Positions 1 to 64,000 of a stretch of DNA of 64,000 nucleotides are shown here, piece by piece. The first letter of the stretch is position 1. The number at the start of each line of letters is the position of its first letter. A program made the position numbers and the translations under genes. The notes beneath the pieces are model-generated. The model did not search any database. It had not been told where the DNA came from and worked only from the letters and a program-made list of their open reading frames with translations. Origin of the DNA: Akkermansiaceae bacterium (GTDB lineage: Bacteria > Verrucomicrobiota > Verrucomicrobiia > Verrucomicrobiales > Akkermansiaceae); the NCBI GenBank assembly GCA_031374665.1, contig JANMGO010000038.1, forward strand, positions 330-64,329, read 5' to 3'.

Positions 1-2356
1 CGGCGGTGGCTTGACCAAGACCGGAGCTGGAACACTTTTGCTTTCAAATACGAATACCTACACCGGTGTCACCACTGTCAGTGCTGGCATTCTGCGAGTC
101 AGCACCCTCGCCAACGCCAGCTCGAACAGCAATCTCGGGGCCTTTGCAGCTGCCGGAGCGGGTGGTATTTCCCTCAACGGCGGCACGCTCCAATACACGG
201 GTGCAAGCGGTGTCTCAGTGGACCGTGGCTTCACTTTGGCCGCCGCCAGCACGATTGACGTGAATCCCGCTAGCACCAGCTTGACTCTTGGCGCATCGTC
301 TCTTGGTGCATTTACACTCAACGTCACAGCCGGCAGCGGCAGCAGCCTCAGCCTCGGTGCACTCACCCTGACGGGCGCGGCAACCCTGAACCCAACCACA
401 GCGAATCTTACCGTCGCCTCGGTCACTGGGACGAATACAAACCTGACGCTCGGTGGCACCTCCACTGGCAACTCGGTTACGAATGCGATCGCCACCGGCA
501 CCGGCACCCTCACCAAGTCCAACATCGGCACCTGGGTGCTCAGCGGGGATAGCAACTCCTTTACTGGAACCACCGCACTCAGCGGGGGAGGCAAGCTGGT
601 TCTCGATTACACCAGCGATACGACCAAGCTCGCCAACGGTGCTGCGCTAACTCTTGGAGGCGGAGAAATTACGCTCCGTGGCGGCAGTCACCTCGAAACG
701 GTTGGCTCGCTGACCATCGGCAACGGTGCTCACACTTCCGTCACCCGCGATGGAGGCACGGCCAAGCTTGCCTTTGGCGTGATGACGAGAGGGCAAAGTG
801 CCGGCGGGACCATGTCGCTCGCCGAAGACAGTCTTGCCACCACAACAACTCCTGTTTTTAGAGGCATCCTGGGAGGTAGTATCACCGTAGGGTCGAACTG
901 GGCGAAAGTGGACGGCTCTAACAATATTATTGCTCTGGTGTCCGGAGATTACACAGCATTGCCCATCACCGCTACGGACGGAGTTTCAAATTATAATATA
1001 TCGGGCTCGCAGACTCATACTGGAACTGCGTCAATGAATACCCTGCGCATTGAAGGAACTGGCATTACCGACCAAACACTGGATTTGGGTACGAACGCCT
1101 TGAATGTATCAACAGTGACAGGCGCCGGCACCCTCACTAACTCCGGTGGCATTCTCTATGCCGGTGGTGGAACTAACAACTACACAATCACGAGTAGTGG
1201 AGCTGTGGGAGGCCAGAACGGCAACCAGGAACTGATCATCCATACCTACACTGGTACCTTGACTCTGGATATGGTTGTCGCAACGGGCTCTTCCGGTTCT
1301 GGCCTGACCAAAGCTGGCGTGGGAAAATTGATTCTCACCAAAGCTGGCACATACACCGGTGCCACATTCGTCAACCAAGGTGTTCTGCAACTTAGGAATA
1401 ATGCGGCAGCCGGCACGACCGGTGCCATCACCGTCCAGAACGGTGCCGCTCTCGAACTCGCAAATACCGTTGCTATTGGAGCCAAGGCTCTGACCCTCAC
1501 CGGCACTGGTATTTCCGATGCTGGCGCCCTGCGCAACGTCGCCAGCAACACCAGCAGCTATGCTGGAGCGATCACCATTGGCGCCGGCGGCGCTCGCATC
1601 AACTCGGATGCCAGCGGCGCGCTGACCCTCACCGGTGGCGTCGTCACTTCCGCCTTCAACGACGTTACCTTCGGTGGAGCAGGTAATACAACCGTCTCGA
1701 CCACAGCGATCAGCGGAGCGGGTGGCCTTGTCAAGGATGGTAACGGCAGCCTCACTCTCAGCATTACCAACACCTATACCGGAGCAACCAACGTAAACGC
1801 TGGCACACTCGTCGTGAACGGTAACATCTCTACCAGTATTCTCACAACCGTCAGTGGCACAGGCACGATAGGCGGTTCAGGAACCGTCGGCGCACTGACG
1901 ATTGCTGCAGGCGGTAACCACAACCCTGGCAACAGCCCGGGCATCATGAACACCGGCAACTACACCATGGCGGGGACTTTGAATATCGAAGCCATCGGCA
2001 ACACTGCTGGCGTTACAGGCTACGACCAAGTGAATGTCACCGGTAATATGAACCTCAGCGGCAACCTCGTCACAGACTTCACTGCAGGCACCTACGCCAA
2101 CGGAAACTTGCTCTTCATCCTTCTCAACGACGGAAGTGACGCCATCACCGGCACCTTCAACGGTTTGGCGCAAGGCGCTGTTGTGACCAACTACGGCGGC
2201 TACGACTGGCAGATCAGTTACGTGGCGAATGCGGGAACCACCAGCTTCACCGGCGGCAATGACGTCGCGCTGATGGCAGTTGTGCCTATCCCCGAGCCTA
2301 GCACCGCGCTCCTTGGTGGACTCAGTGTCCTCCTCCTTTTCCGCCGCCGCAGATAG
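1..2356 (+). CDS. Autotransporter-associated beta-strand repeat protein with C-terminal PEP-CTERM sorting signal (5' end runs off the window)
   Basis: The frame is open back to base 2 (GGG-LTKTGAGTLLLSNTNTYTG...), so the listed start at 11 is only an internal TTG. It has many G-x-GTL-x-L-x(3)-NTYTG-x-T-x-V-x-x-G-x-L repeat units. The C-terminus VPIPEPSTALLGGLSVLLLFRRRR is a PEP motif, a TM helix and an Arg cluster. Confidence 0.85.
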   Translation, partial: GGGLTKTGAGTLLLSNTNTYTGVTTVSAGILRVSTLANASSNSNLGAFAAAGAGGISLNGGTLQYTGASGVSVDRGFTLAAASTIDVNPASTSLTLGASSLGAFTLNVTAGSGSSLSLGALTLTGAATLNPTTANLTVASVTGTNTNLTLGGTSTGNSVTNAIATGTGTLTKSNIGTWVLSGDSNSFTGTTALSGGGKLVLDYTSDTTKLANGAALTLGGGEITLRGGSHLETVGSLTIGNGAHTSVTRDGGTAKLAFGVMTRGQSAGGTMSLAEDSLATTTTPVFRGILGGSITVGSNWAKVDGSNNIIALVSGDYTALPITATDGVSNYNISGSQTHTGTASMNTLRIEGTGITDQTLDLGTNALNVSTVTGAGTLTNSGGILYAGGGTNNYTITSSGAVGGQNGNQELIIHTYTGTLTLDMVVATGSSGSGLTKAGVGKLILTKAGTYTGATFVNQGVLQLRNNAAAGTTGAITVQNGAALELANTVAIGAKALTLTGTGISDAGALRNVASNTSSYAGAITIGAGGARINSDASGALTLTGGVVTSAFNDVTFGGAGNTTVSTTAISGAGGLVKDGNGSLTLSITNTYTGATNVNAGTLVVNGNISTSILTTVSGTGTIGGSGTVGALTIAAGGNHNPGNSPGIMNTGNYTMAGTLNIEAIGNTAGVTGYDQVNVTGNMNLSGNLVTDFTAGTYANGNLLFILLNDGSDAITGTFNGLAQGAVVTNYGGYDWQISYVANAGTTSFTGGNDVALMAVVPIPEPSTALLGGLSVLLLFRRRR

Positions 2357-2565
2357 CCCGGCGGATCTGGCTGGTCCGCCGACTTCTCACCTGAGCATAA
2401 ACTTATAACTTAAAACGAAAATGATACGCGCTTTGGGTTTCGCTGCCTCAAACACAACGCCTTTTTACCGCCATGCGGCGGATCCGTGGGCTTGCCTGGC
2501 GGTCCCCACTGCCCGTTTTAAGCTCAAAAACCGATATTCTTCTTCCGCCTCAAATCATCCAATCC

Positions 2566-5500
2566 ATGACACAGATTCTTCCCGCGCTCATTTGCCTCGG
2601 CCTTGCCGCGACGTTCGCCTCGGCCCAAACCTCCTTCTACGCCCAGCCCCCGTTGTTTTCCTACAGCCCGGATGAGACGAAGTCGTTGACCCCCATCAAG
2701 TACCTCGGCGCGGTCGGCATGGGCATTGATCTGATCCAGCCAGCTTTCCGGATGCAAATCAACCTCATCGAGGAGGGCTCGCCTGCCGCCGCCACCGGCA
2801 AGCTCAAAGTCGGACAGATGATCGAATCGATCAATGGCCAAAAGCTTAAAGACATCGACCCGCGCATGCAGCTCGGCCAGATCATTGAGAAAGCCGAAGC
2901 CACAGATGGCATCGTCCAGTTCGCCATTGAAGGTGAGACCGCGCCGGTCATCGTGAAAATCGCAGTCCTCGGTGCCTACAGCCCGACCTGGCCGCTGAAC
3001 TGCAAGAAGTCGGACAAGATCGTCCGAGGCCTCGCCGAGTATCTCAAAAAACCCGGAACCGACAAAGGCTTCGCCGACATCGGCATGCTTTTCCTTCTTT
3101 CTACCGGCGAGGAGCAGGACCTCGAAACCGTGAAAAACTGGGCGCGCGAAGTCAAACCCGTGGGCATCACCTGGACCTTCGGCTATGGCGGCATCGGTCT
3201 TTGCGAATACTACCTCCGCACCGGCGACAAGGAAGCTTTAGACAATGTCCAGGCGTGGGCGGATAAAATCGTCGCCACCCAGTACCTCGACGCTTGGGCG
3301 CCGCGCATGGGACCACCCGGGATCACCTACGGCAACGGCCACCTCAATGCCTCCTCCACCCACATGCTCACCGTGCTGCTTCTCGCCAAGGAGTGCGGCG
3401 CGGAAATCCCCGACCGCGCCCTGCTCGGCGCACTCCGCCATTTCTATCGCCTCGCCGGCCACGGCAACAATCCCTACGGCGACGGCGTTCCCGAGGACGG
3501 CTTCGTCGATAATGGCAAAAACGGCCTGCTCGCCTTCGCCATGGCCGCCGCAGCCACGCTCACGCCCGATGGCGAAAACTCGCTCTACGCCAAAGCCCGC
3601 GATGTGATGGCCATGACCAGCTTCTACAACACGCCCTTCATGCTCCGCGGTCACACTGGCGGCGGCATCGGCGAGATCTGGCGCAGCTCCGCCATGGGCT
3701 TGCTCGATGGCAAGCGCCCCCACCACTACCGCGAGTTCATGGATCAACGGAAATGGCACTACGACATGTCCCGCCGCTTCGATGGTTCGTTAGCAATCCT
3801 CGATGGCGAAGGCTACGATCATGTAAAATGGGGCACGCCCTATGCCCTCACTTACACCGTGCCGCGCAAAACCCTCCGCATCACCGGCGCGCCGCCCAGC
3901 AAGTTCTCGAAACCCTATCAACTCCCAAAACTCATCTGGGGCACCGAGGCCGACGCGGAATTTCTCTCGCTCGATCCCGTCACGGATCCCTCAGGCCAGA
4001 CGCCCGATCATTCGAAGGAAACGATTGCCGCGGATGCCTCCATGGCACTCATCCGCCAACTCCCGAAATGGACCGAAAAGGAGATCCGCTACTACCTCCA
4101 CCATCAGGATCACAACGTCCGCCACATCGCCGCCGGCCGCCTGATGGAACTTCCTAACAAGGATAAACTCGCCGTCGAACTCCTCCATCACCCGTCCGCC
4201 CGCATCCGCCGCGCCATCTTCGCGGAATACGCCAACGTCAAGAAAGCCCTGCCCGTCACCCGCGAAGTGTTCGACCTCGCGATCCAAGCACTTGCCGACC
4301 CCAAGGAATCCCTCTGGGTCCGCGAGGGAGCTATGGGCACCATCGCCCGCGGCAAAACCGAATGGCTCAGCCCCCAAGTCGACCTCATCCTGTCCTATCT
4401 CAAAAACGAAGATTCGTGGCTCCAGCGCGGCGCCTTGTTCGCGCTCACTCCGCTCATCGCGGAACCGGGCACCTATCAAAAAGTCCTCCCCGCCGTCGGC
4501 GAAGTTCTCCGCACCAACCAACGCGCGTCGATCACCGTCGGCCTCATGCCCGCCATGAGAGCAAACCTCAGCGCCGCCAGCCCGGCCGTGCAACAACTTG
4601 CCGTCGCCATCCTCAAGGAAAGCTACCTCGGCTATGCCGGCGTGGACACCGCTCCCGGCGGCTTCAATATTGCCAGCGTGAAAGCCGGTCACCTCACCGC
4701 CCTGGCGGCATCTCTCAAGGACGTTCCCGGCGGCATCGACGTGCTCTATCAGATATCCCGCGAGAAATTCCCGGACCAGACCCTGCCTTACCGGGAAATG
4801 ATCCTCACCGCCGACCCCGCCAGCATGGGAGCGGAACTCAGGAAGGTCATCCCGCCTCTCGTCATGGACGAACTCATTCCCGAATACGTCGGTAAAAACT
4901 GGGCCAGACTCCAGGACGCCATCGCTAACAAAACACAAGCTTTCACCGCCGGTGCTCCGGGCGATGCCATCCAGGATCTCGTTGCCCTCTATGCACGTGC
5001 CGGCGATTCCGAATACAACTGGAAGATGTTCGACGATCTCCGCAACGCCGAGTGGAACTACCACAGCTTCGATCCCATCGCCGCCGAACAGGTGCCCTTC
5101 GACCAGCTCATCACCCGCTACCGCAAAGTCACCCTGCCTAAGGGCATGGAAAATTGGTTTGCCCCGGAATTCGATCCCGTCAAAGCTGGTTGGAAACGCG
5201 GCAAGAGCCCCTTCGGTCATCTCGCCGGAAAACTCCCCGACAAGCAGATCATGAAATGCGATGCGAATGCCTGTGTCGGCCCGTCCTGCTGGGGAGCCAC
5301 TCCCATCAACACGTTATGGGAAAAGGAAGTTCTGCTTCTCCACGGCACCTTCAAGGTTCCGGCGCTCCAATCCGGCCACCGCTACCGCATCCGGGTCAAC
5401 GATGGCAACCACGTCGGCAGCGGCGGGGGACACATCATCTACATCAACGGCAAACCCCTCGCCGAAATGGACGTGTGCTACGGCCGCGGCTCCGGCGACA

Positions 5501-6123
5501 TACCCAAGGGATCCTTCATCACCGCCGATTTCCTCAAGGATTTCCAGGGCCAAGATGTCCACATCGCCCTCAAGACCTTCCTGCGTTACAACGACAAATA
5601 CGCCAGCAAGCCCACCAGCAAGATCTCCCAGGGCAAGATAAGCATCCACCTTGAGGAGCAAAAACTCCCGCCGATGGGCGACGACCTCCGCCGTAAATCT
5701 GCTGCGATCATCCCGATGATCAGCTCGCAATGGCAGGCACTCTTCGACCCGGAAAGCAACGAACTGTCCGACGGCGAAGGAATGTTCCGCTGGGACGGTA
5801 AATTCACGCCCAACACCGCCATCACCGGTTCATGGAAACTCGTCGGCCAAGTCGCTGAAATCAGCGCCTTCGATCCCGCCAAAAAATCTCCAGCCATCAG
5901 ACCTCTGCTCTCGGCTATCACATTCAACAACGATGGGACTACCACGGATTCCGCATGGCTCTGGTCCGGTGACACGCTCATGGACCTCACCCGTTTTCAA
6001 GTCATGAAGATGGCCACCAAGGAAATCGACGGCAAAAACCACCTCTTCATCGAGTCCGGTGGCTTCGGCCCGAAAAACCCGCTCGGCTGGAAACCTACCC
6101 TCCTCGTCTTTCAACCCCAATAA
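2566..6123 (+). CDS. Secreted PDZ / alpha-alpha-toroid-like / HEAT-repeat protein, paralogue 1, with extra C-terminal beta-rich modules; function unknown
   Basis: This is the 1216-aa ORF. I place the start at Met32 (ATG 2566), which gives a signal peptide MTQILPALICLGLAATFASAQ. There is a PDZ-like unit (IEEGSPAAATGKLKVGQMIESINGQKL). Motifs shared with 6169-8508 and 9783-13619 include VLGAYSPTWPLNCKKSD and CEYYLRTGD. HEAT-like repeats follow (HNVRHIAAGRLMEL, SARIRRAIFAEY, SWLQRGALFAL). Confidence 0.8.
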   Translation: MTQILPALICLGLAATFASAQTSFYAQPPLFSYSPDETKSLTPIKYLGAVGMGIDLIQPAFRMQINLIEEGSPAAATGKLKVGQMIESINGQKLKDIDPRMQLGQIIEKAEATDGIVQFAIEGETAPVIVKIAVLGAYSPTWPLNCKKSDKIVRGLAEYLKKPGTDKGFADIGMLFLLSTGEEQDLETVKNWAREVKPVGITWTFGYGGIGLCEYYLRTGDKEALDNVQAWADKIVATQYLDAWAPRMGPPGITYGNGHLNASSTHMLTVLLLAKECGAEIPDRALLGALRHFYRLAGHGNNPYGDGVPEDGFVDNGKNGLLAFAMAAAATLTPDGENSLYAKARDVMAMTSFYNTPFMLRGHTGGGIGEIWRSSAMGLLDGKRPHHYREFMDQRKWHYDMSRRFDGSLAILDGEGYDHVKWGTPYALTYTVPRKTLRITGAPPSKFSKPYQLPKLIWGTEADAEFLSLDPVTDPSGQTPDHSKETIAADASMALIRQLPKWTEKEIRYYLHHQDHNVRHIAAGRLMELPNKDKLAVELLHHPSARIRRAIFAEYANVKKALPVTREVFDLAIQALADPKESLWVREGAMGTIARGKTEWLSPQVDLILSYLKNEDSWLQRGALFALTPLIAEPGTYQKVLPAVGEVLRTNQRASITVGLMPAMRANLSAASPAVQQLAVAILKESYLGYAGVDTAPGGFNIASVKAGHLTALAASLKDVPGGIDVLYQISREKFPDQTLPYREMILTADPASMGAELRKVIPPLVMDELIPEYVGKNWARLQDAIANKTQAFTAGAPGDAIQDLVALYARAGDSEYNWKMFDDLRNAEWNYHSFDPIAAEQVPFDQLITRYRKVTLPKGMENWFAPEFDPVKAGWKRGKSPFGHLAGKLPDKQIMKCDANACVGPSCWGATPINTLWEKEVLLLHGTFKVPALQSGHRYRIRVNDGNHVGSGGGHIIYINGKPLAEMDVCYGRGSGDIPKGSFITADFLKDFQGQDVHIALKTFLRYNDKYASKPTSKISQGKISIHLEEQKLPPMGDDLRRKSAAIIPMISSQWQALFDPESNELSDGEGMFRWDGKFTPNTAITGSWKLVGQVAEISAFDPAKKSPAIRPLLSAITFNNDGTTTDSAWLWSGDTLMDLTRFQVMKMATKEIDGKNHLFIESGGFGPKNPLGWKPTLLVFQPQ

Positions 6124-6168
6124 CGAAGCGGGGGCTAAAAAATCTCTAACAAAAATTTCCACTCCTTT

Positions 6169-8508
6169 ATGAAAACCCGAAAATTTCTCCGGCATCTCCA
6201 AGCATACGGGTCACCGTTGCATGCGGTCATTGTGGTGCTGACGGTAGTGCTCATTACGTCTTCCATGACATTTGCCGCGAAGCCAGCGCCACCCACGGGT
6301 TGGCATCTGGGGCCGTCGGGATTATTCGGCAAGCTCGGCAAGACAGACATCACGGTGACTTATGTCACTGAGGGTTCGCCTGCGGTTGGGAAAATTAATG
6401 TGGGGGACGTGATCGTGTCCGCCGCAGGAAAAAAATTCGAAGGGGACATTCGTAAGCAGTTTGCAGAAGCCATCAACACCGCCGAGGCTGCTGCCGATGG
6501 GTCATTGGTTCTTCAACTCAAGGACGGCAAAGATGTTAGTCTAACACTTCAAAAGCTGGGTGCCTACAGCGCTACCGCGCCGTATGATTGTAAAAAGTCC
6601 GATGCCATTATTGCGAATGCGGCCGAACACATCGTGAAGAGCAAGGATTACGGTCGATACGGATTTGGATTGATGGGTTTGATGGCAACCGGCGAAGCAT
6701 CCCATCTCGAAGTGGTCAAATCCGCGATTCACGAACTGGATTGGGCCAAGCCGGATGTAGAGCTGACCTTGGGGCCTGCCGGTAGCGCTTGGGCTTATGG
6801 CTATCAGAACATCTTGTTGTGCGAATACTATTTGCGCACAAATGACGCCTACGTGTTGCCTGCGATAAAGAAGTTTACGGTGACGCTTGCCAAGGGACGG
6901 GATGCGGCAGGTCTATGGGGACATCGAATGGCGGATCCGGAGGCAAATCGCGGGCAGTTGCACGGCAGGTTGTATGGCTACGCGGTAATGAATTCATCCA
7001 GTTTACCTTGCTACATCTCATTGTTGTTAGCTCAAAAATGTGGCGTCAAAGATCCGGAGCTTACGGCGGCAATTGAGCAGGGCCATACGTTCTACGGCAG
7101 TTTTGTCGGCAAGGGAACCTTGCCCTATGGAGTGCATGATCCGAATTCTAAATCGTTCAACAACAATGGCATGAGTGGCATGGCGGCCGTCGCGCTCTCG
7201 CTTGCAGAGGACAAGCCAGGCGCGGCATTTTTCTCGCGGATGTCATTGGCATCCACCAACACCATGGAAACGGGTCATACCGGTCATTTTTTCAACCAGC
7301 TATGGACGGGTCCTGGTGCCGGACTTGCTGGGCCGAGTGCAACGAAGGTTTTTTTCAAAGAAACGATCTGGCTTCACACGCTCAATCGCAAATGGGACGG
7401 AGGTTTCACTTATGATAGTGGGGAAGGGTATTCGTATAGCGGATTCAACGATGCTGCATCTCATTTACTGAACTATTGCGTCCCCCGTCACCAACTCTAC
7501 ATCAATGGGAAAGGCGCGGATAAATCGATATTCCTGTCTGCGGAGGCCGCTCAAAAAACCGCAGGTCTTGCGACATTGGATGTCAAAAAGCTCAGCGATG
7601 ATGAGTTGTTAGCCATGTTAGATCATGAGATGCCGAAAGTGCGGCAGGAGGCTGTATGGCAACTCCGCGGAAGGCCTCACAAATTCGTCAATGACGTGGT
7701 CAAAATGCTGACGCATGGCACCGACTTGCAGCGCAAGAGCGCCATCGAGTATTTCGGATACAAGTGCCCACCTGAGCAAGTCAGCTTGGCAACCGAAGCA
7801 TTGGCTGCGCTCCTGAAAGACAGCAAGCAAGAGATGTCGATGAGGGCGGATATCGCAGGTGCGCTCGCTTGTTTGGGTGCGGGAGCTTATCCGTATTACC
7901 CAGATTTGTTGAAGTTTGTGTTAGAGAAAAAACCTGAGGATAGGCTCGGTGAAATTGATCTAAAATTGGGCCGCGCTTTGACGACTATGTGCGCTGATCC
8001 GTATGCCGCTGGATTGGTGAAGGACAAAGAGTTGTTTTACGCTGCGGCAAACAAGTTGATGGCCCACAAGCGGGCCTATGGCCGTTCGACGGGTGTCAAA
8101 ATGATTTCAGCGGTGCCGCTGGAAGATTTTCATTGGGTGGCGGACAGCGTCAAGATCATCATGGACGATCAGGAGCTCACCTACACAAGCTACCACAATT
8201 TCGATCCCAAGATCGAATCGGTCGGCATTTACGCCCGTTTGAACATTCAAGGTGGTATTGAAGCCGCGTTGGCCGCATTCGATGTAGAGACGGGCAAAGG
8301 TGCATTCAAAATCCGGATGCTGATGAGTGTGCTTCCCGTCTATGGAGCAAACGCTAAATATATCCTCCCGCAAGTGAAGGAGATCAATCCCGGAAAATTC
8401 AAAGGCCAATGGGACAAGATCATCGCTGATATTGAAAAAGCAGATCCCGTAGCTGCAAAGAAGTTACTCACCTTCGAAGAAGCAAAAAACTTTGGTAAGG
8501 GGAAGTGA
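6169..8508 (+). CDS. Secreted PDZ / alpha-alpha-toroid-like / HEAT-repeat protein, paralogue 2; function unknown
   Basis: 779-aa ORF with an N-terminal hydrophobic signal or anchor. It has a PDZ-like unit (VTEGSPAVGKINVGDVIVSAAGKKF), the shared motifs KLGAYSATAPYDCKKSD, CEYYLRTND, LLLAQKCGV, NNNGMSG, GHTGHF and WDGGFTYD, and C-terminal HEAT-like repeats (MPKVRQEAVWQLRG, LQRKSAIEYFG). Confidence 0.8.
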   Translation: MKTRKFLRHLQAYGSPLHAVIVVLTVVLITSSMTFAAKPAPPTGWHLGPSGLFGKLGKTDITVTYVTEGSPAVGKINVGDVIVSAAGKKFEGDIRKQFAEAINTAEAAADGSLVLQLKDGKDVSLTLQKLGAYSATAPYDCKKSDAIIANAAEHIVKSKDYGRYGFGLMGLMATGEASHLEVVKSAIHELDWAKPDVELTLGPAGSAWAYGYQNILLCEYYLRTNDAYVLPAIKKFTVTLAKGRDAAGLWGHRMADPEANRGQLHGRLYGYAVMNSSSLPCYISLLLAQKCGVKDPELTAAIEQGHTFYGSFVGKGTLPYGVHDPNSKSFNNNGMSGMAAVALSLAEDKPGAAFFSRMSLASTNTMETGHTGHFFNQLWTGPGAGLAGPSATKVFFKETIWLHTLNRKWDGGFTYDSGEGYSYSGFNDAASHLLNYCVPRHQLYINGKGADKSIFLSAEAAQKTAGLATLDVKKLSDDELLAMLDHEMPKVRQEAVWQLRGRPHKFVNDVVKMLTHGTDLQRKSAIEYFGYKCPPEQVSLATEALAALLKDSKQEMSMRADIAGALACLGAGAYPYYPDLLKFVLEKKPEDRLGEIDLKLGRALTTMCADPYAAGLVKDKELFYAAANKLMAHKRAYGRSTGVKMISAVPLEDFHWVADSVKIIMDDQELTYTSYHNFDPKIESVGIYARLNIQGGIEAALAAFDVETGKGAFKIRMLMSVLPVYGANAKYILPQVKEINPGKFKGQWDKIIADIEKADPVAAKKLLTFEEAKNFGKGK

Positions 8509-8614
8509 CAGAGCCACCGACAAACGGCGTATCTCTGCATCACATAAAAATAATCCAGTCCTTATAAAAATCTCTGACACATTGAGCACATCCACTATAA
8601 AAACTTCTAACATC

Positions 8615-9772
8615 ATGAAATTCCCCATCCTTTTCGGCATCGCTGCCATGACGTTTGTCACCTCGATCGAGGCCAAACCACTTAAAGTTTTCATCCTCGC
8701 CGGCCAGTCCAATATGGAGGGTCATGCAGAAAGCTATACTTTCCCCTACATTGCCAAGGATCCGAATACAGCTGACCTCTACAAGCAGATGGTGGATGCT
8801 GATGGCAAACCGGTGGTCTGCAAGGACGTTTGGATTTCCTACGCTTACGGCGATTTCGGCGGCAATCCAGTCGGCCGCAAGGCAGGCAATCTAACTGCGG
8901 GTTGGGGCAGCCAGCATCACAACATTTGCAAGATTGGGCCCGAGTTCACCTTTGGCATCACGATGCAAAAGCAATTGGGCGAGCCTATCCTTCTGATCAA
9001 GAACGCTTGGGGCGGCAAGAGCCTGCTGGTTGATTTCCGTCCACCCAGCGCCGGTGAACCGACCGATCCGAAGCATAAGGAAAACGCAGGCAAGGCTTAC
9101 CGAGAAATGATGTCGCACGTGAAGGACGTGCTGGCGGATCCCAAAAAGGTCTATCCGGATTATGATCCGAAGGAGGGCTTTGAGATTGCAGGCTTCGTCT
9201 GGTTCCAAGGATTCAATGACCTCGTGGGTCCTTATCCCGGCGACCCGAACAAAAAGGGCTGCAAGGACTACACCGAGTATAGCCGTTTGTTGGCATGCCT
9301 CATCCGTGATTTGCGCAAAGAACTCAACACACCGAAGATGCCTTTCGTCACAGGTGTCATCGGCGTGGGCGGAGAAACGACAGGCGACGGCACCGAGTCC
9401 TTCCGCAATGCGATGGCAGCGCCGGGAGAGATGGATGAATTCAAGGGCACTGTGGCCAACGTTTACACCCACAAGTTCTGGCCTTACGACATCGACGCGG
9501 CAAAGCTTAAGCTGGCCGCAGCCACCGCCGAGTTGAGTAAACAAAACAACGTGCTCAAAATGCGTGCTAAGAAGGGCGAGGACGTCAAGGAGGAGAGCGC
9601 CAAACTTGGCGCCGAGATAGCAGAGGTCAGCGCTAAGGCACTCACCGAGGACGAGAAGCTTCTGATTAAAACCGGCGCCTCGAATCAAGGGTTCCACTAC
9701 TACGGTTCCGGGAAGTTTTTCGCTCAAGCCGGCAAAGCCTTCGCGGAGGCTTTGTTAGATTTAAAGAAATAA
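8615..9772 (+). CDS. SASA-domain (sialate O-acetylesterase-like, SGNH-type) carbohydrate esterase, secreted
   Basis: ATG at 8615 gives the signal peptide MKFPILFGIAAMTFVTSIEA. The family-typical block KVFILAGQSNMEGH lies directly after it. Further blocks are KNAWGGKSL, VWFQGFNDL and a late GFHYYG. A Lys/Glu/Ala-rich helical stretch (AAKLKLAAATAELSKQ...EIAEVSAKAL) lies before the last block. Confidence 0.75.
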   Translation: MKFPILFGIAAMTFVTSIEAKPLKVFILAGQSNMEGHAESYTFPYIAKDPNTADLYKQMVDADGKPVVCKDVWISYAYGDFGGNPVGRKAGNLTAGWGSQHHNICKIGPEFTFGITMQKQLGEPILLIKNAWGGKSLLVDFRPPSAGEPTDPKHKENAGKAYREMMSHVKDVLADPKKVYPDYDPKEGFEIAGFVWFQGFNDLVGPYPGDPNKKGCKDYTEYSRLLACLIRDLRKELNTPKMPFVTGVIGVGGETTGDGTESFRNAMAAPGEMDEFKGTVANVYTHKFWPYDIDAAKLKLAAATAELSKQNNVLKMRAKKGEDVKEESAKLGAEIAEVSAKALTEDEKLLIKTGASNQGFHYYGSGKFFAQAGKAFAEALLDLKK

Positions 9773-9782
9773 CTCGAGACTC

Positions 9783-12700
9783 ATGAAATCCATATCCCAT
9801 CCTATCATCTCACAATTCACTAACCAACATTGGCACTCCAGAGTCATTTTCGGAGCGCTCGCGTATGGCTTGATGAACTTTACTACTCTATCCGCCAAGG
9901 CTCCGGACTTGACCGCGGGTGAGCCCGCCCCCTTCGGTGATGTATGGTTCAACCTTGGCCCGACCGGTGTGCAGGCATGGGTGTATCGGGGTGAGGATAA
10001 AGATCCTAACAACGCCAAGCGCAAAATGCGGCCAACGGTGGAGACATCCGAATCCCGCCAGATTCTTATCCAAACCATCGAGAAGGGCTCTCCCGCTGAT
10101 GGCATTCTCAATGTGGGTGACGTAATCCTCGGCGCCAATGGCACGGGCGTAAAACCCACGCTATTCTCTGCTGATGCTCGGATCGCATTTGGCCAAGCCA
10201 TCGTTGATGCCGAGGCGTGCAATCCGGGATTATTAAAAATGATTGTTTGGAGAGCAGGTAAAACGAGTGAACTGACGATCACTTTACGGACGATGGGAGC
10301 ATACAGTGCCACAGCTCCCTACAATTGTCCTAAATCCGCGAAAATTCTCGAGGAGAGCCTGGACTACATCATGACCCACGAGAGTGAGGGATTTGCCGGG
10401 ATGTCGACCTTGGCGCTGTTAGCGGGAAATGATCCAAGCAATCCTAAGAACGAAGCTCGTCAGAAGAAAGCTCAAGAGTATGCCCACACTCAGATATTCA
10501 ATCAAAACACGATCGATTTCATCAAGCTTGGCAATGTGGAAGCGGGTGCCAATGTCGCATGGAACCGCGGGTTACGGCTGATTGTCTTATCCGAGTATTA
10601 TCTCAAAACGAAGGATCCACAAGTTCTGCCCACTTTAGAAGCTGTCGCGCTTTCCATCGCCCGCGGTCAGGGTGCCAACGGCGCAGTGGGCCATAAATTC
10701 AACATCAGTCTAAGGGATGGCGTTTACAACGAGCCATTCACGATTGGTTACACCATGAATGCCTCAACCTTGCCGACTGCGTTGGGTTTGGTGCTAGCTC
10801 GGAAATGTGGATTAAGCCTTCCCGAACTTGAGCCTGCCATCGAGCGTGTGGTGCGCACGCTTTCCGCGTCATCCGGCATGGGCACCTTTCACTACTATGT
10901 GGAAGGCGCGGCTCTGGAGAGCGCCAATGAGGACAATGGCAAAAGCGGCCTAGGCGCGCTTTGTTTCGCCATGCAGGATGATCGAACGCAAGAGACTCGG
11001 TTTTTCTCAAAGCTTTGTACAGGCGCGACAATCGACCGCGGCCACGGCCACATCATCAATTATTTCGGCTACATCTGGACGCCACTGGGCGCCAATATCG
11101 GAGGCGAACATGCTGCTGCCGCTTATTTCAATCAGATCAAGCCAGAGATGGATCTCTGCCGCCACTGGGATGGCGGCTTTGAGTATGAACGTTCTAACAA
11201 TGCGAGCAAAGAGCCCACCATGGCCTGCAGTAACATGTGGATGTCAACCGCAGCTATCCTCACCTACGCGGCACCACTGAAACAAATCGAGATCACAGGT
11301 CGGACTTTTTCCAAAAGGCCCGAACTTGTTTTGAACCATAAAGAAGTTGCGGAAGCATTGTTGTCGGACCGTTATGACGCTAAGCAACGCACGACCAAAG
11401 AGCTAATCGATGATCTCAAATCAGACATCCCTAGGCTATCATCAAAATCTGCCATCGAACTCGCTGCTCGCCCCGAAGAATCGAGCAAACTAGCTCCTGA
11501 TCTGATTGAATATTTAAGCCAATCCGAGCCAGCGGAAACGATGGGTATTTGCCGATTTCTCGGTGAAACAAAGGCCGTGGAGGGCATTCCTTCGCTGATT
11601 GGTCTGCTCTCACACAAGGATAAGACGATCCGATACCTGTCAGCGGAAGCTCTAACAAAATATCCCCCAGAAACGCTAACTGCGCACTTGAATACTCTCT
11701 TGAAGATTGTGGCTGCCAATGCGCGTCCAGCCTTTCCGCTGGATCGGGATGACCCCCAGCAGCTTGCCAACCTGATGCTCAACAAAGTGGTGATTGGCAA
11801 TTGGGGAACCTCAGGGCTAATCAACTTGAATATCACTGATGTGGACAGAAATTTGCTCTATCCGGCATTGCGCGCATGGGCAACTCACCCTCATGCGGAG
11901 GCTCGAAATCGAGTAGCACTTGTTTTAAAGAAATTGACTCCTGCGGATGTCATCGCTCTTAGCGATACACTCATCGATTGCGCTGGCGAAACGAGCATCA
12001 CGGGCGGGACGTCAGTGCCGGGTGACACAGCAATTGAATTACTTCTTCGCGAAGGACTGGCCGAAGGTGTGGCGCTAACCAAAACCCAAATGATTAACCT
12101 GAGGTTCAAAAGAATGGATAACACGCTTAAGCTGTTAGAAAAATATGGTGCTTCGGTCGCTACTGTTAAGCCAGATCCAAAAATCGCCGAATTCCTACAA
12201 GACATGCTGGTAGGGAGTTACAACGGCCAAGTTGGCGAACCATACAAAGAACAGATTGCACGGATCCAAAAATCATTGATTACCACAGCCAATCCGCCGG
12301 GCCTCAAGACTCTCAAAGAGTTGGTTTCCATCAATGCTTCCCCACCCGTCATCAAGTCACCAGCAAAACAAACCCAGCTAAAAGCAACCGTCACTGATCT
12401 TGCATCTGGGAAAACGACTTATACTTGGCGAAAAGTGCACGGCCCGGGTGAAGTGACTTACAGCGTCAATGGCAACAGCGAGAGCGGATCAACGACGGTG
12501 AACTTTGATGGAACTCCTGGGCGCTATCTCTTTGAAGTCATAGCGGGGGATTCCAGAAATTTAACTCAGGTCACTGGGACAGTGGCTGTGGAGTTGAGAG
12601 ATGCCACTGGTGCATTACCACCCAACAAACCTCCAATCGTCAGCGCGCAATCGGTAATAGCCGCACAAGCAATTCCAACACCAGTGATTCTAACTGCTAA

Positions 12701-13619
12701 AGATCCTGAAGGTTATGCTCTAGTCTATGAGATCTCCTCTCCACCAGCTAATGGCAAACTTTCTGGCTCCGCTCCGAATTTGACATACTTGTCCGGATTA
12801 CAATTCACAGGTTTAGATAGTTTCTCATACCGTGTGATGGATAGCGATGGCCAGTGGTCAGCTCCAACACCCGTAAATATTACGGTCAAAACGCGCGTCA
12901 CTCCAGTGGGTTTAGCTGTGTATGAAACCTTCGACTATAAAGAGGGCATGCTGAGGGGTGCAACGGGCAGCTCGGAAATTGGCTTCGCTGGCCCTTGGGA
13001 AGCGCATAAGACAAACATAGTTATTCCTAACAGCCTTTCATATGGCGGCATGCCCACAAAAGGAAAGGCAATGAAAACAGGCAAAGGCGCGACGCGTCCC
13101 TTGGATCCTTTGGCATTGGCAGCAAATGGATTATTGAAAGACGACGCCGAACTATGGCTCTGCTTCCAGGTTCAATACCCTAATGATGGTGAGAGAAAAA
13201 GCCTAGATGTGGTGTTAGCTAACAACAGCCGTGATGAAATCACGGGCTTGATCAAAAATGACAGTGCCCAGTTAGGTCAGGGCGTTGGCGTGAATATCGG
13301 CATGGGAACTAAAGCGACTTTATATGAAAGTGTGGCACCTGCAGAAAATGAATTTGGCAATGGAAACGGTCTCAAACAAGGTGAGACTGGCATCATCGTC
13401 GCTAAGATGAAGTGGGGTGAAGATCTCGATATTGTGGAAGTCTATATTCCCCAAGCCGATATGACTTTGACCAAACCCATATCAACATTGCATACGAAAG
13501 TGGAACAATCCACCTTCGATACCATGATCATTGGTGGTTCGGTCTTACTCGATGAGATCCGCATGGGACCCACACTGGAAAGCGTATTGCTGGGCACTGT
13601 GCCAATGACCCAGAAATGA
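9783..13619 (+). CDS. Secreted PDZ / alpha-alpha-toroid-like / HEAT-repeat protein, paralogue 3, with Ig/cadherin-like repeats and a C-terminal LamG/ConA-like module; function unknown
   Basis: 1278-aa ORF. It has a PDZ-like unit (IEKGSPADGILNVGDVILGANG) and the shared motifs TMGAYSATAPYNCPKSA, SEYYLKTKD, LVLARKCGL, EDNGKSG, GHGHI and WDGGFEYE. HEAT-like repeats follow (DKTIRYLSAEAL, AEARNRVALVL). Two Ig-like units follow (TYTWRKVHGPGEVTY...; NKPPIVSAQ...DPEGYALVYEISSPPANGKLSG...DSFSYRVMDSDG). The terminal ~230 aa begin YETFDYKEG...GFAGPWEA. Confidence 0.8.
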   Translation: MKSISHPIISQFTNQHWHSRVIFGALAYGLMNFTTLSAKAPDLTAGEPAPFGDVWFNLGPTGVQAWVYRGEDKDPNNAKRKMRPTVETSESRQILIQTIEKGSPADGILNVGDVILGANGTGVKPTLFSADARIAFGQAIVDAEACNPGLLKMIVWRAGKTSELTITLRTMGAYSATAPYNCPKSAKILEESLDYIMTHESEGFAGMSTLALLAGNDPSNPKNEARQKKAQEYAHTQIFNQNTIDFIKLGNVEAGANVAWNRGLRLIVLSEYYLKTKDPQVLPTLEAVALSIARGQGANGAVGHKFNISLRDGVYNEPFTIGYTMNASTLPTALGLVLARKCGLSLPELEPAIERVVRTLSASSGMGTFHYYVEGAALESANEDNGKSGLGALCFAMQDDRTQETRFFSKLCTGATIDRGHGHIINYFGYIWTPLGANIGGEHAAAAYFNQIKPEMDLCRHWDGGFEYERSNNASKEPTMACSNMWMSTAAILTYAAPLKQIEITGRTFSKRPELVLNHKEVAEALLSDRYDAKQRTTKELIDDLKSDIPRLSSKSAIELAARPEESSKLAPDLIEYLSQSEPAETMGICRFLGETKAVEGIPSLIGLLSHKDKTIRYLSAEALTKYPPETLTAHLNTLLKIVAANARPAFPLDRDDPQQLANLMLNKVVIGNWGTSGLINLNITDVDRNLLYPALRAWATHPHAEARNRVALVLKKLTPADVIALSDTLIDCAGETSITGGTSVPGDTAIELLLREGLAEGVALTKTQMINLRFKRMDNTLKLLEKYGASVATVKPDPKIAEFLQDMLVGSYNGQVGEPYKEQIARIQKSLITTANPPGLKTLKELVSINASPPVIKSPAKQTQLKATVTDLASGKTTYTWRKVHGPGEVTYSVNGNSESGSTTVNFDGTPGRYLFEVIAGDSRNLTQVTGTVAVELRDATGALPPNKPPIVSAQSVIAAQAIPTPVILTAKDPEGYALVYEISSPPANGKLSGSAPNLTYLSGLQFTGLDSFSYRVMDSDGQWSAPTPVNITVKTRVTPVGLAVYETFDYKEGMLRGATGSSEIGFAGPWEAHKTNIVIPNSLSYGGMPTKGKAMKTGKGATRPLDPLALAANGLLKDDAELWLCFQVQYPNDGERKSLDVVLANNSRDEITGLIKNDSAQLGQGVGVNIGMGTKATLYESVAPAENEFGNGNGLKQGETGIIVAKMKWGEDLDIVEVYIPQADMTLTKPISTLHTKVEQSTFDTMIIGGSVLLDEIRMGPTLESVLLGTVPMTQK

Positions 13620-13876
13620 ATACGATCGCGCGACTCGGACAAAGACAGCTCTCGTCCGAGCTCGGAAACCAGCATCCCAGAATGGGCACATCACCTTGGG
13701 ATGGCGCCAGACGGGGTGCCCAGGTCATCCAATGCCGGTGCGAAACTTTATTCATTTCAGGATAGTAGTGCCGGAGCTTCGTAAGTTTTCCCTCTTGAAA
13801 TGTGCGGCTGCTCGATTAGAAATGTAATTACAAAAGCAGTATATTCCATTTCAGTTCCCCCAGAACCAAGTATCAG

Positions 13877-16800
13877 ATGAAGCAAAACAAAAAAACCCAA
13901 AACGGTTTCGCTCTGATCGCCACGATCTTATTGATGGTCCTTTTGGCGATCATTACAGTAGGCATGCTGAGCCTATCTGTCGTCACTCTTCGCACGGCTA
14001 ATCAAGATTCTGCTCAAGCTAGCGCTCGCGCCAATGCCCGCATGGCTTTGATGATCGCGATTGGTGAGCTCCAAAAACAAATGGGGCCAGATCAACGGAT
14101 TTCAGCAAATAGCGCTATCCTTGATGCGTCCACAGTGCAGCACTCGCACTGGCTTGGAGTTTGGAATTCATGGAAAGCTGGAGTGGGTGAATCCAGCCAA
14201 CATAGCACGATTCAGGGTGTCACAGACAATATGGCTCCGTCCTACCTGCCGAACCGCTCGGACTACTTTCGCAAATGGCTCGTTTCTCTCAACGAGAATG
14301 AAATGGCTAATATCTCCTCTCCAAAAACTTTATCGCTAAGCGCATCGCACATGCCGGGCCCTAGTGAAGATGCCATTTTCCTCGTGGCCGATGGCTCACT
14401 TGGCGAGGGAGACGAAAAGAAACCAGACTATGTCGCCGCGCGCATTTTAGAGGTTAAGGATAAGGGCACCTCTGAAGTCATCGGCCGCTACAGCTGGTGG
14501 ATCGGTGATGAAAGTCAGAAGGCACGCATCATGGATGATTCTTTCCTGCCCCCGCCTGCTCCCGCCACCGCTCCTACACTGACATCCGCAGATAAAATCT
14601 ATCGCTCGCAAGCTCCCGCCTCCATGGGAACTAATACAATCAGCGGCCTAAAAGATGTCACCGTTGACTCCCAGTTCGCCGCACTCCCGTCCCTTGCGAC
14701 ACTCGATCTCGTCACCGGCGCCAAAGATCGCCCGGCACAGCAGAATTTTTACGATGCCACTCCTTTCTCTTTCAGCATTCTAACAGATGTTCGCGAAGGC
14801 GGAATGAAGCGGGATTTATCAACGATTCTCGAACAACCGATAAGCCGGACGAATTCGGGAAATGAATACATGCTCTATACATTTGATGACCCTCGCTGGC
14901 CAAACGACCGAAGCCACTCGCGTGTCCCCATCCAAGATCTCGCCGCATACTACCAGCTTTATAATGACATCAAACCCACTGAAACCGGCTATGATGTCAA
15001 TGGTCGCGAAGGTGTCCGCTATACATCCACTCAGCTAGCCGGCGCCATCCAGGTGAATGTGCCGGATTTTGACGGTGGTGCGAAAGTCCGGCAGCGAAGC
15101 CTGCGAGAATACACCACGCTCTACAAGCAGCCGGTCGTTACGAAATTCCAGTATCTGTTAGCCCTAGGGGCTCAACCAATCACTCAATTGGATCGTGATA
15201 ACATCACAGGCCAAAATAATGGCACAGTACCTGCGCCATCAGGCCCTGGTACCCAAGCCCTCGTACCTGTTCCAGACACAGATACCCATAGACTACGCAT
15301 TGGCGTGATGCCCGTGGTGACCCTATGGAATCCAAGTAATATGCCGATGGTTATGGATCGAGCTCAGGTTTTTCGCGTGAGCAACGCCCCGCCGATCAAG
15401 CTTCAGTGGAGGAAATACCGTACTACTCCAAGCACCGCGGCTTGGCGCAATGGAAGTGGAACCTCCACTGCACCGACCCCCCCAAATACTTATGTATCTG
15501 CTTGGTTCAGTCCGGGTTTTTTACACAATGCAGGTATCCAGGCCTTTGGCTTTGGCGGAGGATTTGCTTTCGTCGAGATGGTTATCGCTGGCACCACAAC
15601 TGTCCCAAAACCTGTAGTCTTCCAACCTGGCGAGGTGAAAACCTTCAGCCTTGTACCTACGTTTGGAGCTAAATTGAATGGGACTGGAAATGTCAACGGC
15701 ATTATGGCAGAAAATGCTATCAGAGACACCGTAGAGGGTTACGATCCATATGGCTTTTTCATCGCGGGGCATTCTGCTCCCTATGGCGGCTCTGGCGCCT
15801 GTCCTGATATCTTCTTTTTTACAAATGGACCCCAGAAAGGAGCAACTTTGGTTTTCAATAAAGATGACAAATTTTCCCTGTTTGTTGACAAAGAAGCAGA
15901 CGTTGGTGGTTGGGCAAGTGGGGAGAGGGTCAGCCCAGGCGGTTATGTTAGAGGGTCAGGCTTCGCCCTTACCATGGTTGACCCAGGATTCAGAGCCAAT
16001 GTGAATGATTATTTATGGTGGCTCGATCACTACTCGATGCTCAGCCGTCATGGCGGTACTAATACAGCCGCAATTGCTTTCAATAATGGTCTCATTGCAC
16101 CAGGTTTTCCCGGAGGAACGACGCCCATTGCATATGACGTTGCCACCAATGCCATCTCTGGCTCTCAAATCATCGGCGCGAGCGAGGACACCCCTCCCCA
16201 GGTCAGAGGTCTGATGGAATTTTCACTCAGCCTAGGCTGCGAGGCTGGCTCCCTCTCTGCGGGTGGTTATGGCGGTGGGCGCCGCATCGCCAGCCGCCCG
16301 TTTCTTCACTCTGGATTGGGTGCCCCCCCTTTTATCGACCAGTTTAATAAGGCGTCCCTTTACAACTACGGCTGGGATTGGCAACTGAGCAAAGTCAATG
16401 ATATCGAAGACTCCATCATTCAAGCGGAACCAGTCACTGGCAATGGTTTCTTCGGTGGCGGATACACCATCGAAGCCGGAACCACACGAGTTGTGCAACA
16501 AGAAATCCCAGTTCTTCCGGCGATTTCCATTGCAGCACTCAGCCCCGCACGCCTCGGAGGATTCAGCCTCGGCAATTCCAACAACGTGGGTGACGATCCC
16601 TTGATGACTACGCTTTTTGTCAAAGGCTGGCGGGTAAATAGTCCCATAGGGAACGACTACCAGAAGACCACAGCGACTGGACATGGAGGGCTGGCACCAA
16701 ACGTATTGCAATCGGTTGGAAATTCTTACGCGCACCCGAATATCCCTGCAAACTTGGCATTCACCACATGGACTCGCCGTTTTGATGGGGATGTAGGCGA

Positions 16801-17974
16801 GGGTGACAAAATTGTGCCTTTCGTGGACCATTCCTACCTTGCCAACAAAGCGCTGTGGGATGAGTTCTACTTTTCCTCCATTGCTCCCCAGCTCAGTGTT
16901 ATTCCACTATATCGTAAAAACCCAAACATAGTAGTCTCAACCAAAACAGCCAAAGATGTAGCTTTTGACTTTTTCCAATTGAGCGGCACCTCACCTTCAA
17001 CTCCATTGCCGAACCGACGCATTGTACCTTACAAGACGAATCTCGACCAAGCCAAACTGGACACGCTTTTCACAGAGGCAAGTGTCTATACCAATGGCTT
17101 AGCCGACAAGATCGCCGCTCGCCTGATGGTCGAAGGCGGATTTAATATCAATTGCACTTCCGTGAATGCATGGAAAATCTTCCTATCAAGCCTCAAGGGA
17201 AAACCCGTGGCATATCTTGATGGGGGCACTGTTCCAAAAGAAGTGACACCCGCCGGCACAACGATCAGTCCTGGCATCTTGCCGAATGGAGTGCCCGTGA
17301 AATCAGCCGACATCACCGACATTAATGAACCGAAAGAACAATGGACATCAGGCAGGGAACTCAGCGATGACGAAATCAACGAGCTTTCAATAGCCATGGT
17401 CAAGCAGGTCAAATTGCGCGGTCCTTTTCTTTCGATGTCGGAATTCGTCAACCGCAGGCTTGAAGGGAATACGGGGGCTGCCGCCGCAGAGCGTTCCGTG
17501 AAAGGCGCCCTGCAAGCGGCGCTGGATGACCCAACGGTATCGATCAATGCCAAATTCCGTACTCCTAGTCGGATTCTTGATGCGGAAGTTGATGGTACGA
17601 CAGTGGATGGCGATCCCAGTTTGCCCGGAATGAATCCCATTCCCTTTGCATTCCCTGATGCGGCGAAAGGCCCGGTTGCCTACGGCAGCATGGCCTATGT
17701 CGACCAAGCGGATGTCTTACGCGGCTTCGCCGAACAACTCACCCCACGCGGCGATACTTTCGTCATCCGCACCTATGGTGATTCTCTCGATGCCTCGGGA
17801 AAAGTGGTGGCTCGCGCCTGGTGCGAAGCGGTGGTACAACGCGTGCCGGAATATGTGGACAGCTTGGATGAGTCGCATGTCAAATCCGCGAATCTAGCTT
17901 CTAACAGAAACAAAATCTTCGGCCGTAAAATTCAAATCATCAGTTTCCGCTGGATCAATCCTTCCGAGATTTGA
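13877..17974 (+). CDS. Giant (1365 aa) pseudopilin-like protein with a GspK/PilX-type N-terminus; probably 'Verru_Chthon cassette protein A'-like
   Basis: The N-terminus MKQNKKTQNGFALIATILLMVLLAIITVGMLSL fits a prepilin-type leader plus hydrophobic helix (G|F-A-L-I). It has Ala instead of Glu at +5, as in GspK-type minor pseudopilins. The protein is long, Gly/Pro/Thr-rich and beta-rich. The C-terminal GDTFVIRTYGDSLDASGKVVARAWCEAVVQRVPEYVD resembles ends of Verrucomicrobial cassette-A proteins as I remember them. The family name was not verified. Confidence 0.65.
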   Translation: MKQNKKTQNGFALIATILLMVLLAIITVGMLSLSVVTLRTANQDSAQASARANARMALMIAIGELQKQMGPDQRISANSAILDASTVQHSHWLGVWNSWKAGVGESSQHSTIQGVTDNMAPSYLPNRSDYFRKWLVSLNENEMANISSPKTLSLSASHMPGPSEDAIFLVADGSLGEGDEKKPDYVAARILEVKDKGTSEVIGRYSWWIGDESQKARIMDDSFLPPPAPATAPTLTSADKIYRSQAPASMGTNTISGLKDVTVDSQFAALPSLATLDLVTGAKDRPAQQNFYDATPFSFSILTDVREGGMKRDLSTILEQPISRTNSGNEYMLYTFDDPRWPNDRSHSRVPIQDLAAYYQLYNDIKPTETGYDVNGREGVRYTSTQLAGAIQVNVPDFDGGAKVRQRSLREYTTLYKQPVVTKFQYLLALGAQPITQLDRDNITGQNNGTVPAPSGPGTQALVPVPDTDTHRLRIGVMPVVTLWNPSNMPMVMDRAQVFRVSNAPPIKLQWRKYRTTPSTAAWRNGSGTSTAPTPPNTYVSAWFSPGFLHNAGIQAFGFGGGFAFVEMVIAGTTTVPKPVVFQPGEVKTFSLVPTFGAKLNGTGNVNGIMAENAIRDTVEGYDPYGFFIAGHSAPYGGSGACPDIFFFTNGPQKGATLVFNKDDKFSLFVDKEADVGGWASGERVSPGGYVRGSGFALTMVDPGFRANVNDYLWWLDHYSMLSRHGGTNTAAIAFNNGLIAPGFPGGTTPIAYDVATNAISGSQIIGASEDTPPQVRGLMEFSLSLGCEAGSLSAGGYGGGRRIASRPFLHSGLGAPPFIDQFNKASLYNYGWDWQLSKVNDIEDSIIQAEPVTGNGFFGGGYTIEAGTTRVVQQEIPVLPAISIAALSPARLGGFSLGNSNNVGDDPLMTTLFVKGWRVNSPIGNDYQKTTATGHGGLAPNVLQSVGNSYAHPNIPANLAFTTWTRRFDGDVGEGDKIVPFVDHSYLANKALWDEFYFSSIAPQLSVIPLYRKNPNIVVSTKTAKDVAFDFFQLSGTSPSTPLPNRRIVPYKTNLDQAKLDTLFTEASVYTNGLADKIAARLMVEGGFNINCTSVNAWKIFLSSLKGKPVAYLDGGTVPKEVTPAGTTISPGILPNGVPVKSADITDINEPKEQWTSGRELSDDEINELSIAMVKQVKLRGPFLSMSEFVNRRLEGNTGAAAAERSVKGALQAALDDPTVSINAKFRTPSRILDAEVDGTTVDGDPSLPGMNPIPFAFPDAAKGPVAYGSMAYVDQADVLRGFAEQLTPRGDTFVIRTYGDSLDASGKVVARAWCEAVVQRVPEYVDSLDESHVKSANLASNRNKIFGRKIQIISFRWINPSEI

Positions 17975-18007
17975 TAATCTCATCGATCCCGCTCAAATTA
18001 CCGACCT

Positions 18008-18712
18008 ATGAAATTTTTCATCATGCAAATAACACGCACGCTTTCTTTGATAGTATGTTTGATCATACCATTGATTGCAAATGCTCAAGGACAGCAGATA
18101 TCCCTCCAGTTTGTCGCATTTCCCATAACAGCCGATCCGAAGCCGATCGAGCTGATTACTGGCGAGGGTAAAACCATCGAGGTTGAACTTCCGAGCAACA
18201 GCCTATCGAACGCTTATAAAGTACCAAAGCTCCAAAACTGGATATTGGGCAAGACCGTCAGTGGGAAAGATGAAAAGCCATCGTTCACAATCTATGGACA
18301 GATCAAGGCTGGATCCGCCGAAAATCAGCTTGTTATGGTGATACGGAAGGGTGATACGGATGAGGCTGGGTATGATCTCGTTTGCTTTGATAATAATCCG
18401 GGTGGTTTTTCGGGAGGAAAATATATTTTCCTCAACAGCTCCAAAGTCGATGTGGCGGGAGAAGTGGGAGATTTGAAATTCGCCCTAAAGCCCAACACGC
18501 ACACGTTGCTTGCGCCTAAGCCATCAGAGGAGAAAGACGATCGTAAATATCTCTTCATCACTCTCTACTTTCGCAAGGGTGAGAATGCCAAACCGTTTTA
18601 TACCAACACATGGAGGTTCAGTGATAAAGCCAGAACTATGGTTGTATTTTACCATGATCCTCACAATCAGCGTCTCCGCACTCATACGATACGTGATTAT
18701 CCATCAGAATAA
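18008..18712 (+). CDS. Hypothetical secreted protein (234 aa)
   Basis: ATG start and a signal-peptide-like N-terminus (TRTLSLIVCLIIPLIANAQG). The composition is beta-rich and I recognise no motif. It is co-directional and tightly spaced with its neighbours. Confidence 0.55.
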   Translation: MKFFIMQITRTLSLIVCLIIPLIANAQGQQISLQFVAFPITADPKPIELITGEGKTIEVELPSNSLSNAYKVPKLQNWILGKTVSGKDEKPSFTIYGQIKAGSAENQLVMVIRKGDTDEAGYDLVCFDNNPGGFSGGKYIFLNSSKVDVAGEVGDLKFALKPNTHTLLAPKPSEEKDDRKYLFITLYFRKGENAKPFYTNTWRFSDKARTMVVFYHDPHNQRLRTHTIRDYPSE

Positions 18713-18802
18713 AAAATCTCAATCTCATTTCGAAAGAAATGCATATCTAACAATAACAACCAAAAAGTAATTAGCTCGATCCAACTTTAAATCCCAATAA
18801 CC

Positions 18803-20659
18803 ATGATACTCTCCCATCGTTTAATATTTGCCAGTGCATTGGCATCCGCCTTGTTTGTGAACACCGGAACCCTTTTGGCTGCGCCGAAGAAGGTCGAGGT
18901 GGTGCCGCTTTCACCTGAAGTTCAAAAGGCGCATGATGGATATGCGAGCATGCTTCAAGCGCTGCGCAGCGAGTTGGAGCCAAAGCTTCCGCAAATCGAT
19001 GCGGCAAAGTATGCGAAGCTCACGGAGGCTTACGCGGCAAAAAAAGTTTCGAGCAGTGCATGTATGGAAGCAGCCAAGCCGGTTTTGGCTGATGTCGAAG
19101 GATTTTTAGCAAGTGATGCATTGGATGCAAAGCTGGTCAAAGCGGCAGTGTTGGCGGATGCGACACCACTTGGCTTGGCGGAATTTACCCAACAAGGTTC
19201 TGCACAGAAAAAGCTGATCGATAATCTGTTAGGTAGTCCGACCATGATGAAAGAGCTTCTGCTTGCTGGCGGTGCAAAGGCGGGTCGTTACGGCAAAGCC
19301 ATACAGATTTACACAGAGATCTTAGAGCAACATCCACGCGCCAAAGAAGGGCAACTCAATCGGCTGGCGTTGGCTGTTGCCTTGGAGTTCGCAGCACCCG
19401 AGTTGTGCGGTTACAGCGAGATCGATCCGATCGCGCGCTATGCTTTTTTTGAAAAATCTTATATAGAAAAGGAACTGTTGCCGCAGTTTGATAAGCATTC
19501 CATCTGGCTTCTTAGGCACGTTGTCAATGACCCCCACCCCGAAGAAGATATGCTGTGGATGCGCGAGATGATCTGGAACTATCGTCCTGATCAAATCAAT
19601 GCACCGGAAGAATACAACGCACATGTCGTGGGATTGATGTATTCCGAGTTTGGCCACAGAAGGTTTGAAGAAGGCGAGACGGGTCCTCCTTACACCAAGA
19701 ATCAGCAATTCATGGACAGAGGATCGATATGCGGGGGCAAAGGAGGCTTCGGGCGCTGCTTGGGCCGCACTTTTGGAATTCCTGTCTGGGGTGCTCGTCT
19801 CAGGGCTCATACTGCTATGAGCTATTGGACGTCAAAGGGTTGGGAAACCATCCTCGGGGTTTCATTCGAAAACGGATATTGGGTTGTTGATCAGGCTGAG
19901 TCCATGCGTGGGCCATATTTCCTCGATATCGCCAAGTCGCGTAATTTTCCTGCGGAATACATCAAGGCATGTCGCGCCGATTGGGTCAGCAGCATCTTGG
20001 GTGAGGAAAAAGTGAAGGGGATGGAGCCAGACAAGGCTGCGGGAACCTGGAGCACTTTGGCGGTGAATAAAAGGCGCGCGATCGTAGCAACCTTTGATCC
20101 GCCACCAGCACCAGTGAAGCAGGATCCGACGGCGCCCAAGCCTGTGAACAATCAGGGTTATCCTGAGCGTTTGGCTAAAGTTGTGGTGCCGACTGAACTC
20201 AAAAAAATCAGCACTGACGACAAAGGCATCCATATTCCTGCAGTCGCTTGCACCAGTCCTACCGCCAACACGGCGAAGATTGTATTCATGTCGACTCGTG
20301 AAGGCGGAATGAATCTGCATTACAAGCGTTGGGAAATGCCCGAGCCTTTGGTTTATGAGGTAGAAGTGCCTGCTGCTGGTAATTACGCGTTGACTGCTGA
20401 TGTTGTGACCGTGAACCGCGATCAATTTTTCTTAGTGACGCCTAACGACGCTAATGAGCCCGTTAGAATGGAAATGCCTTACACAGTTGGTAAATGGGGA
20501 GTAACTGCGCCGGTCACGATTTCTCTAACAAAGGGCGTGAACAAGCTAACCTTCAATCGCACCGTGATTCCGGATTTCATCAAAGAGGGATATAAATTTG
20601 CAGGACCTGAATATGGCGGCATCACCATCAAGGAGTTTGTCCTCAAACCTGTGAAGTAA
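18803..20659 (+). CDS. Secreted protein with a possible transglutaminase-like Cys-His core and a C-terminal CBM6/35-like beta-sandwich
   Basis: The signal peptide is MILSHRLIFASALASALFVNTGTLLAAP. The segment GSICGGKGGFGRCLGRTFGIPVWGARLRAHTAMSYWTSKGW resembles the TGase-core pattern G-x-C...GIP-x-R...H-x-W...GW. The C-terminus VEVPAAGNYALTADVVT...YTVGKWGVTAPVTISLTKGVNKLTF resembles CBM6/35-type modules. Confidence 0.6.
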   Translation: MILSHRLIFASALASALFVNTGTLLAAPKKVEVVPLSPEVQKAHDGYASMLQALRSELEPKLPQIDAAKYAKLTEAYAAKKVSSSACMEAAKPVLADVEGFLASDALDAKLVKAAVLADATPLGLAEFTQQGSAQKKLIDNLLGSPTMMKELLLAGGAKAGRYGKAIQIYTEILEQHPRAKEGQLNRLALAVALEFAAPELCGYSEIDPIARYAFFEKSYIEKELLPQFDKHSIWLLRHVVNDPHPEEDMLWMREMIWNYRPDQINAPEEYNAHVVGLMYSEFGHRRFEEGETGPPYTKNQQFMDRGSICGGKGGFGRCLGRTFGIPVWGARLRAHTAMSYWTSKGWETILGVSFENGYWVVDQAESMRGPYFLDIAKSRNFPAEYIKACRADWVSSILGEEKVKGMEPDKAAGTWSTLAVNKRRAIVATFDPPPAPVKQDPTAPKPVNNQGYPERLAKVVVPTELKKISTDDKGIHIPAVACTSPTANTAKIVFMSTREGGMNLHYKRWEMPEPLVYEVEVPAAGNYALTADVVTVNRDQFFLVTPNDANEPVRMEMPYTVGKWGVTAPVTISLTKGVNKLTFNRTVIPDFIKEGYKFAGPEYGGITIKEFVLKPVK

Positions 20660-20722
20660 TCGGCTTCTCAGTTAAAGAACACTAATCCATTCATTCCAAG
20701 AAAACCATCCGCTCATCCTTGT

Positions 20723-20746
20723 TTTTGCTGGCCTTCGCCGGCAAAA
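20723..20746 (+). terminator. Weak candidate hairpin downstream of 18803-20659
   Basis: TTTTGCTGGC-cttc-GCCGGCAAAA is a 10-bp stem with one mismatch. No U-tract follows. Coordinates are +/-1. Confidence 0.25.
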
Positions 20747-20934
20747 GCATTGCCGATGCCTTGGTGTTCTTTGCGGCTTTGAGTCTATTGCACTCCGTCC
20801 AAACCTATTGGCTTCGCCTGAAATGGAGCCTCGCTAAGCTCGGAGGGTTTTGCGCTGAACGAAATTCTTGCAGCTCGAATTATGAAATTTTCTGAGGTTG
20901 TCGAGGGCGTGGGTTTTCGGAAGGATGTGGGCAG

Positions 20935-22215
20935 ATGTTACCAAAAATTTTCACGAATGTGCCTGGGGAGAAGTCGTTGGCTTTGGGGCGGCGGTTGGGT
21001 GAGGTGGAGTGTCGGAACACGACGTTTCTTGGGGATGACTGGCCGATTTTTTGGGAACGTGCGGAGGGGGTGAATGTTTGGGATGCGGATGGGAATCGGT
21101 TTTTGGATATGACGAGTGGGTTCGGGGTGGCGGGGTTGGGCTATGGGTTTACGGCTGAGGCGTTGCGGCGGCAGAGCGATGTGTTGCTGCATGCGATGGG
21201 CGATGTGCATCCGGCTCGGGTGAAAGTGGAGTTGTGTGAGGCGCTTTCGGAGATCACTTATGAAAAGTGGGAGGGGAAGAAGGGGAAATGTCTGTTTGGA
21301 AATTCCGGGTTTGAAGCGGTGGAGGCGGCGTTGAAGACCGCGGTGTTGAAGACGGGGCGGGCTGGAATTTTATCGTTTGAGGGAGGCTATCATGGTCTGG
21401 GTTACGGGGCGTTGTTAGGTCAGGGGATAGGCTGGTTCCGAGAGCCGTTTGAGGGACAGATCGCCAAGGTGACTGAGCGGTTGAGATTTCCGAGAGAGGG
21501 TGAGGGTTTGGAATCATTTCGTGAGGAGTTGGGAAAAGTGGATGGGAGTAAGATCGGGGCGGTGCTAGTGGAGCCGATACAAGGTCGGGGTGGGATTGTT
21601 GTTCCTCCGGAGGGATTTCTCGCGGAGCTCAGGGCGTGGTGTGATGAGGTAGGGGCGGTATTGATTTTCGATGAGATTTACACGGGGTTTTGGCGGACGG
21701 GTAAAATGTTTGCGTGTGAGTGGGAGGGTGTGATGCCGGATTTGATTTGTTTGGGGAAGGCCTTGAGCGGGGGATTTCCGATATCGGTTTGCGTGGGGCG
21801 GGCGGAGGTGATGGATGCGTGGCCGGAAAGCGGTGGCGAGGCGTTGCATACCAGCACGTTTTTGGGGAACCCAATGGGTTGTGCGATGGCGCTTGAGGCG
21901 ATCCGTCGGTATCGCTCGCCGGAGATGGAGAGTTTAGTGCGAGATGCCGCGGAGAAATTGGATAGCGAACTTCGGAAACTGGAGAGTTTGGATATGGTGA
22001 AGGAAGTCAGGGGCAGAGGGCTAATGATGGGAGTGGAGATGGACAGCGGCGAGCGGGTGTTGGATTTGACCAAAGCGATGTTAAGAGCGGGTGTAATCGT
22101 TCTGCCCGATGGGCCAAAAGGCGATGTGCTGGCTTTGACTCCACCGCTGGGAATTTCTGGAGAGGAGATTTGTTTTTCCTTGGATACGATCAAGGCGGCA
22201 TTGCTCGATTTTTGA
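20935..22215 (+). CDS. Class-III PLP-dependent aminotransferase (acetylornithine/GABA/ornithine aminotransferase family)
   Basis: 426 aa. It has VWDADGNRFLDMTSGFGVAGLGY, LIFDEIYTGFWRTGKMFACEW and a PLP-lysine context (LICLGKALSGGFPIS). The substrate is not assignable from sequence alone. Confidence 0.8.
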   Translation: MLPKIFTNVPGEKSLALGRRLGEVECRNTTFLGDDWPIFWERAEGVNVWDADGNRFLDMTSGFGVAGLGYGFTAEALRRQSDVLLHAMGDVHPARVKVELCEALSEITYEKWEGKKGKCLFGNSGFEAVEAALKTAVLKTGRAGILSFEGGYHGLGYGALLGQGIGWFREPFEGQIAKVTERLRFPREGEGLESFREELGKVDGSKIGAVLVEPIQGRGGIVVPPEGFLAELRAWCDEVGAVLIFDEIYTGFWRTGKMFACEWEGVMPDLICLGKALSGGFPISVCVGRAEVMDAWPESGGEALHTSTFLGNPMGCAMALEAIRRYRSPEMESLVRDAAEKLDSELRKLESLDMVKEVRGRGLMMGVEMDSGERVLDLTKAMLRAGVIVLPDGPKGDVLALTPPLGISGEEICFSLDTIKAALLDF

Positions 22216-22292
22216 AGAATGTTTGGTGTCGTCCCTTGCTCTCGTCGAAAGTATCGTTTAGCACATACGAAACCTTTTTTCCTCAAACCTCT

Positions 22293-24500
22293 TTGTTACT
22301 GTTTAACCCGACATCACTCACTCTTTGGATCGGCATTCTTGTGCTGATCGGGGTTGCTTATTTGTGCATCCTTTCTTGGAAGCGCAGCCCGCATCGCGGT
22401 CGCACGGCTGTATTGGAAAGCCTGCGGTTTTTCATCACGCTATTGGTGGTGATGTTGTTGTGGCAACCCGAGTGGCGGACTGTGGTGAACCCGACCAGCA
22501 AGCCGAAGATCGCAATATTGTGGGACGATTCTCGCTCGATGACGACTTTGGATGCGGTGTTGCCGACGGCGCTCGCTGAGGAAGGAAAAGCCGGGGTGAT
22601 TGTTTCTCGTGCGGATTGGGTGAAAAAAGTTTTGGACTCTGCGATGTGGGAGCCGCTGCGTGTGGGCGGTGCGAATGATCTCACTACCCAATCATTCGCG
22701 ACGCCGGGCAAAGAAGGGCTCTCTGGCACGGATATCAATTCTCCGCTTACGAATCTTTTAGAAAACGAAAACAACCTCCGTGCGGTGGTGATGTTGAGCG
22801 ATGGCGATTTCAACATGGGATCGCCTCCAGTGGCTGCGGCGCAGAAATACCGGATTCGTGGCGTGCCGATTTTCACGATTCCTGTCGGCAGCGATAAACG
22901 CCTTCCGGATTTGGATTTGCTGACTGTGACGGCACCTACCTACGGGATTGTTGGTGAAAACGTGCAGATCCCTTTCACGATTCGTTCATCGCTGGACAGA
23001 CAAGTTCGGACGATAGTTCGGTTGCGCGATGAGTCTGGACGGGAGCGGACGAAGAACATCATCCTCGCGCCAAATGTTGAGACCTATGATTCGATTTTGT
23101 GGAAATTAGAAAAAGAAGGCACAACCAAGCTGACCTTGTCTATCCCAGTTGAGGACGGCGAGCTCATCGCATCTAACAACACGCATGACTTCACCATTTC
23201 CGGAAAGCCTGAGCGGATCCGAGTTCTCGTCATCGAGACTTTGCCGCGTTGGGAATACCGATTTTTGAGAAACGCCCTTTCACGTGATCCGGGTGTGGAG
23301 CTTTCGTGTTTGCTGTTGCGTCCGGAGCTGGGTGCGGGCGGCGGTGCGGATTACATCGATAAATTTCCGGCGACTTTGGATGAGTTGTCTAAGTTCGATG
23401 TCGTGGTATTGGGCGATGTCGGGATAGGCGAAAATCAACTAACTGAAGAACAGGCGAAACAGATTCGTGGCTTGGTAGAGAATCAGGCATCCGGCGTGGT
23501 ATTTTTGCCAGGGCAGCAGGGTAACCAAATGACTTTAGTAAATTCCGCGTTGTCGGATTTGTTGCCGGTGACATTGGATGAAAAAAATCCCAAAGGATTA
23601 TCTGAAACGGTGGCAACGCCGTTGAATCTAACATCAGAGGGTCGTGCCTCATTGCTGACGATGTTAGGCGAATCCGAAGAAGAGAATCCTGAAATCTGGC
23701 GTCGTCTTCCCGGATTTTACTGGCATGCGCCGGTGCTCCGCGCGAAGGCGGGCACGGAAGTTTTGGCAGTGCATGCGAACCGACGCGGTGCTTACGGGCC
23801 GATACCGCTGATGGTTACTAAAGCGGCGGGCAGCGGAAAAGTTTTGTTCATGGGCATCGATTCCGCGTGGCGTTGGCGGCGTGGAGTGGAGGATTTGTAT
23901 CACTACCGTTTCTGGGGCCAAGTGGCGCGCTGGATGAGTTATCAGCGAAACATGGCGGCGGGTCAGCGTGTGAGAATGTTCTTCACGCCAGAACGTCCGC
24001 AGCCGGGTGCGACCGTGACTTTAAACGCGAATGGGTTTGATCAAAATGGCGCGCCTCTGAAAGAGGGTGCAGTCAGCGTGGACATCACATCTCCGAATGG
24101 CGATGTGCGACGCATCGAGCTACAGAAAAACGAAACTGAGTGGGGTGCTTACTCGGGTCGTTTCAAAATCGATTTCCCTGGTGAATGGAAACTGCGCGCG
24201 ATCACCGCGGCATCGCCAGATATTCCGACGGAGACCACGATCATCGCGCAAGGTGTGGATATCGAAAAAACGGGTCAGCCTGCACGGGTCGATGTATTAG
24301 AAGAAATTTCCCGAGTTTCAAGAGGACGGAGTATTTTGCCGGAACAACTGGCGGAATTGATTTCTGAAATCGATGCCTTACCGGAGCCGAAACCTTTGGA
24401 AAACCGCATACCGCTTTGGTCGCATTGGGCGACTTTATTGGTGCTAGTTGTCTTACTCGGCCTGTTTTGGGCGGGACGGAAATTAAACGGAGCGTTCTGA
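22293..24500 (+). CDS. BatA-like membrane protein with VWA-like and class-I-amidotransferase-like (ThuA/DUF4159-type) regions
   Basis: The N-terminal double-TM region (LLLFNPTSLTLWIGILVLIGVAYLCIL...FFITLLVVMLLW) is typical of Bat/aerotolerance-type proteins. There is a MIDAS-like IAILWDDSRSM and VVMLSDGDF. The C-terminal TM is LWSHWATLLVLVVLLGLFW. The start is uncertain. TTG 22293 avoids overlap with the upstream gene, and ATG 22170 is the alternative. Confidence 0.65.
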   Translation: MLLFNPTSLTLWIGILVLIGVAYLCILSWKRSPHRGRTAVLESLRFFITLLVVMLLWQPEWRTVVNPTSKPKIAILWDDSRSMTTLDAVLPTALAEEGKAGVIVSRADWVKKVLDSAMWEPLRVGGANDLTTQSFATPGKEGLSGTDINSPLTNLLENENNLRAVVMLSDGDFNMGSPPVAAAQKYRIRGVPIFTIPVGSDKRLPDLDLLTVTAPTYGIVGENVQIPFTIRSSLDRQVRTIVRLRDESGRERTKNIILAPNVETYDSILWKLEKEGTTKLTLSIPVEDGELIASNNTHDFTISGKPERIRVLVIETLPRWEYRFLRNALSRDPGVELSCLLLRPELGAGGGADYIDKFPATLDELSKFDVVVLGDVGIGENQLTEEQAKQIRGLVENQASGVVFLPGQQGNQMTLVNSALSDLLPVTLDEKNPKGLSETVATPLNLTSEGRASLLTMLGESEEENPEIWRRLPGFYWHAPVLRAKAGTEVLAVHANRRGAYGPIPLMVTKAAGSGKVLFMGIDSAWRWRRGVEDLYHYRFWGQVARWMSYQRNMAAGQRVRMFFTPERPQPGATVTLNANGFDQNGAPLKEGAVSVDITSPNGDVRRIELQKNETEWGAYSGRFKIDFPGEWKLRAITAASPDIPTETTIIAQGVDIEKTGQPARVDVLEEISRVSRGRSILPEQLAELISEIDALPEPKPLENRIPLWSHWATLLVLVVLLGLFWAGRKLNGAF

Positions 24501-24588
24501 TTTCTCTTAAAATCACGCATTCCCGCCTTGCCATTCACTGGAAAAGGCTGCATAGCCCCGCCCCCAAAGCCTCTAAACGCCTTATTTT

Positions 24589-26430
24589 ATGTCATTGAAA
24601 ATTCGCAACCTCGCCATCATCGCCCACGTTGACCATGGGAAAACCACCCTCGTCGACCAACTCCTCCAAGCCGGCGGTACCTATCGTGAAAACCAAGCCA
24701 CCCAAGAGCGTGCAATGGATTCCATGGATCTTGAGAGAGAAAAGGGCATCACCATTAAGGCGAAGAACACCGCGATTCTTTGGGAAGGTTACACGATCAA
24801 CATCGTCGACACCCCAGGCCACGCCGACTTCGGTGCAGAGGTTGAGCGCGTGATGAAAATGGTGGACGGTGTTTTGCTCGTCGTTGATGCAGCAGGTGGA
24901 CCGCAGGCGCAGACGCGTTTCGTGCTTCGTAAAGCTCTTCAAGAAGGCCTTAAGCCGATTGTTGTGGTTAACAAAGTTGACCGCCCACTTTCCAATCCGC
25001 TCAAAGTGCACGACCAAGTGCTTGAGCTTTTCCTCGACCTCGATGCCACCGAAGAGCAGTTCGAAGCTCCTTTCTGCTACGGCTCCGCTCGTGATGGTTA
25101 CTTCATGGATCATCCAGATGATGAGCGTAAAGATTGCATCCCGCTCCTGAAAAAAATCATCGAGTTCATCCCTGAACCAGCAGCCGATCCAGCAGCTCCT
25201 TTCCTCATGCTCGTTTCTAACATCGAGTGGGATAGTTTCGTCGGTCGTGTGGCTGTCGGAAAAGTTCTCGGTGGCAATGTCAAAAAAGGCGACACCATCT
25301 GGCTTCATCGCAAAGACGGCACTAAGCAACAATCCAAGGTGATGAAAACCTTCACCTACTCCGGTCTTGCGACTGAGGACTCCGAAGGTTGCGGCGCAGG
25401 CGGTATCGTCGGCATCGCTGCAGGCATCGAGAACATCGATATCGGTGAAACTCTTGCTGCTTCGGCTGACCAAGCAGCACTTCCTTTCGTAGAGATCGAT
25501 CCACCAACCGTTTCCATGGAGTTCTCCATCAACGACGGGCCACTCGGCGGTAAAGAAGGCAAGCACGTGACCTCCCGCGCCATCCGTGAGCGTTTGATGC
25601 ACGAAATCAAAACCAACGTTTCTCTCCATGTCGAAGACACCGATCAAGCTGGCGTGTTCAACGTCTCCGCACGTGGCGCGATGCAAATCGCCGTTCTTGT
25701 GGAGCAGATGCGCCGCGAAGGTTTCGAAGTCTGCGTTTCTCGTCCGACCGTTATCTATCGTCGCGACGAAGGAGGTAAACTTCTTGAACCATTCGAAACT
25801 CTCTACATCGAGTCTCCAGGTGAATACACCCAAGGTATTTTGAAAACCCTCATCAACCGCAAAGGCATGATGGAAAACATGGAGACCGAACCTTCTGGCG
25901 AAACTCTCATCACCGCACTCATCCCGACCCGTGGCCTGATTGGTTTCGAAACTGAAATCGTCAACCTCACTTCCGGTCACGGTATCATGTCGCACCTTTT
26001 CCGCGAATACGGCCCACACGCCGGTGAGATCGTCACCCGCACAACCGGCACACTTGTTTCCATGGAAGCAGGCGTTGCCACCACTTACTCGCTGCAAGCG
26101 CTTGAGGATCGCGGTGTGCTCTTCGTCGGAGCAAACGATGCGATCTACGGCGGCATGCTCGTTGGTGAAAACCCACGCGTTGGTGATATGCCAGTGAATC
26201 CTGTTAAAGAGAAACACCTCGATAACATGCGTTCTTCCGGCAAAGACAAAACCTCCAAGCTCACCCCGCCGATCCGATTCTCGCTTGAACGCGCCATCGA
26301 ATACATCGATGCCGACGAACTCGTAGAAGCCACTCCGCTGAACATCCGCCTCCGCAAACGCATCCTCGATGAAGGCGCGCGCAAGCGTGCGGCAAAAGGA
26401 ATCAAAGGCGATGATCGCAGTAAACGGTAA
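24589..26430 (+). CDS. typA: Translational GTPase TypA/BipA
   Basis: The N-terminus is [22 protein letters not shown]. It has [14 protein letters not shown] and NKVDR G-motifs, a length of 613 aa, and EF-G-like domain order without domain IV. Confidence 0.95.
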
Positions 26431-26455
26431 GTGAATTTTAAATTCGAGGAGCCAC

Positions 26456-26475
26456 CTAATCGCTTTATCGATTAG
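26456..26475 (+). terminator. Weak AT-rich hairpin after typA
   Basis: CTAATCG-ctttat-CGATTAG is a perfect 7-bp stem lying 26 nt after the typA stop. There is no clear U-tract. Confidence 0.25.
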
Positions 26476-26483
26476 TTAAGTCT

Positions 26484-26518
26484 TCGCACTGCTCACTGCT
26501 AACTGATCACTCGGCACT
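26484..26518 (+). repeat. Heptamer-periodic array (NNNCACT)x5 directly upstream of the 26535 start codon
   Basis: TCGCACT GCTCACT GCTAACT GATCACT CGGCACT, followed by TTCAGGCACTTCTCCC-ATG. Confidence 0.8.
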
Positions 26519-26534
26519 TTCAGGCACTTCTCCC

Positions 26535-27587
26535 ATGTCCACTCATCTCATCCGCATCTCTGAAGTTTTCTCGCCGTGGATGGCGGAGATTTTGGGAATC
26601 CTTGCGGTGGAGAAAGTGAAGAGGCTTGGCAGCGAGTATTACCTGATTCAAACCGAAGCAGGGGAACTGATTACAGATTCAGCTGCGACTCGGTTTATTC
26701 GCTTCCATGTGCCAATCGAACATTCATGGCCGTGTAATCCGGAGAAGATGGAGGGTTTCATCGAGAAAGCCGCGCAGACGATTTACTACAAATTTGAAAG
26801 CCGCAACCCGCAGACGATTCTCGTGGGTCAGCTCGATCCCGGTGCTCCGAAACGTTATTACAAAGCCCTCGCATCGAATCTAAGAGGGCGGGCCTTGCAA
26901 GTTTTCGAACTTCCTGACAGCGCGCCGAAATCAGCAGAGGAACAAGATCCTAAAAAGGAAACGTTGTTTTGTTGGGTCGGTAAAGAAGGTCTCTACTGCG
27001 GTATCGCAACTCCTCTCGAAGCAGGTGGACTTCACCCGGGCGGCACAAAATACATCGCGCAAAATGCCGATGACACGGTCAGTCGCGCGGGCGCGAAGAT
27101 TGCCGAGGGTTTGCATTTCATATCGATGTATCGCAAGTTACCTTGGGAAGGTGCACATTGGTTGGAACTCGGCGCAAGCCCCGGCGGGATGACTTCTGAA
27201 TTGTTGATGCGGGGTTACCAAGTTTCCGCCATCGATCGTGCACCGCTCGACAAACGCCTCGCGAATCATCCGAATCTGAGTTTCTTGAAAGAAGATGTCG
27301 CCGAGTTCGTGCCGCCGCGCGGGATCAAATACGACGCGATTCTTTCCGACATGAATGGCGCGCCACGTCAGGCGATTACGCTGGTTACTCGTTTAAAAGA
27401 TTTCCTCCGTCCCGGCGCGCTCGCTGTGTTCACACTCAAAACCACCGGCGCGGAAACGATCGCTGAAATCGAAACGCTAGAAAATGATGTGTTAGAAATC
27501 GCGAAAGGAAATGGATTTTCCCTGATCGCAAGAACGCACCTGACGTATAATCGCCAGGAGTTCACGTTGTTTTTTGAGAGGGATTGA
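26535..27587 (+). CDS. SAM-dependent RNA 2'-O-methyltransferase, RlmM-like (THUMP-like N-domain plus FtsJ-like C-domain)
   Basis: 350 aa. The SAM-binding block HWLELGASPGGMTSELLMRGYQVSAIDRAP resembles E. coli RlmM (DLGAAPGGWT...VDNG). SRAGAKIAEGL lies upstream, as in RlmM/FtsJ-type enzymes. Confidence 0.6.
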   Translation: MSTHLIRISEVFSPWMAEILGILAVEKVKRLGSEYYLIQTEAGELITDSAATRFIRFHVPIEHSWPCNPEKMEGFIEKAAQTIYYKFESRNPQTILVGQLDPGAPKRYYKALASNLRGRALQVFELPDSAPKSAEEQDPKKETLFCWVGKEGLYCGIATPLEAGGLHPGGTKYIAQNADDTVSRAGAKIAEGLHFISMYRKLPWEGAHWLELGASPGGMTSELLMRGYQVSAIDRAPLDKRLANHPNLSFLKEDVAEFVPPRGIKYDAILSDMNGAPRQAITLVTRLKDFLRPGALAVFTLKTTGAETIAEIETLENDVLEIAKGNGFSLIARTHLTYNRQEFTLFFERD

Positions 27588-27607
27588 TTGGAGCTGATTA
27601 TGCATTT

Positions 27608-27724
27608 GGTAGCCCCGATGTTGTCGGGGGAGGGCGCCGCGCGAAGCGAAACGTATTCGATCTTCCAAAAATATATCCTTTTCTTCCTCATTTCATGCGG
27701 CGCCCTCGGCGATGGCGCCCTACC
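27608..27724. repeat. ~117-bp intergenic element with inverted termini (copy 1), MITE-like or structured RNA
   Basis: It starts GGTAG and ends CTACC. A terminal hairpin is CCCCGA-tgttg-TCGGGG. The long-range complement GGGCGCCGC (27632-40) / GCGGCGCCC (27697-705) is a perfect 9 bp. It shares the blocks CCGCGCGAAGCG, ATTCGAT and CTCATT-CATGCGGCGC-CTC with 33942-34076. Confidence 0.7.
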
Positions 27725-27733
27725 TTTTATCTT

Positions 27734-28390
27734 CTATTCCGGATAACGAATGTCGGGAGCTTTGCCGTTCCAGACGGGATATTTGGCGGAGAGGATGTCG
27801 ATGCCTCTGCTGTAGACGTGGCCGTCTTCGTGAATTTTGTGGACATGGACGGAGGTGTCAATATGAAGGATGATTGCGTGGCCAACGAAAGGTTTGGGAT
27901 CAAATTTTGTGGTTCCAGGAATAAGTGGAGCTAGGACGAGAGGAGTAGATGGGTTATTTCCGGTGCTAAGGCCAGAGATGTAAGCAAAACCGACTTCGCC
28001 TTTTTTTAAGGCCTGCTTGGGTAAGATATTTCCATCTGGATTGATGGAATCCTTAATTTTGGCGTAGAAAGAGTGTTCGGATTGCATGATCCCAGCTGCC
28101 AGTAATTGACGGAAGGCTGCGTTTGATGATTTGCCCGTTAGGTCGTATCCATGTTTTGGGAAACTTTTAGTTACAATAGCAGCTGTGGCTTCATTCGGGT
28201 AAGAACCGTATTCACTCTCAAATTCAAAGAGAGCTACGCTGAATGAACGCGAGTTTCTAAATGCCTCCTCTCGGTTGGCTTCTCGTTGTCGGATATCGAT
28301 GCGGATCCATACGATGGTGATTATGCCGATGAGGATTATCAGACCTAACGTGAATTCTAAAGATCTCGATTTTTTGGGTTCGGCAATCAT
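27734..28390 (-). CDS. Hypothetical membrane-anchored protein, possibly a degenerate pseudopilin-like fold
   Basis: 218 aa with an ATG start. It has one N-terminal TM (LEFTLGLIILIGIITIVWI), followed by ...SFSVALFEFESEYGSYPNE. This loosely recalls GspG-type pseudopilins, but it lacks the G-1/E+5 signature. Confidence 0.5.
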   Translation of the reverse strand: MIAEPKKSRSLEFTLGLIILIGIITIVWIRIDIRQREANREEAFRNSRSFSVALFEFESEYGSYPNEATAAIVTKSFPKHGYDLTGKSSNAAFRQLLAAGIMQSEHSFYAKIKDSINPDGNILPKQALKKGEVGFAYISGLSTGNNPSTPLVLAPLIPGTTKFDPKPFVGHAIILHIDTSVHVHKIHEDGHVYSRGIDILSAKYPVWNGKAPDIRYPE

Positions 28391-28436
28391 GGGTTTTGTT
28401 AGGCGCGTAGTGAAAGCCAGCCGGAGGCAGGCTCTC

Positions 28437-29888
28437 CTACAACAACTTTGCCCGTAACAAGTCGGTGACTTGTTTGGGGTTGGGTTTGGTGGGGGAGGAT
28501 TTCATGACTTGGCCGGTTAGGAAGTTGAGGAGTTTTTCGTTGCCGGCTTTGATGGCTTCGACTTCGGCGGGGTTGGCGGCGATGGCGGCGTCGATGAGGG
28601 CTTCGAGGTCGCCGGAGGAGGTGGGTTTGAAACCTAGGTCGTCGGCGATGGATTGCGGGGCTTTTTCCGGTGAGGTGAAGAGGACGGCAAAAACTTCTTT
28701 GGCTTGGTTCGGAGCGAGGGTTCCGTTTTCGACGAGGGTGAGTAGGTCGCGGAGTTTCTCTGGAGTGACCGGGCAATCGGAAATGGTTAGAGATTGCTCG
28801 TTGAGGGTGCCGAGGAGGTTGTTGATGAGGAAGTTTGCGGTTTTCTTGGCAGGGATGGATGGGTGATTGGTGGCCTCAAAATATTCCGCGAGGTGGCGAT
28901 CCGCGGTGAGCACGGCAGCATCGTAGGCGGTGAGGCTGAAGTCGGTTTCGTAGCGGGCGATTTTTGTTAGGCGCGGCTCGGGGACGAGGGGTTTGACGGT
29001 TTCTAACAACGGAGCGGTGGCTATGGGGAGGAGATCGGGGCAGGGGAAGTAGCGGTAGTCGTGGGCATCTTCTTTGGTCCGCATGAGTTGGGTTTCGCCG
29101 AGGTCGTCGTTCCAGCGGCGGGTCGATTGGATTTGGGGAATGCCCATGCCGAGTTCTTCGGTTTGGCGCTCGATTTCGAAATAGATCGCGCGGCGGATGG
29201 CGGAGAAGGAGTTGAGGTTTTTCAACTCCACTTTCGCGCCGAGCGGATCGGATGCTTTTTCGCGCAGAGAGATATTTACGTCGCAGCGGAGATTGCCTTT
29301 TTCGAGGTCGGCATTTGAGGAAGCGCATTCGATAAGGATGAGCTGGAGCGAGCGGAGGTAAGCGACGGCTTCTTCGGCGGATTCGAGATCTGGCTCGGTG
29401 ACGATTTCCATGAGCGGAGTTCCGGCGCGATTGAAATCGATGAGTGAGGTGGTGGCGAGGTGAGTGGATTTCGCGACGTCTTCTTCAAGGTGGATGCGGT
29501 TGAGGCGGACGATCTTGTTAGGGGTCTTGATGTTTTTCCGTGCATCGGTCGGATAGCAATCGTCGAACAGAGGCACGCCGCCGCCAATGCAGAGGGGGAA
29601 ATCCATCTGGGTGGTCTGGTAGTTTTTCGGCATGTCCGGGTAGAAATAGTTTTTCCTGTCCCAGCGGGAAAACTCCGGTGAACCGCAACCGAGCGCGAGG
29701 CCAGTGAGAAGGGTTTTCTCGATGGCGAGTTTGTTCAGAACTGGAAGCGCGCCAGGGTAACCGAGGCAGACGGGGCAGGTGTTGGTGTTCGGGTCATCGC
29801 CAAAAGAAGTGCGGCAGGCACAGAACATTTTGGTGTCGGTGTTAACTTGGGCGTGGACTTCAAGGCCGATGGTGACGAGGTAGGACAT
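28437..29888 (-). CDS. gatB: Asp-tRNA(Asn)/Glu-tRNA(Gln) amidotransferase subunit B
   Basis: It has MSYLVTIGLEVHAQVNTDTKMFCAC, PVCLGYPGALP and a C-terminal YqeY/GatB-like tail. Length 483 aa. Confidence 0.95.
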   Translation of the reverse strand: MSYLVTIGLEVHAQVNTDTKMFCACRTSFGDDPNTNTCPVCLGYPGALPVLNKLAIEKTLLTGLALGCGSPEFSRWDRKNYFYPDMPKNYQTTQMDFPLCIGGGVPLFDDCYPTDARKNIKTPNKIVRLNRIHLEEDVAKSTHLATTSLIDFNRAGTPLMEIVTEPDLESAEEAVAYLRSLQLILIECASSNADLEKGNLRCDVNISLREKASDPLGAKVELKNLNSFSAIRRAIYFEIERQTEELGMGIPQIQSTRRWNDDLGETQLMRTKEDAHDYRYFPCPDLLPIATAPLLETVKPLVPEPRLTKIARYETDFSLTAYDAAVLTADRHLAEYFEATNHPSIPAKKTANFLINNLLGTLNEQSLTISDCPVTPEKLRDLLTLVENGTLAPNQAKEVFAVLFTSPEKAPQSIADDLGFKPTSSGDLEALIDAAIAANPAEVEAIKAGNEKLLNFLTGQVMKSSPTKPNPKQVTDLLRAKLL

Positions 29889-29895
29889 GGGAGAA

Positions 29896-29937
29896 AGTGA
29901 GAAGTGCCGAGTGATCAGTGATCAGTGATCAGTGGGA
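29896..29937 (-). repeat. Heptamer-periodic array (NNNCACT)x6 on the gatB-sense strand, directly upstream of the gatB start. It includes (GTGATCA)x3 with three GATC sites
   Basis: The plus strand reads AGTGAGA AGTGCCG AGTGATC AGTGATC AGTGATC AGTGGGA. In gatB orientation this is TCCCACT GATCACT GATCACT GATCACT CGGCACT TCTCACT TTCTCCC-ATG. Confidence 0.85.
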
Positions 29938-29942
29938 AGACT

Positions 29943-30046
29943 GGGGTTGTGGGAAGAGGTTCACCGCGGAGGCGCAGAGGACGCGGAGGGACGCGGAGGA
30001 AGACATGGGTTGTGGGAAGAAAGTTACCTCTGCGCCTCTGCGGTGA
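29943..30046. repeat. Composite direct and inverted repeat element between hom and gatB
   Basis: The direct repeat is GGGGTTGTGGGAAGAGGTTCACC (29943-65) / TGGGTTGTGGGAAGAAAGTTACC (30006-28). The inverted repeat is TCACCGCGGAGGCGCAGAGG (29961-80) / CCTCTGCGCCTCTGCGGTGA (30027-46), with 19 of 20 positions complementary. The spacer holds GCRGAGG units at 8-10-nt spacing. Confidence 0.8.
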
Positions 30047-30052
30047 AAATCT

Positions 30053-31378
30053 TCATCCTAAATTTTCAATACGGAAGACGACTGGTGTTGAGTTGATGCA
30101 GTTCAGGGTTTCGATTTCTGTTAGGGCGGTGGTGAGTTTTCCGAAGGGGCAGGAATGGAGGAGGAAAACCATATCGACGAATTCGGCGTCGGGGTTCGAG
30201 GCGTCTACGGGGGAGTGAGTTCCGGAGATGCCGATTTTGTGTTTGGCGATCACCGTGGCGATTTCAGCGACGACACCGGGTCGGTCTGTGACGTCGAAGC
30301 GGACGTAGTAGGCGGTGGAGGTTTCTTCGATGGGAACGAGTGTTCCGGTTTCGCGATAAGGTAAGAATCCGCGATGGCGGGCGGTGTGGGCGAGGTCGCG
30401 GGCGGCTTCGACGAGGTCGGCGATGACGGAAGAGGCGGTTGGGCCTTGGCCGGCGCCGCGGCCGTAGAAGAGCGATTCGCCTGCGGCATCGGCATTGACC
30501 GAGACGGCGTTGAACACGCCGTTGACGGAGGCGAGGATATGTTTCTGGGAAATGAATGATGGCTGAACGCGGAGTTCGACCGAGCCGCCATCGCGTTCAC
30601 GGATGACTGCGAGGAGCTTGATGACGTAGCCAAGAGATTTTGCGAAACGGATATCGGTGGGGCGAACTTGTTCGATACCGGTGACGTAGACGGTTTTGGG
30701 ATCGATGGGGAAACCGTAGGCGAGAGTGGCGAGGAGGATGGCCTTGTGAGCAGCATCCCAGCCATTGACGTCGAGTGCGGGATCGGCTTCTGCGTAACCG
30801 AGTGCTTGGGCTTCTTGGAGAGCGGTTGCGTAGTCGATGCCGCGCAGGGTCATTTGCTCGAGGATGTAGTTCGAGGTGCCGTTGATGATGCCGGTGAAGG
30901 AATGGATCTGGTTGCCGATGAAGGAGTCCTGAACGGTTTTGACGATGGGGATTCCACCAGCGATGGCGGCCTCAAAGAAGATGGGGGTCTCCATTTTCCG
31001 AGAAATGGCGAAGAGCTCGATGCCGCGCTCGGCGAGCAGGGCTTTGTTGCCAGTGACGACAGGTTTTTTTGCGAGCAATGCGGCGGCGACGATGTCGAAA
31101 GCATCCGTGGTGCCACCGATCAGTTCCACGACGATGTCGACTGCGGGGTCGTTGACGAGCGCGTGCCAATCGGTGGTGAGGATTTCGGAAGGAACGGCGG
31201 AGGTGGTGGCGCGGGTCTTTTTCAGGTCACGGACGAGGATTTTGGTGATGGCGAGGGAAACGCCTTTACCGGTGCGGTCAGAGATGAGATCGCCGTTTTT
31301 CGCCAGGGTATTCCATACGCCGGACCCAACGGTGCCGAAGCCCGCCAAGCCGATTCCTAATTTATTGCAGTTGCTCAC
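30053..31378 (-). CDS. hom: Homoserine dehydrogenase (with C-terminal ACT domain)
   Basis: GTG start. It has a Rossmann motif (GIGLAGFGTVGSGV) and the central catalytic region (GIINGTSNYIL...A...GYAEADP). The ACT-like C-terminus is YYVRFDVTDRPGVVAEI. Confidence 0.9.
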   Translation of the reverse strand: MSNCNKLGIGLAGFGTVGSGVWNTLAKNGDLISDRTGKGVSLAITKILVRDLKKTRATTSAVPSEILTTDWHALVNDPAVDIVVELIGGTTDAFDIVAAALLAKKPVVTGNKALLAERGIELFAISRKMETPIFFEAAIAGGIPIVKTVQDSFIGNQIHSFTGIINGTSNYILEQMTLRGIDYATALQEAQALGYAEADPALDVNGWDAAHKAILLATLAYGFPIDPKTVYVTGIEQVRPTDIRFAKSLGYVIKLLAVIRERDGGSVELRVQPSFISQKHILASVNGVFNAVSVNADAAGESLFYGRGAGQGPTASSVIADLVEAARDLAHTARHRGFLPYRETGTLVPIEETSTAYYVRFDVTDRPGVVAEIATVIAKHKIGISGTHSPVDASNPDAEFVDMVFLLHSCPFGKLTTALTEIETLNCINSTPVVFRIENLG

Positions 31379-31403
31379 GCAGCGAGGCTAGGGGGAGTGA
31401 GAG

Positions 31404-31483
31404 AAATCTCAAACTTCAAATTTTGGGAATGTGGGAAGCGGAATTCGAACCGCGGACGGACGTAGATGGACGCGGATGAAGAG
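31404..31483. repeat. Periodic intergenic repeats upstream of hom: a 7-nt-periodic A/T-rich array followed by a GTGGGAAG...CCGCGGA element with a 10-nt-periodic tail
   Basis: AAATCTC AAACTTC AAATTTT GGGAATG TGGGAAG, then CGGAATTCGAAC-CGCGGACGGA CGTAGATGGA CGCGGATGAA GAG. It is related to 29950-30003 (GTGGGAAGAGGTTCACCGCGGAGGCGCAGAGGACGCGGAGG...). Confidence 0.7.
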
Positions 31484-31498
31484 ATTTGGAGTGAAATT

Positions 31499-31918
31499 TC
31501 ATGGGCTGACAATTTCAGGGTCGCCTGGTCGGTGAAAGGCGAGGAAGTCTGTGAGGTTTAGTGTGTAGAAACGTTTCGCCCCTGATTTTCGCGCGGAGAA
31601 GAGATGGAGGTAGTCGTAAATAGCACCGCCTCGTATTCCTCGACTTTCTGCTTCACCGAATGCTTGAAGAAGTTCATCTGCATCTAGTTGGATGGCTAGA
31701 AGTTTTGGGGCTATCTGCTCACGAAGTATTTGAGCTGCATCTGAGGCTGGAACCCTGAAGCCTAAACGCCCACCCGTCAGGGTGCTGAATGTTTCTGTGA
31801 AAGTATGCGCAAACACATGACTTTTACTGGATAGCAAAACCTTCTGACAAGCGGCGTGATGATCATCCTCCGCGCAAAGAGCGGAGACGAGAACTGAGGA
31901 ATCCAGAGCGGTTTTCAT
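31499..31918 (-). CDS. vapC: PIN-domain toxin, VapC family
   Basis: 139 aa. The N-terminal MKTALDSSVLVSAL carries the first PIN acidic residue. It has further conserved acidic positions. A 4-nt ATGA overlap joins it to the upstream antitoxin gene. Confidence 0.75.
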   Translation of the reverse strand: MKTALDSSVLVSALCAEDDHHAACQKVLLSSKSHVFAHTFTETFSTLTGGRLGFRVPASDAAQILREQIAPKLLAIQLDADELLQAFGEAESRGIRGGAIYDYLHLFSARKSGAKRFYTLNLTDFLAFHRPGDPEIVSP

Positions 31919-32196
31919 TTCCGTTTTGAGGTGGAAACGATCTTTTCCTCACGCGCATCGCGATCTGCTTTGATGGCTTGAACGATGCTGCCTCGTTTGA
32001 GGGATTGACCGCTTGAGATGACTGGAAGGCCATTTTTCATTTCGATTTTTATCGGATCGGGCTCCGGCGCAACTTGGAGTTTGCCTCCTTGGATTTCGAG
32101 TTTCAGGCGACTTCCTTCGTGCAGCCCGAGGTTATCGCGTATGGCTTTGGGGACGACTAGCCGTCCCGATTTTCCAAGTTGGATGGTAATGCTCAT
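31915..32196 (-). CDS. vapB: AbrB/SpoVT/MazE-type antitoxin, VapB-like
   Basis: I place the start at the internal Met (ATG at 32196). MSITIQLGKSGRLVVPKAIRDNLGLHEGSRLKLEIQGG is the swapped-hairpin SpoVT/AbrB motif. Length 93 aa. The longer 180-aa ORF upstream overlaps the pseudouridine synthase gene and is rejected. Confidence 0.75.
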   Translation of the reverse strand: MSITIQLGKSGRLVVPKAIRDNLGLHEGSRLKLEIQGGKLQVAPEPDPIKIEMKNGLPVISSGQSLKRGSIVQAIKADRDAREEKIVSTSKRK

Positions 32197-32215
32197 GCCA
32201 ATTAAAATGCCATTT

Positions 32216-32902
32216 CTATTGGCAATGGCAAGGTAAAAGATCGATGTTCCTCCACTCTCCTGCTTGGAGATTTTCGAGACGGTAAGGGCCGATGGATTCG
32301 CGGTGGAGCTGGGTGACGCGGATGCCGAAGCGGAGGAACATCCTTTTGATTTGGTGGTGCAGGCCTTCATGAATGGTGAGGCGGCAGGAGGTTTCTGATA
32401 AAAGCTCGACGATGGCTGGCGCGGAGCGGGTGTTTTCTTTTTCGAACGACATCCCATCGCGGAATTGTTGGAGGACGTTTTCGGGGATGGGTTGGTCGGT
32501 GTGGACGAGGTAGGTTTTCGGGACGTGATTTTCGGGGGAGGTGAGGGATTCCGAGAAACAGGAATCGTTGGTGAGGATGACGAGCCCGGAGGTGGCGCGG
32601 TCGAGTCGGCCGGCTAGGTGAAGATCGGTTGCCCATGGTTCGTTGATCAGATCGATGACCGTGCGATGGGTTTTATCGGTGGTGGCGGAAAGGATGCCGA
32701 TGGGTTTGTGAAGGATGATGTAGCGCGCGGTGTTAGACTGGAATATTTCTCCGTTAACTGTTAGATGATCAAATTTTCCGAGCGGGATATTTCCATCGCT
32801 GATGACTTGGTGGTTTAGGAAAGTCTCTCCGGCTTCGAGAATTTTTTTGGCATGACGTTTCCCAAGGCCGCTGCGCTTGGCGATGAATTGGGTAACGGTC
32901 AT
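32216..32902 (-). CDS. rRNA pseudouridine synthase, RsuA/RluB/RluF family (S4 domain plus PseudoU_synth_2)
   Basis: It has an N-terminal S4-like region, the catalytic-Asp block HLAGRLDRATSGLVILTND, and a C-terminal HHQIKRMF. Confidence 0.85.
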   Translation of the reverse strand: MTVTQFIAKRSGLGKRHAKKILEAGETFLNHQVISDGNIPLGKFDHLTVNGEIFQSNTARYIILHKPIGILSATTDKTHRTVIDLINEPWATDLHLAGRLDRATSGLVILTNDSCFSESLTSPENHVPKTYLVHTDQPIPENVLQQFRDGMSFEKENTRSAPAIVELLSETSCRLTIHEGLHHQIKRMFLRFGIRVTQLHRESIGPYRLENLQAGEWRNIDLLPCHCQ

Positions 32903-32913
32903 GGTGATAAAAC

Positions 32914-32941
32914 GTTAAATCCTAAATTCTAAACCTCAATG
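32914..32941. repeat. 7-nt-periodic A/T-rich array (NNNTAAA-type) just upstream of the pseudouridine synthase start
   Basis: GTTAAAT CCTAAAT TCTAAAC CTCAATG. It is of the same type as 31404-31424 and 57491-57518. Confidence 0.6.
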
Positions 32942-33028
32942 CAGACATATCTTGAGTCTCTGTCTCGAACGGAATTGGAAAAAACAGGCTCGGCAAAGTC
33001 ATCCCGTGCGTGAACGCCAAGTTCATCA

Positions 33029-33262
33029 TTACCCTTTCAATGCAGGCTTACGCAAGTCGTTCAGAGTTGATGCGAGATGCTCCAGCCCTTTCACCTGTAT
33101 TGCGCCGATGCTTTCTAGAATCTCATGGTAGTCCGCCATGGCGCGTCCGCCGACGATGATTGCAATATCCGACGGCAGCAATTCGCGCAGACATTTCAAT
33201 TCGTCTACGATCTGAGGGTCGTAACTAGGGTAAACTAAACTCAAGGCCACGACGCGGGCTTT
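33029..33262 (-). pseudogene. 5'-truncated fragment of a cobalamin (B12)-binding-domain protein
   Basis: Only the distal half of a B12-binding Rossmann-like domain is recognisable (ARVVALSLVYPSYDPQIVDELKCLRELLPSDIAIIVGGRAMADYHE...). The DxHxxG half is absent. Upstream of ~33262 the frame is merely antisense to the adhesin fragment. Confidence 0.6.
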
Positions 33263-33265
33263 TGT

Positions 33266-33883
33266 TTGACGGGCTGCACCGGCGCAACTACGGTCAGTGG
33301 CGGCACGCTTGTGATCAACGGTAATCAAACCGCCGCCACGGGAGTGACAACGGTATCCGGCACAGGTAGCCGTTTGGGAGGTAGTGGTACCTTGGGCGGC
33401 GATCTTATCATCGAGACCGGAGCGATCCACGCTGTCGGCAACAGCCCAGGCCTACAGACGATTAATGGAGCGACTACATACAACACAGGCTCGATCTTCG
33501 AGTGGGATATAGCTGCCAACGTAGCTACTGCCGGCGGTACACGCGGCACCGATTACGATGCTGTAAATATTAACGGAGCGCTCACGGTGCAGAGTGGGGT
33601 AATCTTCAAGGTGATCGAGAATGCAGGAGTCGATTTCACTGGTGCATTCTGGGATGCGAACCGGACATGGACTGATATTTTCAGCGTCACCGGCCTCGTG
33701 ACCGGTTGGGCGTCTAATACGGCGGTGGATATTTACAATACCTCTGGCACTTTGCAGGACTACGCGGTCCAAGGTTCCTTTACTATTACTGGCAGTACCT
33801 TGAGTTGGAGTGTTATCCCTGAGCCAAGCACCGCACTTGCTGGGTTGTTGCTCGCCGCTGGACTCCTGCGCCGACGCCGCTAA
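33266..33883 (+). pseudogene. 5'-truncated autotransporter-repeat / PEP-CTERM protein fragment (paralogue of the 3' end of 1-2356)
   Basis: It starts at a TTG with no signal peptide. The sequence SGGTLVINGN...VSGTGSRLGGSGTLGG...GNSPG...YDAVNINGAL...VIPEPSTALAGLLLAAGLLRRRR parallels the last ~200 aa of the first gene. In-frame homology begins within a few nt of the B12-fragment breakpoint. Confidence 0.6.
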
Positions 33884-33941
33884 AGCTATGACGGCCAAGG
33901 CCGCCGCCGCCCTGCTGCATCGGTGTAGATGGTTTGATGAG

Positions 33942-34076
33942 GGTAGGGTCAAGTGGCCTCGCTTGACCGTAATTAGGCGCAGCCGCGCGAAGCGGGATCG
34001 CATTCGATTTTTTATTGGAGGATCATGTTCTCTCTCATTCCATGCGGCGCTCTCCCCCGATAAAATCGGGGCTACC
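33942..34076. repeat. ~135-bp intergenic element with inverted termini (copy 2), MITE-like or structured RNA
   Basis: It has GGTAG...CTACC termini. Terminal hairpins are GGTCAAG-tggcctcg-CTTGACC (33947-68) and CCCCGAT-aaa-ATCGGGG (34055-71). The internal blocks CCGCGCGAAGCG, ATTCGAT and CTCATTCCATGCGGCGCTCTC are shared with 27608-27724. Confidence 0.7.
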
Positions 34077-34143
34077 TAGGCTTTTCGTAAATCGGTTGAA
34101 CTCGGCACTTTTCATCTTGTGGAGGTGAGATGAGGATAGCGGC

Positions 34144-34896
34144 ATGAAGTTGGCGCGTATGGGGGATGGGGCGGAGATTTTTTTCACCTTGCAAGGGGAG
34201 GGGGTGAACGTTGGTGCGCCGGCGGTTTTTGTTAGATTATCGCTTTGTAACTTGCATTGCGTTTGGTGCGATACGGATCACACGTGGAATTTTGTGGGGA
34301 CGCCATGGGCGCATGAAAAGGATGCTCAGCCGGGTTATCAAAAGCATTGCAAAGAAGATGCGATCATCGAAATGGGTGCGGCGGAGATCGCGGCGGAGGT
34401 AAGGAAATATAGATGTCGGCACGTGGTGCTGACGGGTGGTGAGCCGTTGTTGCAGGAGGAGGGATTGGTGGAGTTGATCACTGAGCTCCGAGCGGATGGT
34501 GAAGATTGGTTTTTTGAAATGGAAACGAATGGCACGCGTCTGCCGGGGGATACGCTGATGGCTGCGGTGGGGCAGTTCAATGTTTCGCCGAAGTTGGGGA
34601 ACAGCGGGGTGGCGGCAAATTTAAGAGAAAAGCCGGAGGTGATCCGTGGGTTAGTGGAAAGTGGCAAAGCGTGGTTTAAATTTGTGGTCGAGAAAGAGAG
34701 CGATTTGGCTGAGGTGATGGCCTTGGTGGAGCGGTCTCAGATTCCGATGAATCGGGTGATTTTGATGCCTGAGGGGCGGAATGTGGCGGAGATCGACAAG
34801 GTCGCTCCGTGGTTGGCGGAAAAGTGCAGGGATTTAGGCGTGAGGTTTTCGGATCGGCTGCATGTGCGGCTGTGGGGAGATAAGCGAGGAGTTTAG
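34144..34896 (+). CDS. queE: 7-carboxy-7-deazaguanine synthase (radical SAM)
   Basis: It has FFTLQGEG, the CNLHCVWCDT radical-SAM cluster motif and VVLTGGEPL. Length 250 aa. Confidence 0.9.
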   Translation: MKLARMGDGAEIFFTLQGEGVNVGAPAVFVRLSLCNLHCVWCDTDHTWNFVGTPWAHEKDAQPGYQKHCKEDAIIEMGAAEIAAEVRKYRCRHVVLTGGEPLLQEEGLVELITELRADGEDWFFEMETNGTRLPGDTLMAAVGQFNVSPKLGNSGVAANLREKPEVIRGLVESGKAWFKFVVEKESDLAEVMALVERSQIPMNRVILMPEGRNVAEIDKVAPWLAEKCRDLGVRFSDRLHVRLWGDKRGV

Positions 34897-34900
34897 GGAT

Positions 34901-34941
34901 AGTGCCGAGTGATCAGTGGGAGAGCGCGACTGGAGTCGCGC
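34901..34941. repeat. Third copy of the AGTGCCG-AGTGATC-AGTGGGA heptamer array, followed by a GC hairpin, just after the queE stop
   Basis: AGTGCCG AGTGATC AGTGGGA (34901-21), then GCGCGAC-tgga-GTCGCGC (34924-41). The orientation is opposite to the flanking plus-strand genes. Confidence 0.75.
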
Positions 34942-35018
34942 GGTCCACGGGGGTGGCGCCGTCCTTTTAGGAAAATACTTGCGAAACTTTTGTTTGGAGA
35001 GAGGGTTTCAAGGCAGTG

Positions 35019-35402
35019 ATGAACGATAGCAAGCACAACGACGAGTGGAGTGAAGGCGACGAGACCTGGCAGTTGCTGGGGAAGGCGGTGCCTAAGCAAG
35101 CGAGTGGTCGTTTCGCTGACGATGTGGTGCGAGCGGTGCGTTTGTTGCCAGAAGCTGATCCGGTTTGGCCTCGAATTTTGAAATTTTCTCGTTGGTCGCT
35201 GGTTGCGGCCTGTGTGGTTTTGGCGGTTTCGATTTTCATGGATCCGCTTGAAACAGGCCCTGTGAAAGCACCATTCGTCGCTGATCACGAGGCTCAGTGG
35301 GAGAAGATCGAAGATGTGGCACAGGCTGAGTTATTGGCCGCCGCGGCTGAGCATTTGGATGAATTCAGCGATCAAGATCTGGTCACGATGATTGGTTTTT
35401 GA
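35019..35402 (+). CDS. Hypothetical single-pass membrane protein (anti-sigma-like topology)
   Basis: ATG at 35019, with GTG 35016 also possible. It has a soluble N-terminus, one TM (WSLVAACVVLAVSIF) and an acidic C-terminus. I recognise no motif. Confidence 0.45.
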   Translation: MNDSKHNDEWSEGDETWQLLGKAVPKQASGRFADDVVRAVRLLPEADPVWPRILKFSRWSLVAACVVLAVSIFMDPLETGPVKAPFVADHEAQWEKIEDVAQAELLAAAAEHLDEFSDQDLVTMIGF

Positions 35403-35478
35403 GGCCGATCTTAAGGGGGTGTGAGAAAGCGGGTTGCAAAATGGTGGGGAACGAGACTAGAGTCGCCCTCTGAAATTA

Positions 35479-35883
35479 ATGGTTATGGCGATTGAAGGTG
35501 AAGATTTAGCGAAAGCATGTGTGAAAGCAGCGGTGGATATCCAAGCGGAGAACATCCGAGTTTGGGATATGAGGGGGGTTTCGAATCTGACCGACTTCAT
35601 GGTCGTTTGCTCGGGATCCTCGTTGCCGCACTTACGTGCGGTCATTCGTGCAGTCTCCGGAACGGTGGAAATAGAGCATCAAGTGAAGGCCGTTAACTCT
35701 GAGGGTAAAGTGGATTCCAAGTGGGTGGTGCTCGATTACATCGATGTCATGGTACACGTGATGCACGATGAAATGCGCGAATTTTATGGCCTTGAAGAGC
35801 TTTGGGCTGAGGCTAAAGAGATGGAATGGGATGGCACGGGCCAAACTACTGGTGGTCAGCGTAAATCCAATTTCATTCACTGA
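35479..35883 (+). CDS. rsfS: Ribosome silencing factor RsfS (Iojap family)
   Basis: Family-typical blocks are ENIRVWDMRGVSNLTDFMVVCSG, WVVLDYIDVMVHVM and REFYGLEELW. Confidence 0.9.
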   Translation: MVMAIEGEDLAKACVKAAVDIQAENIRVWDMRGVSNLTDFMVVCSGSSLPHLRAVIRAVSGTVEIEHQVKAVNSEGKVDSKWVVLDYIDVMVHVMHDEMREFYGLEELWAEAKEMEWDGTGQTTGGQRKSNFIH

Positions 35884-35956
35884 AATAAGGATCAGCGTTT
35901 TCTGAACGCGGAATAATTCGTTTTTTGAAAGCGTTGGCTGTTGTTCTAACAGTGCT

Positions 35957-37015
35957 CTAAAATCCAAGAACTTGGAGCTGCCATTTCATGAGGAGATCGG
36001 CTGGCTGGGCTTCGTTTGCGGCGATCGATTCGATGACGGAGCGTGAAGCAAGGAGTGAACCATCGATACCAAGATCATTTCCGACTTTGTTGCGGCGTGC
36101 GATCATAGCATCGACGCGATCATCGAATTCGCGATCTTTTTTACGGCGCAATCCGATGGGTCTTGCTGGCCATTCGCTTTCGGGGAGAGAGCGCACGGTG
36201 TCCTGCATTTCTTTGAAACGTTTGATGCGATCGCTGCGAAAATGAGGTGGAAGTTTGATCGGTTTGTTTTCTACCATCTCTGCGCACCATTCGAGCAACT
36301 GGCGGTTAGGTGCGACCATGAAGGACGGGCGATCCCATGCTTCTGCTTCTTTATCGCGCCAATACCAAAGGCCGCGAAGGCAGGCGAGGCCGTAGGGACT
36401 GAGTTTTCCTGAACCGGAAATGCGCCATTGTTCGTCGCGACTTTCATCGCGTTCTCCAACTTTGATTTTTGCTGATTCGCAACTTTCTAGGAACCATGAG
36501 TAGCGATCGAGTTCTTTGAGTTTGGAAACGATTTTATCGCCCATCTCCAAAAGGTAACGAACATCATTCAATGCGTATTCGACCATTGTTGGTGAGAGTG
36601 GGCGTTTGCCCCAATCGGCTTTTTGAGAAGATTTTGATAGAACGATGCCGAAATAATGTTCGACTAAATTTCCGAGTCCGAATTTTTCGACGCCTAGCAA
36701 GCGCGCGCCGATTTGTGTATCGTAAATATTTTTAGGCAAGCAGCCGAACTCGCGTTTGAGCATGGTCATGTCGTAATCGGCGCCATGCATCCAGACGGTT
36801 GCGTCTCTGAGATATTGATCGAGTGGGCTGAGATCTTTGATGGCGAGTGGATCGATTAAGACGCAGTCGTCTCCGGCGGTGAATTGGATGAGACAGAGAG
36901 ACTCTTTATGGCGGTGGAGGCTGTCCGCTTCGGTGTCGATTGCGCAAATTTTCTCGGCTGCGGGTGCGTGGCAGGAGCTGAGGAAATCTTCGAGTTGAGC
37001 AGTGGTGCTAATCAT
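35957..37015 (-). CDS. rnd: Ribonuclease D (DEDDy 3'-5' exonuclease plus HRDC)
   Basis: It has the Exo motifs AIDTEADSL, MHGADYDM and YALNDVRYL, and a C-terminal HRDC-like region. Confidence 0.85.
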   Translation of the reverse strand: MISTTAQLEDFLSSCHAPAAEKICAIDTEADSLHRHKESLCLIQFTAGDDCVLIDPLAIKDLSPLDQYLRDATVWMHGADYDMTMLKREFGCLPKNIYDTQIGARLLGVEKFGLGNLVEHYFGIVLSKSSQKADWGKRPLSPTMVEYALNDVRYLLEMGDKIVSKLKELDRYSWFLESCESAKIKVGERDESRDEQWRISGSGKLSPYGLACLRGLWYWRDKEAEAWDRPSFMVAPNRQLLEWCAEMVENKPIKLPPHFRSDRIKRFKEMQDTVRSLPESEWPARPIGLRRKKDREFDDRVDAMIARRNKVGNDLGIDGSLLASRSVIESIAANEAQPADLLMKWQLQVLGF

Positions 37016-37146
37016 GGTTTGTGATGGAATGAACCTATGACCATGATTTGAAGCTGATTTTCAACGAGTCAAACGGGTTCGAATGCCGCATGAGAAAAGT
37101 GCTATTTTACGGTGTCGGGCAAGGATTTAATCCTCGGGAAAGACAT

Positions 37147-38550
37147 TCAGTTTGGGGTCAGAATGAGGGGTGCTGAGCTGTTTCCGTAGCGATCAAAGGC
37201 GGTGATGGCAATGGAATCGGCCGTTTCAATCGTGATGGATTCAGGGTTGGCTGGGATAATCGCAGTGGTTTTCCAGAGAGTTCCGGACTTGGATTGGATG
37301 ACGATTTTTGAGAAAGCCCCTGTTTTCCATTGAACGACTGTTTGATTTTGTTTGAGTGTGGCGGTGGCTTGGGGAGTGGAGGGTTTGGACTGGCTCAGCC
37401 ATGGCATGGGAGGGATGGCGGCGGGTTGGGGGTAGATTTTGGAAAGCTCCGCATTGATGCCGCCTAGGTCGCTGATGAGACCTTTCGCGCTCCAGTGGAT
37501 GTGGCCGGCCCAGTTGGTTCCGATGGTGCGGGAAAGTTTGATTTGGTTGATGATTTCGGAGGCGGTACGGGTCGGATCTTCTTTGGATTGGATGCGGGTG
37601 GTTGCGATTCCTGGCCAGACGGGGCGGGTTCCTTGTTTGCGCCACCAATCAAGAAGTGCGGTGTAGGACTGTTTTTTGGGTTCTATTCTCCAGTAAAGCT
37701 GCGGAGCGAGGTAATCGACCCAGCCGTTTTTCAGCCATTTCCGGGAGTCTCCAGCGAGGTGTTCGTAGGAATCAACCCCGGCTTCGATGCCTTCGGGGAC
37801 TCCGGGTCGCCAGATTCCGAAAGGACTGATGCCGACCCGAACCCATGGTTTTTCCTTTTTCACGGATTGGTAGAGTTGCTGAATAAAGGCATCGACGACT
37901 GCGCGGCGTTCGGCAGGGGTTTTGCCATCTTCGAAGCGAAGGTTTCCGGATGGGTAGGGATAAAAGTAATCATCGAGGTGGATGCCATCGACATCGTATC
38001 TTCGGAGGACATCGAGGATGGCTGTCATGGCCTGTGTGCGAGTATCGGGATGCGATGGATCGGCCCAAAGCATGGTTCCGTAGGTGCGGATGACATGAGG
38101 TTTGGTTTGGCTGATGTGATCTTTGGAAACTGGATGTTCTATGTTAGCGAGAGCACGAAAGGGATTGAACCATGCATGGATTTCAATGCCGCGGGCGTGG
38201 CCTTCTTGGATCCAATACGCGAGGGGATCGTAACCTGGAGATTTCCCCATGGTTCCTGTTAGCCATGGAGACCAAGGCTCATACTTGGATATATATAATG
38301 CATCAGCATGAGGCCGCACTTGCAGAATGGCGGCGTTCATATTTAGCGAAGCGAGTTTATCAAGAATGGCGATTGCTTCGGCTTTTTGCGCGGTTTCGCT
38401 CAGACCTTTTTTCGATGGCCAATCGATATTGTAAACCGTAGCGATCCACGCTGCGCGGAATTCATGCTCGATGCTTGGAGGTTGTTCCTGTGCGTGGAGG
38501 TTTAAAGTCGCTGAGATGGCGTAGAAGAGAGGAAAGAACCATCGGATCAT
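37147..38550 (-). CDS. Glycoside-hydrolase-like GHL10 family protein (YngK/YddW-type), secreted
   Basis: It has a signal peptide. FRAAWIATVYNIDWPS is typical of GHL10/DUF187 TIM-barrel proteins, as is HAWFNPF. The C-terminus is an Ig-like beta region. Confidence 0.7.
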   Translation of the reverse strand: MIRWFFPLFYAISATLNLHAQEQPPSIEHEFRAAWIATVYNIDWPSKKGLSETAQKAEAIAILDKLASLNMNAAILQVRPHADALYISKYEPWSPWLTGTMGKSPGYDPLAYWIQEGHARGIEIHAWFNPFRALANIEHPVSKDHISQTKPHVIRTYGTMLWADPSHPDTRTQAMTAILDVLRRYDVDGIHLDDYFYPYPSGNLRFEDGKTPAERRAVVDAFIQQLYQSVKKEKPWVRVGISPFGIWRPGVPEGIEAGVDSYEHLAGDSRKWLKNGWVDYLAPQLYWRIEPKKQSYTALLDWWRKQGTRPVWPGIATTRIQSKEDPTRTASEIINQIKLSRTIGTNWAGHIHWSAKGLISDLGGINAELSKIYPQPAAIPPMPWLSQSKPSTPQATATLKQNQTVVQWKTGAFSKIVIQSKSGTLWKTTAIIPANPESITIETADSIAITAFDRYGNSSAPLILTPN

Positions 38551-38572
38551 GACTGGGTGAAGAGATTATGAA

Positions 38573-38806
38573 TTAGTAGCCGACAAAGAACTGATACATT
38601 TCGTATAACATTTTGACTGCCATAACGCACAGTAAGTAAAGGGTGTAGGTTACGGAAATAGTGATGGCTGTGATTCCGGTTTTCCATTTCATGGAAATGG
38701 TTGGATGAAACCAGATGAGGGGTAAGGCAAGTGGACCTATGCTCAGAAGCATAAAGATCACAAATGCCTTACTGAAATACCATGGGATGATTATGGGTTT
38801 TTCCAA
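38573..38806 (-). CDS. Small membrane protein (77 aa, 2-3 TM)
   Basis: The ORF is strongly hydrophobic and tightly packed between neighbours on the same strand. There is no recognisable motif. Confidence 0.4.
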   Translation of the reverse strand: MEKPIIIPWYFSKAFVIFMLLSIGPLALPLIWFHPTISMKWKTGITAITISVTYTLYLLCVMAVKMLYEMYQFFVGY

Positions 38807-38815
38807 CGGGTAAAG

Positions 38816-39958
38816 TTACTTGATGCCTTTGAGAATTTGTTTGCGGAGTTCGACGACATCAATCTCCTCGCTGTGTGTCCACAGAATTTCACCTTCGGGA
38901 GAGATGATGACGGTGAAGGGAAGAGCGCCGGTCCATTCTGGATAAATGGCTTCTGCGAGCTTATCTGGATTTCCACCGTTCCAGATGTAGTTGTTAGATG
39001 TGCGACCTTCTTTTTCCATGGAAGGTTTAGTTCTCTTGGAAAGAGCGGCATGTCTGGATTCTAAGAATTTTTTGGCTTTCGCTTTTTGTTCGAGGGGATC
39101 CATGGAGATAGTAATGAAATCCACATTGCGATTTTGGAAACGGCGGTAGGTGTCAACTAGATCAGGAAATTCTGCGACACAAGGACCGCAGGTGGTGGAC
39201 CAGAAGTTGATTACACGAACGTTGCCGGATTTGTTTTCGCGGAGTTTTTTCGCGAGTGGTTCGTCTAGTTCATCAAGAGTGACTGGCATTTCCTCCCAAG
39301 CTTTTTGTTCTTTAACGACGCTTTCTGCTTTGAACAGCCATTTCGTTGAGCAGCCGAATGAGCGGGTGACGGGTTCTTCGATTTCTTTTCCTGCAAGGAG
39401 GGCATCGAAGGCATTGCGGAGGTAAGATTTTTCCACGGGGCCGGAAGATCTGCCGGCGTCGTCCATGCGGCCTGTGTAACGAAGTTTGCGCTCCGAATCG
39501 AAAACGAAAACATGAGGAGTGGATTGAGCGCCACATGCGATAGCGAATTTCTGAGTTTCCGCGTCGTAGAGATAGGGGAGAGTCCAGCCATGGCTATCGG
39601 CGAAGGGTTTCATTTCCTCAAAGGAATCTCCGTAAGGGGAGTAGCCTAGTTCATCAGGGCGAAGAGCGATCGGGTTGTTTGAGCTAATGGCAACGACAGC
39701 GACTTCTTTGTCTTTATAGTCCTTGTGTATTTGTTCCATGCGGGATGCAGCGGCAACGGAATCAGGGCAGTGATTACTAGTGAAGATAATGCAGAGAATT
39801 TTAGCATTTGCGTAGGTGGCCTCGGTGTGGGTTTTGCCATCAATGCCAGGTAACGAAAAGGCTGGAAGGATAGAACCGATAGGGAGGACCTTTGGGGCTT
39901 CTTCAGAGAAGGCTAAACCGCTCAACATGGGTAATAATAGAAGTAAGATATGTTTCAT
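38816..39958 (-). CDS. Secreted double thioredoxin-fold protein (redoxin/TlpA-like)
   Basis: It has a signal peptide. The first domain carries FTSNHCPDS. The second carries the canonical FWSTTCGPCVAEFP (CGPC). Confidence 0.75.
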   Translation of the reverse strand: MKHILLLLLPMLSGLAFSEEAPKVLPIGSILPAFSLPGIDGKTHTEATYANAKILCIIFTSNHCPDSVAAASRMEQIHKDYKDKEVAVVAISSNNPIALRPDELGYSPYGDSFEEMKPFADSHGWTLPYLYDAETQKFAIACGAQSTPHVFVFDSERKLRYTGRMDDAGRSSGPVEKSYLRNAFDALLAGKEIEEPVTRSFGCSTKWLFKAESVVKEQKAWEEMPVTLDELDEPLAKKLRENKSGNVRVINFWSTTCGPCVAEFPDLVDTYRRFQNRNVDFITISMDPLEQKAKAKKFLESRHAALSKRTKPSMEKEGRTSNNYIWNGGNPDKLAEAIYPEWTGALPFTVIISPEGEILWTHSEEIDVVELRKQILKGIK

Positions 39959-40134
39959 ATTCGGTCGTTACGTTAGCGAGATTCAATTCATTACAAAGTG
40001 GAAAATCTCTATCATGGGGGTTCGGATGCTCGGAGGGCTGGATTGGGGGTTGTGATATCCTAAAGATAAGTTAAATATTTGTCTGGCAATGGGTTGAAAA
40101 TTTATTTAGGAAATACGAAACAATTTTCTTAGCC

Positions 40135-40764
40135 ATGCCCTCTACCAACGAATACACCCATCCAATAAACGTTCGTTCAAGACAACTCGATATGCCGACT
40201 CGTGTAGGTTATCAGGACGACTACGATGATAAAATCAAGAGCGCGCAGCTTGAATTGGAGCGAATCCAGCTAGAGCGCGAGGAGCTTGAGCGGAAAAAAC
40301 GTGAGCTAGAAGAGCTCACCAGTCGCAAACGTGCGTTTCTTTCTCAGCAGGTCGAGCTTACGGAAAAACTCTCCGCAGCGATTACGCTGATTGACCGAGA
40401 ATTGCATGAATTGAGGGAAGAGACCGACCAACTTGAGCAGTGCCGGGTTTGTTTTTCCGATCATTTGGACAAAATCCAGAAGCACGATCCCGAGAAATGG
40501 ACGCGTGATAATCTTCCTGATAGACTGGAAAAAGCGACAGCTGTGACGGATATGGCAGCAGATGAATATGATCAAGCGGCTGCATATTTCGAAGGAACCC
40601 GAGCTGGCGGTATTTTCGGCAGACCATCCAAAGGCGGTCGTCGTAAGGCAAAGTCCCAAAAAACCGAATCTGAATTTCTTGAGCAACTGGTGAACGGCTT
40701 CGCCTTCAACTTGCCTATCATCGTCCTTGGTGCGGTAGGTCTAGTGGTTTATTTCATCAAATAG
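40135..40764 (+). CDS. Tail-anchored coiled-coil protein (209 aa), function unknown
   Basis: It has long heptad-like Glu/Arg/Leu stretches (LELERIQLEREELERKKRELEEL...) and a single TM at the extreme C-terminus (FAFNLPIIVLGAVGLVVYFIK). Confidence 0.6.
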   Translation: MPSTNEYTHPINVRSRQLDMPTRVGYQDDYDDKIKSAQLELERIQLEREELERKKRELEELTSRKRAFLSQQVELTEKLSAAITLIDRELHELREETDQLEQCRVCFSDHLDKIQKHDPEKWTRDNLPDRLEKATAVTDMAADEYDQAAAYFEGTRAGGIFGRPSKGGRRKAKSQKTESEFLEQLVNGFAFNLPIIVLGAVGLVVYFIK

Positions 40765-40768
40765 AACG

Positions 40769-41098
40769 ATGGCAAAGTTGAAACAAGCGAGCCTGTTTGA
40801 TGAAGATTATGAGTTAAAAGCTCTACGTGAAAAAGAGCGCAAACTTGCCGAGGCTCAGAAGGAATACCAAAAGCTGCCTGCTTTGTTAGCTAAGCAGAAA
40901 CAAGAGAACGATGCGACGATGCCGCCCATGGCGGAAATCAAAGAGCGCCAGAAGTTCAACCGTTTTGAACAAAGCTTGAGCCGAGGTCAGATTGAAAATG
41001 TCCTGCGCACGCAGCGGCAGAGTTTTGGGATGACGTTGATGTTGATCGCTGCCACCATTTTAATGGTGATGTGGGCGCTTCGCATCATGTCTGCTTGA
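40769..41098 (+). CDS. Tail-anchored coiled-coil protein (109 aa), function unknown
   Basis: It begins 5 nt after the upstream stop. It has a charged helical N-part (KALREKERKLAEAQKEYQKL) and a C-terminal TM (MTLMLIAATILMVMWALRI). Confidence 0.55.
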   Translation: MAKLKQASLFDEDYELKALREKERKLAEAQKEYQKLPALLAKQKQENDATMPPMAEIKERQKFNRFEQSLSRGQIENVLRTQRQSFGMTLMLIAATILMVMWALRIMSA

Positions 41099-41099
41099 T

Positions 41100-42002
41100 T
41101 TACGGACGCTCCCAAGGCTCAACGAGTCGCTCTGCGGAACGAGGCTCTAAGTGGGAAATGACCCGGCCCTCAGGCCCAATGAGATTTGAGATTTTTGCTT
41201 CGATCTCCGTTGCGTGATCATGTGCCTCCGAGAGTTTCATGTCATTGGGGAAAACTAGATGAAACTCGACCCAATGGAAATGCCCCGAGTGGCGATGTCT
41301 GAAATTGTGATAGGTAAGATCCCTTTCCGCGACCGATTGATCTAACAGATCTCGAGCGAGTTTTTCGATAACGGGATCGGCCTCATCGAGCAGTCCACCG
41401 AAACTCTCTTTGATGAGTTTTAGACCGACGCGTAGAATATTCAGAGCGGCGATGCTGGCGAAGATAGGATCCCACAAAGGCCAATCGGTAAATATGATGA
41501 GCATCAGCGCGACGAGCGCAGCGAGGCTGGACCATACATCGGTGAGGACATGGATTCCATTTGCTCGAATCAACGGTGAAGATGTGCGTTTCCCTACATT
41601 GAGTAATGTAAGTCCGAGGGCGAGATTGATGAGAGCTGCAACCCCAGTGATCCAAATACCCAAGGCGAGGTTTCTAATTTCCACTCCGTAGATAAATTGT
41701 CTAACTGCCTCGTAAAGAATGAGAATGGCAGCGGCGGAAATCATCGCGCCTTCAAATCCTGCGGAGATGAAGGAAATTTTGTCGTGGCCGAAGTGGTGGG
41801 TTTCATCGGCTGGCTTTCTCGCCAAGCGCAGAGCCCAAGAAGCGAAGGCGACAGCGAACACATGAACCACTGATTCCGCAGCATCAGAATAGATCGCAGA
41901 GGAGTTGGTGTTGAAAGCAGCAAAGACTTTCAGCGCGAGCAAGAAGATCGCTACGACAAGAGACAAGTTCATCACCTGTCGTTGAATGTCTGGTGCTGGC
42001 AT
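41100..42002 (-). CDS. Cation diffusion facilitator family transporter (CzcD/FieF-like)
   Basis: It has six TM segments, the SDAAESVVH and HVLTDVW metal-site motifs, and a C-terminal cytoplasmic domain. Confidence 0.85.
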   Translation of the reverse strand: MPAPDIQRQVMNLSLVVAIFLLALKVFAAFNTNSSAIYSDAAESVVHVFAVAFASWALRLARKPADETHHFGHDKISFISAGFEGAMISAAAILILYEAVRQFIYGVEIRNLALGIWITGVAALINLALGLTLLNVGKRTSSPLIRANGIHVLTDVWSSLAALVALMLIIFTDWPLWDPIFASIAALNILRVGLKLIKESFGGLLDEADPVIEKLARDLLDQSVAERDLTYHNFRHRHSGHFHWVEFHLVFPNDMKLSEAHDHATEIEAKISNLIGPEGRVISHLEPRSAERLVEPWERP

Positions 42003-42013
42003 AAGTTAGAATT

Positions 42014-43303
42014 TTAGGCTTTCATCAGGCGTTCGATGTCGTCCGGTTCGATGGGAATGGAAGCCATGAGGTCGATGTTTTCAGTTTCGCCGATGTAGTA
42101 ATCATTTTCGAGGCGGATGCCGAGGTTTTCTTCGCGGATATAGATACCGGGTTCGATGGTGAAAAGCATGCCCGGAGCAACGACTTCGAAGGGAGGTGAT
42201 ACGTCATGCACATCGAGACCGAGATGGTGAGAAACGCCGTGCATGAAATATTTACTCACGAGTGGCTTGGTCTCATCTTGAGCGGCAGCTTGTTCTGCGG
42301 TGAATAACCCAAGACCGACGAGTTCCTTTTCAATTTCTGCGACGACTCGCTTTTGATAATCGGGAAGTGCAATACCGGGACGAAGTACAGCGTCAGAAAA
42401 ATGCATAATTCGAAGCACAGCTTCATAGACTTGGAGCTGGCGCGCTGTGAACTTACCATTCACAGGAATCGTGCGAGTCATGTCAGCGTTCCAGCCGGCG
42501 TATTCGCATGCGACATCGAGTAGGAGCATTTCGCCGTCTTTGAGAACTTGGTCATTATCGATGTAATGGAGAACGCAGGCATTCGCGCCACCCGCGATGA
42601 TGGGAGTGTAGGCGAAACCCCGGGAACCAGATTTGACGAACTCGTAAATGAACTCGGCCTCCACTTCCCATTCGCCAACGCCGGGTTTGACGAATTCTAG
42701 AATACGGCGAAAACCAGCTTCGGTGATGTCACAGGCTTTTTGAGTCAGTGCGATTTCCTCATCCGATTTTATCATGCGGAGCTTCTGAAGCAGCGGGGTG
42801 AGTCGGCCGTAATGGTGTAGGGGAAACTTGCTTTGGCATTCGGTGATGAAGCGGCTGTTCCGAGTTTCGGTGAATGTTGTGCAACGGGGATGTTCGTTAG
42901 TGGACAGGAAAATGGAATCTGCCTGCAATGCGGCTGGGTTGAAAAGTGAGTCGAACTGATTCACCCACTCAATGCGTTGAATGCCGCTTCGTTCTCTTGC
43001 TTGTTCTTTGGTTAACTTCGCACCTTCCCAGATGGCAATTTTTTCGTTCGTTTCGCGGATGAACAGAATTTCCCGGATGTTCTCATTTTTAGCACCGGGA
43101 TAAAGAAACAGGATGCTTTCTTCCTGAGCGATGCCAGTGAGGTAAAAGAGATCGCTGTTTTGTTTGAAGGGAAGGGTGGCGTCGGCGTTGCTTGAGTAGA
43201 TCTCGTTTGAATGAATGACAGCGATAGCGTTTTTTGGGAGGAGGTCCACTAGCCGGCTTAGGTTTTTTTTAAAGAGTGCGGAAGATGGAGATTGAGAGCG
43301 CAT
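42014..43303 (-). CDS. pepP: Xaa-Pro aminopeptidase (M24B)
   Basis: It has an AMP_N-type N-domain. The pita-bread metal ligands are LLLDVACEYAGWNADMTRT, HGVSHHLGLDVHD, FTIEPG and IRLEND. I place the start at the internal ATG 43303, which avoids overlap with the divergent trpF region. Confidence 0.85.
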   Translation of the reverse strand: MRSQSPSSALFKKNLSRLVDLLPKNAIAVIHSNEIYSSNADATLPFKQNSDLFYLTGIAQEESILFLYPGAKNENIREILFIRETNEKIAIWEGAKLTKEQARERSGIQRIEWVNQFDSLFNPAALQADSIFLSTNEHPRCTTFTETRNSRFITECQSKFPLHHYGRLTPLLQKLRMIKSDEEIALTQKACDITEAGFRRILEFVKPGVGEWEVEAEFIYEFVKSGSRGFAYTPIIAGGANACVLHYIDNDQVLKDGEMLLLDVACEYAGWNADMTRTIPVNGKFTARQLQVYEAVLRIMHFSDAVLRPGIALPDYQKRVVAEIEKELVGLGLFTAEQAAAQDETKPLVSKYFMHGVSHHLGLDVHDVSPPFEVVAPGMLFTIEPGIYIREENLGIRLENDYYIGETENIDLMASIPIEPDDIERLMKA

Positions 43304-43453
43304 ATTGGAGGAAATTGATGAGTCATCGAAATAAATGAGGGACCGAGTGTCGAGGCTGGCTTGAGATTCTTTTTGCGAAATTAAGTTTGGTTTTATCCGT
43401 GTGACCACTTGCAAAACCATTTGTGCTGTGAACACGCTCTTGCGCAGCGATTT

Positions 43454-44104
43454 ATGGATTTTTTCTCAACAGACCAAACTTCACTCAAAATCTGCGGTGT
43501 CCGGACCGAGGCGGATGCTCAGGATTTGATTGATCTTGGCGTCGATGCTGCGGGGTTTAATTTCTGGCCTCACTCGAAACGGTATTTGGATCCCAAAGAT
43601 GCGGCTTGGTTGAAAAGTCTTAAAGGCAAGATTTTGCGGGTGGGTGTGTTCGTCAACCAACCGTCGGAATTATCGCTGCGGCTGATTTCCGATGGGATGA
43701 TCGATGCGGTCCAACTACATGGTGATGAAGATCCGGAGGCAGCGGCGATATTTTCAGATGCCGGCATTAAAGTGATCAAAGCCATCGGTGTAAAAAATCC
43801 TGCGGATATTGAAAGAGCGGGTGAGTTTCAAGTGGACGCCATTTTGCTAGATGCGCATGCGCCCATCGTTTTCGGTGGAACGGGGGAAACGTTCGATTGG
43901 AGCTTAGCACTGGATTTTAAAACACGTTTTCCGAATACCGCGATGATCCTTGCAGGTGGAATCACTCCGCAGAATGCAGCGATGGCGATTTTACAAGTGA
44001 AGCCCTCGGCGTTGGATATCGCTTCGGGTGCTGAAGTTTCACCTGGCGTCAAAGATTTCACCAAGGTCCAGCAATTGTTGGATGCCTGCCGACGTGCGTT
44101 ATGA
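43454..44104 (+). CDS. trpF: Phosphoribosylanthranilate isomerase
   Basis: It has LKICGV, DAAGFNFWPHSKRY, VQLHGDE and ILAGGITPQN. The ATG at 43454 is preferred over 43409. Confidence 0.85.
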   Translation: MDFFSTDQTSLKICGVRTEADAQDLIDLGVDAAGFNFWPHSKRYLDPKDAAWLKSLKGKILRVGVFVNQPSELSLRLISDGMIDAVQLHGDEDPEAAAIFSDAGIKVIKAIGVKNPADIERAGEFQVDAILLDAHAPIVFGGTGETFDWSLALDFKTRFPNTAMILAGGITPQNAAMAILQVKPSALDIASGAEVSPGVKDFTKVQQLLDACRRAL

Positions 44105-44916
44105 TTACCGACTCTCATTGCCACCTAGCATCGCATCGCTACGCGGATCAAGATGTCGCTCATATCATAGCGCGTGCGAAATCAGCCGGGGTGCATCGCA
44201 TGGTCACCTTGGCGACTTCATTAGATGACATTCCCCGAAATCTTGAGATTGCGAATCATGCAGGCGTTTCCGCAGCGATCGGAATTCATCCCTGCGATGT
44301 GCATCACGCTCCCGCTGATGTGATCGAGAAACTTTCCGTATATGTCAGTGATCCGCGGGTGTGCGCGATTGGGGAAACCGGACTGGATTATTATCACCCA
44401 GCGCCGGATGGATGGACCGATTCGGATTTCCGATCCAAGCAGCGAGATCTTCTCGACCAACATTTCGAGCTAGCAGCGAGATCTGGTCTGAACGTAGTCA
44501 TTCACACGAGAGACCTTGAGGGTTGCCAGTCTTTTGAAGACTCGCTATATATATACCGAAAATATTCGGATCGAGTACGGGCAGTTTTCCATTGTTTCAT
44601 TTCATCATGGGATCTGGCGGAGCAGGTCATAGCAGAAGGGGGGCTAGTTTCCTTTGGAGGTGTGACGACCTTTAAAAAATCTGATCTCGTGAAGGACACC
44701 GTCGCACGTTGTCCGGCCGGTCGTTTCATGTTGGAAACCGATTCGCCCTACCTTGCGCCGGAGCCGATGCGTGGAAAACAAAATGAGCCTGCATACACTA
44801 CATACATTGCTGAGGTCATCGCTGCTCTGAGGGGGGAGTCGCTTGTGGAGCTCGCTACCCATACTGAACAGACTGCGAATGATTTTTTTCGGTGGAAATC
44901 AGATTCCCTTGAATGA
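44101..44916 (+). CDS. TatD-family metal-dependent hydrolase
   Basis: It has MITDSHCHL, GETGLDY, VIHTRD, FHCF and the ETDSPYL motifs. An ATGA overlap joins it to trpF. Confidence 0.85.
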   Translation: MITDSHCHLASHRYADQDVAHIIARAKSAGVHRMVTLATSLDDIPRNLEIANHAGVSAAIGIHPCDVHHAPADVIEKLSVYVSDPRVCAIGETGLDYYHPAPDGWTDSDFRSKQRDLLDQHFELAARSGLNVVIHTRDLEGCQSFEDSLYIYRKYSDRVRAVFHCFISSWDLAEQVIAEGGLVSFGGVTTFKKSDLVKDTVARCPAGRFMLETDSPYLAPEPMRGKQNEPAYTTYIAEVIAALRGESLVELATHTEQTANDFFRWKSDSLE

Positions 44917-44987
44917 ATTGTGCACTGGCAATCGCTATTTATTCTGTTAAACCGAGCTCACATTTTTCTGCGTCAATCTATTCAATT

Positions 44988-45389
44988 ATGAAAATTACTT
45001 ACTATCTTACAATTGCAGCACTTATTTCACTTGCCGTTTCCTGTGCCCCAAAAACAGGCGGAGATGGATACGATGTTTCAAATCCTTACGCGGCTCCCGA
45101 TTACACGGATGATTCTGGCACACCTGTTGTTCCTAGTGATGTGAACCCTGTCTACGATGCACCGGCAGCATATGAAGATGTCACTGTTGCTCCTGAAGTT
45201 AGTGCTCCTAAAGTTAATGCTCCTCCCTCCACTCCATCTGCACCAAAAGTACATACAGTTGGACGTGGCGATACTCTTTGGGGCTTGAGCAAACAATATG
45301 GAGTTCCCGCGGCATCTATCAAAGCGGCAAACGGCTTAACTCGGGATACCATCGTCATGGGAGCTAAGCTGAAAATCCCGGCAAAATAA
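44988..45389 (+). CDS. LysM-domain lipoprotein
   Basis: It has a lipobox-like LISLAVSC, a Pro/Ala/Val-rich linker, and a C-terminal LysM (HTVGRGDTLWGLSKQYGVPAASIKAANGL...GAKLKIP). Confidence 0.75.
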   Translation: MKITYYLTIAALISLAVSCAPKTGGDGYDVSNPYAAPDYTDDSGTPVVPSDVNPVYDAPAAYEDVTVAPEVSAPKVNAPPSTPSAPKVHTVGRGDTLWGLSKQYGVPAASIKAANGLTRDTIVMGAKLKIPAK

Positions 45390-45393
45390 TTAA

Positions 45394-46350
45394 ATGCGTC
45401 CTCGCTTCGCTCTTGGTGCTTTTATCGCCTTCGTATCACTGCTTCCTGCGCAAGAGGAGGCAGCAGATACGCCTAAGATGACACCTAAAGAAGACGTAGT
45501 GGAGCAGTTGTTTTCAGAAAGGGAATCTGCTGAGGCATTAGAAAAGGCTATTCAGAGTGCTCGCAAACTTGGCGTTCCTGAACAAGCGATTCTGGAATCT
45601 AAATTCTTGTTCCATGTCGATCGCGCAGAAGATGCTGAAATTGCAGAGATGCTTCCCGCGCTAGTGAAGCAGGGTGAACATTTTAAGTTATCTGATTCGG
45701 AAATCTTCGGTAGCGAGGATGATTGGCTAGCGATCTTGGAATACGTGCGAGCCATCGCTGCACTACAGAAAGGCGAAAAGCAGGCATTCAAAACACACAT
45801 CACCGAGGCATTTTGGTTAAGTCCGCGCCAGGGAGCTGCGTTTGCACCGCACATTGAACGGCTCCGTTTGATGGATGCCATGAAGGAGGTGAAGATCGAT
45901 AAGGAGCGAAAATACCTCAACACACTCGATGCTGAAAAAACCAGTCTTGGAGAGTTAATGGCGGAAAAAAAAGGAGTCATGCTACATTTCTGGTCTCCGT
46001 TGAGTCCAGAATGTGAGGGCACCCTCGCTGACTTTTTTATTACTGCGGAGCACCTAACGAAGAATGGAATCAGCGTTGCGTCCGTGCTTCCTGAAAATTC
46101 AGACAAGGTTATCGCTGCTGCGAAAGCGATGTTGGCAGCTACGGGCAAACACATTCCGGGTCATTGGATTGTAGATGTTGAGAAGTCACCGCTAAGCGCG
46201 CAACTCAAGGTAGAATCAGTGCCTGCCGTTGTTCTGATAGATGCGGCAGGTAAAATTATTTATAACGGTCATCCGAGTAACGAAGAATTTTGGAAGATGT
46301 TAGAAAAATTGAATCCTGAAATTAAGCGTCCCGAGATGCGAGAGGAGTGA
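45394..46350 (+). CDS. Secreted protein with a helical N-domain and a thioredoxin-fold C-domain carrying SxxC instead of CxxC
   Basis: It has a signal peptide. The Trx-like block VMLHFWSPLSPECEGTLADF has Ser where the first active-site Cys is expected. VPAVVLID is typical of the cis-Pro region. Confidence 0.65.
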   Translation: MRPRFALGAFIAFVSLLPAQEEAADTPKMTPKEDVVEQLFSERESAEALEKAIQSARKLGVPEQAILESKFLFHVDRAEDAEIAEMLPALVKQGEHFKLSDSEIFGSEDDWLAILEYVRAIAALQKGEKQAFKTHITEAFWLSPRQGAAFAPHIERLRLMDAMKEVKIDKERKYLNTLDAEKTSLGELMAEKKGVMLHFWSPLSPECEGTLADFFITAEHLTKNGISVASVLPENSDKVIAAAKAMLAATGKHIPGHWIVDVEKSPLSAQLKVESVPAVVLIDAAGKIIYNGHPSNEEFWKMLEKLNPEIKRPEMREE

Positions 46351-46410
46351 GATCTAACTCAGAGAAATTACTACACCTGCCGTAGGCTTAAAATGGGGGT
46401 AATTTTTATC

Positions 46411-46433
46411 CTAAACTTTTCTTAAAAGTTTAG
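46411..46433. promoter_or_regulatory. Perfect 10-bp inverted repeat upstream of the BlaI-like gene (candidate operator, or terminator of the upstream gene)
   Basis: CTAAACTTTT-ctt-AAAAGTTTAG lies 61 nt after the 45394-46350 stop and 67 nt before ATG 46500. A TTGACG hexamer follows at 46444-46449. Confidence 0.4.
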
Positions 46434-46499
46434 TGATTTTAACTTGACGGAAATACGTAATACTAGTTTTATCGTATCAATCTAAGGAAACAAATCCTG

Positions 46500-47252
46500 A
46501 TGAGCAAACCTACACATCCTTCAAATCTCGAACTACAAGCACTCTCAGTGTTGTGGCATGAAGGGCCATCTACGGTAAGTTCAGTACATGAGTCGCTGCC
46601 TGACGGAAGAGAAAGAGCCTACACTACGGTGCTCTCTGTTATGCAAAGCTTAGAGAGAAAAAAACTGGTAAGAAGAATCCGCTCCGGAAGGGCTCATGTA
46701 TATGAGTCGGCGTATTCACAAGAAATCATCGTGCGTCGTGCGACGGATGATTTTGTAACAAATGCTTTTGGAGGACGCCTCGGTGAGGCTGTTCTCGCTA
46801 CCCTCTCCCTCGGTTCATTAACACCGGAAGAGAAAACAAACATCGAACGCGAACTCCAACGACATAAAACTATGCCAGCGAAAAAACCAGCAAAGAAAGC
46901 AGTAAAAAAAGCAGCTCCTAAAAAAGCAGCAGTAAAAAAAGCAGCTCCTAAGAAAGCCGCCCCTAAGAAAGCCGCTAAAAAAGCAGCTCCTAAAAAAGCA
47001 GTGAAAAAGGCAGCTCCTAAAAAAGTAGCCAAAAAAGCCGCTAAAAAAGTTGCTAAAAGCGCTAAAAAAGTAGCCAAGAAGCCAGCTAAAAAAGTAGTTG
47101 CCAAAAAAGCTCCGGCTAAAAAGGCAGCAGCTAAAAAAGCTCCAGCTAAAAAAGCAGCTAAGAAAGCCGTAGCTAAAAAGGCACCAGCCAAAAAAGCTCC
47201 AGCTAAGAAAGTTGCTAAAAAGGCAGCCAAAAAAGCAGCTAAGAAAAAGTAA
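46500..47252 (+). CDS. BlaI/MecI/CopY-family winged-helix repressor fused to a ~125-aa Lys/Ala/Pro-rich histone-H1-like tail
   Basis: The N-terminal ~120 aa (LELQALSVLWHEGPSTVSSVHESL...AYTTVLSVMQSLERKKLVRR...HVYES) match the penicillinase-repressor fold pattern. From TMPAKKPAKKAVKKAAPKK... to the end it is almost pure (A/P/V)KK(A)n repeats. Confidence 0.8.
   Translation: MSKPTHPSNLELQALSVLWHEGPSTVSSVHESLPDGRERAYTTVLSVMQSLERKKLVRRIRSGRAHVYESAYSQEIIVRRATDDFVTNAFGGRLGEAVLATLSLGSLTPEEKTNIERELQRHKTMPAKKPAKKAVKKAAPKKAAVKKAAPKKAAPKKAAKKAAPKKAVKKAAPKKVAKKAAKKVAKSAKKVAKKPAKKVVAKKAPAKKAAAKKAPAKKAAKKAVAKKAPAKKAPAKKVAKKAAKKAAKKK
46872..47249 (+). repeat. Coding low-complexity tandem repeat (GCN-AAR rich) encoding the Lys/Ala tail
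   Basis: It contains reiterated AAAAAAGCAGCTCCTAAA / GCTAAAAAAG-type units. The antisense frame gives the artefactual FLAAFLA ORF 46694-47260. Confidence 0.85.
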
Positions 47253-47321
47253 TCAACCACCGCTAGCAGTCTGATTTTTCTTCACTGAGAAATTTAACTG
47301 CCAAGCGGTTATGACATTTGT

Positions 47322-47358
47322 AAAAGGCGGAAGGTCTCAGGATCTTCCGCCTTTTCAT
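47322..47358 (+). terminator. Rho-independent terminator after the BlaI-H1 gene
   Basis: AAAAGGCGGAAG-gtctcaggat-CTTCCGCCTTTT is a perfect 12-bp stem with a GC-rich core. It is followed by a T-run. Confidence 0.7.
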
Positions 47359-47439
47359 GTTTAATGCGAACGTGATGCGTATCAAAAATAATCAGCCATT
47401 TTGTTTTCATGAAGGAATTTGTGTGGTTTGATCATATGC

Positions 47440-47916
47440 ATGAAGACTTCAACTTATTGGTTATTCGTTTTTCTATTTTTGATAAGCCCCGTGGCACGGG
47501 CGGGAGGAAATAAGGAAGTGGCTCAGATTTCTTTTCATCTTGAGACTGATGCGAGTGATAATCCCAAAATGATTTTTCCCCACCAATTAATGGGTAAGCA
47601 AAGATTTTTTCGGCGGATGCCTGAAATTTCATCTAAGGATTTTAAAGCCTTTAATCCTTTTCCGTCAGAAGATCAGGCATCTTATGGAGTTCTCATTCAA
47701 TTGAAAGAGAGTGCTGGCAAGCGTTTTACGGCCTGCACAACTGCAGGTCAAGGAAAGTGGTTAGTCTGCCAAGCTTTCGGCCGCGTGGTTGATGGCGTTA
47801 TCATTGACCAACCTGTGAATGATCACGTCATTGTCGTATGGAAAGGACTGACATTGGAAGAAATTCGTGAACTTGATAAAGTCATGCCGCGCGTAGGAGA
47901 AGAAAAGAAGAAATGA
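47440..47916 (+). CDS. Hypothetical secreted protein (158 aa)
   Basis: ATG 47440 gives the signal peptide MKTSTYWLFVFLFLISPVARA. An ATGA overlap joins it to the downstream M23 peptidase gene. Confidence 0.55.
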   Translation: MKTSTYWLFVFLFLISPVARAGGNKEVAQISFHLETDASDNPKMIFPHQLMGKQRFFRRMPEISSKDFKAFNPFPSEDQASYGVLIQLKESAGKRFTACTTAGQGKWLVCQAFGRVVDGVIIDQPVNDHVIVVWKGLTLEEIRELDKVMPRVGEEKKK

Positions 47917-48956
47917 GATTATCTAAAATGAAATGGGCACTCGTTATATTATCGCTCGCGATCACAAATCTCAAAGCTGATGCAATCGAGTTAGTTTTGC
48001 CGACGGAAAATGATCATCTTTACAGCGGAGAATTGGATCGGTTCTACATGTATGTGGATAGAACTTTTGAGGGTGAAGTGACAAAGGTGTGGGAAGGGGG
48101 ATCGTTTGGTTTCGTGCGGACTCCCATCCGCGTTAACGGTGAAGTCGTTTTAACGAAGTTTCATGAAGGGATCGATATCGCGCCGGTCAAGCGCGACAAA
48201 GCGGGCAATCCTCTGGACTTGGTGATGAGTATTTCTGGAGGAAAAGTCGTTCACACCAGTCATATCGCAGGCCAAAGTAACTACGGCCGATACGTGGTGG
48301 TTGAGCACGATTGGGAGCAAACAAAAGTTTACTCGCTTTATGCGCATTTGGCGGAAATCACAGTACAAGTCGGCAGCATTGTCAAAGCAGGATCAGTTCT
48401 TGGACGTATGGGTTACACCGGCGCAGGTATTAATCGGATCCGTGCGCATTTGCATTTGGAACTGGGTTTTCTGATGAGTGAAAACTACGAGGTCTGGCAC
48501 AAGCAAAGTTTCGCGAGCCCGAATCATCATGGTAATTTCAATGGAATGAACATCGCAGGTGTTGATGTCGCGAGTTTCTTTCTGGCACATCGTGATAATC
48601 CGAACCTGAGCTTCAGTGAATTCGTTATGAGCCGGCCAGTGCAATTCAAAGTTGTTGTTCCTGCAGGCAAATCAGAGCCAGATTTTTTCGTGCGATATCC
48701 TTGGATGAAACGTCCAGGCGATGCCTCAGTAAAATCATGGGAAATTGGCTTCTCGGCGACGGGGCATGTCGTTTCATTTTGTCCGAGTAGTAGAATCGTA
48801 AATCAAGCAACGGTGAGTCACATCAGGCCAGCAGAAATGAATCAATCTTATCTGACCCGTGGTTTGATTTCAGGAAACGGTAATCAAGTTGTTTTGTCAC
48901 GTGATGGGAATCGCCTCATCTCGTTAATACTCGATGATTTTCCTAGGACTCAGTAG
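47913..48956 (+). CDS. M23 (LytM-type) metallopeptidase, secreted
   Basis: It has HEGIDIAP (HxxxD), YSLYAHL and AHLHLEL (HxH), plus a signal peptide. Confidence 0.8.
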   Translation: MRLSKMKWALVILSLAITNLKADAIELVLPTENDHLYSGELDRFYMYVDRTFEGEVTKVWEGGSFGFVRTPIRVNGEVVLTKFHEGIDIAPVKRDKAGNPLDLVMSISGGKVVHTSHIAGQSNYGRYVVVEHDWEQTKVYSLYAHLAEITVQVGSIVKAGSVLGRMGYTGAGINRIRAHLHLELGFLMSENYEVWHKQSFASPNHHGNFNGMNIAGVDVASFFLAHRDNPNLSFSEFVMSRPVQFKVVVPAGKSEPDFFVRYPWMKRPGDASVKSWEIGFSATGHVVSFCPSSRIVNQATVSHIRPAEMNQSYLTRGLISGNGNQVVLSRDGNRLISLILDDFPRTQ

Positions 48957-49016
48957 ATTTTCACATCTGGTAAGCTTCTTGACGGGTTATAATGAATTCA
49001 ATTTAGTTTAAAAGAT

Positions 49017-49511
49017 ATGACATGGTTTTATTCCAATAATGGGCAACAGTTGGGGCCGATCACTGACCAAGAACTCGCTACTAAATTTAGAAATGGAGAG
49101 TTGTCTTCAACGGATCTCGTTTGGAAAGAAGGCATGTCCGACTGGACGCCTCTGGGGGAAGTGAATCTTTTTTCTGCTGGGCCAATGACGCAGATGCCAC
49201 GTTCTATGGAGGGTAGCGTGATGCTTCAACAGCCGCCCATACGCACTTCTGCGCCGATTCGGCCAAACATCCCCACCTATCTATGGCAGTCTATTGTTGC
49301 GACTGTGCTCTGTTGTATGCCGTTTGGCGTGGTGGCAATAGTTTATGCCGCGAAGGTCGATAGTCTGATTGCTGTTGGAGATTATGTAGGAGCACAGAGT
49401 GCCTCAAATTCTGCAAAAACGTGGGTTGGAGTATCGGTCGGTATTTTCCTTCTATTATTCGTAGGTTACTTCGGTTTGATTGCGATTGGCATTATTTTTG
49501 GAAATATCTGA
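49017..49511 (+). CDS. GYF_2 (DUF4339) domain fused to a CD225/dispanin-family membrane domain
   Basis: The N-terminus is MTWFYSNNGQQLGPITDQELATKFRNGELSSTDLVWKEGMSDWTPLGEV (GYF-like). The C-terminus is YLWQSIVATVLCCMPFGVVAIVYAAKVD...AKTWVGVSVGIFLL (CD225 pattern). Confidence 0.75.
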   Translation: MTWFYSNNGQQLGPITDQELATKFRNGELSSTDLVWKEGMSDWTPLGEVNLFSAGPMTQMPRSMEGSVMLQQPPIRTSAPIRPNIPTYLWQSIVATVLCCMPFGVVAIVYAAKVDSLIAVGDYVGAQSASNSAKTWVGVSVGIFLLLFVGYFGLIAIGIIFGNI

Positions 49512-49520
49512 TTCGATTTG

Positions 49521-49895
49521 ATGCATAAAAAAAGAGCACTTTTGGTTTCACTGGTCGTGCTCGCGCTTGCTTTCGTTGCATATAAACTTCGTCAAGATGG
49601 TGGTGCCGGCTGGATGCCAGGCTGCTTTTTTAGGAAACTTACGGGTCTGGAATGTCCGGGTTGCGGCATGACACGTGCGACTTATGCGGTGTTACACGGA
49701 CGCTTTATGGAGGCGTTTCGTTTGAATCCTGTCGGATTCATTTTGTTTCCACTAGCGATGATTGGGCTGAGTTTTGAGCTTCTGGGATGGGTCAGGGGTA
49801 AGGATGATTTTTTTCGACTCAGTGTAGGTAAGTGGGGATCCATTATGATCGCGGCGATTCTGATCATATGGGGGATCGTCAGAAATCTCATTTGA
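49521..49895 (+). CDS. DUF2752-family membrane protein
   Basis: The CFFRKLTGLECPGCGMTRA motif is characteristic of DUF2752, followed by TM helices. The ATG at 49521 lies one codon inside the listed ORF. Confidence 0.7.
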   Translation: MHKKRALLVSLVVLALAFVAYKLRQDGGAGWMPGCFFRKLTGLECPGCGMTRATYAVLHGRFMEAFRLNPVGFILFPLAMIGLSFELLGWVRGKDDFFRLSVGKWGSIMIAAILIIWGIVRNLI

Positions 49896-49954
49896 GTGCG
49901 TGGTATGAAGGATGTTTTCTTGCGAGTATGATGAGCCGGACTTAGTTTTTCGGC

Positions 49955-50701
49955 ATGAGTCTTTTATTGGGAGTGAACATCGATCATGTCGCAACGTTAC
50001 GGCAGGCGAGATATGTGCTGCAGCCGGATTCTCCGAACGCGGAACCGTGTGTGGTTTTAGCAGCGCATGAAGCCAAAGCGGGCGGTGCGGATTCGATCAC
50101 GGTGCATGTGCGAGGGGATCGCAGGCACATGCAGGATGCGGATGTGTTTCGGGTGCGCGAGGAGGTGGATATTCCGCTCAATCTTGAACTCGGGATTACT
50201 GAGGAAATGTTGGATTTGGCATTTCGCTTAAAACCAGATTTTGCCTGCTTGGTTCCGGAGACGCGTGAGGAAGTGACGACCGAAGGCGGGCTGGATGTAG
50301 TCGCGCTTTTTGGGACGGCGAGGGAAGCGGTGAAACGACTCAAAGATGCGGGCATCAAAGTAAGTTTATTTATCGATCCGTTAGAAGAGCATGTTCGTGA
50401 AGCCGCGCGTATGGAGGCGGATATGATTGAGCTGCACACGGGGTCTTTTGCGAATGCTGTCAATAAGTCAGATGAAATCGCACGACTGATCACCGCCGCG
50501 CAGCTTGGACATTCGCTAGGCTTGCAGGTCAATGCGGGTCACGGCATCAATTATTTGAATTTGTCCGACGTGTTGAAAGTTCCCTTTCTCAGTGAGTTAA
50601 ACATTGGACACAGCATTGTCTCTCGGGCGATGATGGTGGGGATGCGCACGGCTGTGGCGGAGATGGCAGCCGGAATGAAATCTTACTCTTTTCAATCATG
50701 A
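49955..50701 (+). CDS. pdxJ: Pyridoxine 5'-phosphate synthase
   Basis: It has LGVNIDHVATLRQAR, ITVHVRGDRRH, VPETREEVTTEGG, IELHTG and NAGHG. Confidence 0.92.
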   Translation: MSLLLGVNIDHVATLRQARYVLQPDSPNAEPCVVLAAHEAKAGGADSITVHVRGDRRHMQDADVFRVREEVDIPLNLELGITEEMLDLAFRLKPDFACLVPETREEVTTEGGLDVVALFGTAREAVKRLKDAGIKVSLFIDPLEEHVREAARMEADMIELHTGSFANAVNKSDEIARLITAAQLGHSLGLQVNAGHGINYLNLSDVLKVPFLSELNIGHSIVSRAMMVGMRTAVAEMAAGMKSYSFQS

Positions 50702-51087
50702 TGATTTACGGAATCGGCATCGATGTGGTGGAGGTGGATAGAATTGAGGACGCGATCGCACGGCAGGGGGAAGTGTTTTTGCGAAAACTTTTTACCGAAA
50801 GCGAACGGACATACTGCGACAGACAAAAGCGGCCGGGTATGCATTATGCAGCGAGATTTGCGGCTAAAGAAGCGGTGTCAAAAGCACTCGGCACGGGTAT
50901 AGGTGGCAAGGCGGGATGGCTGGAATTGGAAGTGGTTCGGGGAGAATCTGGAGCGCCGACGATGTTATTTCACGGGCATGCCTTGGAATTTTTGACTGCT
51001 GAGGGAATCGGCGAAGTGCAGGTGAGCCTGAGCCATGCTAGGGATTACGCGGCGGCGAATGCGGTGGCGATTCGGCAGTTGGGTTGA
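50698..51087 (+). CDS. acpS: Holo-ACP synthase (4'-phosphopantetheinyl transferase)
   Basis: It has IYGIGIDVVEVDRI, FAAKEAVSKALGTG and VSLSH. An ATGA overlap joins it to pdxJ. Confidence 0.9.
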   Translation: MMIYGIGIDVVEVDRIEDAIARQGEVFLRKLFTESERTYCDRQKRPGMHYAARFAAKEAVSKALGTGIGGKAGWLELEVVRGESGAPTMLFHGHALEFLTAEGIGEVQVSLSHARDYAAANAVAIRQLG

Positions 51088-51096
51088 CGACAAGAT

Positions 51097-51155
51097 TTTC
51101 AACGCAAAGCAGCAAAGGTCGCAGAGAGACGCAAAGCCGAGTGAGCGATAGCGAA
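51097..51155. repeat. GCAAAG/GCAGAG periodic intergenic repeat
   Basis: TTTTCAACGCAAAGCAGCAAAGGTCGCAGAGAGACGCAAAGCCGAGTGAGCGATAGCGAA has GCARAG units at 8-10-nt spacing. It is the same class as 29969-30003. Confidence 0.6.
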
Positions 51156-51282
51156 TTTCATAGATAAGCGAAGCCAACTAGCTTGGACGGAATAAAATGG
51201 AGTCAAAGCCATCTATGTGATATCAATAAATGTTGAGAGACACTGACTTGCCAAGACGGGTTGGATAGCGAAAGCTAGGGGT

Positions 51283-52269
51283 ATGGAAATGATGGTCAGA
51301 GCGAGAAGAAATCGGCGGAGTGCGGCGATTCGTGGGTTGGTTCGGGAGACCCGGCTTGCTGTAGAGGATTTGATTTTACCGATGTTTTTTCATGCGGATG
51401 CCGAAGATGTCGCCATCGATTCGATGCCTGGCTGTAAGCGTTGGTCGGTTCAGGGATTGTTGAAAGAGATTTTGGAGGTTCGTGATTTGGGGATACGGGC
51501 GGTGGTGCTGTTCCCAAAAATTGAGGACTCGCTGAAAAATTCTCAAGGTAGCGAATCGGCGAATGACCATGGTTTGGTGCCGCATGTGATTAGGGAAATT
51601 AAAAAACTTTGTCCTGAAATGTGTGTGATCACTGATATCGCGCTCGATCCTTACAACTCAGATGGGCACGACGGTTTGGTGGTGCGGGGTTGCAATGGTG
51701 AATTGAAAATTCTCAATGACGAAACGGTCGAGGTGCTTTGTCATCAGGCACTCTGCCACGCGAGAGCGGGTGCGGACATCGTCGCGCCATCGGATATGAT
51801 GGACGGTCGGGTCGGAGCGATCCGTGTTGCGCTAGATGAAGCTGGTTTCACCGAAGTCGGGATCATGGCCTATACCGCTAAATATGCATCGTCATTTTAC
51901 GGGCCGTTTCGTGGGGCGCTCGATTCTGCGCCGAAAGAGGGCGATAAGAAAACCTATCAGATGGATCCCGGAAATGTGCGTGAGGCAATCCGTGAGTTAT
52001 TGATGGATGAGGAAGAAGGTGCGGACATGGTGATGGTGAAACCTGCCGGTGCGTATCTCGATGTGATCGCGCGTTTGCGGGATGAGACGACCTTACCGAT
52101 CGCTGCTTATCAAGTGAGCGGGGAATATCTGATGATCAAAGCAGCTTGCGCGAGTGGTTGGTTGGATGAAAAGGCTGTGGTTTTGGAAAGTCTTTTGGGG
52201 ATACGTCGTGCGGGTGCGGACATGATTCTGACATACTTTGCAAAAGATGTGGCGAAGTGGATTCGATAG
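51283..52269 (+). CDS. hemB: Porphobilinogen synthase (delta-aminolevulinate dehydratase)
   Basis: It has RRNRRSAAIRGLVRETRL, IVAPSDMMDGRV, AYTAKYASSFYGPFR and VMVKPA. Confidence 0.92.
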   Translation: MEMMVRARRNRRSAAIRGLVRETRLAVEDLILPMFFHADAEDVAIDSMPGCKRWSVQGLLKEILEVRDLGIRAVVLFPKIEDSLKNSQGSESANDHGLVPHVIREIKKLCPEMCVITDIALDPYNSDGHDGLVVRGCNGELKILNDETVEVLCHQALCHARAGADIVAPSDMMDGRVGAIRVALDEAGFTEVGIMAYTAKYASSFYGPFRGALDSAPKEGDKKTYQMDPGNVREAIRELLMDEEEGADMVMVKPAGAYLDVIARLRDETTLPIAAYQVSGEYLMIKAACASGWLDEKAVVLESLLGIRRAGADMILTYFAKDVAKWIR

Positions 52270-52277
52270 GAGCGTTG

Positions 52278-53393
52278 ATGGATTTTGCAGAGCTTAAACA
52301 TTATTTTGAGGAAAACTTCGCGATACGTGGGGAGTTAGGGGCTGGGCTGAGTATTTGGAAAGATGGGGAAGAGATCGTTGCGCTCGTGGGAGGATATAGG
52401 GATAGGAATCGAACCGAGAAATGGGATACTAAAACGATCGCACCCGTTTACTCAGCTACCAAAGGTCCGGCTGCGGCGACTTTGCTGCATGCTCTTTCCA
52501 AACGAGGCTTGGATGAAAACGATTTGGTGAGCGAAGTCTGGATCGGTTTCCCGTTACAGGCGGCGACGTTCGGTCAGCTGCTTTCTCATCAATGCGGTTT
52601 GGCTGCTCTCGCACATAACGCCGATGTGTATGATCATTGCGCAGTCATTGCCGCTATAGAACACACTACGCCCGAGTGGTCGCCGGGTCATGGTGTTGGA
52701 TACCATCCTAGGACGTATGGCTTTTTGTTAGACGAATGCGTGCGTCGCCTCACAGGAAAAACTCTTGGTGAGTTTTGGAACCATGAAATCGCCAGACCGA
52801 TGGAAATCGATTTCTGGATCGGTTTGCCGGAAAGCGAATGGAGAAGAGTGGCGCAATTGGTTCCGGGTAGAGCAAAGCCATCGGTCTTTGAGGAAGGGTT
52901 TTATCAGATCTACGCCCAATCAGGCAGTCTCACCCGCAGGGCATTTTCATCGCCACGCGGCTTGCATGCGATTGCGGAAATGAATGAGCCAAAAGCTTGG
53001 TCGGCGGGCTTGCCGGCGATGGGTGGTGTGGGATCGGCCAGTGGACTGGCAAAGTTTTACCAGTGCGCCATCGGTGTATTGGAAAGTCCGTTTTCAGAAG
53101 GAGTCAGACGGGCTCTCGGGAGTTTGCAGATTTCAGGAGAGGATAAAGTGCTGTTGCGAGAAACCGCTTTCACCTGTGGCTGCCAGATGGATCCGGTTGA
53201 TGAATCCGCTGAGAAGAAACGCTTTTTGTATGGGCGATCGACTTCAGCCTTCGGTCATCCAGGGGCGGGCGGGTGTCATGGATTTGGCGATCCTGCGAGC
53301 GGTGTATCCTTTGGTTATGTTATGAATCAGATGGAACTCAGCGTGATGCCCGGTGAGAGGTGTGTGGGTTTGGTTGAGAGAGTGGGTTGTTAG
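52278..53393 (+). CDS. Beta-lactamase-family serine hydrolase (class-C/esterase-like)
   Basis: The S-x-x-K nucleophile context is VYSATKG. It has a YH/YxN-like region and a C-terminal HPGAGG. ATG 52278 avoids overlap with hemB, and ATG 52257 is an alternative. Confidence 0.7.
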   Translation: MDFAELKHYFEENFAIRGELGAGLSIWKDGEEIVALVGGYRDRNRTEKWDTKTIAPVYSATKGPAAATLLHALSKRGLDENDLVSEVWIGFPLQAATFGQLLSHQCGLAALAHNADVYDHCAVIAAIEHTTPEWSPGHGVGYHPRTYGFLLDECVRRLTGKTLGEFWNHEIARPMEIDFWIGLPESEWRRVAQLVPGRAKPSVFEEGFYQIYAQSGSLTRRAFSSPRGLHAIAEMNEPKAWSAGLPAMGGVGSASGLAKFYQCAIGVLESPFSEGVRRALGSLQISGEDKVLLRETAFTCGCQMDPVDESAEKKRFLYGRSTSAFGHPGAGGCHGFGDPASGVSFGYVMNQMELSVMPGERCVGLVERVGC

Positions 53394-53415
53394 TAAGCTG
53401 TCTCCATGGGATATT

Positions 53416-54681
53416 TCATCGGGTAAATTCGACCGAGGCATCCAGCGGTAGGTCGAGATGGATCTGGCTGGAATTGAGCGCAAGGGGCATGAAGGCACGA
53501 CTGCAGAAAGGGTAGGCGTCACCTAGGGCGATGTGGTTCGCGGCGTTTTCGTCGAGCAGGGTGTGATGAAAAAGGCGTGCAGAAGCTTGCCAAGTTGAGG
53601 ATCCATCTCCCGACGCGTCACGTTCGGTTGGGGAGCTATCCTCTAACAATGCCGGTAAAATGGCCACCTCACCAATCCGGCCGGAACTGTGGTCGGTTGC
53701 GAGCAGGTGTTGCAGCGCGTCTTGTCCAGTGCGGGAGCGGGCGCTTACGACTTTTCCTCGCAGGAACTCCAGTTCAATACCCTCGATCACGGTGCCACCA
53801 TGCGTGACCGGCCGGGCAATCCGCACAATGCCGCGGGCGGATTTCTTGTGCGGTGCAGTGAAAATTTCCTCGGTTGGCAGATTGACGACAAAGGGCACGC
53901 CGGCTTTGGAGGTGAGCTGGGCGTTACACCATACGTGCGAGCGGGTAAGGTCGAGCGTGAGGTCGGTGCCGTCACCTACGTAACGGATATGTCGGTGGCG
54001 TGCGGCGTTTAGCTCGTCGCGACGTCGGGCGAGGTTCGAGAGATGGGTGTGCCAGCGCTCGATAGGGTTGGATGTGGGATAGGCATTTTGCTCCGACGCT
54101 GTAGAGTCGTGAGGGGCCGCCACCCGCATCGCCTGAAACACGACCTCCCACAAGACATCGAAACTCATTCCAACGGCATCGGCCCATACGGACGAAGGGG
54201 CTGGCGCGAGTGTCCACTGGCTGGCACCACGGACGAGAGGTTGTATGATGGGGCCGAGGTGCCGCCATTTGATGCGATCGAAACGGGCCAATCGCTCGGC
54301 CGGTAAGCCGGACATGAGTAGTGGCTGGCTGCCCATAAGGAAAAGAAACGCCCCACCGCGCGCGAGGTGCTGTTGCATGCGCCGACTGTGGTTAGAAACC
54401 AAGATTTCGTAACCTCGCGTGTTATCGGTTTCCACCAATTCACGCAGCCGATCCGGGTCGGATTGAATGACTTCGATGGTGGAGTGAGAGCCTCCCGACT
54501 CTACCTCCAATTTTGAGACGACAGTCCGTATCGCTGCGACCAGTGTGTTGGTCTCTGGATGGACGCCCTGCAATTCATAGGGCTCGGTAATGAGAAGCGG
54601 TTGCCCAGGCTGGAGATTTAGCCCAACCCGTACGATGACTTCCCCCATGTCAGAGAGCTGGGAGGCGAAGTCAGATGTCAT
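53416..54681 (-). CDS. M29-family aminopeptidase (AmpS/aminopeptidase T-like)
   Basis: VGLNLQPGQPLLI lies near the N-terminus. The blocks NLPTEEIFTAP, RIGEVAI and LLDENAANHIALG are typical of peptidase M29. Confidence 0.7.
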   Translation of the reverse strand: MTSDFASQLSDMGEVIVRVGLNLQPGQPLLITEPYELQGVHPETNTLVAAIRTVVSKLEVESGGSHSTIEVIQSDPDRLRELVETDNTRGYEILVSNHSRRMQQHLARGGAFLFLMGSQPLLMSGLPAERLARFDRIKWRHLGPIIQPLVRGASQWTLAPAPSSVWADAVGMSFDVLWEVVFQAMRVAAPHDSTASEQNAYPTSNPIERWHTHLSNLARRRDELNAARHRHIRYVGDGTDLTLDLTRSHVWCNAQLTSKAGVPFVVNLPTEEIFTAPHKKSARGIVRIARPVTHGGTVIEGIELEFLRGKVVSARSRTGQDALQHLLATDHSSGRIGEVAILPALLEDSSPTERDASGDGSSTWQASARLFHHTLLDENAANHIALGDAYPFCSRAFMPLALNSSQIHLDLPLDASVEFTR

Positions 54682-54858
54682 GGTCGGAGTGTGTCATCTT
54701 GTTTAAACAATATAACTATTCACGCCCGCTATGGGTGTCAGCGTAAATTTTATAGGTCAGTGACGATTCTTAGTGGTTGTATAAGTATTTTTCTGGCGAC
54801 CTTAGACTTTAGACATTCAGACCTTCGACTTATTTCGTCGCCTTTTCCCCTTCCACAG

Positions 54859-54920
54859 ACGGCCCTCCAGTGTATTCTCCACGCTAGGTGAATAGCCAAT
54901 TTCTAACATTCATCCAAACC
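54859..54920 (+). repeat. ~62-bp direct repeat, copy 1
   Basis: ACGGCCCTCCAGTGTATTCTCCACGCTAGGTGAATAGCCAATTTCTAACATTCATCCAAACC. Confidence 0.7.
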
Positions 54921-54930
54921 GGTTTATTTT

Positions 54931-55194
54931 ATGAACGTGCTCCGCGTATTGCTGGCTGTGATCCATGTGCTTATCCCAGCTCTATCAATAGGTCTTTTTT
55001 CGCTGATTCAAAACCACACCTTTGAACTCGCCACCGGTCTTGAAAAAGAAGCGCAGGAAGTGGTTATGATGAAATGGTTTAATTACGAACTGATGGCCCT
55101 GTTTGTTCTGCCGCCTTTGGTTTCGTGGATTTGTCTGTGGCTATTTGAATGGTTCTCAGATGTGAGAAAACACGGAACCTTCCGATTTTATTGA
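54931..55194 (+). CDS. Small membrane protein (87 aa)
   Basis: It has two or three hydrophobic helices and an ATG start. No motif is recognisable. Confidence 0.4.
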   Translation: MNVLRVLLAVIHVLIPALSIGLFSLIQNHTFELATGLEKEAQEVVMMKWFNYELMALFVLPPLVSWICLWLFEWFSDVRKHGTFRFY

Positions 55195-55206
55195 TCGAGA
55201 AAATTA

Positions 55207-55440
55207 TTGATCAGTTTTGGCACATGGTCGCCCTTTGTAATGACATTTTTGATTTGGGGTGTCGCGTCTTCAATCGATATGGCCCTGGCGATGATTTCGA
55301 TTGTTGTTATCGTGCCAGCTCATATTTTTTATGGGGTTCTGGTATGGCTTGCTCTCCCTGAATATAGCACAAAGGTAAGATCCAAGATAACCTCCCAATC
55401 GCCTGCGATAGAAGGCCCTTCAATGTATTCTCCGCCCTAG
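55207..55440 (+). CDS. Small membrane protein (77 aa)
   Basis: It has two hydrophobic helices and an ATG start 13 nt after the upstream stop. No motif is recognisable. Confidence 0.4.
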   Translation: MISFGTWSPFVMTFLIWGVASSIDMALAMISIVVIVPAHIFYGVLVWLALPEYSTKVRSKITSQSPAIEGPSMYSPP

Positions 55441-55473
55441 GTAAAAGAGCAAATTCCTAGCATTCATTTCACC
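55412..55473 (+). repeat. ~62-bp direct repeat, copy 2
   Basis: AAGGCCCTTCAATGTATTCTCCGCCCTAGGTAAAAGAGCAAATTCCTAGCATTCATTTCACC. By manual alignment roughly three quarters of positions are identical to 54859-54920. Confidence 0.7.
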
Positions 55474-55540
55474 CCACGGATAGTATCCGAAGTTGGACGT
55501 TTCGAATTTTATCAGAGCTTATGGGGTGTATAGAATCGGG

Positions 55541-55900
55541 TTACTTTTTCTTTTTCTTCTCCTTCTCGTCAGCTTTAAACTTCTCTAATTCTTTGCCGAG
55601 TCCTAACATGTCTGAAATTTCAGATTTTGTCAGTGAGCTATCGCGGTTTTTATTGGCTTCGTCATATTCTTTACCAGCTGCTTCCTTGTCGGTTTCGTCG
55701 GCTAGGTATTCGTCGCGACGGACTGAGCCGTCCTTGTTCTTATCCTTCTCTTCGAGAAATTCATCGATGGCTTCGCGATCTTTTTCCTTGATGGCCCTTT
55801 CTTTTTCGCGGGCTTCTTTTTTTGGATCCTTCTTTTTGTCGGCCGCTTCAGTAGGCACGATGAGCATCAGAGCGGCGAGAAGTAGAATGAGTCTTTTCAT
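55541..55900 (-). CDS. Secreted Lys/Glu-rich protein with EF-hand-type calcium-binding loop(s)
   Basis: ATG at 55900 gives the signal peptide MKRLILLLAALMLIVPTEA. DKNKDGSVRRDE fits the 12-residue EF-hand loop (D-x-N-x-D-G-x5-E). A second, weaker loop is NKNRDSSLTKSE. Confidence 0.65.
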   Translation of the reverse strand: MKRLILLLAALMLIVPTEAADKKKDPKKEAREKERAIKEKDREAIDEFLEEKDKNKDGSVRRDEYLADETDKEAAGKEYDEANKNRDSSLTKSEISDMLGLGKELEKFKADEKEKKKKK

Positions 55901-56075
55901 AGGGAGTGGTAGCTGAATAATTTGGAAAAGTAGCCAAAAAATGGCCGAGCACAATCTCAATTGTGGTTTTTCTGGGTGTCTGATGAAAATCGTCTAGCGA
56001 GCGGATTCAATCCAAGTATTGAGGATTTCCACGGCGTGCTGCTGGTGTCGTCCATCCTTATCGCTCTGTGTTCTT

Positions 56076-56849
56076 TTACTTTGTCAGAAACGCCGTTAGA
56101 GGAGATGTGGCGTTTGCGGTCTGCGACTGTTCTGGTAGGCCGAGCTCGAAGGCGGTGCGGCCGGCTTGGACGGCTTGTTTGAAGGCGATGGCCATTTTCA
56201 CGGGATCGGAGGCGATGGCGATGGCGGTGTTGACAAGGACAGCATCGGCGCCGAGTTCCATGGCTTCTGCGGCGTGTGAGGGGGCGCCGATCCCGGCGTC
56301 GACGACGACGGGGACGATGGCTTGGGCGATGATGATGGCGATCTGATCGCGGGTGGTGATTCCTTTGTTAGAGCCGATGGGCGAACCGAGCGGCATGACT
56401 GTGGCGCATCCGCATTCCTGGAGGCGTTTCGCGAGGACGGGATCGGCGTTGATGTAGGGGAGGACGGTAAAACCTTCTTTGACTAAAATTTCAGCGGCTT
56501 TGAGGGTTTCGATGGGATCGGGGAGGAGATAGGTTGGATCGGGATGGATTTCGAGTTTGATCCATTTTGGTAGGCCGGCGGAATGAGCGAGACGTGCGAG
56601 GCGAACAGCTTCATCGGCATTCATCGCGCCGCTGGTGTTGGCGAGCAGGAGGTATTTTTCGGGATCGACGAAATCGAGGATGTTGGCGAACGGATCGTTT
56701 TTTCCGGAGAGGTCGGCGCGGCGAAGGGCGACGGTGACGATTTCGGTTCCCGAGGCGGCGAGGGCATCGCGCATGGATTCGTTAGAAGGGAATTTACCGG
56801 TTCCAAGAAAGAGGCGGGAAGAGAAAGTGCGGTCTGCGATTTTAAGCAT
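56076..56849 (-). CDS. thiG: Thiazole synthase
   Basis: It has [38 protein letters not shown] and [12 protein letters not shown]. Confidence 0.92.
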
Positions 56850-56864
56850 GAAGTTTGCTAGTTT

Positions 56865-57479
56865 TCAGTTTGAAGTGTTCAGGGAAGAGAGTTTTTGTGC
56901 GAGCCAGAGTTCGAATTCCCGATGGTTGTTGATGTCGTATGGGTGGGTGTGGAAACCCAGTTGGTTACCGGTGGCGATGTTGGCAGTGAGGTCGTCGATG
57001 TAGAGAGTGTTTTCAGGGACGAGGGAGTATTTGTCGATAGCGTGTTGGTAGATTTCTGGCTGGGGTTTGATGGCACCGACTTCGTAGGATAAGATGGCGC
57101 CGTGAAACAGGGAGAATTCTGGGAAATTTTCGAAGATCCAAGGGGAGTGGATGCCGTTGATGTTGGAAAAGAGGATGAGGCGATGTCCTGCGGCGTGGAG
57201 TTTACGGACGGTTTCCCACATGGGTGGGTTGGGTGTGAAAATGTTGCGCCAAGCGTGGTGGAAGACTTCGGTGGTGGCATCGGATTCGAGCGTTTTGAGA
57301 GCCCAATGGGTGTAATTTTCGGTGCTGATCTGTCCGGCTTCGAACTCGTCTTTGCGGGCGAGTAATTTTTCGAGAGCAGCGGCGGGGTCTGGGTGATTGC
57401 TGGAGAGAAATTTGCGGAGGGACGTTTCAAAATTAAAGTCGAGGAGGACTTTTCCGATGTCGAAGAGGAAGTCTGGCAC
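56865..57479 (-). CDS. HAD-superfamily hydrolase (subfamily IA-like)
   Basis: GTG start. Motif I variant is FLFDIGKVLL, and motif IV is LYIDDLTANI. Length 204 aa. Confidence 0.7.
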   Translation of the reverse strand: MPDFLFDIGKVLLDFNFETSLRKFLSSNHPDPAAALEKLLARKDEFEAGQISTENYTHWALKTLESDATTEVFHHAWRNIFTPNPPMWETVRKLHAAGHRLILFSNINGIHSPWIFENFPEFSLFHGAILSYEVGAIKPQPEIYQHAIDKYSLVPENTLYIDDLTANIATGNQLGFHTHPYDINNHREFELWLAQKLSSLNTSN

Positions 57480-57490
57480 GGTGGTCGAAA

Positions 57491-57518
57491 CTTTAAATTT
57501 TAAACTCTAAATCACAAA
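57491..57518. repeat. 7-nt-periodic array (NNNTAAA)x4 upstream of the HAD gene start
   Basis: CTTTAAA TTTTAAA CTCTAAA TCACAAA. Confidence 0.65.
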
Positions 57519-57524
57519 TAATGA

Positions 57525-58628
57525 TTAGATATGTTTGAGGATGAAATTGGCGGCGGTGATGGCGCCGTTGTTGCAATTGTGTTTCGCGAGATTGCTTTTC
57601 ATGACACGCCAGTCAGCGGCGTTGTTTGCGAGAAGATTAAAGACAGCTTGGGTGAGGTCTTTGGGATCTTCTGCGAGGTCACCTGCGTGGAGATGTTGGA
57701 GGAGTTGGAGATTTCCTTCTTCTTGTCCGGGGACGAGGTGATGGATCAGCATCGGGCACTGCGCGGCGATGGCTTCATGAACGGTCGCGCCACCGGCTTT
57801 GCCGACTACGAGGTGGTGAGAGTTGAGGAGTTGCGGAACTTTTTTTGTCCAACCTAACAAGCGGACGCGGTTTGGATACTCGGCTTTGATTTCTGCTGCG
57901 CGTGAGTAGAGAGAACGGAAATTTTTCCCTAACACGATGGTGATATGGACATCGGGTGAGGCGTTGAGCAGGGCGCGGGAGTGACGTCGAACGAAAGGTT
58001 TTTTAGCGGTGGGAAAATAGAGGATGCGGAAAGGTTTGTGCGGTTCATCAATGCTCACGGGTGTGAGTGAAGTGAACATCGGGTTCACGGGGAAACCGGT
58101 GCTGATGATTTTGTTTTCCGGAATGCCCCATGAACTCATCGCATCGACCGTGACGCGGTCGGTGACGAGGAAGTAATCCGTTGGAGCGCGTAGCCAAGAG
58201 GCGTTGATTTCGATGGAGTCGGTGACGACGGTGAAAACGGGAAGACGTTTGCCGGTTTCTTGGAAATGGCGTTCGAGGAAGTAGGGATAAATGGGGTAGG
58301 TGGAAACGATGGCGTCCGGCTGGTATTCGTTGACGAGGGTTTGCAGGTAGCTTTCCGGGCGACGCATCAAGGGCATGCTTGGCTCAGAGAAATCGCATTG
58401 ATCGGTGGCGCGGTAGATTTTTTCCCAGATTTTCGGGAAATGGGTGGTGACCAAGCGGTAGCCCCATTGAATAACAGCGGTGGAATGCGGAGCGGAAAGC
58501 ACACAGGGATCGGCAACGTGGGCCTCCATCCCCAGTTTTTGGAAGGCCAGCGCGAGGTTGCGCGCAGCGCTGTTGTGTCCTTCACCGAATGCGGCGGTGA
58601 TGATGAGTATACGTTTTTTTGCCGACAT
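57525..58628 (-). CDS. MGDG-synthase-like diacylglycerol glycosyltransferase (GT28; UgtP/YpfP-type)
   Basis: The N-terminus KRILIITAAFGEGHNSAARNLALAF is the MGDG_synth signature. The C-terminal GT-B half has GKAGGATVHEAIAAQCPMLI. Confidence 0.75.
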   Translation of the reverse strand: MSAKKRILIITAAFGEGHNSAARNLALAFQKLGMEAHVADPCVLSAPHSTAVIQWGYRLVTTHFPKIWEKIYRATDQCDFSEPSMPLMRRPESYLQTLVNEYQPDAIVSTYPIYPYFLERHFQETGKRLPVFTVVTDSIEINASWLRAPTDYFLVTDRVTVDAMSSWGIPENKIISTGFPVNPMFTSLTPVSIDEPHKPFRILYFPTAKKPFVRRHSRALLNASPDVHITIVLGKNFRSLYSRAAEIKAEYPNRVRLLGWTKKVPQLLNSHHLVVGKAGGATVHEAIAAQCPMLIHHLVPGQEEGNLQLLQHLHAGDLAEDPKDLTQAVFNLLANNAADWRVMKSNLAKHNCNNGAITAANFILKHI

Positions 58629-58676
58629 CTTTAATTTGCTCGGGGCGACTTTAAAACAGAGTGCGGCATTGCGTCG

Positions 58677-59762
58677 ATGGACTTTTCTGCTTTCCTTGCT
58701 CCGCCGATGCAGAAAAAAGACAATCAGCCGAAATTACGAACTGTGGGCGAGAGTCCTGAGGGGGAAGTTTCGCCGTTGGAAGGCCGACCGATGGTTGAAA
58801 ATGAGAAAAAAGTGCGGTTGGAGGTTAAGGATAGGAGCGAATTAAAGTACAGGACGCATGAGCCAAAACTTGAGGAATGGGTGGGTCAGAAAGAGGCGAC
58901 CTTGGAGGATGAGTGGAACACCCACAAAGAACCGACGCGCTTGCACAAGGGATTTTGGATTCTAATCGCGCTGATTTTCGCAGCAGCGATCGCTTGGTTG
59001 GTTTTTGAAATTCCAAACCTGAAGCAGCAAAAAATCACGACCCAAGCGGACACAGTGAGTGAGAAAGAGCTTGAGCATCAGGCGCAGCGCGATGCTCTGC
59101 AGACAATTGCGACGATCAAAGAGGCTGTGAGGCAATTTTACGGAGCGAAGTCGGTGGATGAGATGTCAAAATATGTCAGGTACGCTGAGCGAGTTAGTCC
59201 GATGATGGTGGATTACTATTCCAAAAATCCGGTGAATGCATCTGAGGTGGTTTCGTTTCTTGATATGAATCCGTTGAGCATCGGATCTCGCGGTGGGTTT
59301 TGGGTGGTTCAAACAAAACTCCGTTCGGGTGTGGATGGAAAATTGGTGGTTGAGGTGACCAGTCCGACTGATGCGAAGGTGGATTGGGAAACGCATGTTT
59401 GTGCTCAGCCGATGGACTGGGAGCGCTTCGTGAAAGATCGGCCAGTGGGATATCGCGGGGATTTCCGCGTTTATGTTGAGCGGGAGGATTTTTACAACTA
59501 CGAGTTTGCAGATAGTAAAAAGTACCAAGCCTTCAGACTGACAACTTTGAATAGTTACGAGGTGATGTATGGGTATGTCCCAAGAAATACGCAGTCATTT
59601 CGAGTCATCGAGGAGTTGCTGGCACAAAATGGAAATCAAAAAGTGCCAGTGATGTTGCGGCTGTATTTGCAAGAAGGTTTGCAATCAAAGAGCGGAGTGC
59701 TGATTGAAGAAATTGTGGCACCGCGATGGTTGTTCCTAAATTCGTCGGAGGTGAAGAAGTGA
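58677..59762 (+). CDS. Hypothetical single-pass membrane protein (361 aa)
   Basis: It has a charged N-terminus, one TM (GFWILIALIFAAAIAWLVF) and a large extracytoplasmic domain. Its TGA stop shares one base with the next ATG (TGATG). Confidence 0.55.
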   Translation: MDFSAFLAPPMQKKDNQPKLRTVGESPEGEVSPLEGRPMVENEKKVRLEVKDRSELKYRTHEPKLEEWVGQKEATLEDEWNTHKEPTRLHKGFWILIALIFAAAIAWLVFEIPNLKQQKITTQADTVSEKELEHQAQRDALQTIATIKEAVRQFYGAKSVDEMSKYVRYAERVSPMMVDYYSKNPVNASEVVSFLDMNPLSIGSRGGFWVVQTKLRSGVDGKLVVEVTSPTDAKVDWETHVCAQPMDWERFVKDRPVGYRGDFRVYVEREDFYNYEFADSKKYQAFRLTTLNSYEVMYGYVPRNTQSFRVIEELLAQNGNQKVPVMLRLYLQEGLQSKSGVLIEEIVAPRWLFLNSSEVKK

Positions 59763-61939
59763 TGATGGAAGATCAACGAAAAATCACGCAGCCGTATCTT
59801 TTGAAAATCATCGGCGGGGTTAGTTTGTTTTTTGCGTTTCAATACGTGATCGCGCTCGTGCGCTTGAGTGGTGGCTCGGGGGCAATGAAAAACAAGTTCA
59901 GCGTGCTCGCGCAGGACAAGTATATGGATTTCCTGGTGATGCAGAATTTGTATGTGCTATTGGGCTACGCGATTCTAGCGATTTTATTCACAGTGGTTTT
60001 GTGTCCGATGGTGGATTTGATTTTGAGGAAATGGCCGAGCCGGAGCTGGTGGGTAGATGTGTTGGTGGGGCTGTGTGGAAGCTTTCTCATTCATGGATTT
60101 TTCACCCTGCGCTTGGTCAAGACGCGGCCGTATTTCTTAGACGATGCGAAGTTTGGGAATTGGTATTACGAAATTTTAAATATCGTGCCGGAGTCCGCAA
60201 AGCCTGCGGTTTTCTTTGTGATGTTCACGATTCTGCCGTGGGCGATTTTGGCTTACGTGGTTTTTTGGTATTACCGTTATCTGAGTAAAAAAGCGCGGGT
60301 TGTTGCAGGTGCGGTGATGTTGTGCTTGGTGGTCTTTCTTCTTTGGAAATTCAATCCAGCTTCCCCAACAGTGGATTTGGTTGAGAAAACGGCGGACAAA
60401 AAACGTTTGAATGTGATCATCATCGGATCGGATTCTTTGCGTGGAGATAAGCTCGGCTATGTGGGATACAACCCGCGTCGCACCGATGGAGCCGCTGCTG
60501 CTGGAGTTTCACCGAACATCGACGCACTCGCGAAGCACTCGATCAATTTATCAAATTGCCTGACGCCTATTGCGTCGACCTTGGAGTCTGGGACGACACT
60601 CATGAGCTCTCAGTATCCGCACACGCATGGATTCCGGCAGATGTATCCGAGTGAGGAAACCGTGAAGGCGGCGAAGGCGAGTATCTCTCCGATTGCAGAA
60701 ATTTTACGTAAAGAAGGATACGACACTGCAGCGATCGGTGATTGGTGTGCGGGATATTACGAAGTGATGCCGTTGGGTTTCGAGCACATTTCTGTTTCCA
60801 GCTTTGATAATTTCAAAATCTACATGAGTCAGGCAGTGGTGTTGGCGCACTTCGTGATTCCGCTCTATTTCGATCACGACATCGGCTATGACATTTTTCC
60901 ACAGTTGGGTTCGTTCGCTCAATTCGTAACGCCGAAAGTGGTGACGAACCGGGTAACGCAGCGTTTGGATCAGGTGGCGAAAACCGGTGAGCCGTTTTTC
61001 TGGCATGTGTTTTATTCCTGTAACCATCTGCCGTATCGGAATCCTGAACCGTATTCGAGTATGTTTACGGATCCACATTACGAAGGTTCTAATAAAAACG
61101 GCGTGGCGTTTGATATCGATGAATTCATTGGAGGAACGGATTTAGAAAATAAATGGAAGGCGCTGCCGGACAAGGAGATCCAGCAGATCCGGGATTTGTA
61201 TGATGGCTGCACGAGGCAGTTTGATCACAATGTCGGTGATATTTTAAAGGCTCTGAAAAAAAATCAGCTCTCCGATAACACCATCGTGATCATCACCGCG
61301 GATCATGGAGATAATCTTTACGAAGAAGGCGTGACTTTAGGTCATGGCCTGACGTTTAACGGCGGGCTTCAGGCGAATCATATTCCCTTGCTCGTGCGAC
61401 TTCCGAATGCGGAGCCGCGAACCATTCCTGAACAAGTGCGGCTGATTGATATCTTACCGACACTTGCCGATTTGCTCGAAGTCGAGAAGCCGACGAGCTG
61501 GGAAGGTCAGAGTTTTTCAAAATGGTTAGATGGAAGTGAAACACCGAAGAGTCGGGCTTTTTATGGTGAAACCGGTTTTCCTTTTATCCAGTTCCGGGTG
61601 AAAGGCATCGAGCGACCCAAGCTCCCACCGATGGATCAGATGACGTATATTGAAGAGACGTTCAATTATCAGTTCGTGTTGAAAAAAGAGTATGAACAGC
61701 CATTGGTCGCAGCGAAGCAGCGTTGCTTGGTGACCGAAAAATGGAAATTGATCTGCACGCCAACGATTGAAGGAAAACGCCACTTTGGGTTGTTTCAACG
61801 AGTGGGCGTGACGTTCGGTGAAGAAGACGTCTCAGCGAAACATCCACAAGTGCTTGAGCCGATGCGTGTGGCTTTGGAACGTTGGATGGACGAGCGCGTA
61901 GAGACTTCCTTGGATGCGATTTTTCCGAGTGGCGAGTAG
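59762..61939 (+). CDS. Polytopic membrane protein with extracytoplasmic sulfatase-like (alkaline-phosphatase superfamily) domain, LtaS/phosphotransferase-like architecture
   Basis: About five N-terminal TM helices are followed by NVIIIGSDSLRGD (metal-site block) and ITADHGDNLYE. The nucleophile region NCLTPIASTLESG lacks the C/S-x-P-x-R formylglycine motif of true sulfatases. Confidence 0.7.
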   Translation: MMEDQRKITQPYLLKIIGGVSLFFAFQYVIALVRLSGGSGAMKNKFSVLAQDKYMDFLVMQNLYVLLGYAILAILFTVVLCPMVDLILRKWPSRSWWVDVLVGLCGSFLIHGFFTLRLVKTRPYFLDDAKFGNWYYEILNIVPESAKPAVFFVMFTILPWAILAYVVFWYYRYLSKKARVVAGAVMLCLVVFLLWKFNPASPTVDLVEKTADKKRLNVIIIGSDSLRGDKLGYVGYNPRRTDGAAAAGVSPNIDALAKHSINLSNCLTPIASTLESGTTLMSSQYPHTHGFRQMYPSEETVKAAKASISPIAEILRKEGYDTAAIGDWCAGYYEVMPLGFEHISVSSFDNFKIYMSQAVVLAHFVIPLYFDHDIGYDIFPQLGSFAQFVTPKVVTNRVTQRLDQVAKTGEPFFWHVFYSCNHLPYRNPEPYSSMFTDPHYEGSNKNGVAFDIDEFIGGTDLENKWKALPDKEIQQIRDLYDGCTRQFDHNVGDILKALKKNQLSDNTIVIITADHGDNLYEEGVTLGHGLTFNGGLQANHIPLLVRLPNAEPRTIPEQVRLIDILPTLADLLEVEKPTSWEGQSFSKWLDGSETPKSRAFYGETGFPFIQFRVKGIERPKLPPMDQMTYIEETFNYQFVLKKEYEQPLVAAKQRCLVTEKWKLICTPTIEGKRHFGLFQRVGVTFGEEDVSAKHPQVLEPMRVALERWMDERVETSLDAIFPSGE

Positions 61940-61943
61940 GGAA

Positions 61944-61971
61944 GGTTCTTAGTTCTTAGTTCACTGCTCAC
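61944..61971. repeat. Heptamer-periodic array at a convergent gene junction
   Basis: GGTTCTT AGTTCTT AGTTCAC TGCTCAC. The last two units are of the NNNCACT type and overlap the stop codon of the minus-strand gene. Confidence 0.5.
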
Positions 61972-64000
61972 TTTGCTGGAACGCGGGTTCTGGATGGGGA
62001 ATAGCCTGGGGCTTCTGCGGAAATTTCCCATGCTCCGCCGGGTTCCAGATCTTTTTGTGGGGCGAGTTGGAGGGTGCCTTGGAGAGCGCCGCTGGTTTGG
62101 GTGCTTCCGTTAGATAAGGCGAGAATAGCTGCGATGAGTTTGTCCGCATCGGCGGGTTTGAGAGCGACTTGTGGAGGCATGGGAATTTCACCCCAAACAC
62201 CAGCGCCACCGGTTTTCAATTTGTTTTTTAGATATTCAGCGGCGTCATTTTGATCGCGGTATTTGAGTGCGACATCGAAGTAGGCTGGGCCGACGGAAGT
62301 GACATCGACTTGGTGGCAGGCGAGGCATTGGTTGACTTTGGCGAGTTCTGCAGGGACGGGTTCGAATTGCGGGCCGCCGGAATCGTGTCCTGTCGGCGGG
62401 ATGTAGCGGGCACGGACTTTGAGTTGTTTTGGGTCAGGGTTGGTCTTGGCGCTGACTTTGAATTTCACCGTATCGCCGAAGCCGAGTTTCGCCGGAACTT
62501 TCTCAAGCTCAAGGGCGAGGGTTTGCTGTTCCTTCGCGGCGATCAGAGAAACGCGTGCGACGGTTTTCGCACCTTTGTCGTCTTCGGCCACGGCACGGAT
62601 TTCTTCAAACGTTCCGGATGGGATGACCACGCTGGAGCCAGTGCCGAGGTTACGTTCGTTGGCGCCTTCGGTGAGATACCAAGTGACGGTGAGTTTTCCG
62701 CCTTCTGGGTCGGCGGCTTGGTTGACCGAGTAACCCTTCTCGACTCCATCGGTGGTTTTGATGGTTAGAGTGGGTGCCTTGTTTCCTATATCCGGCGTGA
62801 AGCGATAGACGCCACCGTTTTTATTGAAATACCAATCGGAGCCGTATTCGAGCAGAATAAGGGAACCGTCCAGATCCATTTCGAGATCCATGGGGTGGAC
62901 GATTTTTTCGATCAGGATTTCCATTTTCTCGAACTTCTCGTCGGCGGTGAGTTTGGTTTTGAAAATTTTGCCACGCATCCAATCGTAGTTGAGCAGGCTC
63001 ATGTTTTCTTCTTTGGAAAGGACGTTGTATTTTCTATCAGATTCGTAATAAAAAACGGGACCTGCCATGGCGTTGCGTCCGCCTTGGCCGATGTTAGGAA
63101 ACTCCTCGCTTACTGCGTAGGGATACCAGATGAAAGCGGGTTGTGCGGGTGGTAGAATTTTCAGTCCGGTGTTGCGCTTGCCGGGGTTTTCAGGAGCGGC
63201 GGGATCAGTCATTTTTCCGATGGAGTTATCGGCGAAATTCCGGATGGGATAGGGTTTGTTGTTGGCGATGACAAAGGGCCATCCGTAGTTGCCTGCTGCT
63301 TTGGCTTGGTTGACTTCGTCGTGCCCGCGCGGGCCTTCCGGTGCGTCTTCGCGTCCGTCTGGACCGACCTCGCCCCAGTAGAGGGTTTTGGTTTTGGGAT
63401 CGATGGAAATACGGAAGGGATTGCGGCAACCCATGACATAAATTTCCGGGCGGGCTTTATCGGTACCTTTGGGGAAAAGATTTCCAGGTGGGATTTCGTA
63501 ACCCGTTTCTGTGGGTTTGATACGCAAGACTTTTCCGCGAAGGTCGTTGGTGTTTCCCGCGGTGCGTTGTGCATCCCATGGTTCGCGGTTGTCTCTATCG
63601 TCGATGGGGGCGTAGCCTTTGCTTTCGAAGGGGTTGGTGTTGTCTCCCGTTGAGAGATAGAGCAATCCATCAGGACCGAATTTCACACTTCCGCCGTGGT
63701 GGCAGACTTTGGGTTCGCGGTTGGTGGGGATTTCGATAAGTTTGAGTTCCGAAGAGAAATCGATTTTACCATCTTTCAAGGTGAAGCGGGAAAGGCGATT
63801 CATGATCGCATCCGCCACGCTGTAGTAGAGATAGATGCGTTGGTTTTTTGCGAAATTCGGATCGAGGGCGATTCCATGAAGCGCGTCCTCGCGGCCATAC
63901 ATGTTTTTCGGATTGTCGCTTCTAACCGTTTGAACAGGAATGATGCCAACCTGGAAAATCCCACCTGTGTTGGGGTTGATCCGCAGAACCCGGCCTTCGC
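61968..64000 (-). CDS. PQQ-dependent sugar dehydrogenase-like beta-propeller fused to an Ig/PKD-like module and a C-terminal c-type cytochrome domain (5' end runs off the window)
   Basis: It has HGIALDPNF, HHGGSVKFGPDGLLYLSTGD and GKVLRIKP blocks of soluble glucose/sorbosone dehydrogenases. The C-terminal CLACHQVD is a CxxCH haem site. The frame stays open from 63902 to the window edge (…EGRVLRINPNTGG…). Confidence 0.8.
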   Translation of the reverse strand, partial: EGRVLRINPNTGGIFQVGIIPVQTVRSDNPKNMYGREDALHGIALDPNFAKNQRIYLYYSVADAIMNRLSRFTLKDGKIDFSSELKLIEIPTNREPKVCHHGGSVKFGPDGLLYLSTGDNTNPFESKGYAPIDDRDNREPWDAQRTAGNTNDLRGKVLRIKPTETGYEIPPGNLFPKGTDKARPEIYVMGCRNPFRISIDPKTKTLYWGEVGPDGREDAPEGPRGHDEVNQAKAAGNYGWPFVIANNKPYPIRNFADNSIGKMTDPAAPENPGKRNTGLKILPPAQPAFIWYPYAVSEEFPNIGQGGRNAMAGPVFYYESDRKYNVLSKEENMSLLNYDWMRGKIFKTKLTADEKFEKMEILIEKIVHPMDLEMDLDGSLILLEYGSDWYFNKNGGVYRFTPDIGNKAPTLTIKTTDGVEKGYSVNQAADPEGGKLTVTWYLTEGANERNLGTGSSVVIPSGTFEEIRAVAEDDKGAKTVARVSLIAAKEQQTLALELEKVPAKLGFGDTVKFKVSAKTNPDPKQLKVRARYIPPTGHDSGGPQFEPVPAELAKVNQCLACHQVDVTSVGPAYFDVALKYRDQNDAAEYLKNKLKTGGAGVWGEIPMPPQVALKPADADKLIAAILALSNGSTQTSGALQGTLQLAPQKDLEPGGAWEISAEAPGYSPSRTRVPAK

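Follow-up and report, generated by a model that had tools for sequence, protein, structure and literature searches.

The window, i.e., the whole 64,000-nt stretch of DNA that was analyzed, harbors three large genes, P1, P2, and P3, whose products belong to the family PF19805 (DUF6288) and, judged from their sequences, represent three anciently diverged subfamilies and not a local expansion. Along with a gene for a SASA/CE6-type O-acetylesterase, they probably constitute a recurrent, co-transcribed cassette. DUF6288 is probably a sugar-polymer-processing module, a putative role based on its repeated occurrence in Verrucomicrobia and Planctomycetes next to sugar O-acetylesterases or in fusion with them. 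In the ORF list of the window, the four genes are co-directional on the + strand, with the esterase gene (8615-9772) positioned between P2 and P3 and with intergenic gaps of 45 nt (P1-P2), 106 nt (P2-SASA), and 10 nt (SASA-P3). The features are as follows:

2566..6123, + strand: P1, type-1 DUF6288 protein of 1185 aa (ORF list; PF19805 at aa 62-442, E 8e-114)
2968..3909, + strand: predicted (alpha/alpha)6 barrel core of P1, aa 135-448 (hmmsearch envelope of the core HMM; aligns with the modeled P2 core)
4837..5679, + strand: C-terminal accessory domain of P1, aa ~758-1038 (phmmer domain matches)
6169..8508, + strand: P2, type-2 DUF6288 protein of 779 aa (PF19805, E 1e-129)
6298..6546, + strand: PDZ-like domain of P2, aa ~44-126, with the conserved LGPxG(L/V)xG loop (AlphaFold2 model)
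6556..7533, + strand: linker and predicted (alpha/alpha)6 barrel core of P2, aa 130-455 (AlphaFold2 core model)
7540..8505, + strand: HEAT/ARM-like solenoid of P2, aa 458-779 (all-helical in the AlphaFold2 model)
8615..9772, + strand: SASA/CE6-like SGNH O-acetylesterase of 385 aa with a signal-like N-terminus and the serine motif GQSNM (PF03629)
9783..13619, + strand: P3, type-3 DUF6288 protein of 1278 aa (PF19805 at aa 92-507, E 8.5e-112)
10293..11327, + strand: predicted (alpha/alpha)6 barrel core of P3, aa 171-515 (core-HMM envelope; alignment with the P2 core)

The preliminary description of this DNA had reported three large co-directional genes (1185, 779, and 1278 aa) sharing one N-terminal architecture, with a SASA O-acetylesterase between the second and the third. 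This is in agreement with the coordinates and lengths in the ORF list and with the PF03629 match of the esterase (E 1.4e-19; 71 bits against a cut-off of 24.8). All the motif strings quoted therein were recovered from the translations, namely, the PDZ-unit strings EEGSPA (P1), TEGSPA (P2), and EKGSPA (P3), the linker LGAYS..P..C.KS in all three, the core motifs (C/S)EYYL(R/K)T.D, LLLAKECGA and its variants, NGKNG/NNGMSG/DNGKSG, and GHTG/GHGH, and WDGGF(T/E)Y in P2 and P3. The hydrophobic N-termini of P1, P2, and P3, inspected by eye, end in FASA/Q, TFA/AK, and LSA/KA, respectively, and are putative signal peptides. For P1, initiation at an upstream ATG (2473) would extend the protein to 1216 aa; orthologues with 88-89% identity are 1184-1185 aa long. 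P2 has the minimal architecture of PDZ-like unit, linker, (alpha/alpha)6 core, and HEAT/ARM solenoid. In P1, the signal-like N-terminus is followed by the PDZ-like unit, linker, core, helical repeats, and a C-terminal region of ~430 aa, and in P3, the PDZ-like unit, linker, core, and HEAT region are followed by a K319L-like PKD domain (aa 857-929), a Big_9 domain (aa 948-1027; both Pfam), and a C-terminal region of ~240 aa.

P1, P2, and P3 each matched the entire 402-position model of PF19805 (E ~1e-112 to 1e-130), which extends from the PDZ-like unit through the linker to the helical core. The family is therefore already catalogued, and such proteins carry the NCBI label "DUF6288 domain-containing protein." The earlier statement that the proteins could not be placed in any characterized family thus holds for function, as DUF6288 was the sole Pfam match of the three cores and none was obtained to a functionally characterized family, but not for the catalogue; a Pfam scan had been proposed with an unstudied DUF as one foreseen outcome. 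No profile match of the core to any GH or PL family was obtained, the GH88 match being sub-threshold (E 0.06). No publication on DUF6288 or PF19805 was found, nor a solved structural relative, activity, or ligand for any member. The present analysis adds to the PF19805 entry three ancient subfamilies, a six-hairpin barrel usually accompanied by a HEAT solenoid, and a link to SASA/GDSL esterases.

Pairwise alignment showed 32% identity between P1 and P2 (E 6e-46), 28% between P1 and P3 (E 2e-24), and 26% between P2 and P3 across ~770 aa including the HEAT region (E 3e-58). By these alignments the three proteins are paralogues, far above chance, with similarity reaching well beyond the PDZ unit. 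The preliminary description regarded them as a gene-family expansion within this locus. However, cores of one type share 79% (type 1), 71% (type 2), or 53% (type 3) identity, as against 29-36% between types, and each type has its own orthologues in both Verrucomicrobiota and Planctomycetota, which argues for three ancient subfamilies instead. The search with P1 yielded >2000 homologues, among which orthologues of ~1200 aa from both phyla, including Haloferula helveola HAHE_27640, showed 56-59% identity end to end. P2 has >300 full-length orthologues across PVC phyla (50-60% identity), and P3 has 1499 homologues (35-43% identity) with variable C-termini, some of them fused to SASA. A HEAT solenoid follows the core in 30 of 38 diverse DUF6288 representatives. 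On the best overall reading, it is reasonably likely that DUF6288 proteins are secreted and confined to PVC phyla, with a constant unit of PDZ-like domain, invariant linker, six-hairpin barrel, and HEAT/ARM solenoid.

Tertiary structure prediction of P2 using AlphaFold2 gave a pLDDT of 88.8 and a pTM of 0.87 for the full protein, and a pLDDT of 86.5 and a pTM of 0.91 for the core, in which 12-13 helices are arranged in hairpins. Foldseek searches with the core model returned mostly carbohydrate-active six-hairpin enzymes, the likeness being at fold level only (E >= 1.4e-3, rmsd 6-7 A). GH76, AprG, GH88 (3wiw), and cellobiose 2-epimerases were matched with TM 0.5-0.6 and probability 1.0, and PL27 and GH105 entries matched less well (TM 0.35-0.41). 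According to the model, the DUF6288 core is a six-hairpin (alpha/alpha)6 barrel, comparable with carbohydrate-active enzymes in fold alone. The full P2 model matched designed armadillo proteins, importin, and transportin (E down to 7.5e-5). Thus, the alpha/alpha toroid followed by HEAT repeats, for which structure prediction with Foldseek had been suggested as a check, was borne out by the models. Against the Pfam cut-off of 27.7 bits, the HEAT scores of P1 (19 bits) and P2 (HEAT_2, 18-20 bits) were sub-threshold, and the C-terminal part of P3 scored 29.8 bits when scanned by itself. Many Arg, Lys, His, and Asp residues of the P2 solenoid are invariant among orthologues. The PDZ-like domain of P2 comprises five strands and one long helix in the model; its Pfam matches to PDZ were weak, and the best PDB sequence match was the YlbL PDZ domain (E 0.0026).

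The esterase link was observed at several levels. In 18 of 52 loci, a SASA gene directly adjoins a DUF6288 gene, and 44 of the 45 SASA genes near DUF6288 are on the same strand. Of the neighboring ORFs, 20% are SASA genes at rank 1 and 1% at rank >=5 (Fisher p 6e-6), in a census by rank within loci that were picked through type-2 patterns and annotated with crude ORF calls. The adjacency recurs across phyla, and single polypeptides ordered DUF6288-HEAT-PKD-SASA occur. Esterases (SASA in three, GDSL in one) were the only catalytic fusion partners among the 38 diverse representatives. The SASA protein of the window shares 39% identity (E 2e-44) with the fused SASA module of the DUF6288 protein P0330 and is weakly matched in the PDB by the CE6-type proteins 1zmb and 2apj. 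A survey of SASA co-occurrence, proposed earlier, found the link to be conserved by synteny and gene fusion, which favors the processing of O-acetylated glycans over that of peptides. Other recurrent neighbors in relatives include sulfatases (11 loci), GHL6 (directly adjoining in six), the fucosidases GH95 and GH29, GH30, a GH63-like protein, FGE-sulfatase, and LacI/GntR sugar regulators, which suggests target glycans that are anionic (sulfated) and fucose-containing. Counting against a glycan reading, the SASA gene is the sole carbohydrate-active neighbor of the DUF6288 genes in the window itself, and bacterial PDZ domains usually bind peptide C-termini. Two type-1 genes are solitary, with neither a SASA gene nor clear CAZyme neighbors.

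In multimodular CE-GH and CE-PL fusions, which act on acetylated xylan or pectin, an esterase is typically paired with a partner where acetyl groups block backbone cleavage. DUF6288 and its esterase are similarly encoded side by side or in one chain, but here the partner is a DUF and the esterase a distant CE6/SASA relative with weak PDB matches. It is quite likely that DUF6288 is a carbohydrate-directed module functionally coupled to O-acetylesterases, and there is a fair likelihood that the two form a cassette for the extracellular or periplasmic processing of O-acetylated glycans.

Across 362 sequences, the family-wide invariant residues (P2 numbering) are C141, K143, W208, E219, T224, D226, N275, Y320, N333, H370, W379, W401, and R407. 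Position 322 is D, V, or E depending on the type, and H252, H323, E367, and H373 are fixed in type 2 only. In six-hairpin enzymes (GH8, GH15, and GH88 structures), the face bearing the long loops and helix N-termini carries the active site. In the P2 model, the polar invariants appear to lie at the N-terminal ends of odd-numbered helices or within the long loops that precede these helices, and, as deduced from the helix topology, they may cluster in one pocket. On this presumed active face, no acidic residue is invariant across all three types in the 362 sequences, which argues against a standard GH mechanism. Like the GH76 alpha-mannanases and AprG, the GH88/GH105 unsaturated glycuronyl hydrolases, the PL27 rhamnose-glucuronate lyase, and the cellobiose 2-epimerases, the modeled core is a twelve-helix barrel, and like those of six-hairpin enzymes, the DUF6288 genes are set among GHs, esterases, and sulfatases. 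The EYYLxTGD-type helix-turn motif of the core presumably resembles the hairpin turns of that group, at which the sub-threshold GH88 match (E 0.06) hints. In contrast, DUF6288 has no evident invariant equivalent of the catalytic Asp pairs of GH76 and GH88, and its conserved set consists of Cys, Lys, Trp, Asn, Tyr, His, and Arg. To our knowledge, no six-hairpin carbohydrate-active family has an obligatory N-terminal PDZ domain and C-terminal HEAT solenoid.

In the proposed mechanism, the esterase would remove O-acetyl groups from the polymer, and the DUF6288 barrel would bind the exposed chain in a pocket on the long-loop face, predicted to be lined by C141, K143, W208, N275, Y320, N333, H370, and R407, and most likely cleave it. 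Holding or gating the polymer would fall to the PDZ and HEAT parts. The three subfamilies would differ in specificity, as they vary at pocket positions (322, H252, H323, E367, and H373). In type 2, the mean column identity across phyla is 64%, a level of conservation that is seen more often in enzymes than in binding modules. That DUF6288 is itself catalytic can tentatively be put forward, at somewhat less than even chances. A six-hairpin barrel can host a lyase, as in PL27 (PMC8377490), and the Tyr/His/Asn/Arg-rich, carboxylate-poor set would fit beta-elimination slightly better than a two-carboxylate hydrolase. None of the GH88, GH105, or Kdu genes that usually accompany lyases was found among 110 close neighbors of DUF6288, which argues against this activity, and a putative assignment specifically as a lyase appears rather unlikely.

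DUF6288 may instead be a non-catalytic glycan-binding or scaffolding module, its PDZ domain, barrel, and HEAT repeats presenting the polymer to the esterase or anchoring the cell to it, while partner enzymes do all the chemistry. The lack of a universally conserved acidic residue on the presumed pocket face is consistent with this, as are the HEAT repeats, which are typical interaction scaffolds, and the type-3 unit, which forms the N-terminal head on Ig, cadherin, or PKD stalks of adhesin-like proteins of up to 4373 aa; esterase fusions are likewise seen for carbohydrate-binding modules. However, the very high core conservation across phyla (type 1, 79%; type 2, 71%), an invariant Tyr, His, Arg, Cys, and Lys set that would be unusual in a lectin, the fact that the Foldseek matches of the core are enzymes, and the absence of an esterase near many type-2 genes render such a role improbable.

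The preliminary description also considered a PDZ-guided scaffold for peptide or protein processing. In such an enzyme, the PDZ domain would bind a C-terminus, the barrel would modify or cleave the peptide, and the solenoid would wrap the barrel, much like the alpha subunit around the beta-subunit barrel in protein prenyltransferase; LanC offers a further analogy. Nothing in its favor was found beyond the PDZ-like domain, which has a conserved LGPxG loop in all members seen, occurs twice in some, and has the protease-associated PDZ domains of YlbL, Tsp, and DegP as its nearest sequence relatives; invariant Cys141 and His370 could make a thiol-based or metal site. This is very unlikely, as the context is overwhelmingly carbohydrate-related (SASA, GDSL, sulfatase, GHL6, GH29, GH95, GH30, and sugar regulators) and neither proteases nor peptide-modification genes recur among the neighbors. 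The resemblance to prenyltransferases/terpene cyclases or thioester domains noted earlier extends to the barrel-plus-solenoid shape, and squalene-hopene cyclase and thioester domains were among the Foldseek matches of the core. Neither lead withstood the motif tests: no Pfam match to prenyltransferase, squalene-cyclase, or LanC-like families was obtained, and the DxDD motif is absent from the P1, P2, and P3 cores. Moreover, isoprenoid diphosphates are unavailable outside the cell, where these presumably secreted proteins would act.

Action on O-acetylated peptidoglycan, with an SGNH esterase de-O-acetylating MurNAc, the barrel acting on or binding the glycan strand, and PDZ and PASTA domains recognizing peptide stems, is the least probable reading. 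SGNH esterases include O-acetyl-peptidoglycan esterases, stem-peptide carboxylates are possible PDZ ligands, and many type-3 proteins carry fused PASTA domains (PF03793), but no PASTA domain was seen in the examined type-1 and type-2 proteins or in P1, P2, and P3. Amidases, lytic transglycosylases, and other muramidases were not seen among the recurrent neighbors, and those that do recur, namely, sulfatases, fucosidases, GHL6, and sugar-responsive regulators, would be out of place in peptidoglycan turnover.

The C-terminal domain of P1 (aa ~758-1038) gave no match in Pfam or PDB. It is also present as the C-terminal part of SASA esterases of 750-800 aa in other genomes, with phmmer E-values of 1e-55 to L029:1884-4148 and 4e-36 to L014:1846-4254.

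The window harbors an array of four co-directional genes, separated by spacers of 45, 106, and 10 nt according to the ORF coordinates. Three of them (P1, P2, and P3) encode proteins of the DUF6288 family, and the fourth, located between P2 and P3, encodes a putative SASA-type O-acetylesterase. The entries of the ORF list are as follows:

2566-6123, + strand, P1, DUF6288 protein of type 1, 1185 aa
6169-8508, + strand, P2, DUF6288 protein of type 2, 779 aa
8615-9772, + strand, SASA esterase, 385 aa
9783-13619, + strand, P3, DUF6288 protein of type 3, 1278 aa

The start of P1 was placed at 2566 and not at the upstream ATG at 2473, since orthologues with 88–89% identity are 1184–1185 aa long. The putative signal peptides of the three proteins were judged by eye. 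Pairwise alignment showed 32% identity between P1 and P2 (E 6e-46), 28% between P1 and P3 (E 2e-24), and 26% between P2 and P3 over ∼770 residues that include the helical-repeat region (E 3e-58). The kinship proposed in a preliminary description made from the sequence alone was thus confirmed, and all the motif strings listed there were found in the translations of P1, P2, and P3. Scanning of positions 2200-14200 for promoters and terminators gave counts at chance level, which carry no information on operon structure. The GC content (GC3 in parentheses) was 0.599 (0.762) for P1, 0.515 (0.579) for P2, 0.540 (0.671) for the SASA gene, and 0.502 (0.519) for P3, the break between P1 and its neighbours being the 45-nt spacer at 6124-6168. 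The base composition of P1 may stem from a separate origin or from a different level of expression.

Searches against Pfam assigned all three proteins to PF19805 (gathering score 26.3), with 381 bits for P1 (E 8e-114), 433 bits for P2 (E 1e-129), and 375 bits for P3 (E 8.5e-112). Each match spans positions 1–2 to 402 of the 402-position model, which takes in the PDZ-like unit, the LGAYS..P..C.KS linker, and the helical core. The Pfam title of PF19805 is 'Family of unknown function (DUF6288)', and homologues in public records are named only 'DUF6288 domain-containing protein', 'PDZ domain-containing protein', or 'hypothetical protein'. NCBIfam holds no model for the family, and a literature search on DUF6288, PF19805, SASA/PDZ/HEAT in combination with PVC taxa, and fucoidan degradation returned nothing about it. 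The family is thus already catalogued, and the window contributes members of it and no new entity.

The PDZ-like unit scored near or below the threshold of PF00595 (23.3 bits for P1, 15.0 for P2, and 19.5 for P3, with a cut-off of 23.2); its conserved LGPxG loop is legible in the sequence, and a PDB sequence search with P2 matched the PDZ domain of YlbL at E 0.0026. HEAT_2 was sub-threshold in P1 and P2 and reached 29.8 bits (cut-off 27.7) in the C-terminal part of P3; it was matched in 30 of 38 family representatives. P3 additionally contains a K319L-like PKD domain and a Big_9 domain. PDB sequence searches with the C-terminal regions of P1 and P3 gave nothing. A segment of ∼280 aa in P1 (aa ∼758–1038; 4837-5679), which has no Pfam or PDB match, is common to the C-terminal part of 750–800 aa SASA esterases encoded elsewhere (E 1e-55 and 4e-36) and may be a substrate-binding module shared by DUF6288 proteins and their SASA partners. 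The gene at 8615-9772 is a predicted SASA/CE6 SGNH esterase, matching PF03629 with 71.1 bits (cut-off 24.8) and carrying the GQSNM nucleophile motif in ILAGQSNMEG; its relationship to the CE6-type structures 1zmb and 2apj is distant.

The tertiary structure of P2 was predicted with AlphaFold2 on the basis of 39 orthologues (pLDDT 88.8, pTM 0.87). The model showed five strands and one helix at aa 44–126, paired helices at aa 142–455, and an all-helical C-terminal part. Foldseek with the full model retrieved ARM/HEAT proteins only, designed armadillo proteins and importins among them (E 7.5e-5, probability 1.0), and the region following the core is modelled as a HEAT/ARM solenoid of tandem helical hairpins. 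Since this solenoid dominated the search, the core (aa 130–455) was modelled and searched alone (pLDDT 86.5, pTM 0.91). In the resulting model, hairpin helices are linked by short and long loops in alternation, and the top 50 Foldseek matches were all (α/α)6 barrels with TM scores of up to 0.60. These included AprG and GH76 mannanases, GH88/GH105 unsaturated glycuronyl hydrolases, and the PL27 lyase BACCELL_00875, as well as squalene-hopene cyclase, complement/α2-macroglobulin thioester domains, and cellobiose 2-epimerases. The matches hold at the level of fold only (E ≥ 1.4e-3, rmsd 6–7 Å, 10–15% identity). The core is thus predicted to be an (α/α) barrel of twelve helices in six hairpins, in keeping with the toroid suggested previously; it has this fold in common with GH76, GH88, GH105, PL27, and the epimerases, but significant sequence or profile similarity to them is absent. 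PDB searches with P2, with a full-length orthologue profile (A1), and with a core-only profile (A3) found PDZ domains or noise and nothing for the core, and when the three cores were compared with Pfam at E ≤ 10, only DUF6288 and one GH88 match (E 0.06) came up. The core accordingly falls into no characterized family in the Pfam and PDB sequence and profile searches, as had been anticipated. The terpene-cyclase/prenyltransferase and thioester leads raised for the toroid were rejected by motif and profile tests. The former gave no Prenyltrans or SQHop_cyclase match in Pfam at E ≤ 10, and DxDD is missing from the three cores, its only copy in P3 (aa 654) being outside the core; for the latter, CGEQ is absent from P1, P2, and P3, and the likeness to α2-macroglobulin/complement domains is at the fold level only.

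At 36 positions (P2 numbering), the three types share one residue, with a conservation of ≥90% among 362 sequences. C141, K143, W208, N275, Y320, N333, H370, and R407 are found at the N-termini of odd-numbered helices or on the long loops that lead into them, and W379 and W401 are internal to helices 9 and 10. Y320, H370, N275, N333, and R407 are among the invariant residues of the 362 sequences, across the three types, and, by helix topology, would be placed on the long-loop face of the modelled barrel. In six-hairpin enzymes, as in structures of GH8, GH15, and GH88, the active site is on the face formed by the long loops and N-terminal helix ends. By analogy, we infer that the invariant polar residues of DUF6288 are on the corresponding active-site face. 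The only family-wide invariant acids, E219 and D226, occur in a hairpin-turn motif; with T224, they belong to EYYLxTGD, a helix-turn motif of the short-loop face, where their role is probably structural. GH76 uses an Asp-Asp pair as catalytic carboxylates and GH88/GH105 an Asp; no carboxylate common to the whole of DUF6288 is present on the presumed active face. Toroid lyases (PL5, PL8, PL15, PL17, and PL21) combine a conserved Tyr and His with an Asn/Arg/Gln charge neutraliser in one pocket, and the common set of DUF6288, rich in Tyr, His, Asn, Arg, and Lys, is closer to these lyases than to classical glycosidases, a likeness that is suggestive only. Other positions are type-specific. At position 322, types 1, 2, and 3 have Asp, Val, and Glu, respectively. 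Invariance of R244, D245, and H373 is confined to type 2, and that of H252 extends from type 2 to type 3; type 2 also has H323, E367, and D416 as fixed residues, which predominate (67–88%) in type 3. Such a pattern fits different specificities on a common scaffold.

Each type has orthologues of its own. Type 2, to which P2 belongs, comprises >300 full-length proteins of ∼775 aa with 50–60% identity, from Akkermansiaceae, Luteolibacter, Chthoniobacter, Opitutales, Planctomycetaceae, Phycisphaerae, and Pontiella. Type 1 (P1) gave >2000 matches, its ∼1200-aa orthologues, including that of Haloferula helveola, being 56–59% identical over the full length, and type 3 (P3) gave 1499 matches with 35–43% identity and highly variable C-termini. 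The best genome matches were freshwater Akkermansiaceae MAGs with 91% identity. Among 362 aligned cores, mean identity was 79, 71, and 53% within types and 29–36% between types. The preliminary description had read the array as a gene-family expansion within the locus; recent in-locus duplication was rejected, as the between-type identity compares with orthologues 53–79% identical across phyla for each type. By these comparisons, P1, P2, and P3 are members of three ancient subfamilies. A locus carrying a P1 orthologue with 88% identity (L066:10001-23332) has the order type 1, DUF6288 (1000 aa), DUF6288 (1028 aa), SASA, SASA, as compared to type 1, type 2, SASA, type 3 in the window; hence, paralogue content turns over between close relatives.

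Searching 1.84 billion representatives with the core profile retrieved 1592 clusters at E ≤ 1e-3 and 1134 at E ≤ 1e-10, corresponding to a family of ∼1100–1600 clusters at 50% identity. The 150 matches listed were all clear DUF6288 members, with no bridge to a known family among them. The core usually starts 130–170 residues from the N-terminus in proteins of ∼400 to 4373 aa; giant members have extended arrays of Big_9, cadherin, and He_PIG domains, and two PDZ units occur in some members.

Gene neighbourhoods were analyzed in loci that had been retrieved with type-2 sequence patterns, genes being assigned by simple ORF calling. SASA genes adjoined the DUF6288 gene in four of five distant type-2 contexts, and a second DUF6288 paralogue was adjoining or close in three. 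Among 52 non-redundant loci, SASA was present in 24 and directly beside a DUF6288 gene in 18. The SASA share of ORFs was 20% at gene rank 1, then 12, 9, and 9%, and 1% at ranks of at least 5 (Fisher p 6e-6), with 44 of 45 SASA genes on the same strand. Two type-1 genes had no SASA neighbours. In nine type-3 homologues, SASA is part of the same polypeptide, the order DUF6288-HEAT-PKD-SASA being verified in five, and one such fused module shares 39% identity with the window SASA (E 2e-44). Esterases were the only catalytic fusion partners among 38 diverse family representatives (three SASA and one GDSL). Co-occurrence with SASA esterases was found both as adjacency and as fusion.

Sulfatases were encoded in 11 loci. 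GHL6 directly adjoins type-2 genes in six: once as a fusion with a sulfatase, an 841-aa protein matching both, directly upstream of the type-2 gene (L025:365-2890), and as free-standing genes in the other five. Further neighbours include GH95-like proteins, GH29 fucosidases, GH30, a GH63-like protein, FGE-sulfatase, more GDSL esterases, xylose-isomerase-like TIM proteins, and LacI/GntR-type regulators.

DUF6288 is regarded on sequence grounds as a functional module and not filler, because it is widespread in Verrucomicrobiota and Planctomycetota, strongly conserved, often multicopy per locus, and linked to O-acetylesterases by synteny and fusion. The analysis supports a carbohydrate-directed module acting with O-acetylesterases on acetylated glycans, and the gene neighbours point to sulfated, fucose-containing substrates and to a periplasmic or extracellular site of action. 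A catalytic role, judged from sequence and model, is somewhat more likely than a purely binding one, owing to the extreme conservation, the enzyme-like set of invariant residues, and the fact that every structural relative is an enzyme; the alternative of a non-catalytic head or scaffold for binding is somewhat less likely. A PDZ-guided peptide-processing enzyme is disfavoured, as the gene context is against it; no recurrent proteases occurred among the families listed for 110 ORFs within 1.7 kb of DUF6288. Likewise, a cassette directed at peptidoglycan is disfavoured by gene context, despite PASTA fusions in type 3. For a catalytic DUF6288, lyase-like chemistry is the leading guess by analogy, and PL27 illustrates that β-elimination is possible in this fold (PMC8377490). 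Counting against a lyase, uronate-processing neighbours are missing, with no GH88, GH105, or KduI/KduD among the 25 families listed (of 116) for the same 110 ORFs.

Tentatively, and with somewhat less than even confidence, DUF6288 is proposed to found a catalytic carbohydrate-active family of lyases or unusual hydrolases. The barrel pocket lined by C141, K143, Y320, H370, and R407 would be the active site, with the PDZ domain as a cap and the HEAT solenoid alongside; the three subfamilies, with distinct pocket residues, would act in series with SASA or GDSL O-acetylesterases on sulfated, acetylated, fucose-rich glycans, the degradation of which is a speciality of PVC bacteria. Verrucomicrobiota and Planctomycetota play a major part in degrading the recalcitrant polysaccharides, sulfated and acetylated, of algae and microbes, and for many steps of this breakdown we know of no enzyme. 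Similar to other glycan-utilization loci, DUF6288 and its esterases repeat the familiar logic of esterase plus backbone enzyme, but around an uncharacterized barrel family; DUF6288 is a candidate new CAZyme family in ecologically important bacteria and no categorically new type of system. New relative to the sources searched are the modelled six-hairpin fold with its near-constant PDZ-barrel-HEAT architecture and, from sequence comparison, the three-subfamily structure and the synteny and fusion link to SASA/GDSL esterases. If catalytic, DUF6288 would define a new CAZy family of unusual PDZ-barrel-HEAT architecture and improve the annotation of PVC glycan-utilization loci. The hypothesis is directly testable, since cultured Haloferula helveola has type-1 and type-3 genes.

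Several other ORFs surround the array. Directly downstream of P3, a 1365-aa ORF (13877-17974) without a Pfam match begins with a prepilin/pseudopilin-leader-like N-terminus, GFALIATILLMVLLAI. A 776-aa ORF (22170-24500) has a sub-threshold match to MG2 of α2-macroglobulin (21.7 bits, cut-off 32.8). A secreted-looking protein of 618 aa (18803-20659), with no Pfam match and only weak, TPR/PPR-like PDB matches, has homologues within 10 kb of type-2 genes in five loci (L019, L030, L032, L035, and L057), in L019 between SASA genes, and may belong to the same functional neighbourhood as DUF6288. Upstream of the array, positions 11-2356 encode a protein of autotransporter-associated repeats (PATR) whose C-terminus is PEP-CTERM-like (PIPEPS...RRRR); DUF6288 arrays are likewise flanked by PATR proteins at L066:4993-8610 and L005:17217-18325, and some type-3 proteins have PATR repeats fused to them. 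Proteins of 720–1065 aa with HZS_alpha, PD40, and cytochrome c motifs occur near type-2 genes in seven loci (including L026:5986-8511, L027:7055-9580, L029:13516-16713, and L041:2183-4846), and in L001–L004, a 765-aa cytochrome-c-like protein and a DUF7133 protein are encoded between SASA and a second DUF6288 gene.
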